Below are positions 1 to 64,000 of a DNA stretch of 64,000 nt, piece after piece (within the stretch, counting starts at the first letter, position 1; every line of letters starts with the position of its first letter). A model generated the notes under the pieces. The model worked only from the letters and a program-made list of their open reading frames with translations, had not been told where the DNA came from and searched no databases. The translations under genes and the position numbers were made by a program. The DNA is taken from positions 1 through 64,000 of the IMG/VR virus record IMGVR_UViG_3300036790_000419; one strand, 5' to 3'. Source of the stretch: a virus.

Positions 1-14
1 GCTGGCCGGAGCGC

Positions 15-53
15 CTTGACTCAGGTAAAGCAAGCAACTAGACTCGGGTTAAG
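15..53 (+). promoter_or_regulatory. Promoter with two palindrome copies, over the -35 and the -10
   Basis: CTTGACTCAGGTAAAG (15-30) and CTAGACTCGGGTTAAG (38-53); TTGACT-17 bp-TAGACT. Confidence 0.75.
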
Positions 54-74
54 CAACCAACCGAGGAGGACCCG

Positions 75-272
75 ATGGCGGACAGGCTGAGGCCGAGTGC
101 CGCGCGGCTGACCCCGGCCGCGCTGACCCTGCTGGCCAGGCAGAGCGCGTCCACCGCGCGCGCCGCGCGGTCGCAGGGAGCGCCGGACGTGGCGCGCGCG
201 GCAGCCCGGCGCGCGCTCTACTACCGTGACCGCCGCGCGGTTTCCTCGCGCGGCAGGAGGCGGGCGGCGTGA
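75..272 (+). CDS. hypothetical Arg/Ala-rich protein
   Basis: GAGGAGGA RBS; first of a translationally coupled run. Confidence 0.6.
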   Translation: MADRLRPSAARLTPAALTLLARQSASTARAARSQGAPDVARAAARRALYYRDRRAVSSRGRRRAA

Positions 273-508
273 GCCCGCGCGGCGCGTGGCGGTGGCTGAC
301 CAGCCCGCGCGGGAGCCGGGGCGGGTTCTCCGCCTGGGGCTGCCCCGGCAGCCGGTGCGCCGGGATCTTCCGCTCCCCGGAGAAAGCCAATGAGCACGCC
401 TGGGCCGCCCGGGTCACCGGTACCCACGACGCTCCCGAGCAGCGCCGCCTCCTGCGCGAGCGCAACCGGGTCGCGCGCCAGCTGCGCCGCCGCGGCAGGT
501 CCCGGTGA
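269..508 (+). CDS. hypothetical protein
   Basis: GTGA overlaps at both ends. Confidence 0.55.
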   Translation: MSPRGAWRWLTSPRGSRGGFSAWGCPGSRCAGIFRSPEKANEHAWAARVTGTHDAPEQRRLLRERNRVARQLRRRGRSR

Positions 509-1038
509 AGCGCGCGCTCGCCGTCGCCGCGGTCGTCGCCGGCGTCATCCTGTACGCTCACCGCTCCGCCGTGCACGAGGCTGTCGTTGACGCGTCCCTG
601 GCGCTGGCCAGCCTGGCCGTCTTGTGCGCGGCTGCCTACGCGGCCACCTGCGTCATCGGCCGGCTGCGGCCGGACCCGGCCAGGGCCGCGGTGCGTCATC
701 GGCGGGCCGCCGCCCGGCCGGCTCCCCGGCCGCAGGCCGGCCGGCCCTGCGCGTGCGGCGGCCCGGCCACTAGCCGGATCGACGGCCGGCCGGCCTGTGC
801 CGAGTGCGCGGCCGACTGGGAGGCCGGCTCCGGCCCGTGCGGGTCGTGCGGCAGCCGGCCGGCGGTTACCGGCCGGCCTGGCGGGCCGCCGCTGTGCCGG
901 CCGTGCGCGGGCAAGGCCGCCGAGGCCGCGCTGGCGGAGGCACCCGGCTACAGGCTGACCCGGCCGCCGGCCGTCCCCGCCGGGGAGACCATCGGGCACA
1001 TCGACATGAGCGAGTTCGAGAGGGACCTACCGTCATGA
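505..1038 (+). CDS. membrane protein with Cys-rich (CxC/CxxC) C-terminal region
   Basis: Two hydrophobic segments followed by CAC, CAEC, CGSC, CRPC; coupled start and stop. Confidence 0.6.
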   Translation: MKRALAVAAVVAGVILYAHRSAVHEAVVDASLALASLAVLCAAAYAATCVIGRLRPDPARAAVRHRRAAARPAPRPQAGRPCACGGPATSRIDGRPACAECAADWEAGSGPCGSCGSRPAVTGRPGGPPLCRPCAGKAAEAALAEAPGYRLTRPPAVPAGETIGHIDMSEFERDLPS

Positions 1039-1346
1039 GCAGGTTTGACAAGATGGACCGCGCCCAGGACTTCGTGTTCGCGGTCACCGGCTCGATACGC
1101 CGCCGCGTAACCGCCGCGGGCACCGACGCCTGGAACTACGGCCCGTTGCACCGGCAGGCCCGGGAGCGCTCGGCCGGCCTCCTGGCGCGCGCGGTGAACC
1201 GCGTCGACCGCGAGGCCGCCGCCCTGCACCGGGCCGGCATGCCCGAGGGCGTCACCCGTACCCGGCTGCGCGACCGCGCCGGGGACCGCGCCGCGCGAGA
1301 GCGCGCCGCGCGCAACCCGCACCCGCTGGGGCGGGCAACCCGCTAG
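1035..1346 (+). CDS. hypothetical protein
   Basis: ATGA overlap with the previous gene (MSRFDKMDRAQ...). Confidence 0.55.
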   Translation: MSRFDKMDRAQDFVFAVTGSIRRRVTAAGTDAWNYGPLHRQARERSAGLLARAVNRVDREAAALHRAGMPEGVTRTRLRDRAGDRAARERAARNPHPLGRATR

Positions 1347-1356
1347 GAGGCAACTC

Positions 1357-1512
1357 ATGCTCGCAGCAATCGTCGTGGTGGTCGTCATCGTGCTATTGCT
1401 CGGCGGCAGCCACCACCGGCACTACCGCCGGCACCGCCGGGCCGGCTTCGGCTTCTGGTACTCGCTGAGGGGACCCTTTGGTACCAGAGAAACAATTAGT
1501 AAGCGCTGGTAG
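1357..1512 (+). CDS. small single-TM protein
   Basis: AGGAGG RBS; MLAAIVVVVVIVLLLGG followed by a basic tail. Confidence 0.6.
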   Translation: MLAAIVVVVVIVLLLGGSHHRHYRRHRRAGFGFWYSLRGPFGTRETISKRW

Positions 1513-1636
1513 ATGGCACCTATCAAGAACCGTGTAATCGCAGGCCGGCGTGTGGGCCGGGGTGTAGTTGTCGATCCGGAGGTTCGTATCCGAGTAGGCA
1601 AGGAAGAGCACCGAGTTTCAAGAGAGGTTCTGAGCC

Positions 1637-1831
1637 GTGCCACTCACCGATGACGAGATCGAGGCGGCGGTCATCGAGGCTGCCGCCCTGGTCGAGCGGG
1701 CGCTCCCGCTCGGGGCCGTCGGCCCCGGCTGCCGCGCTGAGCGCGAGGGGCTCCGCGCCCTGGCGTTCACCGAGGCGCTGCGCGAGCTGCTGGCCCGGGC
1801 CCGCGTCCCGCAAGGCTGGTCGGCCAACTGA
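1637..1831 (+). CDS. hypothetical protein
   Basis: Protein-like composition; coupled to the next ORF. Confidence 0.5.
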   Translation: MPLTDDEIEAAVIEAAALVERALPLGAVGPGCRAEREGLRALAFTEALRELLARARVPQGWSAN

Positions 1832-2530
1832 TGGGGGTACGAGGAGCCCTCGCTTACCTGCGCTGGCGCCGCAGCCTGCAAGGGCGCGCCGTCTACCAGG
1901 GCTACGCGCAGGCCATGGAGCCGCAGCGCGCGCTCAGCCCCGCCCCGTCGCGGCGCGCGCGAGCCCGCGTCACCGGTCACGCGGCCGGCTGGCGGGACTT
2001 CGAGCGCCCCCAGCGCGGGGTCCGGCGGTCCCGGTGAGCCGCCCTGCCTGGTTCTGGCAGCCCGCGTTCTGGCGGGAGAAGGCCCGTGTCCGCGGGCTGC
2101 GCAGGTCAGGGGCCATCCCGCCCCGCTACAACTCCCGCAGGGCGCGCCTGGCGCGGCGCGATGCCGCCGCCGAGCGGAACAGGCGCGCCCCGTGCCTGAT
2201 GCTGGCGCAGGCCACTGACATCTGGGCCGACGGCCGCCGCCGGGTGACCGACTTCGACGCCCGCACCGGCCGTAAGGCCCGCGTGCACGAGACCCGCCCC
2301 CGCGCGAAGGGCCCGGACGGGCTGCGCCCGGGGCAGCGCCGGGCCCGGTAGGGGGTGAATGACATGGAACCCCTGGTGCATAACCCGGACGGCTCAACTG
2401 AGCCGGGCCCGGATGAGAGCTGGCAGGAGCTGGCCGAGCACTCGCTCACTCATGACGACCTGCCGGCGCCTGCCGCAGCGTAAGATATTTTCTCTTTACT
2501 CAAGACAAGCCGTCAGGTAGACTGGGAGGC

Positions 2531-3496
2531 ATGGCAACCGCGACTCTCCCGGGCTACCGGGCCAGCAAGACCGTCAGCCGGGACCGGTCCCGGGAATGCT
2601 GCCGACCGAAGAAGGCCGATGAAGTGGAAGGAACCACGCACGCCGCGACCGGCCTGGTGCTGGGCGCGGGCGTCGGCCTGCTGACCAGCGTCCCGCACGC
2701 GCACGGCATCGTCATCGCCGAGGACATCGGGCGCGACGTGCTGTTCGGTGCGCTGACGGCCGGCTTCGCGCTGCTGCCTGACGCGGATCACCCGAAGGCG
2801 AGTTTTGCTTACGCGGCAAGCGGCTTTTCCCATGGGCTCAGCCACATTATCGCCGTCCTGTTCGGCGGCCACCGTGCCGGGATGCACTCTTTCTTCGGTA
2901 TCGGCCTTGCGGCGGCTGCCACGGCGGCTTGCACGTTGTGGTACCCGAATCGCTGGTCCCTCGGGGTCTTCGTGCTGCTGGCCGCCGTCTGCGTTGCGGC
3001 AGCTTTGCACGCTACCGGCTTTGCCCGCCGCCGGTTCGTGCCGTTCCTGGTCGCGGCAGCTGTCGTTGGCGTCGCGGTCGCCAGCCCGCAGATCAGGCCA
3101 AGTTTGTGGTGGCTGGTGGCGATGGGCATGGCCCTGCACATCTTCGAGGACGAGTTCTCCGGCCACGGCTGCGCGCTGCTGTGGCCCGTCTCGCGGCGGC
3201 GGTACGGCGGCGACGGGCACCAGCCCGCCGGACGGCGCCCCGTCCGCCCGCCCAGGTCCGGCTACCAGAAGGCGAAAGCCCGCGCCGCGCGCCCGGTCAC
3301 CCCCAGGCCCCAGTCACGGCCGAAGGCCGCGGCGCGCGGGCCGCAGGTGATGTGCCCGTCCTGCTGGGTGGGGGAGTGCGAGAGCTGCAAGGGGCAGGGC
3401 TGCGCGTGCCCTCAGCCCGCCACGTCCCACCCGGGCCGGCCGGCCCGCCGGGCTCCCGCCACTCCTGCCGAGCTGCCTGAGATCCCGCCGTTCTGA
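2531..3496 (+). CDS. YdjM-like membrane-bound metal-dependent hydrolase with C-terminal Cys cluster
   Basis: Motifs TH, ALLPDADHP, GHRAGMHS and HIFED..SGHGCALLWP plus multiple TM segments; follows the palindrome promoter at 2494. Confidence 0.8.
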   Translation: MATATLPGYRASKTVSRDRSRECCRPKKADEVEGTTHAATGLVLGAGVGLLTSVPHAHGIVIAEDIGRDVLFGALTAGFALLPDADHPKASFAYAASGFSHGLSHIIAVLFGGHRAGMHSFFGIGLAAAATAACTLWYPNRWSLGVFVLLAAVCVAAALHATGFARRRFVPFLVAAAVVGVAVASPQIRPSLWWLVAMGMALHIFEDEFSGHGCALLWPVSRRRYGGDGHQPAGRRPVRPPRSGYQKAKARAARPVTPRPQSRPKAAARGPQVMCPSCWVGECESCKGQGCACPQPATSHPGRPARRAPATPAELPEIPPF

Positions 3497-3536
3497 CATT
3501 TGACCCCGGTAAAGCAAGGAGCGTACGCTGCTGAGC

Positions 3537-3584
3537 GAGCCGGGCAGTTGCCTACCACCCCAGGTGCAACTGCCCGGCTCTTTT
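3537..3584 (+). terminator. intrinsic terminator
   Basis: 15-bp stem GAGCCGGGCAGTTGC/GCAACTGCCCGGCTC followed by TTTT. Confidence 0.75.
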
Positions 3585-3585
3585 G

Positions 3586-3615
3586 CTTGACCAGAGTCAA
3601 GCCCTGGACTATGAT
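3586..3615 (+). promoter_or_regulatory. sigma70-type promoter overlapping the palindrome (representative cassette promoter)
   Basis: TTGACC-17 bp-TATGAT; the same 17-18 bp geometry to a TANNNT hexamer holds at most copies. Confidence 0.85.
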
Positions 3616-3647
3616 CAGGGGCAGGCACCGAGCGAAGGGCGGGCACA

Positions 3648-4400
3648 GTGAACGCTGAGCTGCAAGAGCAGGCGGAGCGGGACGCGGCGCTGACGGCGGT
3701 CGCGCACGCGCTGACCGAGGACGAGGCGATGACCCTGCTGCGCGACGTCGGGAACTTGTACCCGCACCTGCACGGCGCGACGGTCGCCGACGTGCTCGAC
3801 TGCACCACCGACCACGACATGTTCCTTGACCAGACCGAGCCGTTCCTTGAGCGGTTCTCCGGCCAGCTCCCGCAGGACGTGCGGCTGTCCGCCGCGATGC
3901 ACGCGATCATCCTGCTCCACCGGGAACTGACCCCCGGGCGCGTCATCGCGCTGCTGCAGCGGGCCGGCATGACGGCCGTGCCGCGCTACCCCGAGGTCGA
4001 GGCGAGCCTGCTGGCATATGCCAACTTCAGCCGGGACTACGACGTCAACCACCTGGTGCTCAAGGCCCGCGCCGAGCAGGGCATGCGCGCCCGGGGTGTT
4101 CCCGAGAGTGAGATAACGGAGTTCCTCGGCTCGGTGCGCTACACCGGCGTCCCCGGCTACTCGCGCAACGCGGCTGACATCGCCGCGTGGGTGACCCTCG
4201 TGGACCGCTGCACCGCGACGCCCCGCAAGCCCTATGACCCTGTTGACGACCTGGCCGTACTGCTCCGGCAGTACGACCCGGACGGCCCGGACGGCGGCCA
4301 GGTCGCGCAGGCCCTGGCCAACCTCCGCTCGCACCTGGACATGAGCACCCCCGAGAGACTCGGCGCCAGCCTGCGTGCTCACTTCGGCAGGGAGGCCTGA
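3648..4400 (+). CDS. hypothetical protein
   Basis: 250 aa ORF after cassette promoter and leader. Confidence 0.8.
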   Translation: MNAELQEQAERDAALTAVAHALTEDEAMTLLRDVGNLYPHLHGATVADVLDCTTDHDMFLDQTEPFLERFSGQLPQDVRLSAAMHAIILLHRELTPGRVIALLQRAGMTAVPRYPEVEASLLAYANFSRDYDVNHLVLKARAEQGMRARGVPESEITEFLGSVRYTGVPGYSRNAADIAAWVTLVDRCTATPRKPYDPVDDLAVLLRQYDPDGPDGGQVAQALANLRSHLDMSTPERLGASLRAHFGREA

Positions 4401-4481
4401 GCATGAAGATCGAGGTCATCGAGGTCGGCGAGGCCGTACTGCGCATTCCGGGCACGGTGCACAGTGGAGAGGGGCTCTGAC

Positions 4482-4955
4482 ATGAACTGGTACCCGATCG
4501 GCGCGAGCCGCGGGGAGCACGGCTGGGGCGACGAGACCACTTACCTGGTGACCGTCCTTGAGCACGAGGTCCGGCTGTCCCGGTTCCGCTCGCCGGGCAC
4601 TAGCCCGCTGGACATGGCCGTCGAAGCAGCCCGCAACGTCATCGTCTTCCCGCTCGGCCGCGGCCCTGGCCGTCCTGGCGGGGAGCCCGAGCTGGCCGCG
4701 CTGGCGGAGTCGGCCAAGACGTACGCCGAGCGGTTCGAGGCCGGCGAGTCCCTGGAGGGCTACCCGGCCTGGCAGCGTGAGCAGCCGAAGGCCCGGCGGC
4801 ACTTTCATGCGCCGTTCGAAGTTGAGCGGGAGTGCTTTAAGTCGCATGACCTGTCAGCCCTGGACTACCTGGCCGACCTGCGCGCCGCAGACGGCCACGT
4901 GCCGGACTACAACCGGGCGGAGGCCGACCGCCGGCTGCGCGAGATGCTGGGCTAG
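4482..4955 (+). CDS. hypothetical protein
   Basis: ORF with GAGAGGGG RBS. Confidence 0.7.
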   Translation: MNWYPIGASRGEHGWGDETTYLVTVLEHEVRLSRFRSPGTSPLDMAVEAARNVIVFPLGRGPGRPGGEPELAALAESAKTYAERFEAGESLEGYPAWQREQPKARRHFHAPFEVERECFKSHDLSALDYLADLRAADGHVPDYNRAEADRRLREMLG

Positions 4956-5218
4956 TGAACGTCTGGCGCGACGTCACCGAGTCGGTCCTGCGCGCCGGGT
5001 GCGGCAGCGTGCTGGGCCCGGACACCCGCCGCCGTACCCGCTGGTGGGACCTGCGCCTGGAGTGCGGGCACCACGTGGAGCGGCACGTCCGCTACCGCAA
5101 GCTGGACTCCCCGGCACGGCAGGGCACCCGCCGGGCTGCGGCCGACGTGCTGCCCCCGGTGGCCCGGGTGGCCTGCCGGGAGTGCGCGCGGCTGGCGCTG
5201 AAAGAAATGTTCTCTTGA
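4955..5218 (+). CDS. hypothetical small Zn-binding protein
   Basis: ECGH...CREC; coupled start. Confidence 0.6.
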   Translation: MNVWRDVTESVLRAGCGSVLGPDTRRRTRWWDLRLECGHHVERHVRYRKLDSPARQGTRRAAADVLPPVARVACRECARLALKEMFS

Positions 5219-5280
5219 CTCGGGTCAAGTCATCCGGTAGCCTGGTGCCGTAAGCACTTCCGAGCAAGGGCAGGCACCCT

Positions 5281-5742
5281 ATGACTGAGCACCTGAACCA
5301 GTACCACGTGGCCGTCCTGACCGCGCTGCGTAACGCCGCTGCCCTGCGGCGCGAGCCCAAGATCCTGACCCCCGACGGCCGCGAGCAGTGGTTCTCGCTG
5401 CGCGAGCTGTCCGAGGAGGGCCAGCTGGCCGGCCTGCCCGTGGGGGTGCTGGAGCCGGCGGCGCGGACGCTGCGCAAGCGCGGGCTTATCGCCGGCCGCA
5501 CGTTGTCGGGCATTCTCCGGTACGCGGTTGACGAGCCGGGTTCCATGGTGCTGGCAGCGCTGGAAGAGCGCGCCGGCATCACCGGGCTGGTGGCCGCCGA
5601 CCTGGCGGTCGCACAGGCCCGGATGGACGCCCGGCTGGCGAGGCGGCGCGAGGCCGCCGCCCTGGCGAAGCGGTCCGGGCTCGCGCTCCGCCACCCGTCG
5701 TACGCCGAGATCGCCGCGTTTTCCGAGGAGGTTTACCAGTGA
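5281..5742 (+). CDS. hypothetical protein, possible winged helix
   Basis: After promoter and leader; ARTLRKRGLI...RY pattern. Confidence 0.7.
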   Translation: MTEHLNQYHVAVLTALRNAAALRREPKILTPDGREQWFSLRELSEEGQLAGLPVGVLEPAARTLRKRGLIAGRTLSGILRYAVDEPGSMVLAALEERAGITGLVAADLAVAQARMDARLARRREAAALAKRSGLALRHPSYAEIAAFSEEVYQ

Positions 5743-5939
5743 GCATCGTTCGCATTCAGGTGACGGTCGAGCCGCGAGGCCGCGCCGGCACGCTCACCGA
5801 GGTCGTGGAAGTCGACGCGGCTGAGCTTGAGGGCCTGACCGGCGAGGAGCGCGAGGCCCTCCTCGCCAGGATCGCCGAGGAAACCGCCAACGAGCTGGCC
5901 CCGTGGGGCTGGTACGAGCTGCCTGAGGAGGCGAGGTAG
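5739..5939 (+). CDS. hypothetical protein
   Basis: GGAGG RBS, coupled. Confidence 0.65.
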   Translation: MSIVRIQVTVEPRGRAGTLTEVVEVDAAELEGLTGEEREALLARIAEETANELAPWGWYELPEEAR

Positions 5940-6653
5940 GTGCCTAAGAAGTACGAGGACTGCACCACCGACGGGGACGGCGACGAGCGTCACCCGGCAT
6001 TCGGGGCGGTCAGCCTCCACCGGATCAGCGCGAGCCCTGGCGCGGTGCTCTTCCAGTCGGACGTCCGGCACCCGGAGTACATGCGGATTGAAGTTCACGA
6101 GGCCGCCCGCAAGCGCGACCTGCACCGTGACTGGGTGCACCCGGAGCGGGTGGTCTGCGAGATCAGCCTGTCGATGGCGCAGTTCGCCTCGTTCGTGGCC
6201 AGCACCGGCCAGGGCGGCGGCGTGCCGTGCACCATCGAGTGGGCCGGAAGCGGCTCGCACGAGCCCGGCGACCGGCCCGGACTCCTCCCGGCTCCCCGGC
6301 TCTCACTCAGCCATGACGAGGTGCGGGCGGCAGCAGACGAGGCATTCGAGAAGATTAAGGAGGCCGAGGCCGAGCTTCAGGAGGCCATGGCCGCCAAACC
6401 GCCGGTTCCGGCTGCGGAGCGCAAGCGCCTGATGGCGGTCCTGCATTTCGCGATCGAGCACGCCGCTCCCAACGTGGCGTACGCGGCCAAGAAGCTGGAT
6501 GAGCACGCTGAGGCCGTGGTGGAGAAGTCCCGCGCCGACATCGAGACCATGGTCACCAGGATGGCTGAGCGGGCCGGCATCGAGTCCGGCGCGACTATCC
6601 GCGCCATCACGGGAGTTCCCGATGAGCGGGGGGACGCCGGCGATGCTGTCTGA
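5940..6653 (+). CDS. hypothetical protein
   Basis: 237 aa ORF abutting the previous gene. Confidence 0.75.
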   Translation: MPKKYEDCTTDGDGDERHPAFGAVSLHRISASPGAVLFQSDVRHPEYMRIEVHEAARKRDLHRDWVHPERVVCEISLSMAQFASFVASTGQGGGVPCTIEWAGSGSHEPGDRPGLLPAPRLSLSHDEVRAAADEAFEKIKEAEAELQEAMAAKPPVPAAERKRLMAVLHFAIEHAAPNVAYAAKKLDEHAEAVVEKSRADIETMVTRMAERAGIESGATIRAITGVPDERGDAGDAV

Positions 6654-6993
6654 CGACCTGTCCGGCATTGAGCGCGGCGACACGGTGCTGCTCGTTACGA
6701 GCTGCTCGCAGCCGCGTGCCGTGACCGTGGAGGCGGCCGGCGCCCGGTGGATCACCGCGGGGAGCCACCGGTTCAGCCGCGTCAGCGGGCGCCGCGCCGA
6801 CGGCGGGACCGAGCCCCGGATCGAGACCGTGGCCGGGCACGCCGAGCGTGCTGAGCAGCGCGCCCTGGCGGAGCGGATGCACCCCTGGGGCTGGATCCCG
6901 GCGGCCGGCCAGCACCAGATGACCACCGGCCAGATGCGCCGCGCGGCCACCTTGCTGGCCGAGTTCGAGGCTGAGGAGGCAGGCTGTGAGTAG
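6643..6993 (+). CDS. hypothetical protein
   Basis: Overlapping operonic ORF. Confidence 0.6.
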   Translation: MLSDDLSGIERGDTVLLVTSCSQPRAVTVEAAGARWITAGSHRFSRVSGRRADGGTEPRIETVAGHAERAEQRALAERMHPWGWIPAAGQHQMTTGQMRRAATLLAEFEAEEAGCE

Positions 6994-7495
6994 GCTGCGG
7001 AGAATTTACCGGCTGGACGTCATCTACCCCGAGGGCTCGCACGCGCCCGGCTGGCGCCCGGCCTGCTGGGGCGACCCGGCGCTCCTGGCGACGCTCGACA
7101 AGAAGCAGCGCCGCGAGCTGGCGAAGGCCGAGTTCTACTGGCCGCGCGAGCGGGTGTTCCTGTCCAGTTCAAGCGCCTACGCGCGCAGGAACCTGCTGGA
7201 GTGGTACGGGGCTGACGCTGAGGTGCTGGCCTCCGACCCGGTGACCTGGCCGAACCTGGACGACTGGGAGGCGGGCGACGGCTGGGAGCACGGGAGCACG
7301 GCTTTCCGCTGGGCCGCCGACCTGGAAGACGCCCTTGAGCACGCCCGCGAGATCCTGGGTGAGCCGGAGATGCCCGAGCTGGCGGACCTGGTGCGCGGCC
7401 TCCCCGGTGCCGTGCTGGACGAGGCGGCTAAGTTTAGCGCCGCCGCCCGCCAGCTCGCCGCTTACCGGACGTTGCCGGCTGAGGGGGCACGATGA
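6986..7495 (+). CDS. hypothetical protein
   Basis: GAGGAGG RBS, operonic. Confidence 0.7.
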   Translation: MSRLRRIYRLDVIYPEGSHAPGWRPACWGDPALLATLDKKQRRELAKAEFYWPRERVFLSSSSAYARRNLLEWYGADAEVLASDPVTWPNLDDWEAGDGWEHGSTAFRWAADLEDALEHAREILGEPEMPELADLVRGLPGAVLDEAAKFSAAARQLAAYRTLPAEGAR

Positions 7496-7726
7496 GGCGG
7501 TACCCGTGGGTCATCCTGTGCGCCCTGGGCGTCGTGCTCGGGCCGCTCCTGATGCTGTACGCCGGGCTTGCCGGCGCGTGGGGCGCGCTCTGGCCGGCCG
7601 CCGTGGCCACTGTCGCCGGGGTCACCGGCTGCCTGACGTTCCGGTCGGCCCGTCGGCGCTGATGCTCTTGACTAGAGTCAAGACACTCCGTAGACTGGAG
7701 CCACAGGCAGCCGAGAGGGGCAGGCA

Positions 7727-7963
7727 ATGGCAGGCACGACGTTCGGGTTCATAGCACGGAAGCTGGCCGAGAAGGTAGCAGCTGGCACCCTCACGCAGGA
7801 AGACGCCGAGGCCGCGCTGCGCCTGGAGCCGGGCGAGCGGCTGTGCGCGAACGGCGTCATTTCCGGCTCCGCAGCGCACCCGGACATCCCGCGCCACGGC
7901 GCGGACGAGACCGACAACGATCACCCGGCCTGCGACTTCCCGAACCTACGCGGGCAGGACTGA
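7727..7963 (+). CDS. hypothetical protein
   Basis: After promoter 7667 and leader. Confidence 0.7.
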   Translation: MAGTTFGFIARKLAEKVAAGTLTQEDAEAALRLEPGERLCANGVISGSAAHPDIPRHGADETDNDHPACDFPNLRGQD

Positions 7964-7979
7964 GGAAGGGCAGGCACAC

Positions 7980-8417
7980 ATGATCGAAGTCAAGTTCATC
8001 ACCCATGACGAGGAAACAGACGGCATCGCCGTCGAGCACGACGGGCGCGAGGTGTGGGCGGACGGCCCGCACGACTCGTGGGACCAGTACTTCCGGCGCT
8101 ACATGCCCAGGGGCGTGCCGGTGCTGCTGAGCCAGGACACGCGGCCGAGCGAGCGCGAGGGCCAGGCCCGCGACGACCCCCGGCCGTACCCGCAGGGTGA
8201 GGGCACGGACGCCCGGCTGGCCCGCTGGCTGGTCGACAACACCAGCGCCTACGGCATCCGCTTCGCCGAGGAGGACGAAGAGGGACGGCCGACTGAGGTC
8301 GTCGGGCCGGTCATCATGGACGGCAGCGCGCTGATGGAGCTATTGACCAACGTGGCCGAGCGGATGTACTGGCACGGGGTGGACGACGTGCGTGCTACCC
8401 ACGGCCTCCAGCGGTGA
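7980..8417 (+). CDS. hypothetical protein
   Basis: Leader motif without its own promoter. Confidence 0.75.
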   Translation: MIEVKFITHDEETDGIAVEHDGREVWADGPHDSWDQYFRRYMPRGVPVLLSQDTRPSEREGQARDDPRPYPQGEGTDARLARWLVDNTSAYGIRFAEEDEEGRPTEVVGPVIMDGSALMELLTNVAERMYWHGVDDVRATHGLQR

Positions 8418-8773
8418 GCGGCGCGCTGCCGGAGGCGGCCCTGCGGGTTTACCTGGCCGTCTGGCTGGTGCTCCGTGCCCTGCTGCCCTGGATGCTCGCG
8501 ACGGCTCTCGTGACTCGCGTTGTGCTGATCCTGGCACGTGTCCGGTGAGCGGCGAGCTGACGCCGGAAGAGACCCTGGAAGCGGCGGCGGTGCTCGCCGA
8601 CGTGCACCGCTGGGCAGCGCCCGCCTGGCGGTACGTGGCCAGCGGGACCGCGACCCGGGAGACCGTCCTGGCCAACCTGGGTGACATGACTACCCGGCTA
8701 GGGCAGCTGCGCGTCCTGCTGGACAAGGGCGAAACGGCTGACGGGCCGGAGGAACTAGGCGAGGGGAAGGCAC

Positions 8774-9217
8774 ATGGCACGACTTCCGAGTTACAGGTAC
8801 CTCATCCAGCAGGCCGGCGCGCAGGTGATCCTGTTCGAGGAGGGCACCGAGCGCCAGATCGTTAAGTTCGACCCGTCCGACGGCAGCGCCGCCGCGGGCG
8901 CCCTGGACGTCATCCGCGATTCCGAGATGAGCGGCGAGGACAAGTGCTACGCCTGCTTCTGGGCCGGCTACTTCCACGCGTATGCCAACCGGGCTCCCGA
9001 GATGGCACGAGAGGCCTACGTTCGCGAGGCGGACGAGGGCCGGGCCGTGGTGGTGACCTCGCCGCGCGGGCGCGGGCTCGAAATCGTGCGGTTCGACCCG
9101 CGCGACGCCAGCGCGGCGGCCAGGGCGCAGAAGAACATCTACGACTCCGGGCTGAGCCCGGACGAGAAGAACCGGGCCCATTTCTGGTGCGGATTTTTTT
9201 ACGGTCAGGCATCGTGA
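8774..9217 (+). CDS. hypothetical protein made of two tandem homologous domains
   Basis: IVKFDPSD..AAA...DS.MS...K..A.FWAGYF repeated as IVRFDPRD..AAA...DS.LS...K..A.FWCGFF. Confidence 0.75.
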   Translation: MARLPSYRYLIQQAGAQVILFEEGTERQIVKFDPSDGSAAAGALDVIRDSEMSGEDKCYACFWAGYFHAYANRAPEMAREAYVREADEGRAVVVTSPRGRGLEIVRFDPRDASAAARAQKNIYDSGLSPDEKNRAHFWCGFFYGQAS

Positions 9218-9846
9218 TGCCCGTGCGCTGCGAGGAGGGCGGCAGCCTGTGGCAGCTCGTGGAGGCGGCCAAGGACGACCAGCCGGCTGCCAGTGACGAA
9301 GCCCCGCCCGCAGCCGGCATCCTAGCCGTGGCACAGTACGGGCCGCTGTACGACGCTGTATGGGCGAAGTGCCAGGAGCTGGTGCCGGGCAATACCGGCA
9401 GCAGCATCCAGTCCGGCCTGTACCGCGCGGACGGGCGCGGCTGCTCGGGCATCGTGGAGCGCTTCAACAACGACGGCACCGGCACCGTCTGGCACGTGGG
9501 AGCCTACGCCCACATCGACGGGCGCCGGCCGCGGATCTCGGTTCAGGTGCACGGCCCGTGGACCGACAACAGTGACGACCTGTGGGAGAAGAACATCGCC
9601 GACCTGGCTAAGGGCCGGGATAACGTGGTCATCGAGAACCACTGCTGGTTCACGGTCGGCGACGAGGGCGCGAGTGGCATGCGCGGGTTCGGCGGGCACA
9701 GGTTCGAGTTCCGGCCGCTGGACGGCGGGCTCCTGCTCGTGTCCACCAACATGTGGTTCGGCGGGGCCATCCCGCCCGTGTTCCGTGACCGCATCCCCGA
9801 CACGCACAAGATGCTCAAGGGTTTCTACCCCGGGCCGGTGGAGTGA
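9217..9846 (+). CDS. hypothetical protein
   Basis: TGATG coupling. Confidence 0.7.
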   Translation: MPVRCEEGGSLWQLVEAAKDDQPAASDEAPPAAGILAVAQYGPLYDAVWAKCQELVPGNTGSSIQSGLYRADGRGCSGIVERFNNDGTGTVWHVGAYAHIDGRRPRISVQVHGPWTDNSDDLWEKNIADLAKGRDNVVIENHCWFTVGDEGASGMRGFGGHRFEFRPLDGGLLLVSTNMWFGGAIPPVFRDRIPDTHKMLKGFYPGPVE

Positions 9847-10253
9847 TGAGCGAGCCGTGCGCCCGCGGGTGCGGCCGGGCCGCGTCCTGGTGGTACGGCG
9901 GCCCGGAGCGGGACCAGCCGGAGGCCTGGGTGTGCACGTCCTGCTACGAGGCCGAGGAGTTCGCCCCGGGCCACGTCCGCGACGGTGACCGCCGCCATTT
10001 CATGGCCACCGGCTGCCGCGACTGCTGCGCCCGCACGGTGGCCGGCATGACCCTGGAGCAGGTGGAGCACTGGTACCACGACGGCTACGTCGGGCAGGAC
10101 GTGTACGAGGCCTACTGCCACGCGTGGGCGACCAGTGCGACTCACAGCGCCGCCTGGGACTCATGGCTGAAGCCGCCGGCTGTCCCCGAGGTCGTGCGCC
10201 TGGTGGCTATCATCCGCGAGGTGAACGCGCGGCGGGCGGCAGTCCGGCATTGA
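9843..10253 (+). CDS. hypothetical Cys-containing protein
   Basis: Coupled ORF. Confidence 0.65.
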   Translation: MMSEPCARGCGRAASWWYGGPERDQPEAWVCTSCYEAEEFAPGHVRDGDRRHFMATGCRDCCARTVAGMTLEQVEHWYHDGYVGQDVYEAYCHAWATSATHSAAWDSWLKPPAVPEVVRLVAIIREVNARRAAVRH

Positions 10254-10319
10254 CTTGACCCGAGTCAAGTCAATGCCTATGCTCGCGGGTGAGGTAACCA
10301 ACCGAAGGGCAGGCACCTG

Positions 10320-10847
10320 ATGGGCCCCTACTGCAAGTACTGCGACCAGCGCTGCTTCCTGCCGCGCGTTATCCCCGGCGGCCCGGACAAGGGCAAGCGG
10401 GTCCTCCTGGCCACGTGCGAGGCGGGCATGGCGGCCGACCTGGAGAGGGACGGCTACACGCACGAGACGGCGCTCAACCCGGTCACCCGGACCTCAGCCG
10501 CGGAGGCGCTGGCCGCTGAGGTCCGCGGCGAGGCTGCCCCGGCTGGCATCCAGCGGATCACCAGGCGCGATGACCTGGTGGCCCTGAAGAACGTGCTCGG
10601 GATGCACCCTGACTGGCACGAGCCGGACGGGCGGGACGTTACCGCGCGGGTGTTCGGCAGTGACTTCGACAATGCCGGGAACTGGGGTACTGCCGAAGCG
10701 CTGCAGCGCAAGGCCGAACGTGCCAGGGGCATTCCGCGTTCCGGCTCCCTGGAGCTGGGGGTGACCATCTACCGGGACGGCAAGCCGGTGGCCGAGGTCA
10801 ACCTGGCCACGCTGCTGGCGTGGGCGACCGGCTACGAGGACGACTGA
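10320..10847 (+). CDS. hypothetical protein
   Basis: After promoter 10254 and leader; CKYC motif. Confidence 0.75.
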   Translation: MGPYCKYCDQRCFLPRVIPGGPDKGKRVLLATCEAGMAADLERDGYTHETALNPVTRTSAAEALAAEVRGEAAPAGIQRITRRDDLVALKNVLGMHPDWHEPDGRDVTARVFGSDFDNAGNWGTAEALQRKAERARGIPRSGSLELGVTIYRDGKPVAEVNLATLLAWATGYEDD

Positions 10848-10850
10848 GCT

Positions 10851-11249
10851 ATGCCGCTTATGGCGTACACGCCTGCCGAGCTTGCGGAGCACCTGGACAA
10901 CTTGCGGTACTGCCCGCACTCCACTGGCTCGTTGTCCATGCTGGACGAGGCCACGCTGGCTTATGGCGGCAGGTACCCGGAAGTTGACGGCCCGCAACGG
11001 GCGTTCGCCGCTGCCCGCTACGCGCACATGCAGTCGTACCGGACTGAGACCTGCCGTTACTCCGACGAGGCGTGGCAGCGGGCCGTAGATGCCGCTCGCG
11101 CACTCGCAAAGGTACTGCGCCCGTTGGGCGATTCTCGGATAGAGCGGTGCAAGCGTCAGGCCGGCTGGGGGGTGTGCAACCTTCCTCTCGGCGATGATGG
11201 CGTTTGCTGTTACCAGCCCCATGTTGAGCAGGGCCACGGCTGCCACTAA
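10851..11249 (+). CDS. hypothetical protein
   Basis: Operonic ORF. Confidence 0.65.
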   Translation: MPLMAYTPAELAEHLDNLRYCPHSTGSLSMLDEATLAYGGRYPEVDGPQRAFAAARYAHMQSYRTETCRYSDEAWQRAVDAARALAKVLRPLGDSRIERCKRQAGWGVCNLPLGDDGVCCYQPHVEQGHGCH

Positions 11250-11306
11250 CCTCCGGAGAGCCCCTGTCCGGCGATGACCGGACAGGGGCTCTCGCGCGTC
11301 GCTACG

Positions 11307-11978
11307 ATGCCGCTCATGCCTGAGTTCGCCGACCTGTACGCCGAGCACCTGCCTGCGGCCCGCAGGGCGGCCCTGGCCCTGGTGCCCGCCGACGCGGCCG
11401 ACGACATCGCGCACGAGGCGTTCGCCCGCGTGCTGGCCCGCCAGGCAGCCGGGGGAGGCCCTGACGGGGCGTTCCGCCCCTACCTGCTGGCAGCGGTGCG
11501 CAACCTGGCGCGGGACTGGCTGGCCGAGCGCAGGCGCACCGTGCCCGCTCCCCTGGACCCGCGCGCGGTGCGCGTGCCCGGTGCCGGCGAGCTGGTGACC
11601 GCGGCCGAGGAGCGGCGGATGACCCGCCGGGCGTTCGGCTCGCTGCCGGCCCGCTGGCGCGCGGTGCTGTGGCAGACCGAGGTGGAGGGGCGCACGCCCG
11701 CCGAGCTGGGGCAGGCCTCCGGCATGAGCCCCAACGCGGTGGCCGCGCTCGCGCTGCGGGCCCGGCTCGGGCTGGCGCTGGCGTGGCAGCGCGAGCGCGG
11801 CACCCAGGAGCGGCTGACCGGCCCCGCTCCGGCCCTGGTCAGGCTGGCGGAGAGAAAATACCAGAGAGCACTTGACACGAGTCAAGCTGATCGTTTATCT
11901 TTAAGAGGTCAGGCAGGGAGAAGCGGGTTCGAGTCCCGCCCCGTCCCGAATGGGGCGGGATGGTCTAGGCCAGGTTAA
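11307..11978 (+). CDS. ECF-type RNA polymerase sigma factor
   Basis: Region 2 (ADDIAHEAFARV..FRPYLLAAVRNLARD) and region 4 (LPARWRAVLWQTEVEGRTPAELG..GMSPNAVAALALRAR); the C-terminal tail overlaps the downstream promoter and RNA. Confidence 0.85.
   Translation: MPLMPEFADLYAEHLPAARRAALALVPADAADDIAHEAFARVLARQAAGGGPDGAFRPYLLAAVRNLARDWLAERRRTVPAPLDPRAVRVPGAGELVTAAEERRMTRRAFGSLPARWRAVLWQTEVEGRTPAELGQASGMSPNAVAALALRARLGLALAWQRERGTQERLTGPAPALVRLAERKYQRALDTSQADRLSLRGQAGRSGFESRPVPNGAGWSRPG
11871..11901 (+). promoter_or_regulatory. promoter of the candidate ncRNA
   Basis: Palindrome with perfect TTGACA, 18 bp spacer, TATCTT; predicted +1 near G11907; no leader motif or start codon follows. Confidence 0.75.
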
Positions 11979-12430
11979 GGCGCCCTGCCGGGCACAACCG
12001 GCTGACCGGTCGCATGCTCACCCCGGAGACGCGGGGCGAGTTGCTGGCGCAGGCTGGCTAAGACTTCCCGGGCCGCCGCGCGGCGGCACCTGGCGAACGC
12101 CTGAGTCGCGGGGCGCGAAGCTCCCGGACAACACGGCTCCGGACCAGGGAAAGCCGCACGGCAGCCCGGGATCCCAAAACTCAACAGAGCTGCTGGCCAG
12201 TGCGCCTCAATCAGGAGCCGATCTCCGGCCCTGGCCAGTACAGACGAGGGGTCTCGTTCGAGGCGAGGCGGTATCCAGTCCGCCTTTACCTGCCACCCGG
12301 CGCAAGCCGGGCCGTGGCCGACACGTGACGGCAGGGCTTGGGGTTCGTGACCCGACAGTGAACTCGGTTCCCCCTCGCGAACGCCCTAGCGGATGTCTCG
12401 GTTGCCTGCCCTGCCCGCTAGGGCGTTCGC
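11907..12430 (+). ncRNA. candidate ~525-nt structured ncRNA with a 5' permuted tRNA-like (YrlA-like) module and a 3' anti-leader hairpin
   Basis: Bounded by a promoter and a 16-bp hairpin; no credible ORF; many nested stems; T-arm GCGGG-TTCGAGT-CCCGC at 11923-11939. Confidence 0.7.
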
Positions 12431-12496
12431 ATTGTCTTGACTCAAGTAAAGCTGACAGGTAAGCTGTAGCCAGGTAATCGAGTGAAGGGCGGGCAC

Positions 12497-12907
12497 ATGA
12501 GCGAGGAAATCGAGATCACCGCCGGCGACGGCGACGAACTGGCCGAGGAAGTTTGCAACGCCGTCGAGGCGGCGAGCAGCCAGGACAAGATCACGTGGGT
12601 GACCGACCACGGTCAGCGCGTCGCGGCCATCGTGCCGGTCGACGTGGCCGAGGCGCACGAGCAGATGATCGAGAAGGTGCTCAGCACCCCCGTGGGGAAG
12701 CCGAAGGTGCGGTTCCCGAATGTCACGGTGTGCCTGAGCGTGAACCACAGCGGCAGCACCGGGGCCATCATGGCGACCGTGGCCAAGGCGATGAAGGAAG
12801 CCGGCTGCGAGGAGCGCGACATCCGCACCTTCCGCGAGGGCGTGTTCGGCCGCGCGAGCTACGACGAGGTGCTGCAGTTCGTCATGCGCACGGTGAACGT
12901 CGAGTAG
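12497..12907 (+). CDS. Phd/YefM-like N-terminal domain fused to a small phage domain
   Basis: ITWVTDHGQRVAAIVPV resembles the Phd/YefM beta-hairpin; after promoter 12436 and leader. Confidence 0.6.
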   Translation: MSEEIEITAGDGDELAEEVCNAVEAASSQDKITWVTDHGQRVAAIVPVDVAEAHEQMIEKVLSTPVGKPKVRFPNVTVCLSVNHSGSTGAIMATVAKAMKEAGCEERDIRTFREGVFGRASYDEVLQFVMRTVNVE

Positions 12908-12918
12908 GGGGTGGGCAC

Positions 12919-13176
12919 GTGAGCGTACGACTGATCGTTATTCAGGGCCATGAGACGGTGGCCCGTGTCGAGGACTACGACGGGCCGGTCCCCCGGGTAG
13001 GGGACTACCTGTTCCACCCGGACCTGGACGACGACGGCACCAGTGACATGACGTTGCAGGGCACTGGCATAGCCGGGTGCGTGAAGACCGTCACCTGGGG
13101 GCTCTACACGCGGCCTAGCAACGGAGAGGCGCACTTCGTGAAGCGCGCTGTTCCGGTTGTTGAGGTAGAAATATGA
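12919..13176 (+). CDS. hypothetical protein
   Basis: Operonic; VPRVGD motif. Confidence 0.6.
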   Translation: MSVRLIVIQGHETVARVEDYDGPVPRVGDYLFHPDLDDDGTSDMTLQGTGIAGCVKTVTWGLYTRPSNGEAHFVKRAVPVVEVEI

Positions 13177-13577
13177 GCGCCGCTTCCGTGCGCCTGGTCG
13201 TGAACGCGCGCCCGCCGACAGGTGACCCGGTGACCGACGCCGACCACGCCACCACGATGGCTGACCTCCGTGCCGCGCTGTGCCTGGCCACGGGCGTCCC
13301 GCAGGAGTACATCTCCTCACTCGGCTTCGACATCTCTGACAAGGGCTACGCGAACGTGAAGGCCAGCTGGGTGCGCTACATCGGGCAGTGGGGGTGGTCG
13401 GCCCAGTTCGACGGCCCGCACCTGGCCCGCGCGTTCGACCTGTGGCGGCACGACCGGCCGGACCTCGCCGTGGACGGCGACTGGTTCGCCCCCGGGGTGT
13501 ACGCCCACGCTGACCGTTACCCCGGGGGGTGCGGCCGGCAGACGTGCGACCTGTGCCACGCGGTGCCGGCGTCATGA
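13173..13577 (+). CDS. hypothetical protein
   Basis: ATGA coupling. Confidence 0.7.
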   Translation: MSAASVRLVVNARPPTGDPVTDADHATTMADLRAALCLATGVPQEYISSLGFDISDKGYANVKASWVRYIGQWGWSAQFDGPHLARAFDLWRHDRPDLAVDGDWFAPGVYAHADRYPGGCGRQTCDLCHAVPAS

Positions 13578-13737
13578 GCGGGGCACCGCAGGTTAAGCGC
13601 CGGGCGCGCTGCCTGTACTGCGGCACGATGAAGCCGGTCACCAGGGCGGGCAAGATCCGCAAGCACTGGGTGACCGGCGGGCCGACTACAACGCATCCCG
13701 GTGAGCGCGTGGTGTGCGGCGGATCGGGGCGCGACGC

Positions 13738-14127
13738 ATGAGCGGCACGTGGGCCGTGACCCGGCCGGGCGAGCGCGGGATGACCGCCGGGTACGCCGAG
13801 GACGAGGCGCGCAGGTACGCCGCCGAGTTGCCCGGCCTGCTGGAAGACCTCTCCTTGTCGTTCACCGCTACCGACCTGCTGCCTGAGCTTGAGCGGCGGT
13901 TCCCGGTCGGTGGCACGGTGTGGCTCGGGAAGCCGGTGTACTGGCGCAGGGGCCAGCGGGGCACGGTGGCCGCGGGCGTGCCGGACCTTTGCGTCAAGTG
14001 GCAGCCGGAGCCCGGGCCGGTGCCCTGGTTCATCGGCACCGGCGGCGCGTACGTGCACGTGGTGTTGGACGACGGCACCGCGTCCTGGTGGCCGTCGCGG
14101 TGGCTGGATACGCGGGAAGCACCGTGA
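13738..14127 (+). CDS. hypothetical protein
   Basis: Coupled ORF. Confidence 0.6.
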   Translation: MSGTWAVTRPGERGMTAGYAEDEARRYAAELPGLLEDLSLSFTATDLLPELERRFPVGGTVWLGKPVYWRRGQRGTVAAGVPDLCVKWQPEPGPVPWFIGTGGAYVHVVLDDGTASWWPSRWLDTREAP

Positions 14128-14275
14128 CCCGCGTTAACTGGCTGGGCGTCGCCGTCTGGGCTTCCGGGCTGACCTGCCAGCTGTGGGCCGGCCATAAGCC
14201 GGAAGCGGTCCTGGGGACGGCGACACTCCTACTGTGCCTCATCGGCCTGGTGCTGGTCTTCTGGAGGCCGCGCCG

Positions 14276-14698
14276 GTGAGCGGGGACTGCGACCGGGCGA
14301 ACCAGATGGAAGCCGGGGCCGCGAGGGCATGCGCCCCGCAAGGCTGGGCGGGCACGCTGGCCTGCTGCCTGGCTCACCACCGGGACATGTTCTGGCAGCC
14401 GATCTGGGGCTACTGGGTGCACAGCGCGGGGGTGCGCCCGTGCGAGTCGATGAAAGGCGAGCCCGACCCCGAGTTCCTGCCCTGCCGCTACTGCGGCGCG
14501 CGCCTGGCGGTCGACGGCGGCGGGAAGGTGTGGTCGCTGGTGCCGGAGGCGAGCCGGAACCCGTACTGGGCCCGCGACACGGTGTACGTGTGGCAGCCGC
14601 CGCGGGTGCGCGACACCTGGCACGATGACGCGTGGACCGACAAGTGCCCGGTTTCCCCCACTTTCCTTCATGAAGTGACCCCGCTGCGCTTCACGTGA
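14276..14698 (+). CDS. hypothetical Cys/Trp-rich protein
   Basis: GTGA coupling. Confidence 0.55.
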   Translation: MSGDCDRANQMEAGAARACAPQGWAGTLACCLAHHRDMFWQPIWGYWVHSAGVRPCESMKGEPDPEFLPCRYCGARLAVDGGGKVWSLVPEASRNPYWARDTVYVWQPPRVRDTWHDDAWTDKCPVSPTFLHEVTPLRFT

Positions 14699-14757
14699 GT
14701 TAAGCAGCCTGTTAAGCTAACCCGCCAGTAACAAACCCCGGTGAGGGGAGAGCGTCA

Positions 14758-15009
14758 ATGAACGCCATTGCCACGGAGCCGGCGGACGCCGTGCGCGAGG
14801 CCGCCGGGGAGTTCCCTTGCCTGCGCGCGGGGGGCTCCCGGATCTACGCCGGGCTGAGCGCTGACGGCGTGCTCGTGGTCCGCGTCTACCCGGAGGGCGA
14901 CACGCCGGTCGCTGTTTTCGTGGACGAGGCCCTGGTGGCCGGCAGCGAGATGGACTGGCGCCCGGTCGGCCGCCACCGGGTACCGCCTGACCCGGCCGAC
15001 GGGGAGTAA
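14758..15009 (+). CDS. hypothetical protein
   Basis: After degenerate promoter 14689; GGGGAG RBS. Confidence 0.65.
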   Translation: MNAIATEPADAVREAAGEFPCLRAGGSRIYAGLSADGVLVVRVYPEGDTPVAVFVDEALVAGSEMDWRPVGRHRVPPDPADGE

Positions 15010-15217
15010 GTGCCCCCTTCCCCGGCCGGGGTTGTGTGATACTGGGGGAGGCCAGGCTGAGGCGCTGCCCCGAGCGCCCGCCGTGGCTTCCTCTGCGAAG
15101 GGCCCTGGGGTTTCCCCCGTGCTCCGGGGCCCTTCGCAATTCCTCTTGACACGAGTCAAGACTGTGCATAGCCTGAGACCTTACCGCTTAACCGCAGTCA
15201 AGCGAAAGGTCAGGCAC

Positions 15218-15385
15218 ATGCCAAAGCCAGCCACTCCCGTTAACAAGCCGGGCCAGGACCGCCCCGGGCAGGGCGCCGGGCGCGGGGGCCGCCCCGGTTC
15301 CTCCGACCGCGGCGGCTCAGGCCAGGGCCGCAGCCCCGGCGGGCACCCGCCGGTTCCCGCGCGCCCGGCGCCCCGCACCCGGTAA
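15218..15385 (+). CDS. small Gly/Pro/Arg-rich disordered protein
   Basis: After promoter 15145 and a leader variant. Confidence 0.6.
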   Translation: MPKPATPVNKPGQDRPGQGAGRGGRPGSSDRGGSGQGRSPGGHPPVPARPAPRTR

Positions 15386-15591
15386 TGAGCACGCGGCCCC
15401 CGGGCACGCCCACGGCCCCGGACCGGTTCACGCCGGGCCGGGAGCCGTGCGGCTGCCTGGCGTGCCCGGAGTGCGGCTGCGCCTGCGCGCACCGCTCCGG
15501 GCTGTGCGCGTGCTGCCGCGCGGGCCTGCACGACGGCTCGTGCGGCCCGGCCCCGTCCTACCTCGTGGCACTGCCCGGCGGCCTCCCGTGA
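15385..15591 (+). CDS. small Cys-rich protein
   Basis: CGCLACPECGCACAH..CACC..H..C; TAATG coupling. Confidence 0.55.
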   Translation: MSTRPPGTPTAPDRFTPGREPCGCLACPECGCACAHRSGLCACCRAGLHDGSCGPAPSYLVALPGGLP

Positions 15592-15856
15592 CAAGCGAGG
15601 AGGTGGCTGCCGTGCTCGGTGCCGGCCGCGGCCGGGCGGTCGCCTACCTGGCCGCGCTGCGGCGTTCGGACCTGGAGGCGGTCGCCCGCTCGCGCGGCGT
15701 GCCCTTCACCCGGCAGACGTCATCAGGCGACATCGCGCGCCGCGTCGTGAGCCGTGCCGCTGAGCAGGCCCGGCGGGGGAAGCGCTCGCGTTAGCTTGAC
15801 TTGAGTTAAGACATCGGGTACCATGGAAGTACAAGCTCCGACGAAGGGCAGGCACG

Positions 15857-16294
15857 ATGGCTCAGGCCAGGACCAGTTACGACATGACGGTCTACCCGAT
15901 GACGGTGGCCGTGCGCAGCGCGTCCAACGGGGCGAGGGCGCACCTGGTGCAGCTCCCCTACTGCGACTGCGAGGACTTCACCAACCGCCGCGGCCGGCTC
16001 ACCACCGAGGGCACCGTCACGGTGTGCAAGCACGTCCGCGAGGCACTTGAGCGCGTCGGCGGCTGGCACCGCGAGGACCCGAAGGACGAGGTCTACGAGG
16101 ACCTGACGTACTCCGAGGCCTCCGAGCTGCTGACTAGCATCCTCGCCGTCGATGCCACGATGGTGCTGGGCGCACTGGCCGGCGTTCATACCGGCCAGCC
16201 GGTGGAGCTGGCGCGCGCGGCGGGCGAGGCTGTTCGCCTGTCGGTCAAGCCGGGCGAGCGGGGACGGCGCTACACCGTTACCATCCCCGCGTAG
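15857..16294 (+). CDS. SWIM-type zinc finger protein (paralog A)
   Basis: CDCEDF...CKH. Confidence 0.75.
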   Translation: MAQARTSYDMTVYPMTVAVRSASNGARAHLVQLPYCDCEDFTNRRGRLTTEGTVTVCKHVREALERVGGWHREDPKDEVYEDLTYSEASELLTSILAVDATMVLGALAGVHTGQPVELARAAGEAVRLSVKPGERGRRYTVTIPA

Positions 16295-16423
16295 CCCGGA
16301 CCGGGGCAGGCAAGGCCCGCGAGTGGCACGGCGCCCGCTCGCGGGCCTTGCCTATGCTTGACTCGGGTCAAGCCATGCGCTACGATGGGACTGTAAGCAG
16401 CCAAGCGAAGGGCAGGCACCTCG

Positions 16424-16639
16424 ATGGTCCAGCAAATCACCCGCGAGCAGTTCGCCCGGCTCACCAACCCGGTGTGCTCGGCTTGCGACCAGCCGGTCGC
16501 GTTCGACGGCATCGCCGTCCGGCACGTCGATGCAGTCGCTGGCACCGTGTGCCGCCTGCTCGCCGCCGGCGAGGGCCGCACGCTCCACGCGGACGACACC
16601 CCGGAGACCCGCGCGGTGCGCGCCGAGCTGGCCGGGTAG
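16424..16639 (+). CDS. hypothetical protein
   Basis: Own promoter, leader and terminator. Confidence 0.7.
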   Translation: MVQQITREQFARLTNPVCSACDQPVAFDGIAVRHVDAVAGTVCRLLAAGEGRTLHADDTPETRAVRAELAG

Positions 16640-16647
16640 CCTCCGCG

Positions 16648-16685
16648 AGGCCCGCACCTGGAAACGGGTGCGGGCCTTGTTTTGT
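16648..16685 (+). terminator. intrinsic terminator
   Basis: AGGCCCGCACC/GGTGCGGGCCT followed by TGTTTTGT, abutting the next palindrome. Confidence 0.75.
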
Positions 16686-16748
16686 CTTGACTCAAGTCAA
16701 GATATCAGGTACCATTGGAGGTACAAGCTCCTACGAAGGGCAGGCACA

Positions 16749-17219
16749 ATGGCAGCTCCCGCCAAGAACTACGACATGACCGTTCACCCGACCGCGGGCC
16801 TGGTGCGCAGCCAGAGTGACGGTGCCAGGGCGCACCAGGTCACTCTTCCGTCCTGTGACTGCGCGGACTACATCAACCGCAAGGGCGACCTGGTGCAGGT
16901 CGACGGCCTTACGGCTATCACCCTGTGCAAGCACATTGTTGAGTTCCTGGAGCGAGTCGGCGGCTGGAACCGGCCTGCCGGCCCGCCGTCGCCTGAGGTC
17001 TACGAGAACCTGTCCCGACAGCGGGCACGCACGCTCATGGCTGAGGCTCTCCTGGCGGATTCGATGATCACTCACCTGCTTGACATCGTGATCGTGGACG
17101 GTAACCCGGTGACCTGCCCGGGTGCCCCTAAGCACCCGGAGGTGAAGCTGGCCGCCGTGCGCTTCGCGGCAGGCTTGCGCTACACCGTGACCATCACCCG
17201 CAGGGCTAGGGCCGTATAG
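16749..17219 (+). CDS. SWIM-type zinc finger protein (paralog B)
   Basis: CDCADY...CKH; aligns with 15857..16294. Confidence 0.75.
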   Translation: MAAPAKNYDMTVHPTAGLVRSQSDGARAHQVTLPSCDCADYINRKGDLVQVDGLTAITLCKHIVEFLERVGGWNRPAGPPSPEVYENLSRQRARTLMAEALLADSMITHLLDIVIVDGNPVTCPGAPKHPEVKLAAVRFAAGLRYTVTITRRARAV

Positions 17220-17288
17220 GGCTTGACTCAAGTCAAGCCCATGACGTAAGCTGTACTCACAAGCACCGAGCGAAGGGCAGGCATCCCG

Positions 17289-17528
17289 ATGCGAGTAACA
17301 CCGGACATGACAACCGAGGGCGGAGCGCCGCTCGTCAAGCTAGCTGACGTGCTCGCCGAGGATGAGGTGGGCGTCAAGGTAGACGTCTCCGAGTTCGGCG
17401 ACCAGGTGCGGCTCACGGTCGACTCGACCGCCACCACCGGCAAGCACGCCTACCTGACGGCGGACGACGCTGACGCCCTGGCCGACCTGCTGCAGCGTAA
17501 GGCACAGGAAATCCGGAGCGCGCCGTGA
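17289..17528 (+). CDS. hypothetical protein
   Basis: After promoter and leader. Confidence 0.7.
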   Translation: MRVTPDMTTEGGAPLVKLADVLAEDEVGVKVDVSEFGDQVRLTVDSTATTGKHAYLTADDADALADLLQRKAQEIRSAP

Positions 17529-18388
17529 GCACTCAGCAGAACGAGGCCGGGGCCTACGTGCCCCGGCTGGGCGACCGGGTGACGGTCCGTCGCTACATCG
17601 CGCCGACTACCGGCAAGCGAGAGCTGAGTTCCGTGCGCACCGGGGAAATCACCAACCTGCACCCGGAGCACGGTGAGTACAGGATCTGGCTGGACGGAAG
17701 TCCTGAGTGGATCTTCACCGGCGACCAGTTCCTGGGCGCTGGCACAGACGGGAGCGGCCCGGCATCGCTGGTGATCGAGGTAACGCCGGACACCGGAGAA
17801 CGTGAACCGGACGCCGGGCTTGCCCGGCTCCGCCTCCGCCAGGCGCAGGAGCGCATCGCCACCCGCTTCCCGCGCGTAGCGCGAGACAGCCAGCTGGCCT
17901 CCGCTCTTGAGAGCCTGGGCGACGCACTTGGCGCCGGCCCGGAGGCGAGCGACCCTGAGCACGCGAGCGCGCGTGAGGGCGACGTTTCCCGCCAGCGGCT
18001 CAGCCCGGACCTGTGGGTGGTGGTCGACGCCTCGCTGAATACCGTGCTGGAGGTAACCACCCCGTTTGACCGGATCGTGCGACGTGTCCTGGTCAGCCGC
18101 AGCGCGGTGCGGGAGGCGCTGGAGACGGCGTACGCGCTGACGGTCAAGGCTGAGGGCGAGATCGAGGAGAGCCGCCGGCGCGGCCGGGACGAGAGGCGCC
18201 GCGCGCAGGGCAGGCTCACGCAGCCCGAGGCGGTGGAGTGGCTCACCGGCAAGGGCCGGAGCCGGCGCATGGCGGTATGGATTGCCGGCCAGTTGCGTGA
18301 CGGGTACTACGTGCTCGACGCGTTCGGCATGACCTACGACGGCACCTGCTGGGTGGTGCCGGTTATCACCGAACAGCCTGCGCGGTGA
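17525..18388 (+). CDS. hypothetical protein
   Basis: 287 aa coupled ORF. Confidence 0.75.
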   Translation: MSTQQNEAGAYVPRLGDRVTVRRYIAPTTGKRELSSVRTGEITNLHPEHGEYRIWLDGSPEWIFTGDQFLGAGTDGSGPASLVIEVTPDTGEREPDAGLARLRLRQAQERIATRFPRVARDSQLASALESLGDALGAGPEASDPEHASAREGDVSRQRLSPDLWVVVDASLNTVLEVTTPFDRIVRRVLVSRSAVREALETAYALTVKAEGEIEESRRRGRDERRRAQGRLTQPEAVEWLTGKGRSRRMAVWIAGQLRDGYYVLDAFGMTYDGTCWVVPVITEQPAR

Positions 18389-18409
18389 TAACCGCGCGGC
18401 GTAGTAAGG

Positions 18410-18440
18410 AAGGGACGGCGGGGCAACCGCCGTCCCTTTT
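18410..18440 (+). terminator. intrinsic terminator
   Basis: AAGGGACGGCGG/CCGCCGTCCCTT stem followed by T residues. Confidence 0.7.
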
Positions 18441-19025
18441 ACCTGCGGGGGGGTAATCCGGGTGGTTGAGGGCGAGGAGAACGTGCTGTACGCGCGGCTG
18501 CTGAGGGAGGCGGCAGGCGCGAGCGCGGCTGACTGGGTGATGGGCGAGGCTGACGAGCGCAGCGCCATCCACCAGCGCGGCCTGTGCGTCCTGGTGGAGG
18601 CGGCCGGCTGGTGCACGGCCAGGTGGCTGCGGCTGGGCGCGTGCATTAAGGTGCAGTCGGACATACTGCTGAGCGGGGCTACCGCGCTCGGGGTCAGCAC
18701 CGAGTGGGAGGGGTGGCCGTGAGCCCGCGGGGCGGAGACACGAAGGCGATAATCCTGCCCGGCGTCTGCTGCGCGCTGTGCGGCGGCCCGGAGGGCCCCG
18801 GGCTGAACGTGCCGGTGTTCACCCCCGACGGCCGGCCGGCGTTCCCGCGGCTGTGCCAGGACTGCCTGGGGATCGTGCTGAAGGTCACGCTCTCGCTGCT
18901 CGGGCACGCCGGCGGCAAGGTCGCGGCCGTCGCGGTGAGCGTGCCCTTTGACAAGCCTGCTACTTGACTCTAGTCAAGACGATGAAGTAGACTGCCTGCA
19001 GGCAACCGAGAAGGGCAGGCACATC

Positions 19026-20120
19026 ATGGCACAGGCACTGACCACAGGCCCGCCGGTCAAGTACTCCGACGGCTGGCTCAGGCACGACATCCCCGGCACC
19101 CCGTTCTTTGTCAACGAGACCCCGAAGGGGTCGTCATTCCATGTGCTGGAGGCAGGCGCGGCAGCGTGGGGCGGTGCCCACGCGCACGGGAAGCGCGGCT
19201 CACTTCGCGCGGCGCTCAAGCTCGCTGAGGGCCTGGTGCCGAGCACCCCGGCTGACATCATGGCCCGGGTCAAGGAGACCACCCCTTATGACCATGAGAC
19301 GTTCGACCGCATGGCCTACCTGGCTGAGCCGGGACGGCGCTTGTGGGTCCTCCCGGTCTACGGCGACGATGGCTACATCGGGCTAGGCGAGGCAGCAACC
19401 GCGGCCGGCTTGCACGCTAGTGGCATCGAGATGATGTTCGGTTCCCCGTCTAGTGTCTGGTGCGTGGCGTTCACCACCGACAGCGGCCGGGAGAGCCAGC
19501 TTCACCCCATCGCGCTCAGCACCGTGGAGGAGGCGCGCGAGAAGTGGTGGATTCTCAGCCATGACGGTCGCAACCTGGTCAGCGGCGGGCACTCCGACCG
19601 CGCGAGGATGGAGCGCCTCGCGCTCGACTACCCCGGCAGCCAGGTTTACCAGGGCTGCATGTTCATCCGCGAGGACGGGAGCGTGTTCACGACGCTGGTG
19701 TCCTTCGCTGACCCGTACCTGGCTGAGCTGACCGCGCGGCGCAAGGCTGACCGTGCCGCCATGGCCCGCCGGGTAGTCGACCTGGCCGGCGAGTACAAGC
19801 TGGCAGCATGGCACAGGCCGGAGCTGCCGGGGACCAAGCGGACCGACGTCGACCTGGAGTGCCCGCACGGGCTGAAGGTGACCGTCAGGTTCGAGGCCAG
19901 CGGCACCCGCGCCCCGGATACCTACCTGCTGAGCTGGCACGGGGTGGAAGAGGGCGTGCGGCTGCACCCGGGCATGTTCAACCATGTCAACCCGTGCCAC
20001 GGGTGCAAGGCCACCGACGTGGCGCACGGGTTCGCTCAGCTGCTGCGCATCCTGCGGGAGCGGTTCGCGGTCATTCGCGACGACTCCGCGTTCATCCGCG
20101 ACCCGGAGAGCGCCCGATGA
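19026..20120 (+). CDS. hypothetical multidomain protein
   Basis: After promoter 18963 and the full leader. Confidence 0.8.
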   Translation: MAQALTTGPPVKYSDGWLRHDIPGTPFFVNETPKGSSFHVLEAGAAAWGGAHAHGKRGSLRAALKLAEGLVPSTPADIMARVKETTPYDHETFDRMAYLAEPGRRLWVLPVYGDDGYIGLGEAATAAGLHASGIEMMFGSPSSVWCVAFTTDSGRESQLHPIALSTVEEAREKWWILSHDGRNLVSGGHSDRARMERLALDYPGSQVYQGCMFIREDGSVFTTLVSFADPYLAELTARRKADRAAMARRVVDLAGEYKLAAWHRPELPGTKRTDVDLECPHGLKVTVRFEASGTRAPDTYLLSWHGVEEGVRLHPGMFNHVNPCHGCKATDVAHGFAQLLRILRERFAVIRDDSAFIRDPESAR

Positions 20121-20172
20121 CGGATGACCCGGGCGCGCGGCGTGCTCTCGCTAAGCTCGACATGGGACGATC

Positions 20173-20445
20173 GTGAACAGCACCGGTGACGTCGCGGCGA
20201 CCTGGGAGCTGCTGACTGAGGGGGAGCGCAAGGTGCTGGCCGTCATCGGCCGGGGGAACGGCGTGACGACTCCGCAGGAGGCCGGGCGGGTGACCGGGAC
20301 GACGTGGCAGGCTGCCGCGCGGCACGCGCGCATGCTGCGGGCGCTGGGCCTGGTCACCGTGACCTCGCTGCCCAAGCAGGTGAGCTACGCGCTGTCCGGG
20401 CGGGGCCGGGCGTGCCTGGCCGCCGGGGAGGGGCCGCCGGCGTGA
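20173..20445 (+). CDS. winged-helix DNA-binding protein (MarR/ArsR-like)
   Basis: LTEGERKVL...TWQAAARHARMLRALGLV...YALSGRG. Confidence 0.65.
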   Translation: MNSTGDVAATWELLTEGERKVLAVIGRGNGVTTPQEAGRVTGTTWQAAARHARMLRALGLVTVTSLPKQVSYALSGRGRACLAAGEGPPA

Positions 20446-20544
20446 GGAGGCTGAGCGCGGTCAGCACTGACGCTTGACTCAAGTCAAGTCATGCCCTAGA
20501 CTTGCCCTTGTAAGCAACCCAACTCCACAGGGCAGGCACACACC

Positions 20545-20730
20545 ATGGACGTTGAGAGCACCCGTCAGGGCATCAGCCGCCGGCCGCGAGTCGGCGGGGA
20601 CGAGGTCGACGCGCTTAACCCCGGGCACCGCGTGTACGCGTGGCGCCCCGGCGAGCGCAAGCGCATCAAGGCCGGGGCCAACCGCCGCGAGCGCCGCGGC
20701 GCTCGCCGGACGCTGCGCGGCCGGTACTGA
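20545..20730 (+). CDS. small basic protein
   Basis: After promoter and leader. Confidence 0.7.
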   Translation: MDVESTRQGISRRPRVGGDEVDALNPGHRVYAWRPGERKRIKAGANRRERRGARRTLRGRY

Positions 20731-21002
20731 CGACCAGGGCGAGGCGGCCAGGCTAGGACAGCTGGCCGCCCCTTCTGTGTCTTGACTCCACGAGGGGAGG
20801 TGAGCATGCGCGGCAGCCACGCGGGCGAGGAGAAGCCTGAGGGTAACCCGGCTTACGAGCCGAGGCACGGCAAGTAAGGGCAGGCGCGGGCGAAGAACCT
20901 GGAGTCAGCCCGGTAGCAGCGACAGCTACCGGGCTGACTGCTGTCTTGACCCGAGTTAAGCCGTGCACTATGCTGGCACCGGGCCGGAGAGGAGCCGGGC
21001 AC

Positions 21003-21272
21003 ATGAGCATTACTGACGGGCACTGGCCGGTGGCGCGCAAGGTGCCCGAGCTGGGCAACCGGACGGCCATCTGCTGCGCGTGCGGGGAGCGCCCCAAGAA
21101 GATCGCCGCGCGCGTGAGCATGCTCCACGTGTGGCACCAGGTGCACCGGCGCGGCCTGCGGCTGCGGCCGGTCAGTTACGCGTGGCCGGGCCGCATGGAG
21201 GGCCCGAGCGCCGGCGGTTACGTCAAGGCGCCCGGCTGCAAGTGGGAAAACGGGAACTGGGTATCTGCTTGA
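21003..21272 (+). CDS. hypothetical protein
   Basis: After promoter 20945; AGGAG RBS. Confidence 0.65.
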   Translation: MSITDGHWPVARKVPELGNRTAICCACGERPKKIAARVSMLHVWHQVHRRGLRLRPVSYAWPGRMEGPSAGGYVKAPGCKWENGNWVSA

Positions 21273-21340
21273 CTTGAGTTAAATCATCCCCTACCGTAAC
21301 CATCATCAGCATCACCAGACGAAGGGCAGGCACACCACTC

Positions 21341-21925
21341 ATGAACATCACCAGAGCCGTTACAGCGGCCTCGCTGCTAGCCGGCGCGGCTCTCGCCGTC
21401 ACCGCGTGCGGGCCGACTGTGGCCAAGACCCCGGCCACCGCGCCGTCCACGTTCGGGCCCGCGGCAACGTCTGCCCCGGCCTCGCCGGGCCAGGCCGGCT
21501 CCGGCCCGCTCGGCACGAGCTACACGGTCACCACCACCGACGACAGCGGCAACGCCGTGGCCTACAAGGTCATCCTGGGCAGGGTTGACCAGCATGCCGG
21601 GCTGACCGCGTACGAGACGCTGGACAAGCCGGGCGACCACATGGCCGCGGCCCGGTTCACCATCACCGGAGTGACCGGGCAGGAGAGCGACGACGCCAAC
21701 AACGACGCGACCGCCGTCGGCACGGACACCACCGAGTACCAGCCGTCGTTCACCTCCGTTACCGACGGCGGGAACTTCAGCAGCGGCACGTTCAGCGTCA
21801 GCCCGGGCGAGACGGTCAGCGGGTGGGTGGCTTTCGAGCTGGCGCCCGGGCAGTCGGTCGCCTCGGTGCAGTGGTCGCCGAGCAGCGGCTTCAGCGGCAG
21901 CCATGCCACCTGGACGCTCGGCTAG
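21341..21925 (+). CDS. lipoprotein, DUF4352-like beta-sandwich
   Basis: Signal peptide with lipobox AVTAC; VSPGETVSGWVAFE motif. Confidence 0.75.
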   Translation: MNITRAVTAASLLAGAALAVTACGPTVAKTPATAPSTFGPAATSAPASPGQAGSGPLGTSYTVTTTDDSGNAVAYKVILGRVDQHAGLTAYETLDKPGDHMAAARFTITGVTGQESDDANNDATAVGTDTTEYQPSFTSVTDGGNFSSGTFSVSPGETVSGWVAFELAPGQSVASVQWSPSSGFSGSHATWTLG

Positions 21926-21947
21926 CGTCTGACCTGTACCGCTGAGC

Positions 21948-21988
21948 GCTAGCCTGCCTCCCTGTGCCCGGGGAGGCGGGCTAGCTTT
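21948..21988 (+). terminator. intrinsic terminator
   Basis: GCTAGCCTGCCTCCC/GGGAGGCGGGCTAGC followed by TTT. Confidence 0.7.
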
Positions 21989-22080
21989 GTCTTGACTTGA
22001 GTCAAGCTAATGCGTACAGTGGGGTCACGACCAACCGAAGGGCAGGCACTCATGAGTGAAACCACGGGCCACGGTGCGGC

Positions 22081-22362
22081 ATGAGGACGTACGCCCTGCG
22101 GCTGCGCGCCGGGGCCGACCCGGCGTTCGCCGCCGAGCTTGCCGAGGAACTGGCGTCCCTCGCCGAGTCGAGGGACTACTTCACCCACCCCCAGCACATG
22201 ACGCCGCCGGAGAAGTGCGAGGCCTGCGGCACGCTGGTCACGTTCGTTCCCGAGGTGCACATCGACCGCCGCGACAGTAAGCCGGAGCCCGGGCTGTGGG
22301 AGGCAGGCCAGTGGCGCAAGCACACCCCGCGCCGCTGCAAGGCGATGCGGAGGGATGGCTGA
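22081..22362 (+). CDS. hypothetical protein
   Basis: Coupled to a 10-codon ORF at 22052-22084. Confidence 0.65.
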   Translation: MRTYALRLRAGADPAFAAELAEELASLAESRDYFTHPQHMTPPEKCEACGTLVTFVPEVHIDRRDSKPEPGLWEAGQWRKHTPRRCKAMRRDG

Positions 22363-22526
22363 TGTGCGTTAGGAGGGCAAGACGAAGCCACGGGAAACGT
22401 GAGGGCTGGAAGTAGCGTCAGCAGCGGGCCCGCCCTGTGCACGGAACAGGGCGGGCCCGCTGCTGTCTTGACTCAAGTCAAGCTATGCCCTAAGCTGATG
22501 ACAGGCAACCGAGAGAGGCGGGCACC

Positions 22527-22910
22527 ATGACTTACCAGGTAACAGGGCCAACGGGCATGAGGCACAAGGTCGAGGCCGGCATGCCGACCGGGGATGTCGC
22601 CATCAAGATGTGGAACGGGGACGTCAAGCCGTTGCTGGCCTGCGGCCGGACGCTCAAGCAAGTGGTCAACTTCTACCAGGCCGAAGCGCTGCCGGGCGGC
22701 TACGCGTGCTCGAAGTGCTTCCCGCCGGACCCCACGCTTCCCAAGGGCGCGACGGTCGTTATCCAGCTGGCCGGCACGCAGGTAATCCTGACCGGCCGGG
22801 GCTTTTACGCCCGCTGCCAGCGGTGCCCGTGGACATCAGGGGAAACCGTGAGCGCCCGTTACACGGCGCGCAGCGCGGCCGAGGGCCACGAGAGGAGCTG
22901 CGCGTCATGA
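22527..22910 (+). CDS. hypothetical Zn-finger-like protein
   Basis: CSKC, CQRC...H. Confidence 0.7.
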   Translation: MTYQVTGPTGMRHKVEAGMPTGDVAIKMWNGDVKPLLACGRTLKQVVNFYQAEALPGGYACSKCFPPDPTLPKGATVVIQLAGTQVILTGRGFYARCQRCPWTSGETVSARYTARSAAEGHERSCAS

Positions 22911-23128
22911 GTGAGCGCCTGGAGCCGGGCACCGCGGTACGCATCGAGATCCTGTGTTCCCGGCCGCGCATCGGGCAGACGTCCGTGCGCGTGAGGCGGG
23001 CACAGGGAACCGTGCTCGGGCCGGTGGCGTTCGAACCTGGCATGACCCGCGTACGGGTCAACGGCGAGGCCGTCCGCCTGCTGAGCGAGTACCTGACCCC
23101 GGCTGAAGAGGAGAGGTGCACGCCGTGA
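22907..23128 (+). CDS. hypothetical protein
   Basis: ATGA coupling. Confidence 0.6.
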   Translation: MSERLEPGTAVRIEILCSRPRIGQTSVRVRRAQGTVLGPVAFEPGMTRVRVNGEAVRLLSEYLTPAEEERCTP

Positions 23129-23355
23129 CCCGGGACGAGTGGGAAGCGCGCATTCCGCTTTACGCGGACGGTTCTCCGGTCAAGTCCGGAGACAAGATCC
23201 GTTACAGGCAGGCACCTGGCGGGCTGATGGCCCGTGACGAGGCGTGGACCTACGGGACTGCGGTCCCCTTCCCGCAAGACGGGGAACTGGTGCTGGAAGC
23301 TGACGGACACTACTACATGCTGTTCAGCCACGAAATCGAGAGGTGCACGCCGTGA
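23125..23355 (+). CDS. hypothetical protein
   Basis: GTGA coupling; flanked by an 18-bp direct repeat. Confidence 0.6.
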   Translation: MTRDEWEARIPLYADGSPVKSGDKIRYRQAPGGLMARDEAWTYGTAVPFPQDGELVLEADGHYYMLFSHEIERCTP

Positions 23356-23777
23356 GCATGATCGGGGAACTGTGCACCGAGGGCTGGGAGCGCAACCTTC
23401 CGCGCACCGGCCGCCAGGTGGCGGAGGCCATCGCCGCGCAGCGCCAGGCGGAATGGGACTGGGGTTTCGCCCGGGTCAAGAGCGGTGACGAGCTGGTGAG
23501 CTACACCGCGGTCAACCGGGCGGCCTACCAGGCGCGCGTGAACGCGCTGCGCGCGTCGGGCGAGGCCGGCGGGCAGGAGTACCAGCTAGCGCTCACGTGG
23601 GCGCGCACCATGGCCGCGCACATCGCGGACGGGGCCGAGCGCTGCATGGTCGAGCGGGTTATCGAGTTGCACCAGCAGTGCCGCCCGGTGGTGTCATGGT
23701 CCGCCATGACGCTGCCGATGCGTACCGCCTGGCTGGCCCTGGAGGGCAGGACAAGGCCGTGGGAACCTGCTCAGTAG
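23352..23777 (+). CDS. hypothetical protein
   Basis: Coupled ORF. Confidence 0.65.
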   Translation: MSMIGELCTEGWERNLPRTGRQVAEAIAAQRQAEWDWGFARVKSGDELVSYTAVNRAAYQARVNALRASGEAGGQEYQLALTWARTMAAHIADGAERCMVERVIELHQQCRPVVSWSAMTLPMRTAWLALEGRTRPWEPAQ

Positions 23778-23839
23778 CTTGACTCAAGTCAAGACATAGC
23801 CTACGCTTGCGAGTACCGACCACGAAGGGCGGGCACCCG

Positions 23840-24223
23840 ATGAGCACGCTCCCCGACCAAGCCGTCGTTTCTAGCCCGTACGTGTCGTACGAGGGCGGGA
23901 CGCGGGTCCTGGTCGTGTCGCCGGCACCCGGTGCCGAAGCCTGGTACCGCGTTGAGACGTGGGGCTACGCCGTGCAGCGGTGGACCTGGCAGGCCGACGT
24001 CGTGAACCTGCGCGACCTCGCCGCCTACGTGCACCCGCGTGAGCTGGTTGACGCCGACAGCGCCGAGCTGTGGGCGAACGTGGACCCGCGGTTGCCCGCC
24101 TGCATCGCCCGCGCCCGGATGGCGTGCGAAGGCCGGCCGCTGAAACTGCGGGTGGCCGGCAGCGAGCAGCTACGGGAATGGCAGTACGACCCCTACGCGC
24201 CCAAGGGCGACGAAACCGAGTGA
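23840..24223 (+). CDS. hypothetical protein
   Basis: After promoter and leader. Confidence 0.7.
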   Translation: MSTLPDQAVVSSPYVSYEGGTRVLVVSPAPGAEAWYRVETWGYAVQRWTWQADVVNLRDLAAYVHPRELVDADSAELWANVDPRLPACIARARMACEGRPLKLRVAGSEQLREWQYDPYAPKGDETE

Positions 24224-24237
24224 AGGGCAGGCACGTC

Positions 24238-24624
24238 ATGAGCAAGCGAGAGCCTGAGACGCTGGGCGGGCTGGAAGTGACCAGCCTGCGCGGCGAGGGG
24301 AAAGCGTGGTACGTGGCTCATGCTGCCAGCGGGATAGAGGTGTTCGGCAGCGGGTGGCTGCGGCAAAAGCGCTTCGCGCTGGAGGCGCGCGCGGATCTCC
24401 TCGCGACCGGGGTCGACTGGACCCTGAGCGTTGCGGGCCTGAGCGGAAAGCTAGGGGCCGCGTGGCCTGTTGTCGCGCTGTGGCGGTTCCGCGCGGGACA
24501 AGACGAGATCGACTTGCGGACCGGAGAGCACTACAGCTGGTCGGTTCATTACGGCCAGGTCGTCCCGAGTGCCGAGCACGCTAAGCGCCTCGGCGAGGCG
24601 TTCGCGTCCTACGTGTGGAGCTGA
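24238..24624 (+). CDS. hypothetical protein
   Basis: Leader motif. Confidence 0.7.
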   Translation: MSKREPETLGGLEVTSLRGEGKAWYVAHAASGIEVFGSGWLRQKRFALEARADLLATGVDWTLSVAGLSGKLGAAWPVVALWRFRAGQDEIDLRTGEHYSWSVHYGQVVPSAEHAKRLGEAFASYVWS

Positions 24625-24627
24625 GCT

Positions 24628-25083
24628 GTGGACATGAGCGGAGAGCAGCGCGAGCAGGCAGCCAGGGGCGTAGTGGCGGTGCGCGGGATGCTGGCGGAAT
24701 GGCAGGCTCTACGGGCTGAGCTGCGCGCCATCGAAGAGGCCGAGCACCCCGCGTTTACCGACAGGTTCGGCCGGCTGTGGACGTGGAAGTCCAAAGAGCT
24801 GTGGCACCACGATGACACGCTGGCGATGTCGCGAGACATGGTCGACGCGCTGACCGGGCTTCCGCCCGAGAGGCTGCGCGGCAACCCGAACTACTGGCAG
24901 CTCTGTGACATCTGCCGTAGCCGGTGGCGCGACACCTCGCCCGTCTCCCCGCGCATCCTGCTGAGCGGCAGCGGCTATTACGACGTGCGAGACGGCAAGT
25001 ACTACGCGGAGCGCGAGGGGTCGCACGCACCCGAGGACGCAGCCGACCTGGCCCGCTGGGAAGCTGACGGGGGAGCGTCGTGA
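24628..25083 (+). CDS. hypothetical protein
   Basis: Operonic ORF. Confidence 0.65.
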   Translation: MDMSGEQREQAARGVVAVRGMLAEWQALRAELRAIEEAEHPAFTDRFGRLWTWKSKELWHHDDTLAMSRDMVDALTGLPPERLRGNPNYWQLCDICRSRWRDTSPVSPRILLSGSGYYDVRDGKYYAEREGSHAPEDAADLARWEADGGAS

Positions 25084-25313
25084 GCGGTTTCGTTAACAGC
25101 CCTACTGCTGACTGCCTTTACTGCGGCAAGCCGGTCCGGCGCAATAGCGCGGGCATCTGGGGAGCGCGCAAGCGCGATGACCCGCACCCGTGGTACTGCG
25201 ACCTTAGCCCTGATGACGACAAGCGCCATGCTCCGTCACCAGCGCCTGAGATGACCGAAGGCCAGCGGATAGTCGAGGAGTCGCTACTTGACTCAAGTCA
25301 AGACACAGCCTAA
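25080..25313 (+). CDS. hypothetical protein
   Basis: CLYCG; coupled. Confidence 0.55.
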   Translation: MSGFVNSPTADCLYCGKPVRRNSAGIWGARKRDDPHPWYCDLSPDDDKRHAPSPAPEMTEGQRIVEESLLDSSQDTA

Positions 25314-25356
25314 GCTGTACCTGTAAGCAGGCAGCCGAGCAGAGGGCAGGCACGTC

Positions 25357-25641
25357 ATGAAGTTCACCGTCACCTACTGGGAGCACCGGCAGGTTTCCGC
25401 GGTCGCCGAAGAGGACGAGGTTCTAGAAGCGCTGCGCAGTTACATCGAGGGCAACCCCGGCGACAGCTACAGGCAGCGTGCCGCCTCTGCGGCGGTTGAC
25501 ATCGGCGTAGGCCGTGAGCCGTCCGACATGGGCATCATCGCCCTGGCGCTGCGCGAGATCAGCTTCGAGGCACCCGCCGGCACTGAGCCGGACCGGGCGG
25601 ACGAGAACACGGACTACACCGCGGACATCAGGCCGTCATGA
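25357..25641 (+). CDS. hypothetical protein
   Basis: After promoter and leader. Confidence 0.7.
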   Translation: MKFTVTYWEHRQVSAVAEEDEVLEALRSYIEGNPGDSYRQRAASAAVDIGVGREPSDMGIIALALREISFEAPAGTEPDRADENTDYTADIRPS

Positions 25642-25961
25642 CACGGGAGACGTACAAGGGCCGCAAGCTTAAGGTCGTCAAGTCCGGTGACGGCGGGCTC
25701 ATCGGCTCCGTCAACGGCCAGGCGGAATTCGCACGTTACGGCGTGACGGCTCAGCAGGTAATCGAGCAGTTCCGCCGCGACATTGACCTGGTTGACCAGG
25801 ACCCGGTTATCAACGGCCGGTGGGGTGCGTACATGTACGCACCCGGCACGTACGTGCTGTGCGAGAACGGCCACCCGAAGACCCCGGGCGGTACCTGCCG
25901 TCATGACTACTGCCGTGCTGCGGCAGCGGGTGAAGAGGCCCAGGGAGGCGATGACGAGTGA
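25638..25961 (+). CDS. hypothetical protein
   Basis: ATGA coupling. Confidence 0.7.
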   Translation: MTRETYKGRKLKVVKSGDGGLIGSVNGQAEFARYGVTAQQVIEQFRRDIDLVDQDPVINGRWGAYMYAPGTYVLCENGHPKTPGGTCRHDYCRAAAAGEEAQGGDDE

Positions 25962-26539
25962 GCACCCTGGCTGAGCTGCACGCGGAGGCGGTCGCGCACC
26001 TGAGCGCGCGCCCCGTTCTCCCGTGCGCCGAGTGCGGTACGCCGATGACGCACGGTCAGGGCACCGACGGAGGCAGGGACGTCTTTACCGACGTGGCTGT
26101 CGACGGATCGGCCTACGGTCCCGCGGTTGACCTGGCTCCGCTCTTCGACCCGTCGGCTAACTGGCTGGGCGAGTCCAGCCCGTATGCCTACCTGGCCAGG
26201 CTGGGGGACTTGTGCAGCGAGGCGACGTCGGCGAAGCGCGCGTCGACCACCTGGCTGTATGAGCGGACGATCCGCGAGTACGTGTCGCTGAAAGTCCGCC
26301 TTGACACCGGCGGTTACTACCACAGCCACACCCCGGCGCGCGAGCCGTGGACCTACGACCCCTCGCGCGAGGTCGCCGGCGAGCGGGAGTGCGCCTGCCA
26401 CTGCGGCCGGCCGGCGTGGCTCCGTCCGTCGGGCTGGTACTGCCGTGAGTGCGGCGGCCTGCTGACCGACGCGACCGCTGAAATCCGCATGGCTCCTGTC
26501 TACGCGGACGAGGCGCGGCCAGTCACGCCGGCATCCTAG
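25958..26539 (+). CDS. hypothetical protein with CxxC motifs
   Basis: Coupled; CAECG, CHCG, CRECG. Confidence 0.7.
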   Translation: MSTLAELHAEAVAHLSARPVLPCAECGTPMTHGQGTDGGRDVFTDVAVDGSAYGPAVDLAPLFDPSANWLGESSPYAYLARLGDLCSEATSAKRASTTWLYERTIREYVSLKVRLDTGGYYHSHTPAREPWTYDPSREVAGERECACHCGRPAWLRPSGWYCRECGGLLTDATAEIRMAPVYADEARPVTPAS

Positions 26540-26639
26540 CTAGGCACCTCGCGAGGCTGTACCCGTGAGCGCTTGACTCAAGTCAAGTCATGGGTATAGC
26601 CTCGCAGCATCATCAACCCACGAGCACAGGTGAGGCACC

Positions 26640-27854
26640 ATGTCGTTCCCGTTTGACGCGCCCGCGGGCGACGTCGCGCCGGTTGACCCTGACGAGCTGG
26701 CCGCGGTCAGCTACGACAACATCCCGTTCATCCCGCGCCGCTGGCTGTGGCCTGATTACATCCCGGTCGGCAACCCCGTTCTCTTCGCGGCGGCCGGCGG
26801 GACCGGCAAGGGGATGCTGTTCTGCGCGGTGACCGCGCGCGTAGTGCTCGGCCTCCCGTTCCCCAACGAGGACCAGGCCATCAGGCGCGAGCCTGGCCGC
26901 GTGGTCTACATCGCCGGCACCGAGGACGACCCGTTCGAGGACCTGGCGCCGCGCCTGCGCGCGGCCATCGCGTCCGCGGTCGCCGGATTCGGCCTAGACC
27001 CCTCGCTAGCGGAGGAAAGCGGCGCCATCCGCTACGTGCACGACCTGAGCGAGTGGAAAGACGGCTCCCCGTTCGAGGTGCCCGGCGACATGGGCCGCCT
27101 GCTCACGGAGGTAGGCAAGCTCGGCCGCGTGGGCGGCCCCCCTGCCGCCCTGGTGGTCATCGACCCCCTGGCGGACCTGCTAGGCGAGGCTGACCACATC
27201 ACCAGCGTGCGCAGCGCGCGCAAGGTGATGCGCGGAATCAAGCAGTTCACGCGGCAGGCTGACGTCGCGCTCGGCATCATCCACCACCTGACCAAAGACG
27301 GGAAGGTGTCCGGGTCGCCGGCGGTTGTCGACGCGCTACGCCTCGCCTACATGGTGGAGCGCGCCAAAGACGATCCTGAGCTGCGCGTCATCACGCCGGT
27401 TAAAGCCAACATCGTCAAAGGCGAGCCGCAGCAGTACACCATCACCGGCGCCGGCGCCGGCGCTCACGCCGTGTTCGTGAGCGCCGAGGACGCGCGCGCC
27501 GAGCGGGTGAGCGGCGCCGCGCGCGCCAGCGCGCCCGCCGGGCCGGCCGCCGGGTCCAACCGCGCGCGCCTCGCCGCGGTCAGGGCTGCTGACGCCGAGG
27601 GGGCCCCGTTCCGCGTGCTGCGCCAGACGCAAGAGCCCGGCGAGGCGGCCCCCGTGCGCGACCGCGTGGGCACCTCCTACGCCACGCGCAGCGAGGCACG
27701 CCTCGCTGCGGTGCGGGACGCCGGCATGGTCTTGGACTGGAACCGCGCGGACGGCTCGCCTAATGAGATGGCGGCACTCAACCGCGCGGACGGCGCGGTG
27801 CGCGGTTATGCCGTTGTGCCTAGTGCCAAGCGCGCCGGGCGGGTGGCCGTGTAG
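26640..27854 (+). CDS. AAA_25 / RepA-type SF4 helicase-like ATPase
   Basis: RRWLWPDYIP.G, Walker A AAGGTGKG, Walker B LVVIDP, IHH..K, SGS. Confidence 0.85.
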   Translation: MSFPFDAPAGDVAPVDPDELAAVSYDNIPFIPRRWLWPDYIPVGNPVLFAAAGGTGKGMLFCAVTARVVLGLPFPNEDQAIRREPGRVVYIAGTEDDPFEDLAPRLRAAIASAVAGFGLDPSLAEESGAIRYVHDLSEWKDGSPFEVPGDMGRLLTEVGKLGRVGGPPAALVVIDPLADLLGEADHITSVRSARKVMRGIKQFTRQADVALGIIHHLTKDGKVSGSPAVVDALRLAYMVERAKDDPELRVITPVKANIVKGEPQQYTITGAGAGAHAVFVSAEDARAERVSGAARASAPAGPAAGSNRARLAAVRAADAEGAPFRVLRQTQEPGEAAPVRDRVGTSYATRSEARLAAVRDAGMVLDWNRADGSPNEMAALNRADGAVRGYAVVPSAKRAGRVAV

Positions 27855-27858
27855 GAAT

Positions 27859-27921
27859 TCACCCGTACGGGTGAGAAAGCTCTTGACACGTACGGGTGGC
27901 GTCTGGTTAACTGGAGTCAAG
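27859..27921 (+). promoter_or_regulatory. promoter with a different palindromic operator (CACCCGTACGGGTG x2) plus one CTTGAC-type box over the -10
   Basis: TCACCCGTACGGGTGA 27859-27874; GACACGTACGGGTG 27885-27898 overlapping TTGACA; GTTAACTGGAGTCAAG 27906-27921. Confidence 0.7.
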
Positions 27922-27962
27922 CAAGGGGGACACGCCCCCGGCAACGAAAGGGCAGGCACCCA

Positions 27963-29030
27963 ATGAGCAAGGAATCGATGGAATGGCTCCGCTCCAATAT
28001 CCGCGTCGGCTACACGGGCAGTGACGGGCCGGCCTGGTGGGCCAACAGCGGCGAGTACATGACCGACGGCTCGCACTTCGACGGGCCGGTACCGACAGAA
28101 GAGGTTGAGCGCCTGCTGTCGGTCGAGTTCGCGGAGGGAACGGTGTTCAGCACCTACACCGACGCGAGCGGCAACAAGCAGAGCACGCAGGACAAGACGC
28201 GCAAGACCATCGTCACGCCGGACAACGGCGCGATCCTGGGCATCTTCAGGCTCGGCTACCAGGTCCACGACTACAAGAAGTGGACGGCCGACCAGATCGC
28301 GGCCATCCTGGACACCTCGCGCGGCGAGCTTGGCACCAAGTCGGTGGGCTTGCTCCGCAACCGCGGCGTTGCGTTCATGCAAGCGCAGTTGGCCGGCTCT
28401 GGCCTTGAGGTGGGCGGATTCGAGTTCACCCCCTACATCCTCGCGGCCACGTCGGTCGACGGCACGCTTTCGAGCACCTACGCCACCGGCGTCACCGCTG
28501 CCGTGTGCGATAACACGCTCGCCGCGGCGCTGTCGTCCGCGGTCACCAAGTTCAAAGTCAAGCACTCGCGCAACAGCGCCGGCAAGATCGGCGAGGTGCG
28601 CAACGCGCTAGGGCTGGTCTACCAGGCCGGCGACGACTTCGCCGCTGCCGCTGCCGACCTTCAGAAGGTCGACGTCACGCCGGCCGACTTCAGCGCCTGG
28701 CTTGACTTGACGGCCCCCGTTCCCGCCCCCGACCCCAAGAGCAGCACGGGCGGCGCGAAGTACTCCAACGCGGTCAAGCTGCGCGAGACGTACGAGGCGA
28801 TGTGGCAGCACGACGTCAAGGTCAAGCCGTGGGCGGGTACCGCGTTCGGCGTGATCCAGCTCTCCAACACCTACAACACGTGGAAGCGCAACGTGAGCGG
28901 CGCGGACGGCGGCCGGATGGAGCGCACCTACCTCAACATGGTGACCGGCGTCACGGCCAGGGAAGACGCCGGCGCGCTTGACGCTCTCGCGTCGGTCATG
29001 GGCGAGAGGCTTACCGCCGCCCTGGCCTAA
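27963..29030 (+). CDS. DUF932 family phage/plasmid protein
   Basis: MSKESMEWL..N..VGYT...PAWW; YILAATSVDGTLS; VCDNTL; KHSRNS; WAGTAFGVIQ. Confidence 0.85.
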   Translation: MSKESMEWLRSNIRVGYTGSDGPAWWANSGEYMTDGSHFDGPVPTEEVERLLSVEFAEGTVFSTYTDASGNKQSTQDKTRKTIVTPDNGAILGIFRLGYQVHDYKKWTADQIAAILDTSRGELGTKSVGLLRNRGVAFMQAQLAGSGLEVGGFEFTPYILAATSVDGTLSSTYATGVTAAVCDNTLAAALSSAVTKFKVKHSRNSAGKIGEVRNALGLVYQAGDDFAAAAADLQKVDVTPADFSAWLDLTAPVPAPDPKSSTGGAKYSNAVKLRETYEAMWQHDVKVKPWAGTAFGVIQLSNTYNTWKRNVSGADGGRMERTYLNMVTGVTAREDAGALDALASVMGERLTAALA

Positions 29031-29131
29031 GTGCCTCGCGCGAGGCAGGCAGCACCCCCCGGGAACATCTCCCGGGGGGTGCTTCGCTGTATGGCTTGAC
29101 TTGAGTCAAGCCATCACTCATACTGGTGAGC

Positions 29132-29392
29132 ATGACCTACATCAACGGCAACGTGTACGCGGGCCCTACCGAGAGCGCGCCGCTTGACAAGTTCGCGCAC
29201 GACGCGTGCCTGCCCGCGGAGGAGTTCACCACGGCCATGCTGGACGACTTCACCACGGGCCGGACAGACCCCGTAACCGGCTACCGCGTCTACGACAAGA
29301 CCCCGCACGTTCACCACAACTGGCCGTGGCACTGGCACCCCGCTTACGGTGCCCCGGAGCCTTGCTACGTGTGCGGGCTTCCGGTCAAGTAG
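29132..29392 (+). CDS. hypothetical protein, probably leaderless
   Basis: ATG 7 nt after the -10 CATACT of promoter 29095; no leader motif. Confidence 0.65.
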   Translation: MTYINGNVYAGPTESAPLDKFAHDACLPAEEFTTAMLDDFTTGRTDPVTGYRVYDKTPHVHHNWPWHWHPAYGAPEPCYVCGLPVK

Positions 29393-29460
29393 CTTGACTC
29401 AAGTCAAATGCTCACCTATCCTGGTGAGCAGAGTAACCCACCGACCTAGGGCAGGCACAC

Positions 29461-29646
29461 ATGATTACCGTAGTCGCGCAAGAGCCGGCAGGCGAAGACT
29501 CGACAGACAAGGCGTCCGCCCGCTACCGCGCGTGGGCCCTGGCCGGCGGCCAGGCACACGCGTTCGCCGGCAGTAGCCTCTACTGCGCGGAATGCGGCTG
29601 CCTGGCGGGCAGCGTTCACCACGGGGCGCTTCGCTTTGCTCAATAG
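29461..29646 (+). CDS. hypothetical protein
   Basis: Cassette gene. Confidence 0.65.
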   Translation: MITVVAQEPAGEDSTDKASARYRAWALAGGQAHAFAGSSLYCAECGCLAGSVHHGALRFAQ

Positions 29647-29713
29647 TCTTGACTCCAGTCAAACCCTCGCCTACCGTGGTGAGCAGAGCAACCGACTAGT
29701 GAGGGCAGGCACC

Positions 29714-29875
29714 GTGACTTACGAGCTGAAGCTAGGCAGCGGGGCAGTTGTCCGCTGGCCTGGCACTTCCGGGGAGAACGCAGCGGAGCGCTACGCGGAC
29801 GCGCACCGCGACGCGACTGTTATAGCGTGGCGCACGCCGCGCGTGCAACTGCTGGTGGGCGGACCTAAGTCATGA
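29714..29875 (+). CDS. hypothetical protein
   Basis: Cassette gene. Confidence 0.6.
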   Translation: MTYELKLGSGAVVRWPGTSGENAAERYADAHRDATVIAWRTPRVQLLVGGPKS

Positions 29876-30156
29876 GCTACCGCAACAGCTACCGCCGCAC
29901 GCAACCCGCGGCCGACCGTACCGCGCTGGTCACCTCGCGCCAGAGCGCGGCGCTTGACAAGATGGCGGTAGAGCATGGCTTCACCAGTGGTTCGGCGCTA
30001 CTCGCCGACGTCGCCTCCTGCACGGTGGCTGAGCTAGGCCGGAAGAGCCGTTCGGTTGTCCAGATGTTCGTTAACCAGGCATTCGAGCGCTACGGCCGGA
30101 CCGCGCGCCCACGCGGGCGCTGCGAGGATGCGCCGTGCTGCGGTTGTTGCGACTAA
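29872..30156 (+). CDS. hypothetical protein with C-terminal GRCEDAPCCGCC motif
   Basis: ATGA coupling. Confidence 0.7.
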   Translation: MSYRNSYRRTQPAADRTALVTSRQSAALDKMAVEHGFTSGSALLADVASCTVAELGRKSRSVVQMFVNQAFERYGRTARPRGRCEDAPCCGCCD

Positions 30157-30280
30157 GCCTCGCGCGAGGCGCTGGCCCGGTAGCCGTCACGGCTACCGGG
30201 CTAGCTTGTGTCTTGACTCGTGTCAAGCTCTCACCTATCCTGGTGAGGCAGGCAACCCACCGAGCTAGGGCAGGCACATC

Positions 30281-30628
30281 ATGAGTGACGCTTACTACCC
30301 CGCGGACGACACCGGCATGATGGCGCGCGGGCAGGCTGCGCTAGACCGTGACAGGCACGGTGCCGCGTGGCGCGAGACGCGCGCCTACGCGGCTGACCAG
30401 CGGCGCGCGCTGGCTCCCCTGGTACCCGACACGCGGCGCGCGCGCTACGCGGTCAAGGCCGGCCACTGCGCGCAAGCGCGCGCGGGCTACTTCTACTGCG
30501 CGTCAACTCCAGCCGACCCGTGCGGCTACTCCGCAGAGTGCCGCTACCCGCATGACGCGTGTACCGCGCAAGAGTGTAAGGCCCCGCACACGTGCGGTGA
30601 CCTCGCCGCGTACGGCGAGGCGCGCTAG
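30281..30628 (+). CDS. hypothetical Cys/His-rich protein
   Basis: Cassette gene. Confidence 0.7.
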   Translation: MSDAYYPADDTGMMARGQAALDRDRHGAAWRETRAYAADQRRALAPLVPDTRRARYAVKAGHCAQARAGYFYCASTPADPCGYSAECRYPHDACTAQECKAPHTCGDLAAYGEAR

Positions 30629-30796
30629 GCTAGCTCTCAGCTGTGACAAGAGCCTTGCCCCGTTTGATGAATGATGGGGCAAGGCTCTTTCCGTGCCCGG
30701 CGCCAGATCACGCTTGACTGGAGTCAAGCTCTCACCTATCCTGGCAAGCAGAGCACGCGCCGCCATGGCGCGGCCAGAACGTAGGGCAGGCACCCA

Positions 30797-31003
30797 ATGA
30801 GCCAAGCTCCGCTTATCGACCGGGCCGTAGCGCACGCGAGGCGCGAGGCGTACTACGCCGCGGCAGCCATGACAACCGCAGAGCTGCGCGCATGCAAGCC
30901 GGCTTACCTCGCCGCTACCGGCGTGAGCGAGGTTACCGGCGAGGCGCTTACGCAACTGCGCACGGTCAGCAGCGAGCTAGCCCGCAGGGGCGCTGCGTCA
31001 TGA
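30797..31003 (+). CDS. hypothetical protein
   Basis: Cassette gene. Confidence 0.65.
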   Translation: MSQAPLIDRAVAHARREAYYAAAAMTTAELRACKPAYLAATGVSEVTGEALTQLRTVSSELARRGAAS

Positions 31004-31395
31004 GCGACACGGCACAGCGTTACGCGCGCGTCCCCGCTGAGCTGTCGCGCGCGGGCTGGTCAAGGCGCTCTGACCACGTGGCGACCGCAGGCGCGGTGCA
31101 GGGGCGCGGCACGTCCGTAGCGGGGGCGCTGGAAAGCCTCGCCGTTAACCTCGCCGCCATGGCGGCGCGCGTGCATGACGCGCCGGCGTTCGCGTGGGAC
31201 AGCGACAACCGCTCGCTGCGGGTTGCGGTCCCTAGCGCGCTTGACAACGGGTGCACTCACTACATCGTGCACTTTGACGACAACGGGCAACCGACCGTGA
31301 GCGGCTGCACTACCAGCGACAGCGCCCCCGCGCGCGAGGCGTGGAAGAGCAGCGCCGCGCCCCGCGCGCTGCCTAGCCCGTTCTACAGGGACTAG
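31000..31395 (+). CDS. hypothetical protein
   Basis: ATGA coupling. Confidence 0.65.
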   Translation: MSDTAQRYARVPAELSRAGWSRRSDHVATAGAVQGRGTSVAGALESLAVNLAAMAARVHDAPAFAWDSDNRSLRVAVPSALDNGCTHYIVHFDDNGQPTVSGCTTSDSAPAREAWKSSAAPRALPSPFYRD

Positions 31396-31709
31396 CGCGC
31401 CTCGCCGAACCTAGCGCCCCCGGGGGACACGTTCCCGCCGGGGGCGCTGCCGCGTCTGCGCAGGTACCCGTGATGCGGGCAGGCAGAGATACCGCCAGCC
31501 GCGCGGGTCCGTACTGTGAGAGCCGGCGAGACTCCCCCCGCGCGGCTCACAGCGCCCTTGAGACGTCCCTAAGCGCCCCGCCGCGTGTGCCTGCCTGCCA
31601 GAGCGCCCAGGGGCCCTCTCCGGGCCGCGCAGGCCCTATTTGACTCTAGTCAAGACCTAGCCTACGCTGGCAGCCAAGGCAACCGAACTAGCAAGGGCAG
31701 GCACTCAGG

Positions 31710-32045
31710 ATGATGTACGCCATTCAAGCTCAGATCCTCACCTGCACGTCCGACGGGTATGAGGGAAGCCGGAGCGTCCCGACGTTCTACCTAGACTCTG
31801 ACGTGCAGGGACTCACCGGCGCCGGGCACGCGGCCGAGGTAGCGGCCGACGTCATCAACGCGCTGCACGTCATCCCGCCGGGCAACCTGCGCGTGACCGC
31901 GTGCCCGGCGGGCGAGCCGGCGTCGGGGGAGTTCGGCATTGACGGCCGGCCTATCCCGCGCAGCGCGTTCGCCGGCAACGTCGGCCACGTGTGCGCGCCC
32001 CGCTGCGAGCGGCACACGCGGCGAGCCGGCGGCGCGCGGCTGTAA
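31710..32045 (+). CDS. hypothetical protein
   Basis: Cassette gene. Confidence 0.7.
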   Translation: MMYAIQAQILTCTSDGYEGSRSVPTFYLDSDVQGLTGAGHAAEVAADVINALHVIPPGNLRVTACPAGEPASGEFGIDGRPIPRSAFAGNVGHVCAPRCERHTRRAGGARL

Positions 32046-32261
32046 GCGCCTCGCGCTGCGGCGCCCCTGGCCTGTACTCGGCCAGGGGTGCTTTTCGTTA
32101 CCCTCCGTAGAGCTTTCAAGATCATTCTTACCTTCCCTCACCGGCCGGCAACCGACTTTGGTCACTGTCCGTGTAATTAGCCCTGCTGTGGCATACCTAG
32201 CTTGACTCCAGTCAAGCTCTCACCTATCCTGGTGAGCACAGGCAACCGAGAGGCAGGCACC

Positions 32262-32576
32262 ATGGAATGCGACTACAGGCCAGTAGCGGGCGACCCGGCC
32301 ATCCGCGTGTGCGCGGCGCACGACCCGGAGCTAGGGCTGTACGGCGGCGAGTTCTGCGCCGGCGAGGCTGTCACGGTGGACGGCGCGCACATGGCGCACG
32401 TGGCGGACGCGCTGCAGCTCGCCGACCGCGCGCTTGACGCCGGCGAGGCGTGCGACCGCGCGGCGGCGATGCTGCGCGCGTCGGTGGCGCTGCAGGACGC
32501 GGCTGACAGGTACGGCCGCCGGGAGATGTCACCGCGCGCGTTCCGCTCTGCGGTGCGCGGGCACGCGGCGCGCTAG
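32262..32576 (+). CDS. hypothetical protein
   Basis: Cassette gene. Confidence 0.7.
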   Translation: MECDYRPVAGDPAIRVCAAHDPELGLYGGEFCAGEAVTVDGAHMAHVADALQLADRALDAGEACDRAAAMLRASVALQDAADRYGRREMSPRAFRSAVRGHAAR

Positions 32577-32785
32577 CGCCCCGCCCCTTAGCACCCCCGG
32601 GCACGTGCCCGGGGGTGCTTTCACGTGCCCGGGGGTGCGCGTGCCTGCGGCGAGGCGGCCATGCCCGCTACGGCGCTGTGCGCGCCGCCAGCCACCGCGC
32701 GGCCGGGCTGGCATCCGGCTAGCTGCTTGTCCTGAGTCAAGCCATGCTGTAGGTTGGCGGTATGGCAACCGAGAGGCAGGCACCC

Positions 32786-32968
32786 GTGACGGGCGACGAT
32801 CTTATTACCCTGGTGACTGAGGCAGGCAGCATGAGCGAGGCGCGCGCCATCATGGGCACAGCGCCTCGCGCGGCAGTATTCAGCGCGGCTGACATCCTGT
32901 ACGTGGACTGCGGTGACCACGGCATGCGGTGGACTCGCAACGCGGTACTCAGCGAGGCGCGCGCCTAG
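32786..32968 (+). CDS. hypothetical protein
   Basis: Cassette gene. Confidence 0.65.
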   Translation: MTGDDLITLVTEAGSMSEARAIMGTAPRAAVFSAADILYVDCGDHGMRWTRNAVLSEARA

Positions 32969-33179
32969 CCTCGCGCGGGGGCGCGGCGACCTGGCCGCGC
33001 CCCCTCCCCCGTTCGACATGCTGCCGCGGCGCGCGCCGGCGGGGCCGCGTCGTCCGGGTCCCATAGACGGACTATGGAGGCTCGCCTCCGCGCCGGCTTA
33101 GCTCGTGCCCGCCCCGCGCCGGGAAAATAAAACCCGCCGGAGTCCCGTTTCCCGCGGTCAGCGCGCCGTAGTACCCGCC

Positions 33180-33872
33180 ATGGGAGAAATAATCCGCCTG
33201 CTCGACCTGGGCTGCTCGGCGGGCGGCACGTCGTGGGGCTACCACCTGGCCGGGCAGGACTCGGCGCGGCGCGGCGGCCCCGCCGTCGAGGTGACCGGCG
33301 CGGACATCGCGCCGCAGCCCCGGTTCCCCTGGCCGGGCAGGTTCATCCGGGCGGACGCCACCACGATGGACTTGTCCGGCTACGACGCCTACGCGTGCTC
33401 CATGCCGTGCCACGACCACACGCCCCTGAAGTCGGTGGCGGGCACCGACGGCACCGGCCACCTGCTGGGCGACCTGCGCACCCGGCTGGAGGCGACCGGG
33501 AGGCCGTACGTCATCGAGAACGTGCCCGGCGCCCCCATGCGCGCCGACGTGCGGCTGTGCGGCTGCATGCAGGACCCGCCGCTGCGCACCTACCGGCTGC
33601 GCTGGTTCGAGGCCAGCGCGCACTTCGCCCCCGGCGAGGTCACCCAGCTCCCGCACCGCGACCACAGCGCGAGGACGGCCACTAAGCAGCGGCGCAAGCT
33701 GTGGGACGAGGGCTGGCACGTCTCGGTCACCGGCGACGTGGGCACCTACGTCGGCCCGCAGGCGATGGGCATCGACTGGATGAGCGGCAACGAGCTGAGC
33801 CTGGCGGTCCCGCCGGCCTACACCCGGTACGTGGGGCGGTTCCTCATCGCGGCGGTCCTGCGCGGCCGGTGA
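33180..33872 (+). CDS. short C5-cytosine DNA methyltransferase-like protein
   Basis: LLDLGCSAGG (motif I), GADI, SMPC (IV), YVIENV (VI), R.R.FE (VIII), AMGIDWM..ELSLAVPPAY. Confidence 0.8.
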   Translation: MGEIIRLLDLGCSAGGTSWGYHLAGQDSARRGGPAVEVTGADIAPQPRFPWPGRFIRADATTMDLSGYDAYACSMPCHDHTPLKSVAGTDGTGHLLGDLRTRLEATGRPYVIENVPGAPMRADVRLCGCMQDPPLRTYRLRWFEASAHFAPGEVTQLPHRDHSARTATKQRRKLWDEGWHVSVTGDVGTYVGPQAMGIDWMSGNELSLAVPPAYTRYVGRFLIAAVLRGR

Positions 33873-33920
33873 CGGCAAGGCCCCGCCGCTGAGTGCCCGC
33901 GGCCGTTCTAGGCTTGCCCC

Positions 33921-34262
33921 GTGGCGTTTACCTGCCCCCGGTGCCGGCGCACGTCGCACCACCCCGGGGACGCCCGCCAGGGCTACTGCGGCGCGTGCCG
34001 CGACTGGACAGCCAGCGCCCTCGTTTACCAGTGCGCGGCGTGCGGGCTGCGGGCGGCCGTGCCCCCGTTCGGCAGCACCTGGTGGTGCCCGTGCGGAGCG
34101 CCCGGGCCGGTGCAGCCCGGTGACTGGTCTAGCGGGGAGGTAACAGTTTCGCGTACTGATTGCGGGTTTCCCGGCGCTGATTGCGCGGGGCGCCCGCCGG
34201 AAGCGGATGACGGGTCATGGGAAGACGCCATGGAGTGGCTGCCCGGTGACGCGGAGTGGTAA
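33921..34262 (+). CDS. Zn-ribbon-rich hypothetical protein
   Basis: CPRC, CGAC, CAAC, CPC. Confidence 0.55.
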   Translation: MAFTCPRCRRTSHHPGDARQGYCGACRDWTASALVYQCAACGLRAAVPPFGSTWWCPCGAPGPVQPGDWSSGEVTVSRTDCGFPGADCAGRPPEADDGSWEDAMEWLPGDAEW

Positions 34263-34276
34263 TGAGCCCCGGAAGT

Positions 34277-34369
34277 GATATCACAAGGTGCTAGCTGATA
34301 TCTTTTCAGCCTCCAGGTGATATCAGCTAGCACCTTGTGATAGCTATCAGCGGGTGATATCTTTTCAGC
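34277..34369. repeat. 24-bp perfect inverted repeat and GATATC box array upstream of an RHH gene
   Basis: TATCACAAGGTGCTAGCTGATATC at 34279-34302 and its reverse complement at 34319-34342; direct repeat TGATATCTTTTCAGC at 34296 and 34355. Confidence 0.85.
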
Positions 34370-34651
34370 GTGGGCAAGGGCGATTTCCTTCTCCGGCTGG
34401 ACCCGGAACTGCTCGCCGAGGTGCGCAAGGCGGCCGAGGGCGAGGGCGTTTCCGTGTCCGGCTTCATCCGGGAGGCTGTCGCCCTGCGGCTGAGCCAGGG
34501 CAGTTTCCCCAGGCCAGCGTCCCGCGCGGACCTGCTGGCGGAAATCGCCGATGTCGCGTCCAAGGTCAGGGCGGGCTTCGTCCTGGTGCCCGCGGCCGAG
34601 GTTCCCGCCCCCGGCTCGTGGTCGGGCCTCATGGACGGGGAGGTCCCGTGA
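34370..34651 (+). CDS. ribbon-helix-helix DNA-binding protein
   Basis: FLLRLDPELLAEVRKAAEGEGVSVSGFIREAV. Confidence 0.8.
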   Translation: MGKGDFLLRLDPELLAEVRKAAEGEGVSVSGFIREAVALRLSQGSFPRPASRADLLAEIADVASKVRAGFVLVPAAEVPAPGSWSGLMDGEVP

Positions 34652-35018
34652 GCCGTGAACTAGACCAATTTCGGCTCGGGCGTATAAGAACTTATCTTTG
34701 GCCGGCCGTGAGGGTTTGCAATTCGAGTCACGCTGTTCCCCGGCCCCTGAGCCGGCTGGCTTCAGGCAGCCGGGCGCTACACCGCCCGGCCCCGGTTAAC
34801 GTCCCCCGCCGACACCATAGATCCGCGGGACCCGGGCACAGCCCCGGGTGCGCTGCGACGGCCGGGCCCCCGGGCCCCCCCGGCGCAAGTGCCTCGGCGC
34901 AAGGTTCCCCCTCCCGGCCGTTTGTCACCAGCATCGGCGGCCGGCTCCGGCTGGAAGCTGCCGGGGGTTCCTGCCGGGCAGGCAGCCACTTTCACCTTTC
35001 TGAAAACAGGAGGTGCCC

Positions 35019-35261
35019 GTGGCCGGCCGGGTGACCGCCGGGCAGTCGCTGCTGACGGCGCTGGCCGGCCTGACCGCCTACCAGGCCGGCCTGCCGGCGG
35101 GCGAGCTGCTGGCACTGGGCGCCGGGGAGCCGGGCGAGTCGTTCGCCGCCGCCGTCGGCATCGCCGCCCTGCTGGCGGAGGAGGTGCGCCGGCTGGGCGG
35201 CGACCCGGACGTCATCTTGCGGGGTGTCTACGACAAGGCCAGTAGCCTTGCCTACTCCTGA
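35019..35261 (+). CDS. hypothetical protein
   Basis: CAGGAGG RBS. Confidence 0.6.
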   Translation: MAGRVTAGQSLLTALAGLTAYQAGLPAGELLALGAGEPGESFAAAVGIAALLAEEVRRLGGDPDVILRGVYDKASSLAYS

Positions 35262-35352
35262 TCTACTTGACTCAAGTAAACCGCCCCGCTAACCTGAGGT
35301 CATCAGCTGGCGGGGCTTACCCTTGCCCCGGAACTAAACGGAGGGCAGGCTC

Positions 35353-36063
35353 GTGATGGCATGGACTGAGGAAGACCGCGAGAGGATGCTCGCGGCCGGC
35401 CGGCGGGCGGACCCGGCGCCCGGGCGGCTGTACGCCACCTGCGCGCAGAGCCGGCGCGCTCCGGGCAAGTTCCTGGGGGCGCTGTCGTACCAGCCGGACG
35501 GCGCGCGGTTCGGGCACGGCGGCCAGCGCCTGCAGTGGCTGTGCGGGCACGACCACGACGGGCGGGACGGGGCCCGGGCGTGCGCGTCGGGCGAGCTGGC
35601 CCGGCGGGTGCCGGCGTCCGGCTCCTCCCAGGACCGGGTCTACACCCAGCGCAACCGGGATTACCCTGACGACACCGACATCTGCTTCGAGCGCGGCAAC
35701 GGCACTACCGTGGTCCGCCTCACCCCGGCCGACCTGCCGAAGCTTCTCGCCGCCGCAGGCGGCCTGGCTCCCGGCCTGGAAGAGCTGCGCGCCCGCGCGG
35801 CGGCGCTCACGAGCGCCGCGCTGGGCGAGGCTGCCCCGGACGTCGCGGACTGGGCGCTGCGGAGCACGCGGCTGGTGGACTACGCCTACATCGCCGGGCA
35901 GGTTGACTTCTCAGCCGGCAACGGCCGCCGCGCGGCCCTGGACTACCTGGCCGGCAAGCTGGAAGAGGCCCGCCGCGACTTCGAGCCCGCCTGCGGCGAG
36001 ATCGGCCCCGGCCCGGACGTGCTCGCCCTGGAGCGCGTCATCGCGATGCTGGACGGCGCCTGA
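35353..36063 (+). CDS. hypothetical protein
   Basis: After promoter 35266 and a leader variant. Confidence 0.7.
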   Translation: MMAWTEEDRERMLAAGRRADPAPGRLYATCAQSRRAPGKFLGALSYQPDGARFGHGGQRLQWLCGHDHDGRDGARACASGELARRVPASGSSQDRVYTQRNRDYPDDTDICFERGNGTTVVRLTPADLPKLLAAAGGLAPGLEELRARAAALTSAALGEAAPDVADWALRSTRLVDYAYIAGQVDFSAGNGRRAALDYLAGKLEEARRDFEPACGEIGPGPDVLALERVIAMLDGA

Positions 36064-36761
36064 TGGCCGGCCTGGTCATCGCGCTGCTGACCGTCGCGTG
36101 GGTCGTGAAGGACTCCAGCCCGCTGCTGCGCCGCCTGCGGTACCGCGAGCTGCCGGCCGCGCTGGTCATCTGCCTGGCCGGCCGGCAGCGCCGCCGCGCC
36201 CTGTGCGGGATCCTGGACCGCCGCGCCCGGCTCAGCCGGCCGCTGCCCGCCCCGGTGCGCAGGGGGCCGCCGTCGGCGCTGGCATTCACCGGTTCCCCGT
36301 CCCCGCGGGCCGACGCTGGGGCCTACGCGGAGCTGGCCGGGTTCATGCGCGGCGGCATGATCTCGGCCGACGAGGCCCGCGCCCGGGTCGCCGGGTTCAC
36401 CGCCGGGTTCACCGCCTGGTCGGACCCGCGCCCCTGGCCGAGCCCGCCGGGCCGCCGCGCGGGGGAGCCCCGGTGAGCCCGCGCACCACGGAGAACGTGG
36501 CAGCCGACCTGGTGCGCCTGGCCGTGGCCGGCTCGCCGGACCCCGCTGTCCGCGCTGAGGTGGAAGCCCGGGTGCGCAAGCTGACGGCCGAGGCGTGCGG
36601 CATCACCGCCGCCGCGACCGCGGCGGAGGCCCGCAGGTCGCTCGCGCGGGCCTGGGGCGCCTGGCTGGAGCTGGCCATGTCCACGGGGGTGCTGCGCGAC
36701 GTCCTGGACCTGGAGCCGGCCCTGCGCCGCCGGTTCCTGCTCTTCCTGGAGGGCAAGAAGG

Positions 36762-37082
36762 ATGGCTGACGGCGCGTTCCTGCGGTTCGAGGACCCCTAC
36801 GGCACGGGCAAGGCCTACGCGGAGCTGCCGGCCGGCGAGTACGGCTACAGCGACTCCCAGGGCCTGTACGAGTGGCGCCGGGTGCCGTACGACCACCCGG
36901 AGGGCTCGCTGCTGCCCGGCCCCGGAACGATCCTGGTCCGCATCCACTACTCCGGCGGCGACCGCCAGGGCAGCAGCGGCGGCCAGGTGTGGGCCTCCGG
37001 CCCGGAGCCCCCGGGCCGCGTGCTCCCGTACCCGCACGAGCTGGGCTTCCACGCCGCTGTCAGCCCCGCGAGGCTGAACTGA
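36762..37082 (+). CDS. hypothetical protein
   Basis: Operonic ORF. Confidence 0.6.
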   Translation: MADGAFLRFEDPYGTGKAYAELPAGEYGYSDSQGLYEWRRVPYDHPEGSLLPGPGTILVRIHYSGGDRQGSSGGQVWASGPEPPGRVLPYPHELGFHAAVSPARLN

Positions 37083-37426
37083 TGCCGGGGCTCATCGCCG
37101 GCTTCACCCATGTCCAGCGGGGCAGGTCCGCCTACAGGGGCGCGCTGCGGGTAACCCCGAAGTCGGTGCCCCGCTGGACCTGCGCCTGCGCCCCTGACCA
37201 CCTGACGGCCGCCGGGGCCGTGAAGTGCGCGGAGGCCGAGCTGGAGCGGCGCGGGCAGGGCGGCCGGGAGGTTTTCACCCTGCTGCGCTGCAAACCGTGC
37301 GACCGCTGGCTGGCGGACGGGCCCGGCCCGGTGGCCTGCCCGTGGTGCTCGGTGCCGCTGGAGCGGGTGAAGCTGGCGGTACTGGGCCGCGGCGCCGCTG
37401 TTGACCCCGGCCGCAGGAAACACTAG
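37082..37426 (+). CDS. hypothetical Zn-binding protein
   Basis: TGATG coupling; CKPC/CPWC. Confidence 0.55.
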   Translation: MPGLIAGFTHVQRGRSAYRGALRVTPKSVPRWTCACAPDHLTAAGAVKCAEAELERRGQGGREVFTLLRCKPCDRWLADGPGPVACPWCSVPLERVKLAVLGRGAAVDPGRRKH

Positions 37427-37454
37427 ACTCAAGTCAAGAAAGTAGGAGGCCAGC

Positions 37455-37766
37455 TTGAGCAACGACGCTGCCGTCGCCGTGCCGGACGGGTTCACCCGCC
37501 CGGAGCCGCCGTACGAGGCACCTGACGGCCAGCACTGGGAGGCCGCGCGGGAGGGCCCTGAGTGGGACGTCGCCGGGCCGGGCAGGAAGTGCCGGTTCCG
37601 CGGCGCGTCCGAGCGCGCCTGCGGCGAGCCCGCCGGCCTCGTGCGGCTGCGCGGCATCAAGACGCGCATCCCCTGGAACTACTGCCTTGCCCACGCCTAC
37701 GGGCGCTGGGCGGAGGACGGGAAGGTCATGACATGGAAGCTGAGGGACGACCCGCCGGAGGGGTAG
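37455..37766 (+). CDS. hypothetical protein
   Basis: AGGAGG RBS after palindrome 37423. Confidence 0.65.
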   Translation: MSNDAAVAVPDGFTRPEPPYEAPDGQHWEAAREGPEWDVAGPGRKCRFRGASERACGEPAGLVRLRGIKTRIPWNYCLAHAYGRWAEDGKVMTWKLRDDPPEG

Positions 37767-38109
37767 AGGCCTGGCTGGAAGCCGACGGCGCGGAGTTCCG
37801 CGGCGGAGCCGCCGGGCTGGACACCGACGGGTTCGCCAGTCGCACCCTGGAGGTGCTAGGGGCTGTCGTGCCGCTGCCGGACGCCACCGCCGACGACTTC
37901 GGCCGGGTGGACTCCGCGGAGCGGCTGCGCACCCCGGAGGCCTGGCAGGAGTGGCTGGGCGAGTGGACCGGCCGGATGGCCTGGGCCGGGGACCGCCAGG
38001 TGCACGAGACCAACTTCATGGCCCGGGCGAAGCCCGGCGAGGTGACCGGCGGCTACGTCAAGTCGGCCGCCACCCGTGACGGCCTGCCGCTCTGGGAGAA
38101 GGCGACCTG

Positions 38110-38712
38110 ATGGACCTGGCCCCGCTGGAAATCAGCAAGGACGAGGCACGGGAGAAGCTGGCCGAGTACCAGCAGGCGCTCCTGGCCGAGCGCTCGGCCG
38201 AGGACGAGGCCATCGCGGCCGGCTACCGCGCCGCCTCGCGCGGCCTGCCGGTCATCAGCCTGACCCGGACTATCGCGGCCGGCGGGTTCCACGGTAACGG
38301 GCTGCCCCGGCTGGCGGTCATCGGCGCGGGGGCGACTGAGTGCTACGCCAGGTGGGACGGCGGAGCCCTGGTTTACGCTGACCGCGACGACTGGATGGTT
38401 AACCGCGGTGCCCTGGTCGGCGCGCACTCGGTACGGGTGCCGGTGGCCGCCGACGACCTGCCCGGCGACTTCCGGCGGGTCTGGCACCGCGGGCACGCGC
38501 TGGTCCCGCTCATCCCGCCCCGGCACCGGCCGAAGCCCCGTCGGCTGCGGCACTGCCACGTCCTGTGGGAGGTGGAGGAGTGGACGCTGACCCCGCCGCA
38601 CGACCCGGCGCTGCTGCGGCATATCCGTGGCGACCTGTGGGCCGTACTGGCCGTCTGGGACCTGACCGAGCTTGAGCGCCTGGTCCTGACGCAGCGGGTT
38701 ACCGCACGGTGA
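38110..38712 (+). CDS. hypothetical phage protein
   Basis: HVLWEVEEW..PP.DPALLRH..GDLWAVLAVWDLTELE. Confidence 0.75.
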   Translation: MDLAPLEISKDEAREKLAEYQQALLAERSAEDEAIAAGYRAASRGLPVISLTRTIAAGGFHGNGLPRLAVIGAGATECYARWDGGALVYADRDDWMVNRGALVGAHSVRVPVAADDLPGDFRRVWHRGHALVPLIPPRHRPKPRRLRHCHVLWEVEEWTLTPPHDPALLRHIRGDLWAVLAVWDLTELERLVLTQRVTAR

Positions 38713-38914
38713 GCTTTGCGTCCGAGCACCCCGTTTCCTGCGCGCGCCGGGAAGACCTCAGCTGCCAGGCCAGCCACCCGGGCAGCCGACGGGACGCCAT
38801 GGCCGCGGACCGGAAGGGCTGGTTCCACAGCAAGGCTGAGGAGCTGGCCTGGTGCCCCGATCACGTGCCGGACTGGGTTCCGGCCTGGCGCGCCAGGCAG
38901 CGGGCCGTCAGCCG

Positions 38915-39319
38915 GTGACTGAGCCGCTGCCCCGCCGCTACGGCAGCCTGTGGCTGCCCGCGCTCGGCCTGCGGGTACTTGACCGGCCGTGCCGGCGCCC
39001 CGGCACGGCCGAGGCCCGCCTGCGGGTGTGGCACGCCTCGGAGGGCGGCTTCTTCGCCGTCGTCACCGACCCGGGCACGCGCCGCGGCATCCCCGAGCTG
39101 GCCGCGGCCGAGGACACCTGGCGGCGGCTGGCGGGGCAGTACGGGCACCCGCTCGGGATGGCGGAGCTGTGGCCGGGCGGCGAGGTTGACCTGGTCCTGC
39201 CGCCGCGCGAGGGGCAGCTCGGCTGGCTGCAGGCTTACCCGCACCGGCCCGGGCACTCCCTGGCGGGCGTGGTCGCCACCTGGTGGGCGGTCAACGGAGA
39301 CGTGATTCTCGCGCCATGA
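38915..39319 (+). CDS. hypothetical protein
   Basis: Coupled ORF. Confidence 0.55.
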   Translation: MTEPLPRRYGSLWLPALGLRVLDRPCRRPGTAEARLRVWHASEGGFFAVVTDPGTRRGIPELAAAEDTWRRLAGQYGHPLGMAELWPGGEVDLVLPPREGQLGWLQAYPHRPGHSLAGVVATWWAVNGDVILAP

Positions 39320-39359
39320 CTTGACATGAGTCAAGTAACCTCCCTAGACTCGGGACAAG
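39320..39359 (+). promoter_or_regulatory. promoter with palindrome copies over both -35 and -10
   Basis: CTTGACATGAGTCAAG and CTAGACTCGGGACAAG; TTGACA-18 bp-TAGACT. Confidence 0.75.
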
Positions 39360-39391
39360 AGGGCAACCGAGTACAGGGGAGAGGCACACTC

Positions 39392-39559
39392 ATGGCTGAT
39401 AACCGGGCCGGCCGGTCACGCGAGGCCGGGAACCGCAACCGCGAGCAGCGCTTGCAGGCCAGGCGCTTGCAGGCCCGGCAGGAATTCTGGGACGTGGCGG
39501 GCGAAGGCGGCGGCAGGCCGCACCGGCGGTCGCGCCAGCTTCGCCGGAGGTCCCGGTGA
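39392..39559 (+). CDS. small Arg-rich protein
   Basis: After promoter; coupled to the next gene. Confidence 0.55.
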   Translation: MADNRAGRSREAGNRNREQRLQARRLQARQEFWDVAGEGGGRPHRRSRQLRRRSR

Positions 39560-41274
39560 GCCTCCTCAAGGGCATGACCGCCGTCAGCGGCTTCGACCCT
39601 GACGAGGCCGCCGTTTCCCGGCGCGTGCCGGCGGACGGCACGCTGACTGTCACCGACACCGCGCTGACGCGCGCGCTGACCGCCGCCGGGCGCGGCCTGG
39701 TGACCGGCGGCGGCGGGTACGCGGTCGCCGCCGGGGCCGGGCTCGGGGTGTGCGCCGTCGCCGGGCTCAACCCGATGACGGACCTGCTCGTGGTCGGCGC
39801 GTGCGGCGCTCACGTCGCCCAGCGGGCCCTTGACGGCTGGGCCTGGCACTTCGCCGGCGGCCGGGCCGCGCAGCGCCGCCGGCGCAAGTACCAGGGCGAG
39901 GCCACCCCGCTTGAGGTGCGCGCCTCGCTGTCGCCCGCGTTCGCGGCGAGGAAGATGCGGCGGCTCGCCCCGGGCCTGCCCGCGCCGCAGTCGTACCTCT
40001 CGCTCGGCTACACCGTGCACCGGCCGCGGCAGGCCGTCGCCGTCTCCCGCGCGGAGACCGTCGCCGTCATCGGCGTGCCGCAGACCATCAAGACCGCGCT
40101 CATCAGCCGCTGGATCCTGGAAGCGCCCGGCCCGGTGCTCGCTACCTCCTCGCGTGCCGACCAGTACCGGCACACTGTCGCCGTGCGGGAGACGGCGGGC
40201 GCGGTGCTGGTGCTCGACGCCGACGGGTACGGTCCTGGCACCAACTTCGCGTGGTCGCCCGTCGCCGGGTGCCGCGTCCCCGCCGTGGCCATCCGCCGGG
40301 CCGGCGACTTCATGCACGCCAGCCCGCGCGACCCGTCCGGCAAGGACGCCTGGCACGAGGACCGCGGCGCGAAGCTGCTGCGCTGGGCGCTGCATGCCGC
40401 CGACCTGGCCGGCAAGGACATATTCGACGCGCGGTCCTGGGTGCTGAACCCGGAGGCCGAGGGCTTCCTCAAGGCGCTGCGCGGCGAGGCCGCCGCGCCC
40501 GGCTGGGGCGACGCCCTGGAGACGCTGCTCACCATGGACGGCGAGATGCTGAACAGCGCCGTCGCCTCCGCCGACGCCGCGCTCGGGTGGATGGACGACC
40601 CGGACCTGCTGGCCGTGGCGTGCCCGCGCCCGGGCCAGGGGCTCGACGTCGCCGCGTTCCTGCGCGAGGGCAGCGGGACCGTCTACCTGATCGGCTCGGA
40701 GAGGCCCTACGGCTCGCTCACCCCGTTTTTCAGCGCGTTCGCCACCGAGTTCCTGGAGCAGGCCCGCGTCCTGGCCGAGCAGCAGGGCGGCCGGCTGAAG
40801 GTCCCGGTGCTCGTGGCGGCCGACGAGGCCGCCACCACGGCGAAAATCGACTTCCCGCGCTGGTGCGCGGTCACCGCCGGCTACAACATCACGGTGGTCG
40901 CCGGCTTCCAGGCCGTCAGCCAGATTGACACCGGCTGGGGCGGCCCCGCCGTGACCGAGACCATCCTGGAGCTGATGTCCACCAAGGTCGTCGCCGGCGG
41001 CGGCACCAGCCCGGCCGCCCTGGAGCGGCTGTCGACGATCTGCGGCAAGCGGGAGACCTGGCGCAAGGAGCCCGGCGGCAAGGTCTACGCGGAAGAGCCC
41101 GTCTTCCCGCCCGAGCGCCTGCGCCAGCTGCCCCGGTTCAACGCCCTGGTCGTGCAGCGCGAGGCCAAGCCGGTCCAGGTTCGCATCTCACCCGTCTGGG
41201 AGCATCCCGCTCACCAGGAAGTCGTCATCACCGACGCACCGGGGCCGCAGGCCCCGGACAGCACCGAGGAGTAG
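39556..41274 (+). CDS. VirD4/TraG-like type IV coupling protein (ATPase)
   Basis: N-terminal hydrophobic segments; degenerate Walker A GVPQTIKT; APGPVLATSSR.D; WSPVAGC; Walker B VAADEAA; FQAVSQI..GWG; LRQLP. Confidence 0.8.
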   Translation: MSLLKGMTAVSGFDPDEAAVSRRVPADGTLTVTDTALTRALTAAGRGLVTGGGGYAVAAGAGLGVCAVAGLNPMTDLLVVGACGAHVAQRALDGWAWHFAGGRAAQRRRRKYQGEATPLEVRASLSPAFAARKMRRLAPGLPAPQSYLSLGYTVHRPRQAVAVSRAETVAVIGVPQTIKTALISRWILEAPGPVLATSSRADQYRHTVAVRETAGAVLVLDADGYGPGTNFAWSPVAGCRVPAVAIRRAGDFMHASPRDPSGKDAWHEDRGAKLLRWALHAADLAGKDIFDARSWVLNPEAEGFLKALRGEAAAPGWGDALETLLTMDGEMLNSAVASADAALGWMDDPDLLAVACPRPGQGLDVAAFLREGSGTVYLIGSERPYGSLTPFFSAFATEFLEQARVLAEQQGGRLKVPVLVAADEAATTAKIDFPRWCAVTAGYNITVVAGFQAVSQIDTGWGGPAVTETILELMSTKVVAGGGTSPAALERLSTICGKRETWRKEPGGKVYAEEPVFPPERLRQLPRFNALVVQREAKPVQVRISPVWEHPAHQEVVITDAPGPQAPDSTEE

Positions 41275-41278
41275 GACA

Positions 41279-41863
41279 TTGCCCCTGACCCACCCGCACC
41301 GCCGCAGGCTGCCGAAGCACGCCCGGCACATCGCCCGGCAGATGCTGCGGCCCCGTGCCGCCTCGCGCGCCAGCGTCCTGATGTCGCACGTGCAGCAGCT
41401 CGACAGCGCCGTCAACCTCCGGGACTACCCGGACCGGCTGCCCCCCGACAGCGACCGGCATTCTCCCGGTGTCCGCGTCATCGCCGGCCCCGAGACCCGC
41501 TCCCTGCTGCGGCAGCTGCTGGCCTCCCGGGACCTGCGCACCCAGCAGCAGCTCGTGCGCGAGATCCGCCACCAGGTTCAGAAGCGGGTCCTGGCCGCGC
41601 TGCGCCGCGCCCGCGCCATGGAGCGCGCCCGCGAGCGCCTCGGCAAGGTCGCCCGGGGTGCCCGCCACCACGGGGGCCGGCTGCTCGGCTGGCTTCGCTC
41701 CGCTGCCGGACGCGCCCGCGGTGCCCGGGAGACCCGTACCGTCGGCAACCGCAAGCCCGTGACCCGTGCGCGCACGGGGGGCCAGGCCCGCACCCGCGAG
41801 CCCGTGGCCCGCACCCGCAAGCCCGCCGAGCGGGCTACCCGGGCCCGGACCGCGCGGCAGTGA
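41279..41863 (+). CDS. highly basic hypothetical protein
   Basis: GAGGAG RBS, TTG start. Confidence 0.6.
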   Translation: MPLTHPHRRRLPKHARHIARQMLRPRAASRASVLMSHVQQLDSAVNLRDYPDRLPPDSDRHSPGVRVIAGPETRSLLRQLLASRDLRTQQQLVREIRHQVQKRVLAALRRARAMERARERLGKVARGARHHGGRLLGWLRSAAGRARGARETRTVGNRKPVTRARTGGQARTREPVARTRKPAERATRARTARQ

Positions 41864-43045
41864 TATTGACGCTCTCCGGTCAGGGGCCGTAGCCTCTGAC
41901 CGGAGAGCCCGAGAGGCCCAGTCCGCACCCGGCGCACCCGGGCGGGGACAGGTGCCCCGGGCCTGCCTCCGCTTCGGCAGGAGGCTCTATGAGGCCAGTT
42001 GCAGTCCCTTCGGCAGGGCAGCGACTGGCTTCACGCCTTTTCCGCAGCGCGCCGGCCTGGGATAACCGGGCCGTAATTGACAGGCACCCGGTTCCGCGGC
42101 CGGCTGGTGAGGCTGGCGGGGAGGGAACCGGGTGCCTTTCATGTCGACGCGAGCGCCACCGCACCTGGCGCGCTGTAGATCGCATGCGAGTCCAGTTTGC
42201 CTTACGAGCTGCTATATTCCAACCTCGGGGCCCCCTGGCCCTCGCTCGCGGAGCGCACGGTGACCGTGGGCGGGGTCCGCGTGCCCTTCGCCGAGGCGCT
42301 GCGCGCCGCTGAGATCCTGCGAGCCAGCCGGACGTCCGCCATCGCGCCGGTGCTGCGCTCGGCGGGCTCGCCGCTGGCCGGGTGCGATTACCTCGCCGCC
42401 GCCGCGCCCTACCTCGCCGCGGCCCGCGCCGTCCCCAAGACCGGCCGCGCCGGCGCGGCCGGCCGGCACGTCGCCAAGGACGCGTTCCTCCAGGCCGTCG
42501 CCCTGGCGCTGGCCGTCGCCCGCGAGCAGGACCTGGCTGACGCGCTGGAGGCGTTCACCTCCGACGAGCGGTACGCCGTGGCCATCGCCCGCGCCGCTGT
42601 CGACGCCCGTGAGCGCGCCTACGCCGCCGGGGTGCGCTCGGCCGTCCGCTCGGCCGTCGCCCGCGCTGTGGCCGCCTGCGGGGCCGTGCCGGGGCAGTTC
42701 TCGTGCTCGGCCGCCACCGCGTGCGGGACGGGCTGCTGCCGGTTCGCCGCGCCCGCGTACCGCGCGGCCGCCGCCCCGGCCGCCCCCGGCCGGTTCACCC
42801 GGCCGGCCAACCACACGGACGCCGGGCGGGGCTTCACCGAGGCCGGGGCCGCCACCGAGATCGCCGCCCGGGGCGGGCCCGCCCGCGGGGTGCAGGTCTG
42901 GGACGCCGATGCCCTGGCCGGCGGCGAGGCGGCGTGAGGCCTGCTGGAGCAGGATCCCGATGCCCTCGTGCGGGGGCTCATGCTGCTCACCCCGTACCAG
43001 CGAGCCGCGCCGCGGCTCGCGCTCGCCGCGGCCGATTCCCCCGGC

Positions 43046-43327
43046 ATGTCACTGGTTACCAGCGCCGAGCAGGCTGCCGAGAAGGTCTTCCGCGAGGTGG
43101 AGGCCAAGGTTGAGGAGTTCGACGGGGAGGCGCTGGCCGAGGCCCGGCGGCTGCTCGCTGACGCGAAGGCGGCGGAGTCCCGGCTGGTGGTCCTGCTGGG
43201 CAATTACCGGACCGAGATCGGGGCGCTGGTCGCGAAGTACGGGCCGGAGGTCGTGACGGACGTCGACGCCGAGCTGGCGAAGCTGCTGGCCCAGGTCGAG
43301 GGGCTGTTCGGCACCGCCGGGCGGTGA
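43046..43327 (+). CDS. helical hypothetical protein
   Basis: Protein-like composition; coupled downstream. Confidence 0.6.
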   Translation: MSLVTSAEQAAEKVFREVEAKVEEFDGEALAEARRLLADAKAAESRLVVLLGNYRTEIGALVAKYGPEVVTDVDAELAKLLAQVEGLFGTAGR

Positions 43328-43752
43328 GGGTCCCCCGTGCGGCTGCCATTATGGGCCTTGCCGACGGCACCACCACCGGCACCGGGCTTTCCCTGGCCCT
43401 GTACATCGCTCACCAGTCGCACCTGGCCGTGTGGCTGGCAGGGCTGTCCGGGGGCCTGGCCGCGTTTCCTGGCATGTCTTCGGGCCGCTATCAGTCGGAC
43501 CCGGGCGACGGCATCGGCGGCGCGGTCGTCTGCGGTGCGGCTACAACTGCCGGATCAGTGCTGGTCGCACTTCCTTTCGCGTTTGCGTCAGGGCGCGCTG
43601 CTCTCCTTGCGGGTGGCCTCGTCACCCTTGCCCTGTGCTCTGTCGTCGCTGTGATAAGGCCGGACACCGGGTGGCGGGCGTGGGCGCTGAGCTACGGGAT
43701 TACCGCCGTAGCGGCCGGGCTGTGCATCGGTGCCGGCGTCATGACGCAGTGA
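43324..43752 (+). CDS. VIT1/CCC1 family membrane protein (short)
   Basis: AAIMGLADG...AGLSGGLAA..GMSSGRYQS; 4-5 TM segments. Confidence 0.65.
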   Translation: MRVPRAAAIMGLADGTTTGTGLSLALYIAHQSHLAVWLAGLSGGLAAFPGMSSGRYQSDPGDGIGGAVVCGAATTAGSVLVALPFAFASGRAALLAGGLVTLALCSVVAVIRPDTGWRAWALSYGITAVAAGLCIGAGVMTQ

Positions 43753-43765
43753 CGATCGCAGGGGC

Positions 43766-44074
43766 GTGGCGTTCGTCAGGTTCCTGGTCCACTTCTTCGG
43801 CTGTGACTACGGGGCCGCCTACGGGAGGTTCGTCCCCTACGACTTCTGGTCGGGCGTCGCCGGCTCGTTCCTGGTCGGGGTGGTCGTCTTCGGCGGCACC
43901 TGGTACCTGAGCCACACCTGCCACGGGTCGGCGTGGTGCCTGCGCTGGGGAAAGTACCAGGCGGCGGGCGGGACGTTCAAGCTCTGCCGGCATCATCACC
44001 CTGACCTGCGCGGCCAGCGCCCGCACCGCGAACTCATCGAGCGGCTGCACCGCGAGCACCAGGCCCGGACGTAG
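43766..44074 (+). CDS. small membrane protein
   Basis: One TM segment plus a Cys/His C-terminus. Confidence 0.6.
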   Translation: MAFVRFLVHFFGCDYGAAYGRFVPYDFWSGVAGSFLVGVVVFGGTWYLSHTCHGSAWCLRWGKYQAAGGTFKLCRHHHPDLRGQRPHRELIERLHREHQART

Positions 44075-44082
44075 CAGCAGGC

Positions 44083-46875
44083 ATGACGCCCGTCCTGCCT
44101 GACGCTGCCCGGATGTCCCGCGACGCCCGCCGTACCGCTGCCGCCCGCGTCCGGGCCCTGGACGACATCCAGCCGTTCCCCGGGCTGGAGTGGTTCAACT
44201 CCGCGCCGTGCGAGAGGCACGAGTCGCTGAACATCCTGTGCCGCCGCTGCGGCGTCAGGCTGCGCAGGCACCAGCGGATCGGGGCCTCGTGGATGTACCT
44301 GGGGCTCCCGGGCCTGCTGGGCGACACCATGGGGCCTCAACCACTAGACGCCAAGGTGCTGACACCGGGCGGCTGGGCTCTTATGGGAGAGTTGCAGGGC
44401 GGGGACGAGGTAATCGACCCAGACGGTTCGTCGTCGGAGGTCGCTGAGGTCATCCCGCAGGGCACCCAGGACGTCTACCGGATCACGTTCTCGGACGGGA
44501 CCTCGGCTGAGTCCACGCTCGGGCACCTGTGGGAGGTTCGGGGTATGGGCAACGACCGGTACCGGTACAAGACCCGGGTCGGTCGTGAGCAGCGGGACGT
44601 GTCTGCGTGGAAGGTCCGCACGCTGGGCGAGATCCGGGCCCTGAAAGGTAATTTCGCCGTTCCGCTCATGCGACGGGCTCCGGATCTCGCTGTTGCGGAC
44701 GGAACCCTCCCCCTGGACCCTTATTTGCTCGGCCTCCTGCTGGGCGACGGGTCACTGAGCAAGCACACCCCGGAATTCGGCTCTGCGGACCAGGAATTGC
44801 TGACGGCTGCGAAGGAACTTCTCCCGAAAGGCTGGGGCTGGACGTTCACGCAGTATCGCACGGGGTGCGAGTGGTACCGCTTGAACGGCAGTCAGCCCGT
44901 TTTGCGGTCACTCGGCCTGTTCGGCAAGCGGGCCTGGGAGAAGGCGGTTCCCGAGCAGTACAAGTGGGCTTCTGCCGAAGCCCGGCTGGCCCTGCTCCAG
45001 GGGCTCATGGACACGGACGGAAGCTGGGCGGCGTGTGCTGGCGCGGAGTTCGGCTCTGCGTCGCGCCAGCTTGCTGAAGATGTTGCGGATCTGGGCCGTT
45101 CGCTTGGCTTGCGTACGTCGTCGGTGCGGGCCAAGAAGACCAGCTACACCTATAAGGGGGAGAAGCGGCAAGGGCGGGATGCCTACCGGGTAACCGTTGC
45201 TCCCGCGCCTGGCCGGATTCTGTTCCGGCTCGCTCGAAAGGTCCGGCCTGCACCCCGTCAGCGCGCGCACGGGGACATGACCAATGCCGGAGCGCGGTCG
45301 CATCATCAGCGTGACCAGCGGGTCAAGTGGATTCGCACGATCGAGTACGCCCGGACCGTGCCGGTGCAGTGCATCCGGGTGACCGCGCCATCGCAGCTGT
45401 ACGTTACCGATGACTGGACCGTCACCCACAACAGCGGCAAGACCGCCCAGATGCTGGCGATGCTCGCCATGTGCAAGCAGAACGGGGAGCTGGGGCTGCA
45501 CAACCGGGCGGTCATCGTCTGCCGGGCCGCCGCGACCTGGGACCCGTGGGGGAACGAGCTGGGGCGGCTGCTGCCCGGCATCAGCGCCTACGTCGCCGAC
45601 GGCACCCGCGAGCAGCGCATCCGCGGCTACATGGGCAACTGGGAGATCGCGGTCGTGTCCGACCGCACGCTGGGCGGCGCGCACGGCAAGCGGCAGTCCC
45701 GCGAGGGCGACGTGGCACTGCTTGAGCAGTTCCCGGTCGGGATCTTGATCTACGACGACGTGGACCCCCTGCGCAACCACCTCACCGAGACCAGCGCGGC
45801 GGTCAACCGGCTGGCCGCGCAGTGCCGGCGGGTCCACGGGGCGCACGCCACCCCGACGCAGAAGCGCCTGGCGGAGCTGTGGTGCATGGTGCAGCCGGCC
45901 GGCGGCCGGTCGGCCCTCGGGTCACTGGACTACTTCGAGACCAAGTTTTCCGGTCCGGTCTCCAGGACCATCCTCACCCGGGACCCGGACGACCCGACGG
46001 GCCGCCGCCGCGTCCGCAAGAAGGTGCAGCTCGGCAACGGGGGCGGGATCGTCTCCGACCCGAAGAAGGCAGCCGAGCTACGCCGGCTCATCTACCCCCT
46101 GGTGCTGCGGCGCACCGCCAAGGACATCGAGGGTGACGTGGCGATGCCCGCCGTCCAGTACAACCCGGTGTTCCTTGACCTGAACCCGCGCCAGCGGGCC
46201 CGCTACGAGGAACTGCGCCGGGGCACGCTGCGACGGCTCAGGGAAAGCGGCGAGGTGGTCACCCAGACGGAGGCCGCCGCGGCGTTCAACTACGGGTGGC
46301 AGATCTGCAGCGGCCTGGCCGCCATCGACGAGGGGCCGGGGGCTGACGACTCGTGCAAGTTCGACTGGCTGATGAACCTGCTCACCGGCGACCTGAGTGA
46401 CGAGAAGGCGGTCTGCTTCGTCTACTTCAAGAAGAACGTGGCGGCGCTCGCACGGCGGCTGCAGGCCGAGGGCATCGGCGGCGTGCTCATGTGGTCGGGC
46501 GAGACCGACAAGCGCGAGCGGGCCCGCCGGCTGGCGCGGTTCCACGAGGACCCCAAATGCCGGGTGCTCATCGGCACTACCACGATCGAGGCCAGCCTCA
46601 ACTTGCAGGTGGCCCGCCAGGTCGCCCTGGTCGACACCATCCTCAACCCGGCACGGATGGCCCAGATCGTGGGCCGGTGCGCCCGGGTGGGCAGCCAGTT
46701 CCCGACGGTGTACGCGCACCACCTGCTGGCCAGGCACACCCAGGAGGACGCCTACCTGCCGATGCTGCGGCAGGAGGGCGAGATCGCCGACACGGTGTGG
46801 GACGAGAAGCAGAGCCTGTTCACCGCGCTGAGCCCGCGGCAGATCATGCGCCTGGTGGCTTTCGGCAAGCTCTAG
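44083..46875 (+). CDS. SNF2-family (SF2) helicase containing an intein
   Basis: Motif I DTMG^SGKT; LIYDD; HATPTQKRLAELW; VLRRT; ASLNLQ; NPARMAQIVGRCARVG. Confidence 0.9.
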   Translation: MTPVLPDAARMSRDARRTAAARVRALDDIQPFPGLEWFNSAPCERHESLNILCRRCGVRLRRHQRIGASWMYLGLPGLLGDTMGPQPLDAKVLTPGGWALMGELQGGDEVIDPDGSSSEVAEVIPQGTQDVYRITFSDGTSAESTLGHLWEVRGMGNDRYRYKTRVGREQRDVSAWKVRTLGEIRALKGNFAVPLMRRAPDLAVADGTLPLDPYLLGLLLGDGSLSKHTPEFGSADQELLTAAKELLPKGWGWTFTQYRTGCEWYRLNGSQPVLRSLGLFGKRAWEKAVPEQYKWASAEARLALLQGLMDTDGSWAACAGAEFGSASRQLAEDVADLGRSLGLRTSSVRAKKTSYTYKGEKRQGRDAYRVTVAPAPGRILFRLARKVRPAPRQRAHGDMTNAGARSHHQRDQRVKWIRTIEYARTVPVQCIRVTAPSQLYVTDDWTVTHNSGKTAQMLAMLAMCKQNGELGLHNRAVIVCRAAATWDPWGNELGRLLPGISAYVADGTREQRIRGYMGNWEIAVVSDRTLGGAHGKRQSREGDVALLEQFPVGILIYDDVDPLRNHLTETSAAVNRLAAQCRRVHGAHATPTQKRLAELWCMVQPAGGRSALGSLDYFETKFSGPVSRTILTRDPDDPTGRRRVRKKVQLGNGGGIVSDPKKAAELRRLIYPLVLRRTAKDIEGDVAMPAVQYNPVFLDLNPRQRARYEELRRGTLRRLRESGEVVTQTEAAAAFNYGWQICSGLAAIDEGPGADDSCKFDWLMNLLTGDLSDEKAVCFVYFKKNVAALARRLQAEGIGGVLMWSGETDKRERARRLARFHEDPKCRVLIGTTTIEASLNLQVARQVALVDTILNPARMAQIVGRCARVGSQFPTVYAHHLLARHTQEDAYLPMLRQEGEIADTVWDEKQSLFTALSPRQIMRLVAFGKL
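44335..45432 (+). mobile_element. class 3 intein with LAGLIDADG homing endonuclease (366 aa)
   Basis: Starts PQPLDAKVLTPGG, ends VTHN|S; block B TLGHLW, block F VQCIRV; YLLGLLLGDG and LLQGLMDTDG. Confidence 0.9.
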
Positions 46876-46899
46876 TCACTTGACTCAGGTAAAGATAAG

Positions 46900-47634
46900 A
46901 TGGCGGGTATGGGACTAAGAATTCACAAGGCAATCGGCTGGGGGCTGACCAGCCTGGCTCCGGGTGAAGACGGGCAGGCCGACTCCCGCGTCAACTGGAA
47001 GGCCGAGCCGTTCAAGTACGAGGGGCGCACCGGGCGGGAGTACCTGGCCTGGCTGCGCGAGCAGGCGGAGGTTCGCCGCCGGAACGGCCTGCAGTGGTTC
47101 TCGATCGACTCCATGACCCTGGGCGACGCTGAGTGGCTGGATAAGTTCGGCGGCGAGCCGGTCTGGCAGACAGTCACCTACAGCCCCGAGTACGGGCTCC
47201 CCGAGGTGCTGGTCATCCGGCCCTTCGTCTGCACGGACTGGTCCCGGACGGACGACATGATCGACTACTCGGCCGAGAGACTCAGTCACCCGGATGCGGA
47301 GAACTGGTGGGCACCCGTCCGCGGGGGCATTCACCCGTTCGAGGGCCTGTTCATGGATGCCGAGACCGGTGAGAGCCTGCCGCACGCCGTCGTCCAGTGG
47401 GTCCGCCTCGTCAACGGCCTGACCGAACGCGGTGTCTCTGACGAGGAGGCCAGGCTGGGGCTGGCAGCGGCGGTGCGCGCGTGGACGCCGTACAGGTCGC
47501 AGGCCGAGGCGAAGGCACGCATCGTGCCGCGGGTGCCGGAGGAGGTCCGCGACCTCGCGGAGTACCTAGACCTGTTCACCGACGCTGCGGTCTGGCGGCA
47601 GCTCCGGCCGGTGCTCTACACGTACTGGTCGTAG
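46900..47634 (+). CDS. hypothetical phage protein
   Basis: 244 aa ORF after palindrome 46879. Confidence 0.75.
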   Translation: MAGMGLRIHKAIGWGLTSLAPGEDGQADSRVNWKAEPFKYEGRTGREYLAWLREQAEVRRRNGLQWFSIDSMTLGDAEWLDKFGGEPVWQTVTYSPEYGLPEVLVIRPFVCTDWSRTDDMIDYSAERLSHPDAENWWAPVRGGIHPFEGLFMDAETGESLPHAVVQWVRLVNGLTERGVSDEEARLGLAAAVRAWTPYRSQAEAKARIVPRVPEEVRDLAEYLDLFTDAAVWRQLRPVLYTYWS

Positions 47635-48018
47635 CTACCGCACGTCCACGGTCGCCCCGGCGACCTGGAGTGCCTCTACGGCCTTTTCCGCGGTCGCGCG
47701 GTCTGCGTTCTCCAGTACGGTGACCGGAGCCCGCTCCACCAGGTCCTTGGCCTCCTTGAGGCCCAGCTTGGTGAAGACCCGGACCTCCTTGATGACCTGG
47801 ATCTTCTTGGGGCCCGCGTCCTCGATGACGACATCGAACTCCGTCTGCTGGTCTTCCTCCTCCGGTGGCGCGTCAGCGACGGCGGGCGGCGTGCCGTTGA
47901 CCGACACGGCGGCGGTCACCCCGAATGTCGTCTCGAAGTCCTTCACGAACTCCGCCAGTTCCAGCACGGTCATTTCCCTGAACGCACCCATCAGGTCGGC
48001 GCTGCTCAGCTTCGCCAT
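47635..48018 (-). CDS. rplL: 50S ribosomal protein L7/L12 (bL12)
   Basis: MAKLS...[23 protein letters not shown]; [36 protein letters not shown]; AAGGAGG RBS. Confidence 0.95.
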
Positions 48019-48077
48019 CTGTCCTCCTTGGCCTGATTGTGACCGTCATCGTAGCGGGCTCCCGCTGTCGGTGATGC

Positions 48078-48299
48078 GTGACGATCACGCGGGACATGGC
48101 ATCTACACGGGTTGAATGGTTCCTGGCGGCCAAGAAGGCGCTGCGCGCTCACCGGGACTGGACCGACGAGCAGGTGGCGAACCACTGCGGCATCCCGCTC
48201 GCCGTCGCCGGCGAGATCATCCGCCCGGCCCGTCAGGAGGTCGAGCAGGACCAGACGGACCCGGCCTCGCGGCACGCGAAGCGGATGACCGGTGACTGA
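48078..48299 (+). CDS. small HTH-like protein
   Basis: WTDEQVANHCGIP. Confidence 0.55.
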   Translation: MTITRDMASTRVEWFLAAKKALRAHRDWTDEQVANHCGIPLAVAGEIIRPARQEVEQDQTDPASRHAKRMTGD

Positions 48300-48984
48300 G
48301 GCAGAGGTCCGGGCGCGGATCGGCGAGCTGGTCACGGAAATCGTGCCGTCGGCCCGGTCGGAGGCCTACCGGGTGTGGCAGCGCGCCCCGCACGCCCTGG
48401 AGATGGACGAACTCGAAGCCCTGGCCCTGTCGGGCCTGGCCGCCGCTGCGGCCCGCTGGCCCGTGTACTGCGCTTCCCGGGGGTACAGCCCGACGGCCTG
48501 GGAGTTCTTCAGGGCTTACGTGACCAGGCGCATGCGGGGCGCGATGCTCGATCACCTGCGGTCGCAGGACTGGGTGACCCGCAGTGCCCGGACCAGGGCC
48601 AAGGCGCTGCGCGAGGCAGGCCAGGACCGCGGGCTGAGCGACGCCGAGCTGGCACGGGCGACGGGCATGGGCATCGACGAGGTGCGTGCCACCGCCGCCG
48701 CCGTCTCCGCGCGCCCGGTGTCGATCGACGCCGAGCCCTACGACGTGGCCGGGACCGACGACGTGGAGGGCCAGGCCGTGGTGTCGCAGGTCCTCGCCGC
48801 GATGACGGGAGTGATTAGCCGCCTGAGCGATCACGGGCGCGTGATACTGGTTTTGCACTATTACCAGGGCATGACCGTCCCCGAGCTTGCCCCGTACGTC
48901 GGCGTAACACCAGATGAGGCCGCCAGGCTTCACCAGGAGGCGATCCTGGAGTGCCATCGGGCAATGCTGGGGGTAGTGGCGTGA
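48292..48984 (+). CDS. FliA/WhiG-family sigma factor
   Basis: RRMRGAMLDHLRSQDWVTRSAR; ELARATGM; PVSID; ILVLHYYQGMTVPELA..VGVT. Confidence 0.85.
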   Translation: MTEAEVRARIGELVTEIVPSARSEAYRVWQRAPHALEMDELEALALSGLAAAAARWPVYCASRGYSPTAWEFFRAYVTRRMRGAMLDHLRSQDWVTRSARTRAKALREAGQDRGLSDAELARATGMGIDEVRATAAAVSARPVSIDAEPYDVAGTDDVEGQAVVSQVLAAMTGVISRLSDHGRVILVLHYYQGMTVPELAPYVGVTPDEAARLHQEAILECHRAMLGVVA

Positions 48985-49319
48985 AGTACGAGCTGTACGC
49001 GGTTGAGATCGAGGTCTGCTCGAACCCGCTGACTTACGAGCTGGAGCACCGCCGCGATGAGCACGGACAGGGTTCCCCGCTTACCTGGGAGACAAGGGCA
49101 GGCGCGGAGGCTTACATCGAGGGCATCAAGCGCGAGGCCGGTGACCTCGAACTGGACATCTTCCAGGTGGTGCCGCTGACCGGCGAGACGGACAGCGAGA
49201 ACGAGGACTCGTTTGACTTCCTGACGGAAGCAGAGCGGGCCAGCTCGGCACCCGCCGGGGTTCCTTACCGTGAGCTGACCGACGCTGAGGCGGCGGCCGA
49301 GGAAGCGACATGGGGCTGA
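48981..49319 (+). CDS. acidic hypothetical protein
   Basis: GTGA coupling. Confidence 0.6.
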   Translation: MKYELYAVEIEVCSNPLTYELEHRRDEHGQGSPLTWETRAGAEAYIEGIKREAGDLELDIFQVVPLTGETDSENEDSFDFLTEAERASSAPAGVPYRELTDAEAAAEEATWG

Positions 49320-49753
49320 CTGCCCTTGAAAAGCAGGCCGGGCGGGCGTTCCGCGACGCTGCCCAGGCTGTCCTCGACAGCCGGAACAGGCTGGACCCGC
49401 CTGGCGTGTTCGTCTTGCCGCTGTGGCGGGTGGTCCGGCACGAGTGCCCGGCTGCGGGCGGGGCCTCTATCGGCATCACGCTGCGCGAGGAGTGCGAGGA
49501 GAGCCCGGAATACTGGGGCTGCTACTGCGGAACCGTTACCACCTGGGGCACGCCGAACTTTCCGCACGAGGACTGCGATGGCAGTAGCGTCATTGCTGTG
49601 GTCGGGCGGTTCGCGTTCGTCTGGAAAGAGGGGAAGTGCTCCGGGTGCGGCCTGACCGTCCGCACCCGCCGCGGGCGCTTCGTTGCCGATCGCCCGCTCA
49701 GCCACGGAAGGACCAGCGGTGAGCAGCGACGACCGGCCAGCCCACATCCTTGA
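49310..49753 (+). CDS. hypothetical Cys-containing protein
   Basis: Overlapping operonic ORF. Confidence 0.6.
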   Translation: MGLTALEKQAGRAFRDAAQAVLDSRNRLDPPGVFVLPLWRVVRHECPAAGGASIGITLREECEESPEYWGCYCGTVTTWGTPNFPHEDCDGSSVIAVVGRFAFVWKEGKCSGCGLTVRTRRGRFVADRPLSHGRTSGEQRRPASPHP

Positions 49754-50300
49754 GATCCCCGAGTCCCTCGGGCGCGACGTGGACGCCTTCTACGCGGGCA
49801 AGAGGCCCGCGCCGCCCGTGGAAGCGTTCATGTCCGACGCCGCCCTTCAGCAAGTAGAGCAGCAGACCCGCGCCGCATCTGCGCCGGTCCACGCCGAGGA
49901 CCTGGTGCCTATCAGCAAGGCGGAAGCCGCCGCGCGCACCACGTTCGACGGCGAGCACCTGCCGAGGGTGCCGGCGACAAGGCGCGTTATCCCTGCGCCG
50001 TTCCGCCGCCCCCGGTTCGACCTGGACCGGCACGGGCGCGACTGGACTACCTGCCGGGCCGACGACGTGGCCCCGGGGGACATGGTGGCGGTGGACGGGA
50101 CGTCGTTCCGGGTCGCTGCGGTCGAGCCCGTGCTCAGGTACGAGGTGGTCGCCGGCATCCCCGACGTAGCAGTAGGCATGAAGGTCATCATCACCGGGAT
50201 AGCCGGTAACCAGCTCGTGTTCGAGCCTGGCTCCAACGTCAGGGCCTTCCGCCTGGCCGAGTTATGGCCACCTGGGCGGGATGGCGGGGGCTGGATCTAG
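49719..50300 (+). CDS. hypothetical protein
   Basis: Operonic ORF. Confidence 0.6.
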   Translation: MSSDDRPAHILEIPESLGRDVDAFYAGKRPAPPVEAFMSDAALQQVEQQTRAASAPVHAEDLVPISKAEAAARTTFDGEHLPRVPATRRVIPAPFRRPRFDLDRHGRDWTTCRADDVAPGDMVAVDGTSFRVAAVEPVLRYEVVAGIPDVAVGMKVIITGIAGNQLVFEPGSNVRAFRLAELWPPGRDGGGWI

Positions 50301-50947
50301 GGTGTGGTGTTGGTATCTCCACCGACGGCTACGTCAAGGCCGGGGCCAAGATGACCGGGATCGACCTGAACCCGGACGTCGGCGAGTACTACCCGGGTGA
50401 GTTCCAGTGCCGGGACATGCTGACGGTGGGCACCGAGGAGCTGCGCAGCTACGATTTCGTGCACGTCGGGCCGCCGTGCCAGCGGTGGAGCAGGATGCTC
50501 AGCTGCCGCCCCGGCCTGGCTGAGCGGTATCCCGACCTCATCACCCCGATGCGGCCCCGGCTCATCGAGGCCGGCGTGCCGTACGTCATCGAGAACGTGG
50601 AGAACGCGCCGCTGGAGGGCGCGGTCTGGCTGTGCGGGCTCATGTTCGGCTTTGAGCTGTACCGGCACCGCGGGTTCGAGGCGGGCAACGGCCTGGTAAT
50701 CCCGAGGCTCCGCCACCCGGAGCACACGATGCCCGCCAGCAAGGCTGGGCACTGGGTGCCGGGTACGGTGATGTCGATCGCCGGGCACGCCGCTCCCATC
50801 GCCCGGGCCCGGCAGTTGATGGACGTGGCCCGGCACGTGCCGCGCGAGATGCTGGTGGAGGCCGCCCCTGGCTACATGACCGCCTACGTGGCCGCGCACA
50901 TGACGGCCTACCTGAGCAGGGAGGCGGCGTTATGGCGGACGCTGTAG
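50264..50947 (+). CDS. second short C5-cytosine DNA methyltransferase-like protein
   Basis: GLDLGCGVG, GIDL, HVGPPCQ, YVIENV, LCG.MFG, RHRGFE. Confidence 0.8.
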   Translation: MATWAGWRGLDLGCGVGISTDGYVKAGAKMTGIDLNPDVGEYYPGEFQCRDMLTVGTEELRSYDFVHVGPPCQRWSRMLSCRPGLAERYPDLITPMRPRLIEAGVPYVIENVENAPLEGAVWLCGLMFGFELYRHRGFEAGNGLVIPRLRHPEHTMPASKAGHWVPGTVMSIAGHAAPIARARQLMDVARHVPREMLVEAAPGYMTAYVAAHMTAYLSREAALWRTL

Positions 50948-52380
50948 CGCACGGCAAGACGGTGCTGGCGGCCGTCGCCGCTGACGGCGGGTCGATCTCG
51001 GCGCTGGACTACGCGGCTGCCCGGGTCGGCGGGGAGCATTTTCCCGACCCGGTGCAGCGGTCCCTGTTCCTGCTGCTGACGCGGTACGCCGACCAGACCG
51101 GCGGTGTCATGACCCGCGCGGCGCTGAGCGACCTGCTGCGCGGCCGGAAGCCGGGCACCGTGCAGATGTACGAGGAGGCATACGACGCCGTCGCGGCGGC
51201 GGTGCCTCAGTTGCACGAGTTCCGGCACTCGGTCAGCCAGCTGCGCGAGCTGGCGGCCGAGCGCGCCACCGATGAGGCCCTTGCCGCGGGCAAGCTGATT
51301 ATGCGGCAGGAGGTCCGCCTGGAAGACGGCCGGGAGCTGTTCGGGCACGCTGACGCGCGCGAGTACGTCCAGGTGGCCCTGGCTGAGGCTGAGCAGCTTT
51401 CCAGCACGTCCGACACCCCGGAGGGCGACGTCGCCGCCGAGGGGGACGAGGTGCTGGCCGCCTATGCCGCCGCGAAGGAGCTGCGCAGGTCCGGCAAGCC
51501 GGTCGGCGTCCAGTTCGGCCTCCCGGACCTGGACCGCGCCCTGGGCGGCGGCCTCGGCAAGGGGCTGTCGCTGGTGGTGGCCGGCACGACGGTGGGCAAG
51601 TCCAGTCTGTGCGTGCAGCTTGCCTGGTACAACGCGGTCATCGAGGGCCGCGACGTCCTGGTTTTCACCACCGAGCAGCACCGTGACGAGGTGCGCGTCA
51701 AGCTGGTCGCCCGGCACTCGCGCCACCCGAAGTTCGGCCTCGGCCGCGGGCTCGACAGCCTGAAGATCGTCTCCGGGTGGCTCAGCGAGGACGAGGAGAG
51801 GGCCCTGGCCTGGGTGGCCGGGGACCTGAAGGCCGGCGGCTACGGTGAGCTGCAGGTCGTGCAGATGCCCGAGCACTGCACGACCTCGGTCATCGCGGGC
51901 CGGGCCGAGGCGATGGCCCGCCGCCGCAGGCCCGACCTGATGGTGTTCGACTACCTGCAACTGTGCGACCCTGAGCGCCGCAGCCGCGAGTCCAAGGAGC
52001 ACGAGAACCAGTCCGGCATCGTCAAGGGCGCGCACCGCTGGGCGCAGACGGCCTTCCACGGCCGGGGCGTTCCCCTGGTCTCCCCCTGGCAGGCCAACCA
52101 GGGCGGCTCCCAGGCGCTGCGCGGCAGCGGCGGGTTCTCGCTGGACACGCACATGTCGCAGACCAAGGAGGCCGGCAACACGGCGGCGACGGTGCTGTCC
52201 CTGGCCATGCCCGAGGAGGACAACTCCAGGGGCCGTGACGTGAAGCTGGTGCTGACGGTGGAGAAGAACCGCAACGGGGTGCGCGGCGGCCGATTCCACG
52301 TGACCGCGGACTACGCCACCAGCCACTTCACGGACCGCGTGGCCCTGGAGGAGGACCCGATCGACTTCGAGGTCGAGTGA
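50932..52380 (+). CDS. DnaB-like replicative helicase
   Basis: FGLPDLDRALGGG; Walker A AGTTVGKS; FTTE; MVFDYLQL; SPWQAN; KNRNG. Confidence 0.9.
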   Translation: MADAVAHGKTVLAAVAADGGSISALDYAAARVGGEHFPDPVQRSLFLLLTRYADQTGGVMTRAALSDLLRGRKPGTVQMYEEAYDAVAAAVPQLHEFRHSVSQLRELAAERATDEALAAGKLIMRQEVRLEDGRELFGHADAREYVQVALAEAEQLSSTSDTPEGDVAAEGDEVLAAYAAAKELRRSGKPVGVQFGLPDLDRALGGGLGKGLSLVVAGTTVGKSSLCVQLAWYNAVIEGRDVLVFTTEQHRDEVRVKLVARHSRHPKFGLGRGLDSLKIVSGWLSEDEERALAWVAGDLKAGGYGELQVVQMPEHCTTSVIAGRAEAMARRRRPDLMVFDYLQLCDPERRSRESKEHENQSGIVKGAHRWAQTAFHGRGVPLVSPWQANQGGSQALRGSGGFSLDTHMSQTKEAGNTAATVLSLAMPEEDNSRGRDVKLVLTVEKNRNGVRGGRFHVTADYATSHFTDRVALEEDPIDFEVE

Positions 52381-52381
52381 C

Positions 52382-52933
52382 GTGCCCCGCAAGAGGTCGC
52401 TGTACGCCGTCGCCAACGAGCGGGTCTCGTTCGACACGGCGATGGCCTGGGCGGGCGCGGGCAGCACCGGCGCGCGCGAGCGCGGCATGAAGGTGACCTG
52501 CCCGTCTTGCGGCGAGCAGGGGGCGTTGCGCGTCTACCCGGACCACGGCTGGTGTTTCGGTGAGCAGCAGTACTTCTCACCGGTCGGCCTGCTGGCCGAG
52601 GTCTGGGACATGGACCGGGAGGAGGCGGCGATCAAGGCCCTGGACAGGATCGGCTACGTGCCGGCCAGCTACGCCCACCTGTGGGACGAGGCACAGCGTG
52701 AGTGCGAGCCCGCGCTTGACGACTTGTCGGCGGCGCTGCGCACCTGGTGCGAGGCGAGCTGCCCTGACTGGAGGGCCCGGCAGTACGACGACGCGGTGGC
52801 GCGCGCGCTGTCCCGCTGCCTCGGCCTGCTGCCCGCGGTGCGGACGGAGGCTGACTGCCGCAAGTGGCTTACGGTAAGTAAAACGGTCATGGGGCGGGTG
52901 CTGTCGCGGGCTAGCAGGAATAGCTTGACATGA
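52382..52933 (+). CDS. primase Zn-binding-domain-like protein
   Basis: CPSC...LRVYPDHGWCF next to DnaB; no TOPRIM domain visible. Confidence 0.55.
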   Translation: MPRKRSLYAVANERVSFDTAMAWAGAGSTGARERGMKVTCPSCGEQGALRVYPDHGWCFGEQQYFSPVGLLAEVWDMDREEAAIKALDRIGYVPASYAHLWDEAQRECEPALDDLSAALRTWCEASCPDWRARQYDDAVARALSRCLGLLPAVRTEADCRKWLTVSKTVMGRVLSRASRNSLT

Positions 52934-52995
52934 GTTAAGCTTAATACCTGAGACAGACGCGCGCCCCGGGCTGGGGCAGGCAGGAGAGAACGGTT

Positions 52996-53388
52996 ATGGC
53001 AAGTTTGGAAGACCTGGACGACGGGGGAATCCCGGTCCTTGAGGGCTGGCTGAGCCTGCCCGCGGTCGGGGACCTGCTGGGGGTCACGCGCCAGCGGATC
53101 TACCAGATGGGGCTGAACGAGCGCAAGTTCGCGACCATCCGCAAGATTCCCGGCAAGGCCCCGGACGATCCCGGCAAGCGGGCCCGCCCGGCGGTATACG
53201 TCGTGAAGACCGAGGAAGCGGAACGGTTCCTGGCGGAGCAGCGCGCGGCCATCGCGAGGCACGACAGCGCCGGCAACCCGCTGAACGAGGCCGGCCTCGT
53301 GGTGGACCCGGGCACCGGCAGGGTGCCAGGGCAGGGGACACAGGGCTCTTACGCGCTGACCCCGGCCGGGGCAGCCGCTGCGCAGTAG
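52996..53388 (+). CDS. HTH DNA-binding protein (excisionase/HTH_17-like)
   Basis: WLSLPAVGDLLGVTRQRIYQM; preceded by palindrome 52924. Confidence 0.75.
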   Translation: MASLEDLDDGGIPVLEGWLSLPAVGDLLGVTRQRIYQMGLNERKFATIRKIPGKAPDDPGKRARPAVYVVKTEEAERFLAEQRAAIARHDSAGNPLNEAGLVVDPGTGRVPGQGTQGSYALTPAGAAAAQ

Positions 53389-53645
53389 GGTGGCGGCATG
53401 CGCGTGCCCGATTCCCTTGACGCGTCCGTGCCGGCAGCCCTGGATGACCGGGCCCCGTGGTTCGAGTGGATGGCGAAGACATGGCCCGACCGGGCTACTG
53501 CCGTCGGCTGTCATGAGGCGGTACACCGCCTGGAAGTCGAGCGCGCGGCTCAGGTGCCTGTCATCAACGTCACCGTGCCCGGCGTGCCGGGGCATTTCAC
53601 GGGCACGCCGGACGGGCCGGTGGCGTACTCGCCGGACTCCCTCAC

Positions 53646-53897
53646 GTGAGGGTCTCGGTGCTGGCCCGGCAGCCGGTGCCGCACCGGGTCACCCTCGCCC
53701 TCGCCTTCGAGTGCGTTATCCCGTCATCCCGCTACGACGACGTGACGTACAACGTGTGCCTGCTGGCTGACGGCACCTGGGCGTGCGAGTGCTCAGGCTA
53801 CAACTGGGCGGCGCGGGCTGACGGGGAGTGCCGGCACATCGACACCGGAAGGGAAGAGCGCGAGCGCCGCATGACGCTCGCGTTCCTGCTTTGCTGA
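53646..53897 (+). CDS. SWIM zinc finger protein
   Basis: YNV...WACECSGY...CRHI. Confidence 0.7.
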   Translation: MRVSVLARQPVPHRVTLALAFECVIPSSRYDDVTYNVCLLADGTWACECSGYNWAARADGECRHIDTGREERERRMTLAFLLC

Positions 53898-53913
53898 GAA
53901 CGTAGGAACGACC

Positions 53914-54153
53914 ATGAGCACCTTTCCCTGGACTGAGGACCCGCCAGGCGCGCGGGAGTTCCCGGCTTACTGCCGGGGCTGCAGCATCCCGATCCGGCAG
54001 CTGAACGCCGAGAGCGAGCTGTGGGAGGACCCGGCCGGCCTGACCGTCTGCGTCAAGGCCCGCCTGGTGGACGTCGGCGGCGGCAAGCGGCCGGACTTCA
54101 TCCTCCACCAGCCGATGCCTGACGGCCTGGTCGGCGCTCCGCTGCAGCCGTGA
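53914..54153 (+). CDS. hypothetical protein
   Basis: AGGA RBS; operonic. Confidence 0.6.
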   Translation: MSTFPWTEDPPGAREFPAYCRGCSIPIRQLNAESELWEDPAGLTVCVKARLVDVGGGKRPDFILHQPMPDGLVGAPLQP

Positions 54154-54494
54154 GCGGCGAGCGCCAGAGGCAGCCGGAGGTCGCGCTCTTTGTCTACCAC
54201 CGGGCAGCCTGGCAGTGCCAGATGCCCGAGTGCCTGTGCCCGGACGGGCGGAAGATCGACCGGCGGCTGCGCGGGACCAATGACCTGTGGGAGCCCAGCA
54301 TCGACCACATCAAGCCGCTGGCGGCCGGAGGGGCGGACACGCTGAGGAACAAGCGCGCTGCTCACAGGGAGTGCAACCGGGCGGCGGCGGAGCTGCAACT
54401 GCAGGGCGCGGCCAGGGGGAGGCCTGCGCCTGAGCCGCTGACCAGCAGCATCGGCGATCTTTACCCGGACCTCGCGAAACGCCTCGGGTTGTGA
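54150..54494 (+). CDS. HNH endonuclease
   Basis: WQCQ...SIDHIKPLAAGGAD..N.RAAHRECN. Confidence 0.85.
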   Translation: MSGERQRQPEVALFVYHRAAWQCQMPECLCPDGRKIDRRLRGTNDLWEPSIDHIKPLAAGGADTLRNKRAAHRECNRAAAELQLQGAARGRPAPEPLTSSIGDLYPDLAKRLGL

Positions 54495-54760
54495 GAGAGC
54501 AGGGCCGGTGCTCAGGCTGCCAGGCGTCCGGTGGCCTGAAGAAGGTCACCCAGCACGTCATGACGTGCCCGAAGTGGGCCGCCCTGTACCGCTCGGACCC
54601 GGCCGCCGCGCTCATGCCGGCCGAAGAGCACGCGCGCTGGGCGCGCGAGGAGCGCGACGGCGAGCACCAGGCCGACCTGCAGCGCCGGGTCTCCGATACC
54701 CAGGACCGGCGGGCGGCGTCGGTCGCCCGGTTCAAGGTGAAGGACCCCCTGGAGGACTGA
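54491..54760 (+). CDS. hypothetical Zn-finger-like protein
   Basis: CSGC...H...C. Confidence 0.6.
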   Translation: MREQGRCSGCQASGGLKKVTQHVMTCPKWAALYRSDPAAALMPAEEHARWAREERDGEHQADLQRRVSDTQDRRAASVARFKVKDPLED

Positions 54761-55056
54761 TGGCGACCACGGGCGCGTGGCAGGAGCTGTTCGGCAGCGG
54801 CCGGAAGTGGCGCGTGGCCGAGGAGGTGTCCGGTGAGGTGAAGGAGGCCGGCTTCACGGTGAAGTTCGCCCGCGGCCGGTTCGAGCTGCCGGAGGGCGCG
54901 GCGTTCCGGTCCCTGCTGTCGACCAACCTCGGGCGGCGTGGCCTCATCCTGGTCGAGACGAGCCCTGACGGATCGCAGGACATCCCCCTCTCGCGGATCG
55001 CCGTCGGCGAGCACTCTGTTGCCCGGGCGCGCAAGGAGTTCAGTGCCGTGTGGTGA
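54760..55056 (+). CDS. hypothetical protein
   Basis: GGAGG RBS; TGATG coupling. Confidence 0.65.
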   Translation: MATTGAWQELFGSGRKWRVAEEVSGEVKEAGFTVKFARGRFELPEGAAFRSLLSTNLGRRGLILVETSPDGSQDIPLSRIAVGEHSVARARKEFSAVW

Positions 55057-55138
55057 TTCCCCCGGTCAACTTGACGTGAGTCAAGCAAGAGACTAGTCTC
55101 GACCTACTGGTGAGGTTGGTTTCAATGGGGAGTTCCGT

Positions 55139-56344
55139 GTGGCATCTTCTCGTTCGGCTGTCTGCACTGCACCCGCAGACTACGCAGAACTGTTCCTGGA
55201 GTACGGGGACGACATCCGGCGGGTGGTGTGGCGGCAGCTAGGTTCTGTCGCTCAGCCCGCTGACGTCGATGATGGCGTGCAGTACATCGTTCAGCAGCTC
55301 ATGCCGAACGAGAAGCGCCCGGGGGTGGTTGAGCAGTACCGGCCGGATCATGTCAGCGAGTACAACCACCGGCCGGTCACCTTCAAGGCGTTTCTGCTCG
55401 CCAAGGTCGCGCTCTACTGCCGCGGCATCGGTGAGGCCCTCGGCAGGCGTGCCGGGCGCGAGCTGCCCCTGGTCGACACCCGCGTCGGGGACGACGGCGC
55501 GACGCCGTGGCTCGACCTGCTGGGCGGCGTGACCGATGAGTACCCGTCGCTGACTGATAGCGAGGCGATGGAGCGGCTGCGCGCCGCGCTGGTCTCCTGC
55601 CCCCCCGTGTCCGGCCGCGAGCCCGTGCTGCCGTTGTTCGATGCCCTCTCGGAGCAGTTCGCCTCCGGGAGGACTGTCTCGGCTGCCGCGGTGCGCCGGA
55701 AGTTCGGCAAGACCCCCGAGCAGGCTGAGGCCTGGCTCGGTGAATTGCGCGACGCGCTGCGCGAGGTCGCCGCCACGGCCCTGAGCCCTGCTGCGGCTGA
55801 GCCCGTCACCGTGGTGCCTGAGCCGGCGGCCGTGCCCTCGGAGGCTGACGCGTGGCTCGCCGGGCTCAGCGGGGCCGCCTCCGGCGAGGTCACGTTCGCA
55901 CTCGGCGGCATGCGGCTGACTGCCGCCGAGGTGCGCGATGCCGTCGCCGCGCTCAGGGCGGCCGGCGGCAACCGGGTGATGCCCGCGTTCAAGGACGCCG
56001 GCCACCGGCTCGCCGGCGCGGGCAAGACCTGGTACCTGGAGTTCGCCGATGAGGTGATGGAGGCCTACCCGGAGCTGCGCACGCCGGTGCGCCGTCATGC
56101 CGAGGGTCACTTCGGCCGCGTCAAGCAGGCACTCATTTTCGGCCTGGAGCGCTTCCTGGACGCCGTTCCCGTGGACGCCGTTCCCGTGGATGAGTCTGTG
56201 CGCGAGGCTGTGCCCGAGGTTACCGCGATGCCCAGCGACGCTCTGTGGGCGGACCTGGAGTCCGTCCTGGCCCGGTTCCCGGGGCTCGGTGCCGACGAGG
56301 TGGGCGCCGTCCTGGAGACGGCCCGGCTGCTGGGGGCGGCATGA
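55139..56344 (+). CDS. divergent sigma-factor-like protein
   Basis: N-terminus resembles sigma70 region 2 (YAELFLEY..IRRVV...DVDD.VQ...EQYRP...TFKAFL); after promoter 55070. Confidence 0.5.
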   Translation: MASSRSAVCTAPADYAELFLEYGDDIRRVVWRQLGSVAQPADVDDGVQYIVQQLMPNEKRPGVVEQYRPDHVSEYNHRPVTFKAFLLAKVALYCRGIGEALGRRAGRELPLVDTRVGDDGATPWLDLLGGVTDEYPSLTDSEAMERLRAALVSCPPVSGREPVLPLFDALSEQFASGRTVSAAAVRRKFGKTPEQAEAWLGELRDALREVAATALSPAAAEPVTVVPEPAAVPSEADAWLAGLSGAASGEVTFALGGMRLTAAEVRDAVAALRAAGGNRVMPAFKDAGHRLAGAGKTWYLEFADEVMEAYPELRTPVRRHAEGHFGRVKQALIFGLERFLDAVPVDAVPVDESVREAVPEVTAMPSDALWADLESVLARFPGLGADEVGAVLETARLLGAA

Positions 56345-56531
56345 AGCTGACCCCTGAGCAGCTAGAGCGCGTTCGCCGCGTAGCCCGGCGGTGGGAGCAG
56401 TTTGTCGCGCCGTGCGAGATCTCGTACGCCGACGTCTACAACCCGTGCCTGCCGGAGGATGTGCCCGGCGAGCCCGGCCGCTTGCGGTGCGTCACTTGCG
56501 GGCTCCGCCAGCGACTGGCCCTGGAGGCGCC

Positions 56532-56966
56532 GTGAAGATCGGGCTGTACGAAGTCACCGGCGAAGAACTCGTGCTGGCCGAGGAGCAGTGGGCCTACAGT
56601 TCCACGGTCGAACGGTGCCGCCTGTGGGCCGTCAGCATGTGCCGGATGGCCCGTGGCCATGACTGGTACCTGGAGATCGACCCCGATGACGGGGTGTCGC
56701 TCTACTGCCGCAAGTGCTGGGCGGACACCAACGACCTGTACCCGGACGGGATTGACCTGCTGGGCGGCGACTTCGAGGTCTACCCGGGTTACGCGCTCAA
56801 CTTGCGGTCGGGCTCGGTTTTCGTGAACGGCGACTACCGCGAGGGCCACGTCTACGGCTGGCGGGGGCCGGTCACCGTCGAGCTGTATACGGAGAAGTAC
56901 ACCAGCATGGACTGGATCGGCTACGAGTACGACGCCTGGATTGAGGTGGAACCCCGTGACTCCTGA
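56532..56966 (+). CDS. hypothetical protein
   Basis: Coupled ORF. Confidence 0.6.
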   Translation: MKIGLYEVTGEELVLAEEQWAYSSTVERCRLWAVSMCRMARGHDWYLEIDPDDGVSLYCRKCWADTNDLYPDGIDLLGGDFEVYPGYALNLRSGSVFVNGDYREGHVYGWRGPVTVELYTEKYTSMDWIGYEYDAWIEVEPRDS

Positions 56967-57612
56967 CCAGGTTCTCGCCGAGCTGGCCGGCTCCCTTCCC
57001 CCGGCCACGCTGGTGCTCGGCCCCGGGTCGTGGCCCCTGGTCACCCTGGCGGCCGGCCCGGAGTGGCTGCTGCGGTACGACTTGTCCGCGGGCGACGCGC
57101 GCCAGGTTCGCGAGAGCGTCTGGCTACTGCCGTGCGGGAACCTGCGCGTGGTGGCGCTCTGCCTGGACAAGGCGTCGCAGCAGGTTCAGAACATGCTGCT
57201 CAAGATCCTGGAGGAGCCGCCGGCGTCTACCCGGTTCGTACTCGCCGCCGAGAGCCGCCCGCTGCCCACCGTGCTGTCCCGCTGCCGGGTGCTGGTGCTC
57301 GGCGGCGGGCCCGCCGCCGAGCCGCCGGACGCGCGGGACAAGGCCGCGGTCGCCGCCGTGCTGCGCGCTGCCCGCTCGGGGCAGGCCGCGCTGCTGGCCC
57401 GGAGTCTCCGGGACTGGCTCCCGGCGCAGGCACGGCTGCTCGGGCAGTGGGCGGCCGAGGCCGCCTCCGGGCAGTGGCGGGTGTTCGGGCCGGATACCGC
57501 GCCCGGCGTCAGCCCTGAGCAGGCGATGCGCCTGCTGGCCGAGCTGGCGCGCTACGCGGGCACCCGGCTCGGGGCGCTGGCCGCCCTGAGCGCCGTCTTC
57601 TCGCCGGGGTGA
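56956..57612 (+). CDS. DNA polymerase III delta'-like clamp-loader subunit
   Basis: QVQNMLLKILEEPP..TRFVLA...LPTVLSRC (SRC motif); Walker A degenerate. Confidence 0.8.
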   Translation: MTPDQVLAELAGSLPPATLVLGPGSWPLVTLAAGPEWLLRYDLSAGDARQVRESVWLLPCGNLRVVALCLDKASQQVQNMLLKILEEPPASTRFVLAAESRPLPTVLSRCRVLVLGGGPAAEPPDARDKAAVAAVLRAARSGQAALLARSLRDWLPAQARLLGQWAAEAASGQWRVFGPDTAPGVSPEQAMRLLAELARYAGTRLGALAALSAVFSPG

Positions 57613-57678
57613 TTAGGGGAGAGATCCTGTGCTCCCGATTGAACGTGACACTGCCCCCGTCACGTCAGGAGAGTCGCC

Positions 57679-58164
57679 GTGGTCCACCCGAACGGCCAGC
57701 CCCGCAAGGCCAACCGCAAGCAGCCTGGCGACGGCCGGGTGCCGGGCCCGCCGCCCGGCCGCCCGGTGGCGCAGGGGCAGCTTCCCCAGGCGCAGCAGGC
57801 TAGGGTTGCCCAGCCACCGGTCCCGCCGTCGCTGGAGGGCCTCTCTGCCGAGTTCGAGGCCCTCATCGCCTCAAACCAGGCCAAGTTCGCCGAACTCGCC
57901 GCGCAGGGCGCCGCGCCCGACCCGTTTTTCCTGGTGCACGCCCGGATCAACCACCTGATTGACGCCATCGCGCAGGCGACCGGCCCCAGCGGGCCGCGCT
58001 GGGCGGCGATGACCCGGCTCGGGTTCGAGAAGTACATCGCGGGCGAGCTGGAGCAGGCTGGCCCGGCCACCCGGCGCATGCAACTGGCTGAGGGAGCCCG
58101 CTACACGCCCGCGATGATCCGCGCCCTGGCTGCCCAGACGGGAACACTGCGCCATCCGCAGTAG
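57679..58164 (+). CDS. hypothetical protein
   Basis: AGGAG RBS. Confidence 0.65.
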   Translation: MVHPNGQPRKANRKQPGDGRVPGPPPGRPVAQGQLPQAQQARVAQPPVPPSLEGLSAEFEALIASNQAKFAELAAQGAAPDPFFLVHARINHLIDAIAQATGPSGPRWAAMTRLGFEKYIAGELEQAGPATRRMQLAEGARYTPAMIRALAAQTGTLRHPQ

Positions 58165-58169
58165 AGGGC

Positions 58170-59105
58170 ATGGCTAGTTACCTCCAGTGGTCGAGGAAGA
58201 AACCCCTCCGCAAGGTCACCTGGGTATGCGGCCCTGAGCCCGTGCTGGTGCGCGAGGTCGTGGCGGCGCACCGGGCGGGAGCCCCGCCTGACCAGTGCAC
58301 GGCGGTGTTCGCCGGCGAGGCTCCCGGGTACGAGGCCTGGGACCACCTGCTGGCCGACCCGCTGCCGGGCGGCCGGCGGACGGTGGTCTACGGCGCGGAG
58401 AAGCTGGAGAGCCTGGAGAACGTGGCCCTGCTGGCCGCCGAGGCCGCGGACACCACTTTTACAGTCTTCGTGTCCGGGGAGACTGATTTCGGGCGCGAGA
58501 GCGGCAAGCTGGTACCGTACCTGGCCGCACTGCAGGCCTCGAAGGCCGCGCAGCTCATCCGCTGCTGCGAGCCGAGCAGGGCTGAGGACCGGACAGCCCT
58601 GGTGGCCTCCTGGTGGCCCGGCGCGACCCTCAGCTTCGCCTACGACGTGCTCAGCCGGTGCGGGAGCCTGGAGCGCGCCTGGCTGGCGTGCGAGCAGGCC
58701 CGGATGGCCTGCCTGCCGCCGGAGCCCGCGATGGCCGCCGTCACCTGCCCGGCTGAGCCCGGCGGCGAGTTCGCCGACCTGCTCATGAGCGGGAACAAGG
58801 CCGCTGCCGTGACGGCGGCCGGGCAGGTGAGCCGGGGCGAGCTGGGAGCGGTCATCGGCCTGCTGGCGTCGCGGCTGGCGGTCGCCGAGCAGATTGGCGA
58901 GGGAGTCCGGCACGGCATGCGCCCGCGCGAGGCTGCCAGCCGCGAGCATGTCGACCGGTTCGTGGCCAGCCGGGTTATCCCGTACCTCGGCGCGTACGGG
59001 TCCGACCGCATCCGCCGCCTGCGCCGCGTGCTCGCCGGGTCTGAGGCTGCCTGGCGGTCCGGCTCGCCGACTGGCGTGGCGGAATCCCTCGTAGCACTCT
59101 GGTGA
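58170..59105 (+). CDS. DNA polymerase III delta-like clamp-loader subunit
   Basis: VTWVCGPEPVLV...PLPGGRRTVV; length and context match HolA. Confidence 0.6.
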   Translation: MASYLQWSRKKPLRKVTWVCGPEPVLVREVVAAHRAGAPPDQCTAVFAGEAPGYEAWDHLLADPLPGGRRTVVYGAEKLESLENVALLAAEAADTTFTVFVSGETDFGRESGKLVPYLAALQASKAAQLIRCCEPSRAEDRTALVASWWPGATLSFAYDVLSRCGSLERAWLACEQARMACLPPEPAMAAVTCPAEPGGEFADLLMSGNKAAAVTAAGQVSRGELGAVIGLLASRLAVAEQIGEGVRHGMRPREAASREHVDRFVASRVIPYLGAYGSDRIRRLRRVLAGSEAAWRSGSPTGVAESLVALW

Positions 59106-59289
59106 CATGGGCTGCAGCGACTGCAAGGCTGACCTGGCACGGGCTCAGCAGGACCTTGACGAGGTCACCACGGAGCGGAATCAGCTCCTGGCCATCGTGG
59201 GCGCCGCCATGAGCGTGGTGACCGCTGAGCAGCTCGCCGAGATGCGCCGCCGGATCGCCGCGCGTGACTCGGGTGGCCTGTCCGTATAG

Positions 59290-61836
59290 GTGAGCATGGA
59301 CGCTGACCTTGAGGGCCTGTCAAGCCACGAGCTGGCTGAAGTTCAGCTTGAGGCGAAGCTCAAGGGGGCCCCGAGCTACGCCCTGCTTACCGACCTGGAC
59401 GAGATCCGTGCCCGCGTGCACGCGCTCATCGCGGAGAAGAAGCCGTTCGGTTTCGACTGTGAAACAGGGTACCTGGGGGACTCGCGCGAGGGCGCGTCGC
59501 TGCACGCGGAAGAGAACCTCCTGGTGGCCTACCAGTTCACCAACAGCCTGGACTGGGCCCGGATGATCCCCCTCGGGTTCGACTCCGGGCCGAACGTCGA
59601 CAACAAGGCGGCGGCGGCCCTGCTGTGGGAGATGCACCACGCGACTGACGACGAGGGCCGCCCTCTCGGGGTGGCGCACGGCGCTATCGCCGAGCTGCGG
59701 TGGATGGCCCGGTGGTTCCTGCGCCACTTGTGGGACCACCCGCTGTTCGGCCGCCAGGTCCGCGAGGCGCACGGCTACTACCCGGTCAGGTCGTGCACGC
59801 TGCTGGAGAGCTTCGCTGAGGGGGTCAACCAGTTCCACGGCCTCAAGGCGTCCACGTTCGACAACTACGGGCACCGGATGCGCGAGCTGACTGACGGGTC
59901 GGACAGCCTGCTGGGCCGGCTGCTGGGCCGGGTGCCGACCAAGAAGGAGAAGAAGTCGGTCCGGTTCAACGTCTTCGACCCCAGTGACCCGGAGGTCACC
60001 GCCTACGCGTGCGAGGACGCGGTGTGGTGCCTGCGCCACCACGCTGACCGCTGGCCGAAGGTGCGGGACACGTTCATCTACAAGGTCGAGATGAACGTGC
60101 TGCCCGTTGTCTGCGCGATGACAGATGCCGGGCTCGCCTACGACTGGAACCTGATGCGGGCCAAGGCGGCGGAGGCCAGTGACTTCTGCGCCCGGCTGCT
60201 CGCGGAGGTCATCGAGGACTTCGAGGAGCTGGCCGGGGAGAAGCTGCCCCCGGACTTCAACTTCAACAGCAACGCGCAGTTCGCGGACCTGCTCTACGGC
60301 AAGTGCGGCATGCCGGTGCTGCACAAGACTCCCGGCGGCAAGCCCAGCGTGGACGCCAAGAACGCGCTGCCCGGCCTGGCCGGGAAGTACCCGCAGGTCA
60401 AGAAGTACATGGGCTGGAAGAAGCTCACCGACCTGCAGGTCAAGTTCCTGAACAGCTACGAGACGGCCTTCTGCTGGGCGGCCGACGGGCGCGCGCACCC
60501 GACCCTCAACCAGCACGGCACCATCGGCGGCCGGTTCGCCTGCGAGGACCCAAATTATCAGCAATCGCCCAAGAAGTACCATTACGAGCTGCGCGACGGC
60601 ACGGTGTTCGACTTCAACTTCCGCGACGTCATCATCGCGGCCCGGCCCGGAGGCCGTCCCTGGTGGGAGTGGGTACTGCTGGACGCGGGATGCACGGACC
60701 TGCCGGAGCCTGACGGGCACGGGTACTACGTGCTCGGGTTCGACTACAGCCAGATCGAGCTGCGGGTCATGGCCGGCGAGGCTGGCGAGACCGCGCTGCT
60801 GGAGGCGTTCGCCCGCGGCGAGGACGTGCACAGCCGCACCGCCGCGCTGATGCTCGGCATCCCGTTCGAGCAGGTGACCGAGGATGCGAGAGCTGTCGGG
60901 AAGACGAGGAACTTCGCGTCGATCTACGGCCAGGGCATCAGGGCGCTCGCGGACCAGCTCGGCATCAGCGAGGACGAGGCCCGGGAGAAAGACCTGCAGT
61001 ACAAGACCGCGCACCCGCACATGGGCCCGTACCGGAACAAGATCATCGCCCGCGCCCGCCGCGACGGGTACATCACCACCAAATTCGGCCGCCGGATCAC
61101 TCTTCACCGGATCAGGGACGAGAACCCCAGGGTCCGGGCGGCCGAGGAGATGACCGCTGGCAACGCGGTCATCCAGGGCCCGGCTACCGGCGAGTACGTC
61201 AAGGTGGCCATGGTGCGCGCGGTGCGCGCCCTGGAGAAGGCCGGGCTGTCCGGCCGGGTGCGACTGGTCATGAACATCCACGACGCCCTGGAGTTCGAGG
61301 TGCGCAAGGACGTGCCCCCGATCGAGGTCATGAGCGTGCTGCAGCCCGCGGTCGTCTACCCGGTCACCGGCCCGGGTGAGCCGTGGCCGGAGATGGTCGC
61401 CGAGTGGCACCTGGGCGGGTCCTGGGGCTCGGTGAAGGACATCCACACCGAAGACGGCCGGATCGTGCTCGGCAAGAAGGACAAGTGCGAGCGCTGCCGC
61501 CCGGCCTCCGCGCCGGAGCCTGTTCCCGTAGTCGCCGGGCGGCCGGAGCCCCCGGTTCCCGCCCCTGAGCCTGGCCTGCCCCGCAACGTCATCGTGGTGG
61601 CCCGTGAGACACCGTCGCGCGAGCAGGTGACGCGGCTGGCCGGCTTCCTGCGGAAGCTGCCCGGCCGGAACCTGGTGGAGCTGCACCTGCCTGACGGGAA
61701 CATCCCGGTTAAGTTCCCCTGCGGCCTGTCGCCGGCGCACGAGTCGCACGTGGCGGTCATCCTCGGCGGCGCTGCGGTGCACTACGCGGCGGACTCCGTG
61801 GACGATCGCGCGCTTACCGCCGGCCTCGGGTTGTAG
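59290..61836 (+). CDS. family A DNA polymerase (3'-5' exonuclease + polymerase) with an extra C-terminal domain
   Basis: FGFDCETG, YACEDA, motif A FDYSQIELR, motif B RAVGKTRNFASIYG, motif C NIHDAL. Confidence 0.95.
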   Translation: MSMDADLEGLSSHELAEVQLEAKLKGAPSYALLTDLDEIRARVHALIAEKKPFGFDCETGYLGDSREGASLHAEENLLVAYQFTNSLDWARMIPLGFDSGPNVDNKAAAALLWEMHHATDDEGRPLGVAHGAIAELRWMARWFLRHLWDHPLFGRQVREAHGYYPVRSCTLLESFAEGVNQFHGLKASTFDNYGHRMRELTDGSDSLLGRLLGRVPTKKEKKSVRFNVFDPSDPEVTAYACEDAVWCLRHHADRWPKVRDTFIYKVEMNVLPVVCAMTDAGLAYDWNLMRAKAAEASDFCARLLAEVIEDFEELAGEKLPPDFNFNSNAQFADLLYGKCGMPVLHKTPGGKPSVDAKNALPGLAGKYPQVKKYMGWKKLTDLQVKFLNSYETAFCWAADGRAHPTLNQHGTIGGRFACEDPNYQQSPKKYHYELRDGTVFDFNFRDVIIAARPGGRPWWEWVLLDAGCTDLPEPDGHGYYVLGFDYSQIELRVMAGEAGETALLEAFARGEDVHSRTAALMLGIPFEQVTEDARAVGKTRNFASIYGQGIRALADQLGISEDEAREKDLQYKTAHPHMGPYRNKIIARARRDGYITTKFGRRITLHRIRDENPRVRAAEEMTAGNAVIQGPATGEYVKVAMVRAVRALEKAGLSGRVRLVMNIHDALEFEVRKDVPPIEVMSVLQPAVVYPVTGPGEPWPEMVAEWHLGGSWGSVKDIHTEDGRIVLGKKDKCERCRPASAPEPVPVVAGRPEPPVPAPEPGLPRNVIVVARETPSREQVTRLAGFLRKLPGRNLVELHLPDGNIPVKFPCGLSPAHESHVAVILGGAAVHYAADSVDDRALTAGLGL

Positions 61837-61844
61837 TAGTCCCT

Positions 61845-62150
61845 ATGGAGATAAAGCGAGGATGGGCCACCGACTGGGGCAAGGTCCGGTTCGACGTGCT
61901 GGTGGAGGAAGTCGACCTGCTGCGCATGCTGGCCGCGCGCGGCGACGAGGGCCCGGAGGCGACGCGCCTGTGCATGACCACCGGGGACGTCATGCAAATC
62001 ATGGACGCCGAGGCGCAGGCGTTCGTGCACCTTTCCCTGGCCAAGCAGGAGCCTGCCCAGCGCGAGCAGCACATGACGAAGATCGCCGAGTACCGCGCTG
62101 AGCGTGACCGCCTGCTGGACAAGTACGCGCCGAGGAAGTCGCCCGCGTGA
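61845..62150 (+). CDS. hypothetical protein
   Basis: Operonic ORF. Confidence 0.65.
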   Translation: MEIKRGWATDWGKVRFDVLVEEVDLLRMLAARGDEGPEATRLCMTTGDVMQIMDAEAQAFVHLSLAKQEPAQREQHMTKIAEYRAERDRLLDKYAPRKSPA

Positions 62151-62650
62151 GCGACGCCCCGGCGGATGGGCCGGCGCACCGCAAGCAGTGCGCGGACCTG
62201 CTGAACGAGCTGGCCGGGCTGCGCGCCTTCCCCGTGCCGTCGCACGACGCGACCCCGGACACGGTGCACGAGGCGCTGCGCGAGCTGCGCGGCCGGCTGG
62301 ACCGGGCCGAGGTCATCCTGACCGAGGTCGTCAGCCTCCGTCACCGGGCGCGGCGCGAGTACCGGAGGCTGGCCTTCGACCTGGACGAGGCCTATGACGC
62401 GGCGCTGGGGCCGCAGTCGACGACGGCAATTCGCCGGGAGTTCGAGAGCATCAAGGACCGGGAGGTTACGGCCCGGGTCAAGACCTCCGCCACGCGCCGC
62501 GACGCCAAGCGGGCCGACCGCGAGGCGGACGTCTTCGAGCAGGCTGAGGATGCCGCGAAGCGGATGTTCTTCGGCATGCGCGACATCCGCGCCGAGCTGC
62601 TCACCACGCTGGACAAGTACCTGCCTTGGCGCGCGTCCATGGAATTCTGA
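62147..62650 (+). CDS. coiled-coil hypothetical protein
   Basis: GTGA coupling. Confidence 0.65.
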   Translation: MSDAPADGPAHRKQCADLLNELAGLRAFPVPSHDATPDTVHEALRELRGRLDRAEVILTEVVSLRHRARREYRRLAFDLDEAYDAALGPQSTTAIRREFESIKDREVTARVKTSATRRDAKRADREADVFEQAEDAAKRMFFGMRDIRAELLTTLDKYLPWRASMEF

Positions 62651-62673
62651 CAGGCAGCGCCGATCGTGGCGGC

Positions 62674-62835
62674 ATGAAGGCGACAGAGGCGATCGAGGAA
62701 ATCGAGCGCGCCGTGCATGAGTTCGGGGACTACGAGCTGCAGATTCCCGACCCGGTTGAGCGCTGGTGGTACCCGGTGGACCGGATTGAGGTCGTACCCG
62801 AGGTGCAGGCAATCAGGGTTGTCTCTGATCACTGA
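62674..62835 (+). CDS. hypothetical protein
   Basis: Short ORF with protein-like composition. Confidence 0.5.
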   Translation: MKATEAIEEIERAVHEFGDYELQIPDPVERWWYPVDRIEVVPEVQAIRVVSDH

Positions 62836-62899
62836 GGCTCGTCGGCGGCCGGGCGTATTAACAGCCAAGAGCGTAACCAGCCGACAGGAGACACCGCAG

Positions 62900-64000
62900 A
62901 TGCCGAGAGACGTAATCAGTGACAAGCTCGTTAGCAGCGACCGGGTAGAGCTGTTCGACGCCCTGAAGATGGAGACCGGCGAGTGGGCCCGGCTGTGCGT
63001 GCCCGCCGACGAGAACATCTGGTGGGAGTACGTCCACTCCATGCGCGCGCCCGTCCTCGATGACGAGGACATGCCCGTCATCGAGGACAAGAAGCGCCGG
63101 GACGGCTCCAGCGCCGGCCAGGGCTACTTCATGGGGTTCGTCGGGCAGCGCATCTGCCTCGGCGACCCGGCCATCCTGGAGGACAAGAAGCTGGACCCAG
63201 CCCGCTGCCCGGCGTGCGCCTCGGCCGCGCGCGGGACCGCGGGCATGACTCCCGACCGCCGGTTCGCGGTGCCGGTCGTCCGGTACCAGTGCAAGAAGCG
63301 CAACAACACCGACCTGCCGGCCACGCCTGGCGGCAGCGTGCTGGTGTGGAAGATGAACCAGAAGATGTACAACGAGCTGGTCAAGGACAACAAGAAGGCG
63401 ATCCGGGAGCTACTGGAGATCCCCGAGGGCAAGGAGTTCCCCCTCCGGGTCGCCGACATCGCGGTGTTCTGCGAGAACGGGGACTTCAGCCGCATCGTCT
63501 TCAAGCCGCCGATGCGCCCGGCCTGGGGCAAGGACCCGAGGTACGCCGCCTGGATCAAGGAGCTGAAGGCCGACGAGGGCCTCTGGCCGACCGACGCGCA
63601 GCTGAAGGCGGCGTGCGGCCGGGACGGGGACCGCGAGTACATGGCCCTCGACGTGGCGAGCGTGGAGGACCGCTGGCGCAAGGCCGAGCGGGCCGGCAAG
63701 GACGGCGCGCGCCGGCCGGGCCCGGCCGGGGACGGCCCGGTCTCCGGCGGCCAGTCGGCGGCTGACCTGGACAAGAGCCTGGACGCCCTGCTCACCGACC
63801 ACCCGGGCGGCCTGGACGAGTTCGCGTCGCGTGAGGCAGAGGCTCCCGTGGCGGACGACCCGTTCGCTGAGGACTCCGCGCCGGCTGCGGCGGGCGCCGC
63901 AGCCGGGCAGCCGGCCGACCCGTGGGCTGAGGACTCCGCGCCAGAGGCCACGCCGGCTGCCGCCGCTCCCGCAGCTTCTGGCGGGGCACCGCGGGCGCAG
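62900..64000 (+). CDS. probable single-stranded DNA-binding protein (gp32-like), truncated by the window end
   Basis: CAGGAG RBS; MPRDVISDK...VH...ICLGD...CPAC...RFAVPVVRY; acidic low-complexity tail; replication-gene context. Confidence 0.6.
   Translation, partial: MPRDVISDKLVSSDRVELFDALKMETGEWARLCVPADENIWWEYVHSMRAPVLDDEDMPVIEDKKRRDGSSAGQGYFMGFVGQRICLGDPAILEDKKLDPARCPACASAARGTAGMTPDRRFAVPVVRYQCKKRNNTDLPATPGGSVLVWKMNQKMYNELVKDNKKAIRELLEIPEGKEFPLRVADIAVFCENGDFSRIVFKPPMRPAWGKDPRYAAWIKELKADEGLWPTDAQLKAACGRDGDREYMALDVASVEDRWRKAERAGKDGARRPGPAGDGPVSGGQSAADLDKSLDALLTDHPGGLDEFASREAEAPVADDPFAEDSAPAAAGAAAGQPADPWAEDSAPEATPAAAAPAASGGAPRAQ

Follow-up and report, generated by a model that had tools for sequence, protein, structure and literature searches.

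A conserved hairpin loop of a candidate phage non-coding RNA is complementary to the leader shared by about 25 early phage genes

Cluster K mycobacteriophages carry a short asymmetric repeated motif, the start-associated sequence (SAS), located a few nucleotides before the starts of approximately 13–19 early, non-structural genes and in one orientation (PMC3203893; PMC11373665; PMC12699233). The motif extends beyond the part that can pair with 16S rRNA, and, at many copies, a SigA-like promoter containing an inverted repeat lies upstream (extended SAS, ESAS) (PMC3203893; PMC11373665). The SAS was first described in 2011, and its role is still called unknown in papers published in 2024–2025 (PMC11373665, PMC12699233); its authors left open a partner that would be “either RNA or protein” (PMC3203893, PMC11373665). 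The K1 phages contain, in addition, a single SAS in the opposite orientation which is unlinked to a gene start (PMC3203893; PMC11373665), and the 2025 survey of the SAS mentions neither a hairpin nor an antisense element (PMC12699233). In the literature that we searched, no partner is described for a regulon defined by leaders of the SAS type.

Antisense control through a C-rich loop is already known. C-rich loops of the Staphylococcus aureus RNAIII type pair with G-rich ribosome-binding regions, and an RNA of phage origin, the c4 RNA of P1 and P7, is about 77 nt long. According to a published summary, the loops of c4 are complementary to the ribosome-binding site (RBS) region of a phage mRNA, the translation of which is blocked; c4 controls one operon (icd/ant) for immunity and is processed from the same transcript (PMC12197685). 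The same kind of pairing as for RNAIII is found in the 6C sRNA of the high-GC Gram-positives Mycobacterium and Streptomyces, the C-rich loops of which bind several mRNAs without a chaperone (PMC6486639). Global shut-off of early messages through their translation-initiation regions is achieved in phage T4 by two proteins, the RegB endoribonuclease and the RegA repressor (PMC3014915).

The locus described here lies in the first 64 kb (hereinafter, the window) of a 148.9-kb virus record with an estimated completeness of 98% and a GC content of about 70%. In the first 40 kb, frames with coding-like GC content at the third codon position (GC3) are essentially all on the plus strand. The presence of an Lsr2-like gene and a gene for an ECF-type sigma factor points to an actinobacterial host; the source is a large soil actinophage. 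Neither a near-mode search with 10 kb nor a distant-mode search with the RNA region yielded a nucleotide-level match in the phage collection.

Like the Cluster K SAS and ESAS, the leader of this phage is an asymmetric repeat near start codons, nearly always in one orientation, and is confined to the early part of the genome (here, 3.6–35.4 kb of 149 kb); like the ESAS, it is preceded by a promoter with an inverted repeat, here at about 29 sites. However, the two motifs, GGGATAGGAGCCC in Cluster K and GGCAGGCA in the present phage, show no sequence relationship, the Cluster K phages are unrelated and much smaller (60 kb vs 149 kb), and, unlike in Cluster K, almost every small gene here has its own promoter and terminator. 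Given the different motif and the lack of a nucleotide match to any phage record, we regard the resemblance to the SAS as analogous rather than homologous. As in the case of the 6C sRNA, a C-rich hairpin loop faces G-rich ribosome-binding regions of several mRNAs in bacteria that lack Hfq. Yet, 6C and RNAIII are host RNAs of about 60–500 nt with targets that share only short G-runs, whereas the counterpart of the candidate phage RNA here is a nearly identical 10–14-nt leader carried by about 25 genes of the phage itself. With c4, the present element has in common that it is phage-encoded and that its loop is complementary to a ribosome-binding region, but it differs in having many dispersed targets and a long structured RNA. 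Compared to RegA and RegB, which are proteins recognizing GGAG or AU-rich sites, the proposed interaction is RNA–RNA pairing, and the likeness is limited to a proposed global post-transcriptional shut-off through a shared feature of the initiation regions. An earlier note on this DNA, made from the sequence alone, knew of no described system with this layout; that statement has to be qualified, as three known systems (the SAS/ESAS leaders, the sRNAs with C-rich loops and the c4 RNA of P1 and P7) each share one aspect of it. The distinctive trait of the present case lies in its targets, which constitute a purpose-built leader regulon of the SAS type.

The unit that is repeated in this regulon, as read from the printed sequence contexts, consists of a promoter, a leader, a start codon, a small gene and, often, a GC-rich terminator hairpin which stops a few bases short of the next promoter. 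The promoters are of the sigma-70 type (TTGACT, 17 nt, TAnnnT), with the −35 box embedded in the dyad CTTGAC-N4-GTCAAG, and this architecture is found at about 29 places between 1 and 37 kb. The leader is about 25–30 nt long and has the form (A)GGCAACCGAG..GA-AGGGCAGGCAC. The motif GGCAGGCA lies 1–5 nt 5′ of the ATG in some 25–30 small genes, and in most of the approximately 95 leaders collected from six phages (see below) the core ends 1–5 nt before an ATG or GTG. The core begins 20–28 nt past the −10 box which, assuming the usual distance between the −10 box and the transcription start, translates into a 5′ untranslated region of about 25–30 nt. An invariant GGCAGGCAC forms the spacer between the start codon and a part resembling a Shine–Dalgarno (SD) sequence, which reads GAAGGG or, in two relatives, GAGAGG. 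Thus, the leaders indeed lack a canonical AGGAGG, as the earlier note had stated, but they are not devoid of SD-like purines, which are located directly 5′ of the core.

The enrichment of the motif is pronounced. With up to one mismatch allowed, AGGGCAGGCA occurs 42 times in the window compared to the expected 8.5 copies, a count that none of 100 shuffles reached, and nearly all copies are on the plus strand, with all of them within the early stretch delimited above. Complete leaders, with the promoter signature, the core and a start codon, number 24, and the first 37 kb contain 31 sense but only 4 antisense copies of the 8-mer core, so that the figure of about 30 genes given initially is slightly generous. 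Among the four antisense copies, only one falls within a hairpin loop, and each genome of the six-phage set has exactly one such copy. Two others overlap each other at 31588–31599, upstream of a promoter, and the remaining copies, which have no hairpin context, look like chance occurrences inside genes.

Table 1 Coordinates of the features discussed in the text, numbered from the first nucleotide of the window
Feature	Position	Strand	Sequence or remarks
Early/accessory region with 24–31 leader copies	3618..35351	+	core 1–5 nt before start codon
Phage ECF-type sigma factor gene	11274..11860	+	Pfam Sigma70_r2, r4_2; PHROG RNA polymerase sigma factor
Candidate ncRNA promoter	11872..11901	+	TTGACA, 18 nt (contains GTCAAG), TATCTT
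Predicted ncRNA body	11908..12376	+	tRNA-like module, blocks A and B, CGAGGGG/CCCCTCG helix
T-arm-like hairpin of tRNA-like module	11923–11939		
Conserved block A	12090–12105		CTGGCGAACGCNTGAG
Conserved block B	12137–12147		CTACGGACCAG
Predicted helix	12245 / 12371		CGAGGGG (12245) / CCCCTCG (12371)
Hairpin 5′ arm, 16 nt	12377..12392	+	GCGAACGCCCTAGCGG, perfect pairing with CCGCTAGGGCGTTCGC
Hairpin loop, 22 nt	12393..12414	+	ATGTCTCGGTTGCCTGCCCTGC; reverse complement GCAGGGCAGGCAACCGAGACAT
Hairpin 3′ arm, 16 nt	12415..12430	+	CCGCTAGGGCGTTCGC
Promoter of next cassette gene	12437..12465	+	TTGACT, 17 nt, TAAGCT
Next-gene leader and start	12471..12499	+	CAGGTAATCGAG, then GAAGGGCGGGCAC, then ATG at 12497
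Best-matching target leader	18998..19028	+	GCAGGCAACCGAGA, then AGGGCAGGCA, then ATG at 19026

The hairpin itself reads from the sequence exactly as originally described, namely, as a perfect 16-bp stem that presents a 22-nt loop antisense to the shared leader: the reverse complement of the loop contains both leader elements, AGGGCAGGCA and GCAGGCAACCGAGA. The perfect matches reported for the second element were likewise recovered, with 14 nt at 18998, 13 nt at 22502 and 32239, 11 nt at 32764 and 10–11 nt at 30247/8. The loop core that is invariant among the phages, TGCCTGCC, occupies positions 12403–12410. An inner mini-helix of 3 bp (GGU/GCC) is predicted within the loop; it is weak and could lower accessibility. 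The tail that follows the 3′ arm (12431–12438, ATTGTCTT) is moderately U-rich, with T at five of the eight positions in this phage, and runs of 4–5 T directly follow the stem in three relatives (G002, G003 and G004). The GC-rich stem fits an intrinsic terminator; the 22-nt loop is atypical for one, and a consensus scan called no terminator. The other hairpins located just upstream of cassette promoters in this genome have apical loops of 3–10 nt, which indicates that a loop of 22 nt is unnecessary for termination. A minus-strand transcript, in which the loop would display the sense motif, was likewise considered and set aside: all genes in this region are on the plus strand, and a promoter scan found no promoter for such a transcript, the hexamer at the correct spacing from the palindromic −35 box being CCTAGC.

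A gap of about 520 nt, with the hairpin at its end, separates the sigma factor gene from the next cassette gene. There is no codon-position GC signal in 11861–12496, and the 170-aa open reading frame that overlaps this stretch has a GC3 of 0.62, compared to 0.93–0.95 in the flanking genes. The open frame of the sigma factor formally extends to 11978, but the coding signal stops near 11860, with GC3 dropping from 0.93 up to that point to 0.67 in the tail (the last 118 nt of the frame, which are without coding signal), and the orthologs in two relatives (L011 and L012) end at the equivalent of approximately residue 190. The promoter predicted just downstream of the coding part (Table 1) is therefore effectively intergenic and points into the gap. 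It is the sole sigma-70-like site in 11000–13500, matching at 10 of 12 positions; no cassette promoter was found between the upstream Lsr2-like gene and the sigma factor gene. The region 11905–12435 is predicted to fold with −295 kcal/mol (z = −5.8 relative to dinucleotide shuffles) and, besides the T-arm-like hairpin, carries other T-loop-like hairpins. None of the Rfam families, including YrlA, 6C and tmRNA, reached its gathering score in the window, and the weak matches that were obtained are at the level of chance (E up to 10), with 19 bits for YrlA (cut-off 69) and 16 bits for ncS035; the T-arm-like hairpin is the source of the sub-threshold YrlA match. There is no Ro/TROVE gene in the genome, and ARAGORN detected no tRNA or tmRNA in the window. 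Collectively, the gap combines the predicted hallmarks of an sRNA gene, that is, a promoter of its own, a terminal hairpin and the lack of a codon signal.

Searches with the sigma factor protein retrieved four IMG/VR phages of 125–152 kb (G001–G004), and a profile search of metagenomes with the same protein added one further phage, M1 (L052; L053 is the same sequence and L054 is truncated). Together with the present phage, G000, these make up the six-phage set analyzed here. About 75 other metagenomic loci, nearly all with at most 57% identity, are devoid of cassette promoters and leaders, and most of them are probably bacterial ECF sigma factor genes. Among viral contigs, the sigma factor profile found nothing beyond the known relatives, and a scan for the loop pattern returned three of these relatives along with about 25 chance matches without hairpin context. 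The sigma factors of the relatives are 62–86% identical to that of G000. In all six phages, the same order is observed: sigma factor gene, TTGACA promoter, block A, block B, CCCCTC, the hairpin with TGCCTGCC and the next promoter. The TTGACA box follows the sigma factor gene at the same place in each of the five relatives, with −10-like hexamers readable there, and CGAGGGG is exact in five of the six phages (it was not found in G001). The length of the non-coding region ranges from 386 to 971 nt; judged by the shared order of sequence blocks, these regions constitute a family of homologous, putative non-coding RNAs with variable inserts. One such insert, in G002, is a small leader-tagged open reading frame. 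Reading the sequences of the relatives and comparing them by BLAST did not reveal the tRNA-like module of G000. The gene downstream of the hairpin varies among the six phages, and the hairpin stays with the sigma factor gene and the RNA. The relatives also possess the regulon, with GGCAGGCA-N1-8-ATG present in dozens of genes in a single orientation.

The stems of the six hairpins comprise 13–16 bp and differ in sequence, and the loops comprise 20–23 nt. At 12 of 16 stem positions, both sides have changed and every pair is either standard or G-U, with none broken, although this comparison is anchored on the loop-closing pair, so that register shifts may overcount the compensatory positions. 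Even the most conservative comparison, between G000 and M1 in the same register, reveals three double compensatory changes and no break. By contrast with the variable stems, the loop core GGT(A)TGCCTGCC does not vary among the six phages, apart from one inserted A in G004; the five relatives keep both the leader motif and the loop. When four of the hairpins were used to build a covariance model, it recovered those of G004 (E 6e-7) and G003 (E 4e-5) and detected no second large-loop copy in 208 kb, where only ordinary small-loop terminators were found. An attempt with MAFFT and RNAalifold misaligned the stems and was replaced by the structure-anchored comparison and the covariance model. On this comparative evidence, the loop is under purifying selection, with the stem changing by compensation, a pattern expected of a base-pairing seed in an RNA.

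A compensating helix that encloses a frozen large loop argues for a structured RNA with a sequence-specific function of the loop, rather than for a terminator alone or a neutral remnant. Cassette recombination can place leader pieces in hairpins, as illustrated by a leader-like GGGGCAGGCAAGG which is found at 16303, with its complement, inside another terminator stem. However, we consider it highly improbable that the hairpin is merely a terminator with a functionless inverted leader left behind in its loop by such recombination: the core has remained unchanged in six phages despite stems that differ at most positions and the divergence of the sigma factors, whereas a neutral loop of 22 nt would be expected to diverge or to shrink to the 3–10 nt of the other terminators.

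The complementarity between loop and leaders is stronger than expected by chance. In G000, the mean duplex energy is about −26 kcal/mol, compared to −17 kcal/mol for shuffled loops, and none of 200 shuffled loops equals the actual one; the relatives give similar results. When the costs of opening are included in a rough accessibility correction, the mean energy is −15 kcal/mol, and 23 of the 24 leaders attain −10 kcal/mol or lower; of windows drawn at random elsewhere in the genome, 4% do so. The leader at 18998 has an estimated net interaction energy with the loop of −19.7 kcal/mol. The six phages have one and the same core in their loops and in their leaders, an invariance that precludes a decisive test of covariation between loop and leader. 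There are three hints only. In G003, the dominant SD-proximal flank of the leaders is CGAGA instead of CGAAG, and the loop flank UUUCG pairs with both CGAGA and CGAAG through G-U, extending the duplex to 13 bp. In G004, two leaders have GGCAT where the other phages have GGCAA, and the loop reads ATGCC where the other phages read TTGCC (one extra base). The third hint comes from a cross-genome energy matrix, which shows a slight preference for the own genome in G003 and G004 only, without clean co-evolution. The earlier suggestion that leader variants preserve pairing as wobbles fares less well: of 15 single-base changes in the core of leaders, 8 are compatible with wobble pairing, but all 8 are A>G changes, and in a GC-rich genome mutation bias could produce the same pattern, which makes the wobble argument weak.

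Taken together, these findings identify a predicted RNA element under selection with a loop antisense to a phage-wide leader. A leader common to about 25 early genes and an exactly complementary conserved loop imply that the RNA most likely controls the translation of these genes jointly. Specifically, we favor an antisense RNA acting in trans, which would occupy the ribosome-binding region of the early messages and probably shut them off, a reading to which we give roughly an even chance of being correct. A phage non-coding RNA of about 520 nt would then be transcribed from the promoter right after the sigma factor gene, and the hairpin would be its 3′-terminal stem-loop and probably its terminator; read-through from the upstream genes, from the Lsr2-like gene to the sigma factor gene, may add to the transcript. 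The C-rich loop would serve as an antisense seed for the common 5′ leader of about 25 cassette mRNAs, a role for which the 6C sRNA offers a precedent (PMC6486639). There are two candidate pairing sites: the 10-nt AGGGCAGGCA takes in the SD-like purines together with the spacer up to the AUG, and AGGCAACCGAGA lies at the mRNA 5′ end. A duplex over the SD-like purines and the spacer makes repression the more likely outcome, possibly followed by cleavage, so that the early messages would all be lowered together in translation and, perhaps, in stability. We infer that the RNA is transcribed, that it pairs in vivo and that it represses rather than activates. All six phages keep the RNA next to the sigma factor gene, an arrangement suggestive of a switch module in which the sigma factor would activate the next gene class and the RNA would damp the early one. 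The idea of RNA-guided control put forward in the earlier note is, in part, supported by the non-coding site, the gene strand, the promoter located about 500 nt upstream, the T-run in three relatives and the selected loop, and stays a candidate mechanism. Several points speak against this reading. The promoter of the RNA is of the same early type as those of its targets, which leaves the timing logic less than obvious; a single RNA would need to keep up with about 25 messages whose promoters match the consensus; and the lack of clean covariation between loop and leader, the mini-helix predicted within the loop and the drift of the K6 loop described below count against it as well.

Pairing could also be real and have a positive effect, protecting or activating the early messages or bringing them to ribosomes via the tRNA-like modules. 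The T-arm-like hairpin and the other T-loop-like hairpins in the same RNA are compatible with such a role, as is the early-type promoter, from which the RNA would be made together with its targets. Yet the duplex would extend over both the SD-like purines and the spacer, and pairing of this kind normally blocks binding of the 30S subunit; the tRNA-like module of G000 was, moreover, not recovered in the relatives in the comparison described above, and we know of no precedent for a positive effect of such geometry. We therefore consider this scenario very unlikely. An equally slight probability is assigned to a more specific version of it, in which the long RNA would be an adaptor that couples about 25 leader-tagged messages to the ribosome or to a phage factor through its tRNA-like and T-loop modules; for the orthogonal anti-SD adaptor raised in the earlier note, we found no support other than the presence of the tRNA-like modules in the same RNA. 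If the adaptor reading were true, it would amount to a phage-private form of RNA-guided translation initiation or mRNA sorting, and leaders of the SAS type elsewhere would be tags of the same kind of system.

Only about 60 nt separate the loop from the leader of the next cassette gene, whose part 12471–12496 is complementary to the loop over 10–12 bp. Pairing by hand gives 12 bp for the first half (CAGGTAATCGAG at 12471–12482, with two G-U pairs), a variant that the earlier note had expected to pair through wobbles, and 10 bp for the second half, also with G-U. In G003, the downstream leader is the only one among the listed matches, some of which are not leaders, to extend the match to GGCAGGCAA. 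Furthermore, the RNA itself contains sense, leader-like G-rich stretches, GGCAGGG at 11912–11918 and GGCAGGGC at 12330–12337. The loop might, accordingly, function within its own RNA, by tertiary or alternative pairing, or in cis, by masking the downstream RBS in read-through transcripts, such that translation would occur only from transcripts initiated at the downstream gene's own promoter. We deem this possibility unlikely: G004 lacks the 5′ leader-like stretch, which in G002 forms part of the small inserted gene, the downstream gene differs among the six phages whereas the hairpin stays with the sigma factor gene and the RNA, and a cis-acting mask would have no need to fit the consensus of all leaders.

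Alternatively, the motif might function in double-stranded DNA, as a site for a phage protein that forms a stoperator-like roadblock after the early promoters, in which case the inverted copy between the arms of a terminator would be incidental. The motif is one-directional relative to transcription and stands at a fairly fixed 20–28 nt from the −10 box, each promoter contains the operator-like dyad CTTGAC-N4-GTCAAG, and there is a precedent in the asymmetric repeated sites that regulate transcription in Cluster A phages, as cited in PMC3203893. However, the core is tied to the start codon, at a distance of 1–5 nt, and the single inverted copy would be left unexplained even though, in six of six phages, it sits exactly in the loop of a helix with compensation of the RNA type, G-U pairs included. 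A DNA site thus appears quite unlikely.

The locus offers a concrete candidate partner for start-associated leaders, in the form of a single phage RNA loop that is selected across six phages. If the pairing is real, it would provide a compact switch of a whole gene class at the level of translation, employing an RNA where T4 uses RegA and RegB. It would also supply a transferable pair of leader and anti-leader with which genes of high-GC bacteria could be controlled in a coordinated way.

The lone inverted SAS of Cluster K provides an analogy in favor of the proposed antisense reading. In Anaya, it is located in the 10-nt loop (CCUCCUAUCC) of a two-tier hairpin within a non-coding gap of 385 nt. 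The loops with the inverted SAS in K1 phages comprise 10–11 nt, and the same loop is present in Adephagia, Shaobing, Biglebops and Guanica15, with the outer stem changing by compensation. Late transcription of Adephagia is reported to begin between genes 92 and 93 (PMC11373665), which is the gap that harbors the inverted-SAS hairpin. The Cluster K geometry is independent and analogous, and its timing fits a shut-off of the early SAS-tagged messages. In K6 phages and Ekdilam, the homologous loop is rich in C and U but is no longer a perfect complement of the SAS, and no covariation between loop and SAS was found in this group: Krueger carries 17 SAS copies with at most two mismatches to the consensus, and 13 of these match it exactly, so that the SAS is unchanged while the loop differs. 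This drift of the K6 loop implies that the analogous system does not strictly maintain perfect pairing. The K1 phages nevertheless present the same geometry in engineerable phages for which RNA-seq data already exist, and the gap of the Anaya type is conserved in 182 Cluster K records.

Two short blocks, CTGGCGAACGCNTGAG followed by CTACGGACCAG, recur in the same order in the predicted anti-leader RNAs of all six phages and may close a conserved domain through CCTGG/CCAGG pairing; neither matches an Rfam family. The tRNA-like module of the RNA encoded in the window was not seen in the RNAs of the relatives, either by reading or by BLAST comparison. It gives a weak match to the YrlA family of Rfam (19 bits vs a cut-off of 69), and no TROVE/Ro gene is present in the 149-kb phage genome. 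Genes similar to the one following the anti-leader hairpin, whose N-terminal stretch resembles, as judged by eye, a Phd/YefM-type antitoxin, occupy the same position in two relatives (G001 and G004) but not in the others.

In Cluster K1 mycobacteriophages, the single inverted copy of the start-associated sequence (SAS), to which the leader has been likened, is found in a hairpin loop of 10-11 nt, and the outer stem of this hairpin covaries (Anaya, L132; also L141, L133, L136, and L142). The hairpin is located close to the right genome end, in a non-coding gap that is conserved, and in Adephagia a late-transcription start has been reported within the gap holding the inverted SAS (PMC11373665). 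In the K6 phages and Ekdilam, the corresponding loop has drifted and is C/U-rich, although the SAS of Krueger is unchanged.

The window contains further leader-related copies. The doubled antisense core TGCCTGCCTGCC could represent a second, weaker anti-leader site. The 5′ arm of one terminator hairpin holds the sense leader-like GGGGCAGGCAAGG and the 3′ arm its complement, and thus leader pieces are able to enter cassette hairpins.

At every early promoter (about 29 sites, window 3500-35300), a CTTGAC-N4-GTCAAG dyad overlaps the -35 box, and the ncRNA promoter bears a dyad of the same type. The dyad is likely an operator for a dimeric repressor, which would add a transcriptional layer of control on top of the leader. 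One promoter-leader sequence (TTGACTCAGGTAAAG...) is found at both record ends (window 16-60 and genome 148751-148795), suggesting that the assembly is circularly permuted or that its ends form a terminal repeat.

Coordinates of the features discussed (window positions unless another record is named)
Feature	Position	Remarks
T-arm-like hairpin GCGGG-TTCGAGT-CCCGC and tRNA-like module	11907-12007	5′ end of ncRNA
CTGGCGAACGCNTGAG and CTACGGACCAG	12090-12147	Same blocks in relatives' loci L009-L012 and L052
Gene after anti-leader hairpin	12497-12907	C-terminus matches phrog_1933
Terminator hairpin with leader-like arm	16303-16357	Precedes promoter at 16358
Dyad-bearing early promoters (examples)	16687, 22468, 25288	
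TGCCTGCCTGCC, doubled antisense core	31588-31599	~45 nt upstream of cassette promoter at 31640
K1 inverted-SAS hairpin	L132 34850-34900	Mycobacterium phage Anaya, JF704106 about 59850-59900

Follow-up and report, generated by a model that had tools for sequence, protein, structure and literature searches.

A modular family of large phage RNAs with an invariant core, and its possible part in the control of early gene leaders

Large RNAs with a high degree of structure have, to our knowledge, very seldom been recognised in bacteria or phages, and each of them has opened new biochemistry. RegA, a protein of phage T4, represses some 30 early mRNAs at their translation initiation regions, shutting them off together. 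Among regulatory RNAs, RNAIII of S. aureus masks the Shine–Dalgarno (SD) sequence of coa mRNA and blocks initiation (PMC2837412). GOLLD and ROOL, two large RNAs of bacteria, assemble into homo-oligomeric complexes (PMC12286853), and among actinophages the cluster A mycobacteriophages use a non-coding RNA region of 400–500 bp for prophage replication (PMC7157519).

Here we set beside these systems an RNA gene of an uncultured phage from soil metagenomes. A first-pass annotation had taken positions 12008–12377 to be the densely structured 370-nt body of a large multidomain phage RNA, comparable in concept to GOLLD or ROOL and recognisably neither. This was borne out: no model of Rfam 15 matches it, and it is conserved, with compensatory changes, in 13 relatives. 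To judge from these comparisons, the RNA belongs to a family of large, modular phage RNAs that had not been described before.

The RNA gene and its surroundings

The IMG/VR record of the source phage (IMGVR_UViG_3300036790_000419; 148.9 kb, 70% G+C, estimated to be 98% complete) supplied in its first 64 kb the whole stretch of DNA analysed here (64,000 nucleotides, hereafter the window). The kinship of its proteins to those of cultured phages is distant, the best being 38% identity to a Microbacterium phage helicase. The 29 tRNA genes of the phage are clustered at 88.3–93.3 kb, where all matches to the Rfam tRNA model in the whole genome were found; a bL12 homologue is encoded at 47635–48018. 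In related phages the RNA gene is single-copy and syntenic, just downstream of a gene for an ECF-like sigma factor (Table 1). The sigma open reading frame is formally open through the RNA promoter to 11978; its codon bias stops near 11850.

The stretch 12008–12377 is the body of one predicted plus-strand transcription unit of about 525 nt, which would run from the promoter at 11872–11901 to the hairpin at 12377–12430. Among public sequencing runs, no RNA run that contains the sequence was found. This promoter is the only sigma-70-like site in 11000–13500 (0.1 expected), and its palindrome, which heads the early cassettes of the phage (33 copies on the plus strand of the genome), precedes the core in 11 homologues as well. 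Six bases past the terminal hairpin comes the next cassette promoter (12437), followed by the leader of the gene at 12497–12907. From the succession of promoter, terminal hairpin and next promoter, it seems that the RNA is a stand-alone unit, and the same layout of promoter and terminal hairpin recurs in 10–11 homologues. The plus strand is further supported by U:G wobbles in the covarying P1 rod (see below), which fit that strand only. The terminal hairpin is without a U tract (AUUGUCUU), and a simple terminator scan did not call it.

Table 1. Features of the RNA gene and its neighbours, in coordinates of the window
Feature	Position	Strand	Sequence or remark
Lsr2-like protein	10320–10847		gene scan of the window
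ECF-like sigma factor	from 11274 onwards		Sigma70_r2 and r4_2 domains
Predicted promoter of RNA gene	11872–11901	+	TTGACA, 18 nt, TATCTT; -35 within palindrome CTTGACACGAGTCAAG
5' module with tRNA-type T arm	11905–12007	+	begins with leader-like GGUCAGGCAGGGAG; outside 12008–12377
Hairpin H1	12017–12040	+	CUCACCCCG / CGGGGCGAG
First-pass pair in H1	12017–25 / 12032–40	+	CTCACCCCG / CGGGGCGAG; read in sequence
Core rod	12066–12171	+	closing helix P1 encloses P2, P3 and P4
First-pass pair in P1	12066–73 / 12164–71	+	TCCCGGGC / GCCCGGGA; read in sequence
Invariant family signature	12089–12148	+	36 invariant columns in 14 sequences
P2	12089–94 / 12142–48	+	CCUGGC / G12142, bulged A12143, CCAGG 12144–48
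Core internal loop	12095–98 / 12138–41	+	GAAC / UCCG; family consensus GAAC/UNCG
P3	12099–103 / 12132–37	+	GCCUG / CA 12132–33, bulged C12134, GGC 12135–37
P3, family consensus			GCNUG / CA, bulged C, NGC
Core single-stranded residues	12104; 12130–31	+	A; AA
P4, variable hairpin	12105–29	+	
A-rich single-stranded linker	12172–12190	+	AAAACUCAACAGAG; consensus AAYUSAAYAG
Hairpin H3	12191–12240	+	UGCUGGCCAG / CUGGCCAGUA, with apical hairpin
First-pass pair in H3	12191–12200 / 12231–40	+	TGCTGGCCAG / CTGGCCAGTA; read in sequence
3' domain D3	12245–12377	+	multi-way junction closed by CGAGGG/CCCUCG
First-pass pair closing D3	12245–51 / 12371–77	+	CGAGGGG / CCCCTCG; read in sequence
D3, invariant hairpin	12251–69	+	
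D3, adjoining hairpin	12265–86	+	GAGGCGG/CCGCCUU
D3 arm	12289–12335	+	CCUGCC/GGCAGG, with two small hairpins
First-pass pair in D3 arm	12289–94 / 12330–35	+	CCTGCC / GGCAGG; read in sequence
D3, further hairpin	12341–53	+	
Terminal hairpin, terminator-like	12377–12430	+	16 bp; 22-nt loop (12393–12414) with UCUCGGUUGCCUGCCCUGCC, antisense to cassette leaders

The stretch 12008–12377 is non-coding and strongly folded. All five complementary pairs of the first-pass annotation, and both of its hairpins (12251–69 and about 12341–53), are exactly where it had put them, and the density of structure that it described exceeds chance: the minimum free energy (MFE) of the 370-nt body is -194.2 kcal/mol, whereas dinucleotide shuffles average -171.5 ± 6.4 (z = -3.55), none of the 100 shuffles being as stable, and folding of the whole RNA (11900–12440) gives z = -6.17. 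Its further claim, that the open frames over the stretch look non-coding, also agrees with what was found, as there is no codon periodicity. Between about 11790 and 12480 no frame has a GC3 above 0.8, compared with 0.9–1.0 in the flanking genes. There is next to no chance that the frame at 11950–12462 (170 aa) is a protein-coding gene: it is open and has an ATG, but its GC3 of 0.61–0.71 contrasts with more than 0.9 in real genes, it contains no Pfam domain and has no protein relative among 5.8 billion clusters, so that no protein-level conservation was found, and the homologues vary by indels of every length, entire modules being missing.

At gathering thresholds none of the 4227 models of Rfam 15 (GOLLD, ROOL, OLE, 6S and Ms1 included) had a match in the whole window. 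With permissive filters, 11700–12600 gave five chance-level matches, of which none fell in 12008–12347 and the best (to the YrlA model, discussed below) scored 19.1 bits against a cut-off of 69. The GOLLD, ROOL and OLE covariance models gave no match even at E ≤ 10, and ARAGORN reported no tRNA or tmRNA gene in the window.

The position of the gene raises the idea that the RNA is a decoy of the neighbouring sigma factor or of RNA polymerase (6S-like, an RNA 'anti-sigma'), which we regard as quite improbable. The RNA gene does sit where an anti-sigma gene usually lies, no anti-sigma gene being evident; it comes directly after the sigma gene in five phages (and within about 1.5–2 kb of it in a phage whose sigma factor is 50% identical); and its core is a long rod with internal loops. 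These phages are all collinear relatives, however, and the synteny is therefore weak evidence. Moreover, neither 6S nor Ms1 was matched, core-like words are not enriched in the non-coding DNA of the late region, GAAC...CGT patterns show no enrichment in non-coding DNA either, no promoter set of the GAAC/CGT type emerged, and nothing ties the core to the sigma factor.

We consider it extremely doubtful that the locus is an RNA-primed replication origin, like ColE1 RNA II or the ori RNA of parABS-carrying cluster A mycobacteriophages. The RNA has a size and a structure that would suit this, and there is the actinophage precedent (PMC7157519). Against it, no parABS was seen beside the RNA (the adjacent genes scanned gave only the Lsr2-like and sigma matches), the phage encodes its own DnaB-like helicase and DNA polymerase 40–50 kb from the RNA gene, cumulative GC skew has no turning point at 12 kb, and the anti-leader loop described below would be left unexplained.

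The invariant core and its distribution

The family consists, besides the RNA in the window, of 13 homologues: five in IMG/VR phages of 125–152 kb (one copy each) and eight in soil metagenome fragments (locus numbers such as L010 are used below to tell them apart). The sigma protein, used as bait in IMG/VR, led to four of the phages, each with a sequence downstream of sigma that shares CCTGGCGAACGC.TGAG; pattern scans added the fifth (L010) and the metagenome fragments, chance matches being removed by inspection. A covariance model of the core (R1) found exactly one copy in each of the six phage genomes (E 1e-13 to 1e-23). Outside this group, a blastn search with the RNA found nothing in 50,697 GenBank phage records, the core pattern had no match in 185,579 prokaryote genomes (one per species), the exact 37-nt pattern of the 5' T arm matched nothing, and the downstream protein, as bait in IMG/VR, found no relatives.

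Several sets of candidates were discarded along the way. Five of ten IMG/VR matches to the exact core pattern (L011–L015) were chance occurrences in coding DNA, and three of the 12 from the metagenome scan (L023, L026 and L028) were also chance matches; 24 new loci from a second-motif scan of IMG/VR included none that the core covariance model confirmed. A pattern for the D3 hairpin had seven matches in prokaryote genomes, none of them more than accidental: five fell within a single conserved coding gene of Thermoleophilaceae MAGs and two in unrelated MAGs.

Within the rod, P1 is made up of 12066–73/12164–71, GCCG 12075–78/CGGC 12159–62 and GCGGC 12080–84/GCCGC 12153–57, with compensatory changes in four of seven pairs (one, for example, being G:C ten times, C:G twice and A:U once); the helix 12066/12164 proposed earlier is the outer part of P1, and it covaries. 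Inside it the family consensus at 12089–12148 reads CCUGGC-GAAC-GCNUG...CA-C-NGC-UNCG-G-A-CCAGG. RNAalifold recovers this fold from the 14 sequences, in which the proportion of paired cells is 94.7% (84.7 ± 1.3 in shuffles, and 32–46% in a control with partners slid). Covariation is present in the core: compensatory changes occur at seven pairs, and none of 500 shuffles reached the covariation score of 0.265 (0.080 in shuffles). The few paired positions of 12089–12148 that vary all covary. As the majority of core pairs are constant, P2 and P3 have one covarying pair apiece behind them, namely 12091:12146 (U:A in 12 sequences, A:U in two) and 12101:12135 (G:C in eight, U:A in two, C:G and A:U in one each, with A.G in two); the second pair of P4, 12106:12128, is C:G in eight, A:U in four, and U:A and G:C in one each.

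The invariant core inside the helix 12066/12164 had not been noticed in the first-pass annotation; it is the feature that defines the family.

This constancy contrasts with the neighbouring sigma proteins, which are 50–85% identical, and with the remaining RNA, which is largely unalignable. The invariant nucleotides are concentrated in loops and bulges (GAAC/UNCG, the single A, AA, and the bulged C and A), which points to a specific tertiary fold or binding surface. Short covarying helices around invariant nucleotides in internal loops and bulges are also a pattern typical of a ligand aptamer or small ribozyme, here embedded in a carrier RNA; this we find decidedly unlikely, as no riboswitch or ribozyme family was matched and no expression platform follows the core, the next gene having its own promoter.

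Two further points on the core may be mentioned here. With P4 removed, its strands GCGAACG-N-GUGAG / N-AACAC match a universally conserved segment of 16S rRNA near E. coli position 110 (GCGAACGGGUGAG-UAACAC) at 17 of 19 positions; by a rough estimate such a split match would arise by chance at a level of about 0.1 after multiple comparisons, so that we keep the likeness only as a curiosity. A blastn-short comparison of the RNA with a Thermoleophilaceae rRNA locus gave only chance words of 8–12 nt. A kissing contact between CGAAC of the core and a GUUCG loop was also considered; GUUCG is missing from L003, L005, L024 and L025, and the contact was therefore rejected as a feature of the family.

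The modular periphery

Around the core, as the sequence comparisons show, lineage-specific hairpin domains, split by A-rich linkers, have been gained or lost. Predicted lengths of the RNAs range from about 335 nt (L006), through 525 in the window and 550–800 (L003, L024, L022, L017 and L005), to about 1,150 in L010, where a 1.45-kb stretch that shows no codon bias is delimited by a promoter at 762 and a hairpin with a U tail near 1940. The motif of the linker at 12172–12190 recurs in almost every homologue, either following P1 or preceding the next domain, and is unpaired in the folds, and such A-rich linkers separate domains throughout the family. Gain and loss of hairpins between close relatives thus illustrates the growth of a large RNA.

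The helices of the first-pass annotation differ in what comparison says about them. H1 is present in the MFE folds of both the body and the whole RNA, but no homologue has an equivalent sequence; its support is therefore thermodynamic only, and it is lineage-specific. In L019 and L020, which have no 5' module, the core starts with P1 about 3 nt after the predicted start of the RNA, so that both the 5' tRNA-like module and H1 seem to be dispensable. H3, by contrast with H1, finds support, since the window, L027, L006 and L021 have a long hairpin at this place, formed from different sequences; in L019, L020, L004 and L022 it is missing and the linker leads straight to the next domain. (H3 was compared through folds of single sequences; a MAFFT alignment, which is not structure-aware, gave only five pairs.) D3 is common to the window, L004, L022, L027, L019 and L020, with a 38-nt mini version in L006. 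In these six sequences 87% of its cells are paired and four pairs are compensated, including the closing pair (C:G to G:C), one in the small hairpin CCCGGC/GCCGGG (C:G to U:A) and the hairpin at 12341–53 (U:A to C:G). The helices 12245/12371 and 12289/12330 are thereby supported, with statistics that are weak at n = 6.

It may be added that the peripheral hairpins, 12017–40 included, are mostly lineage-specific additions, another point that the first-pass annotation had not noticed.

The variability of the periphery might suggest that the body is a set of decayed cassette junctions (former terminator hairpins and promoter remnants), with no function beyond carrying the terminal hairpin. Close relatives do differ in which peripheral modules they have, ACTCAA(G) of the A-rich linkers is also present at the centre of the palindrome in the cassette promoters, and the RNA begins, like the cassettes, with leader-like sequence. 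This interpretation is nevertheless very unlikely, because it fails to explain the 36 invariant columns and the compensated pairs of the core beside sigma proteins of such modest identity; nor does it explain the hairpin at 12251–69, which is invariant in sequence in all homologues and lies in a stretch of 52 nt that is 98% identical to L004 between diverged, unalignable flanks.

Both D3 hairpins had been described as T-loop-like. A T-loop is a five-nucleotide U-turn with a reverse Hoogsteen pair between U1 and A5, in a 7-nt loop on a G:C-closed stem. At 12341–53 this description is not supported: the compensatory change in L022 (U:A to C:G) lies in a 5-bp stem and contradicts a 3-bp stem with a 7-nt loop, so that the hairpin is better described as the stem GGGUU/GACCC with a 3-nt loop; moreover position 5 of UUCGUGA (12344–50), which in a T-loop must be an A (A58), is U. 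At 12251–69, a hairpin that never varies, UUCGAGG (12257–63) fits the T-loop sequence pattern and may be the loop of a 6-bp stem; the hairpin may equally take the more stable fold that the MFE prefers, GUCUC/GAGGC with a GUUC loop and a neighbouring 7-bp hairpin.

Outside the body, the T arm of the 5' module (11923–39) resembles the T arms of the phage's own tRNAs. It is here, at 11923–11954, that the YrlA model matched, over positions 31–62 of its 114 (the T arm only) and with an E value of 0.37. One might then see in the RNA a tRNA-like or YrlA-like molecule, the T-loop hairpins of whose body dock tRNA-binding or tRNA-modifying factors, and this would suit the UUCGA-type loops at 11928–34 and possibly 12257–63, the partial match itself, and a phage that invests in translation with its 29 tRNAs. 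Membership of such a family is largely refuted, and the idea is hardly credible: the match lies far below the cut-off and outside 12008–12377, the 148.9-kb genome has no match to Ro/TROVE or RtcB (controls being positive in two and ten reference genomes, respectively), the window has no tRNA or tmRNA gene by ARAGORN, the hairpin at 12341–53 is not supported as a T-loop, and the T-arm modules are missing from several homologues.

The anti-leader loop and comparison with known regulators

The body is adjoined on its 3' side by the terminal hairpin, whose stem is a perfect 16 bp. In ten homologues its stems covary freely whereas the loop keeps (C)UCGGU(U/A)UGCCUGCC. The corresponding sense motif, GGCAGGCA, has 39 copies on the plus strand, mostly just before the start codons of the promoter-leader cassettes at 3.6–35 kb; its complement, TGCCTGCC, has nine copies in the genome, of which the one at 12403 alone lies within a hairpin loop. 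Complementarity exists between this loop, UGCCUGCCCU, and AGGGCAGGCA, a sequence that overlaps with the SD element and spacer ahead of the cassette start codons, and also between the loop and an upstream box, CAACCGAG, of the cassette leaders. Predicted duplexes with 20 leaders, computed with intramolecular structure ignored, have a mean of -27.6 kcal/mol, compared with -18.8 ± 4 at control sites that were SD-like or random; in all 20 the duplex is more than 1.4 SD stronger than the controls (mean 2.2 SD). The leaders of the starts at 19026, 22527 and 32262 offer the loop 13–16 contiguous complementary bases, and that of the start at 16424 offers 10.

Our preferred reading, to which we would give a probability of about 0.5, is that this member of the family, of about 525 nt, is a trans-acting riboregulator of early leaders, with the core of its body as a possible dock for a partner. 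It would act in trans on the leaders common to about 30 early cassette mRNAs, a plausible predicted target set: the conserved C-rich terminal loop would pair with the SD element and spacer and with the upstream box, and the pairing would mask the ribosome binding sites. Thus, the RNA probably helps the phage to control the translation of about 30 of its own early genes. We infer this mechanism only for the adjoining 3' loop, not for the body. More tentatively, the body may be more than a passive spacer: a conserved partner, be it a protein or some component of the machinery for translation or RNA decay, may dock on the invariant core and give the bound mRNAs their fate, while H1, H3 and most of D3 may mainly stabilise the RNA and set spacing.

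The most divergent homologue, L010, keeps the core, and the anti-leader motif is absent from it; instead, it has seven sense copies of the leader-like GGCAGG (1.3 expected), for which a copy of TGCCTGCC at about 14.48 kb of that genome is a candidate partner. The core must therefore have a role that can be separated from antisense pairing, and for the family as a whole the trans-repressor model would have to be modified. An RNA-only tertiary fold, a ligand pocket or a catalytic site would account for the invariance of the core just as well. L010 likewise fits the view that these RNAs are 'ornate' RNA-only machines of the GOLLD/ROOL kind, with a large tertiary fold, perhaps homo-oligomeric, in which the invariant core makes an intra- or intermolecular tertiary contact, and with a function unrelated to leaders. 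The range of sizes (335 to about 1,150 nt), the modularity, the location in phages and the extreme conservation of unpaired nucleotides are in keeping with this. We think it unlikely, though deserving of serious attention, given that no Rfam match to GOLLD, ROOL or OLE appeared at E ≤ 10, that the gene lies 76 kb from the tRNA cluster, and that the anti-leader loop, conserved in ten homologues, would need a separate explanation. What speaks for a GOLLD/ROOL-like fold, an aptamer or ribozyme, a sigma decoy, an origin or decayed junctions is in each case resemblance, with nothing positive beyond it.

A bolder extension of the riboregulator reading, of which we are doubtful without setting it aside, makes the 60-nt core a new fold that docks on the translation apparatus or another conserved machine, and the RNA an RNA-only master regulator that has switched to a leader decoy in L010. 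Were this so, the RNA would be the counterpart of T4 RegA over an early regulon of about 30 mRNAs, reached in most lineages through the anti-leader loop, and the lineage of L010 would have switched to seven sense leader motifs, acting as a decoy. In any case, the family offers a compact, sequence-invariant core with covariation, and its natural variants, from a minimal one of 335 nt to a giant one of about 1,150 nt, reveal which parts are dispensable. If the riboregulator model is true, this RNA would provide the first case of a phage regulon that an RNA switches en bloc, and its core would form a new interface between an RNA and its partner.

Among described systems, the bacterial Y RNAs such as YrlA share with the phage RNA a tRNA-like T arm embedded in a larger non-coding RNA (here in the 5' module), but the score is far below the cut-off, the genome has no Ro or RtcB gene, and the T-arm module is neither conserved nor part of the body. 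The ori RNA of cluster A and ColE1 RNA II are, like it, structured non-coding RNAs of 400–550 nt, in the first case in an actinophage, in which the RNA itself is functional (PMC7157519); here neither a parABS neighbour nor a GC-skew signal was seen, nor any similarity among the GenBank phages searched. With GOLLD, ROOL and OLE it has in common a large, elaborately folded and modular structure and conserved unpaired nucleotides, and GOLLD and ROOL are often phage-borne (PMC12286853). It differs from them in having no covariance match, in not lying beside tRNA genes, and in coming from high-GC soil phages with an antisense loop predicted for defined mRNAs.

Closer in mechanism is RNAIII of S. 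aureus, also a multi-hairpin non-coding regulator of about 0.5 kb, with unpaired C-rich loops near its 3' end, that of the terminator hairpin included, complementary to the SD sequences of several mRNAs (PMC2837412); by prediction the phage RNA, too, has such an exposed C-rich loop. The two have no sequence or structural homology, the phage RNA encodes no peptide, its invariant core is without a counterpart in RNAIII, and its predicted targets are about 30 cassettes of its own genome that share one leader. In this last respect, and in logic only, the likeness is to T4 RegA, where again one phage factor acts on about 30 early mRNAs; RegA, however, is a protein, whereas the recogniser here would be the loop of an RNA.

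A core repeat and leader-like stems within the RNA

The genome has just two copies of GCGAACGCC, both on the + strand: one lies inside the nearly invariant core of the RNA, and the other forms the 5' strand of its terminal hairpin (see table). Because of this repeat, the 3' strand of the hairpin could base-pair with the core in place of its own 5' strand (9 bp), an alternative that, judged from sequence, would be a possible structural switch. The repeat (8-9 nt) was found in the window and in the homologous loci L004 and L027, and was absent from L003, L006 and L022.

Strands resembling the leader shared by early cassette mRNAs (GGCAGG-type) and its complement in the terminal hairpin loop, the anti-leader (CCUGCC-type), form several internal stems, both in the window and in hairpins of L003 and L005; CCTGCC occurs four times in the window RNA, compared with 0.36 expected. 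These stems are predicted to reproduce, inside the RNA itself, the duplex proposed to form between loop and leader.

In L010, an IMG/VR contig of 150,822 bp, the RNA reaches a giant size of about 1,150 nt. This version retains the invariant core and its 5' start is the leader-like GGAGGCAGGCAGG; no anti-leader motif was found in the whole of this RNA, and sense GGCAGG occurs seven times (1.3 expected), four of them as GGGCAGG. It may be a decoy for a leader-binding factor, whatever the nature of that factor. The + strand of the L010 genome also carries TGCCTGCC, about 1 kb upstream of the RNA promoter.

Coordinates of features in the phage genome and in homologous loci
Feature	Source	Position
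GCGAACGCC, core copy	window	12093-12101
GCGAACGCC, terminal hairpin copy	window	12377-12385
Internal leader/anti-leader stem	window	11912-18/11983-89
Internal leader/anti-leader stem	window	12289-94/12330-35
Internal leader/anti-leader hairpin	L003	about 5020-5050
Internal leader/anti-leader hairpin	L005	
Giant RNA	L010	800-1945
Core of giant RNA	L010	1392-1509
Sigma ORF	window	11274-11978
Leader-plus-ORF cassette	L004	4590-4790
A-rich linker	window	12172-12190
Cassette promoter TTGACTCAAGTAAAGCTG	window	12437
Core strands without P4	window	12093-12103 + 12130-12134
bL12 gene	window	47635-48018
Promoter palindrome	full genome (G000)	88052
29-tRNA gene cluster	full genome (G000)	88,358-93,261

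Boundaries and possible growth of the RNA

The ORF of the ECF-like sigma gene upstream of the RNA has no stop before 11978, so that it runs through the RNA promoter and the 5' module; the codon bias of this frame is lost near 11850. The sigma genes of L005 and L006 end upstream of the promoter. In L004, the closest relative, promoter and RNA are separated by a small inserted cassette of leader plus ORF (GGGCAGGCACCCG-ATG, about 60 codons), and the RNA there would make up the 3' portion of a transcript that also codes for protein.

The A-rich linkers (AAAACTCAACAGAGCTG in the window, and their equivalents in homologues) have ACTCAA(G) and AGCTG in common with cassette promoters, the promoter compared being TTGACTCAAGTAAAGCTG. 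These shared words hint that the RNA may have grown by fusion of terminator-promoter junctions that lost their genes. A cassette-type promoter palindrome also stands ahead of a 29-tRNA gene cluster outside the window; this cluster and a gene for bL12 show the heavy investment of the phage in translation.

Resemblances to ribosomal RNA motifs

In the internal loop between P1, the rod that closes the core, and helix P2, seven homologues (L003, L004, L005, L021, L022, L025 and L027) have GAGUA (or GAUUA) opposite YGAAAC beside P2, the sequence pattern of the sarcin-ricin or loop E motif. This pattern is not universal, since at this place in the window GGCA faces GGAAAG.

When the variable hairpin P4 is left out, the strands of the invariant core read GCGAACG-N-GUGAG / N-AACAC, and are identical at 17 of 19 positions to the universally conserved 16S rRNA segment GCGAACGGGUGAG-UAACAC, as represented in a Thermoleophilaceae MAG (L044). 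The match may be due to chance, for which a rough estimate after multiple comparisons is about 0.1. After this segment, 16S rRNA continues with (A)ACCUGCC, a sequence similar to the anti-leader loop.
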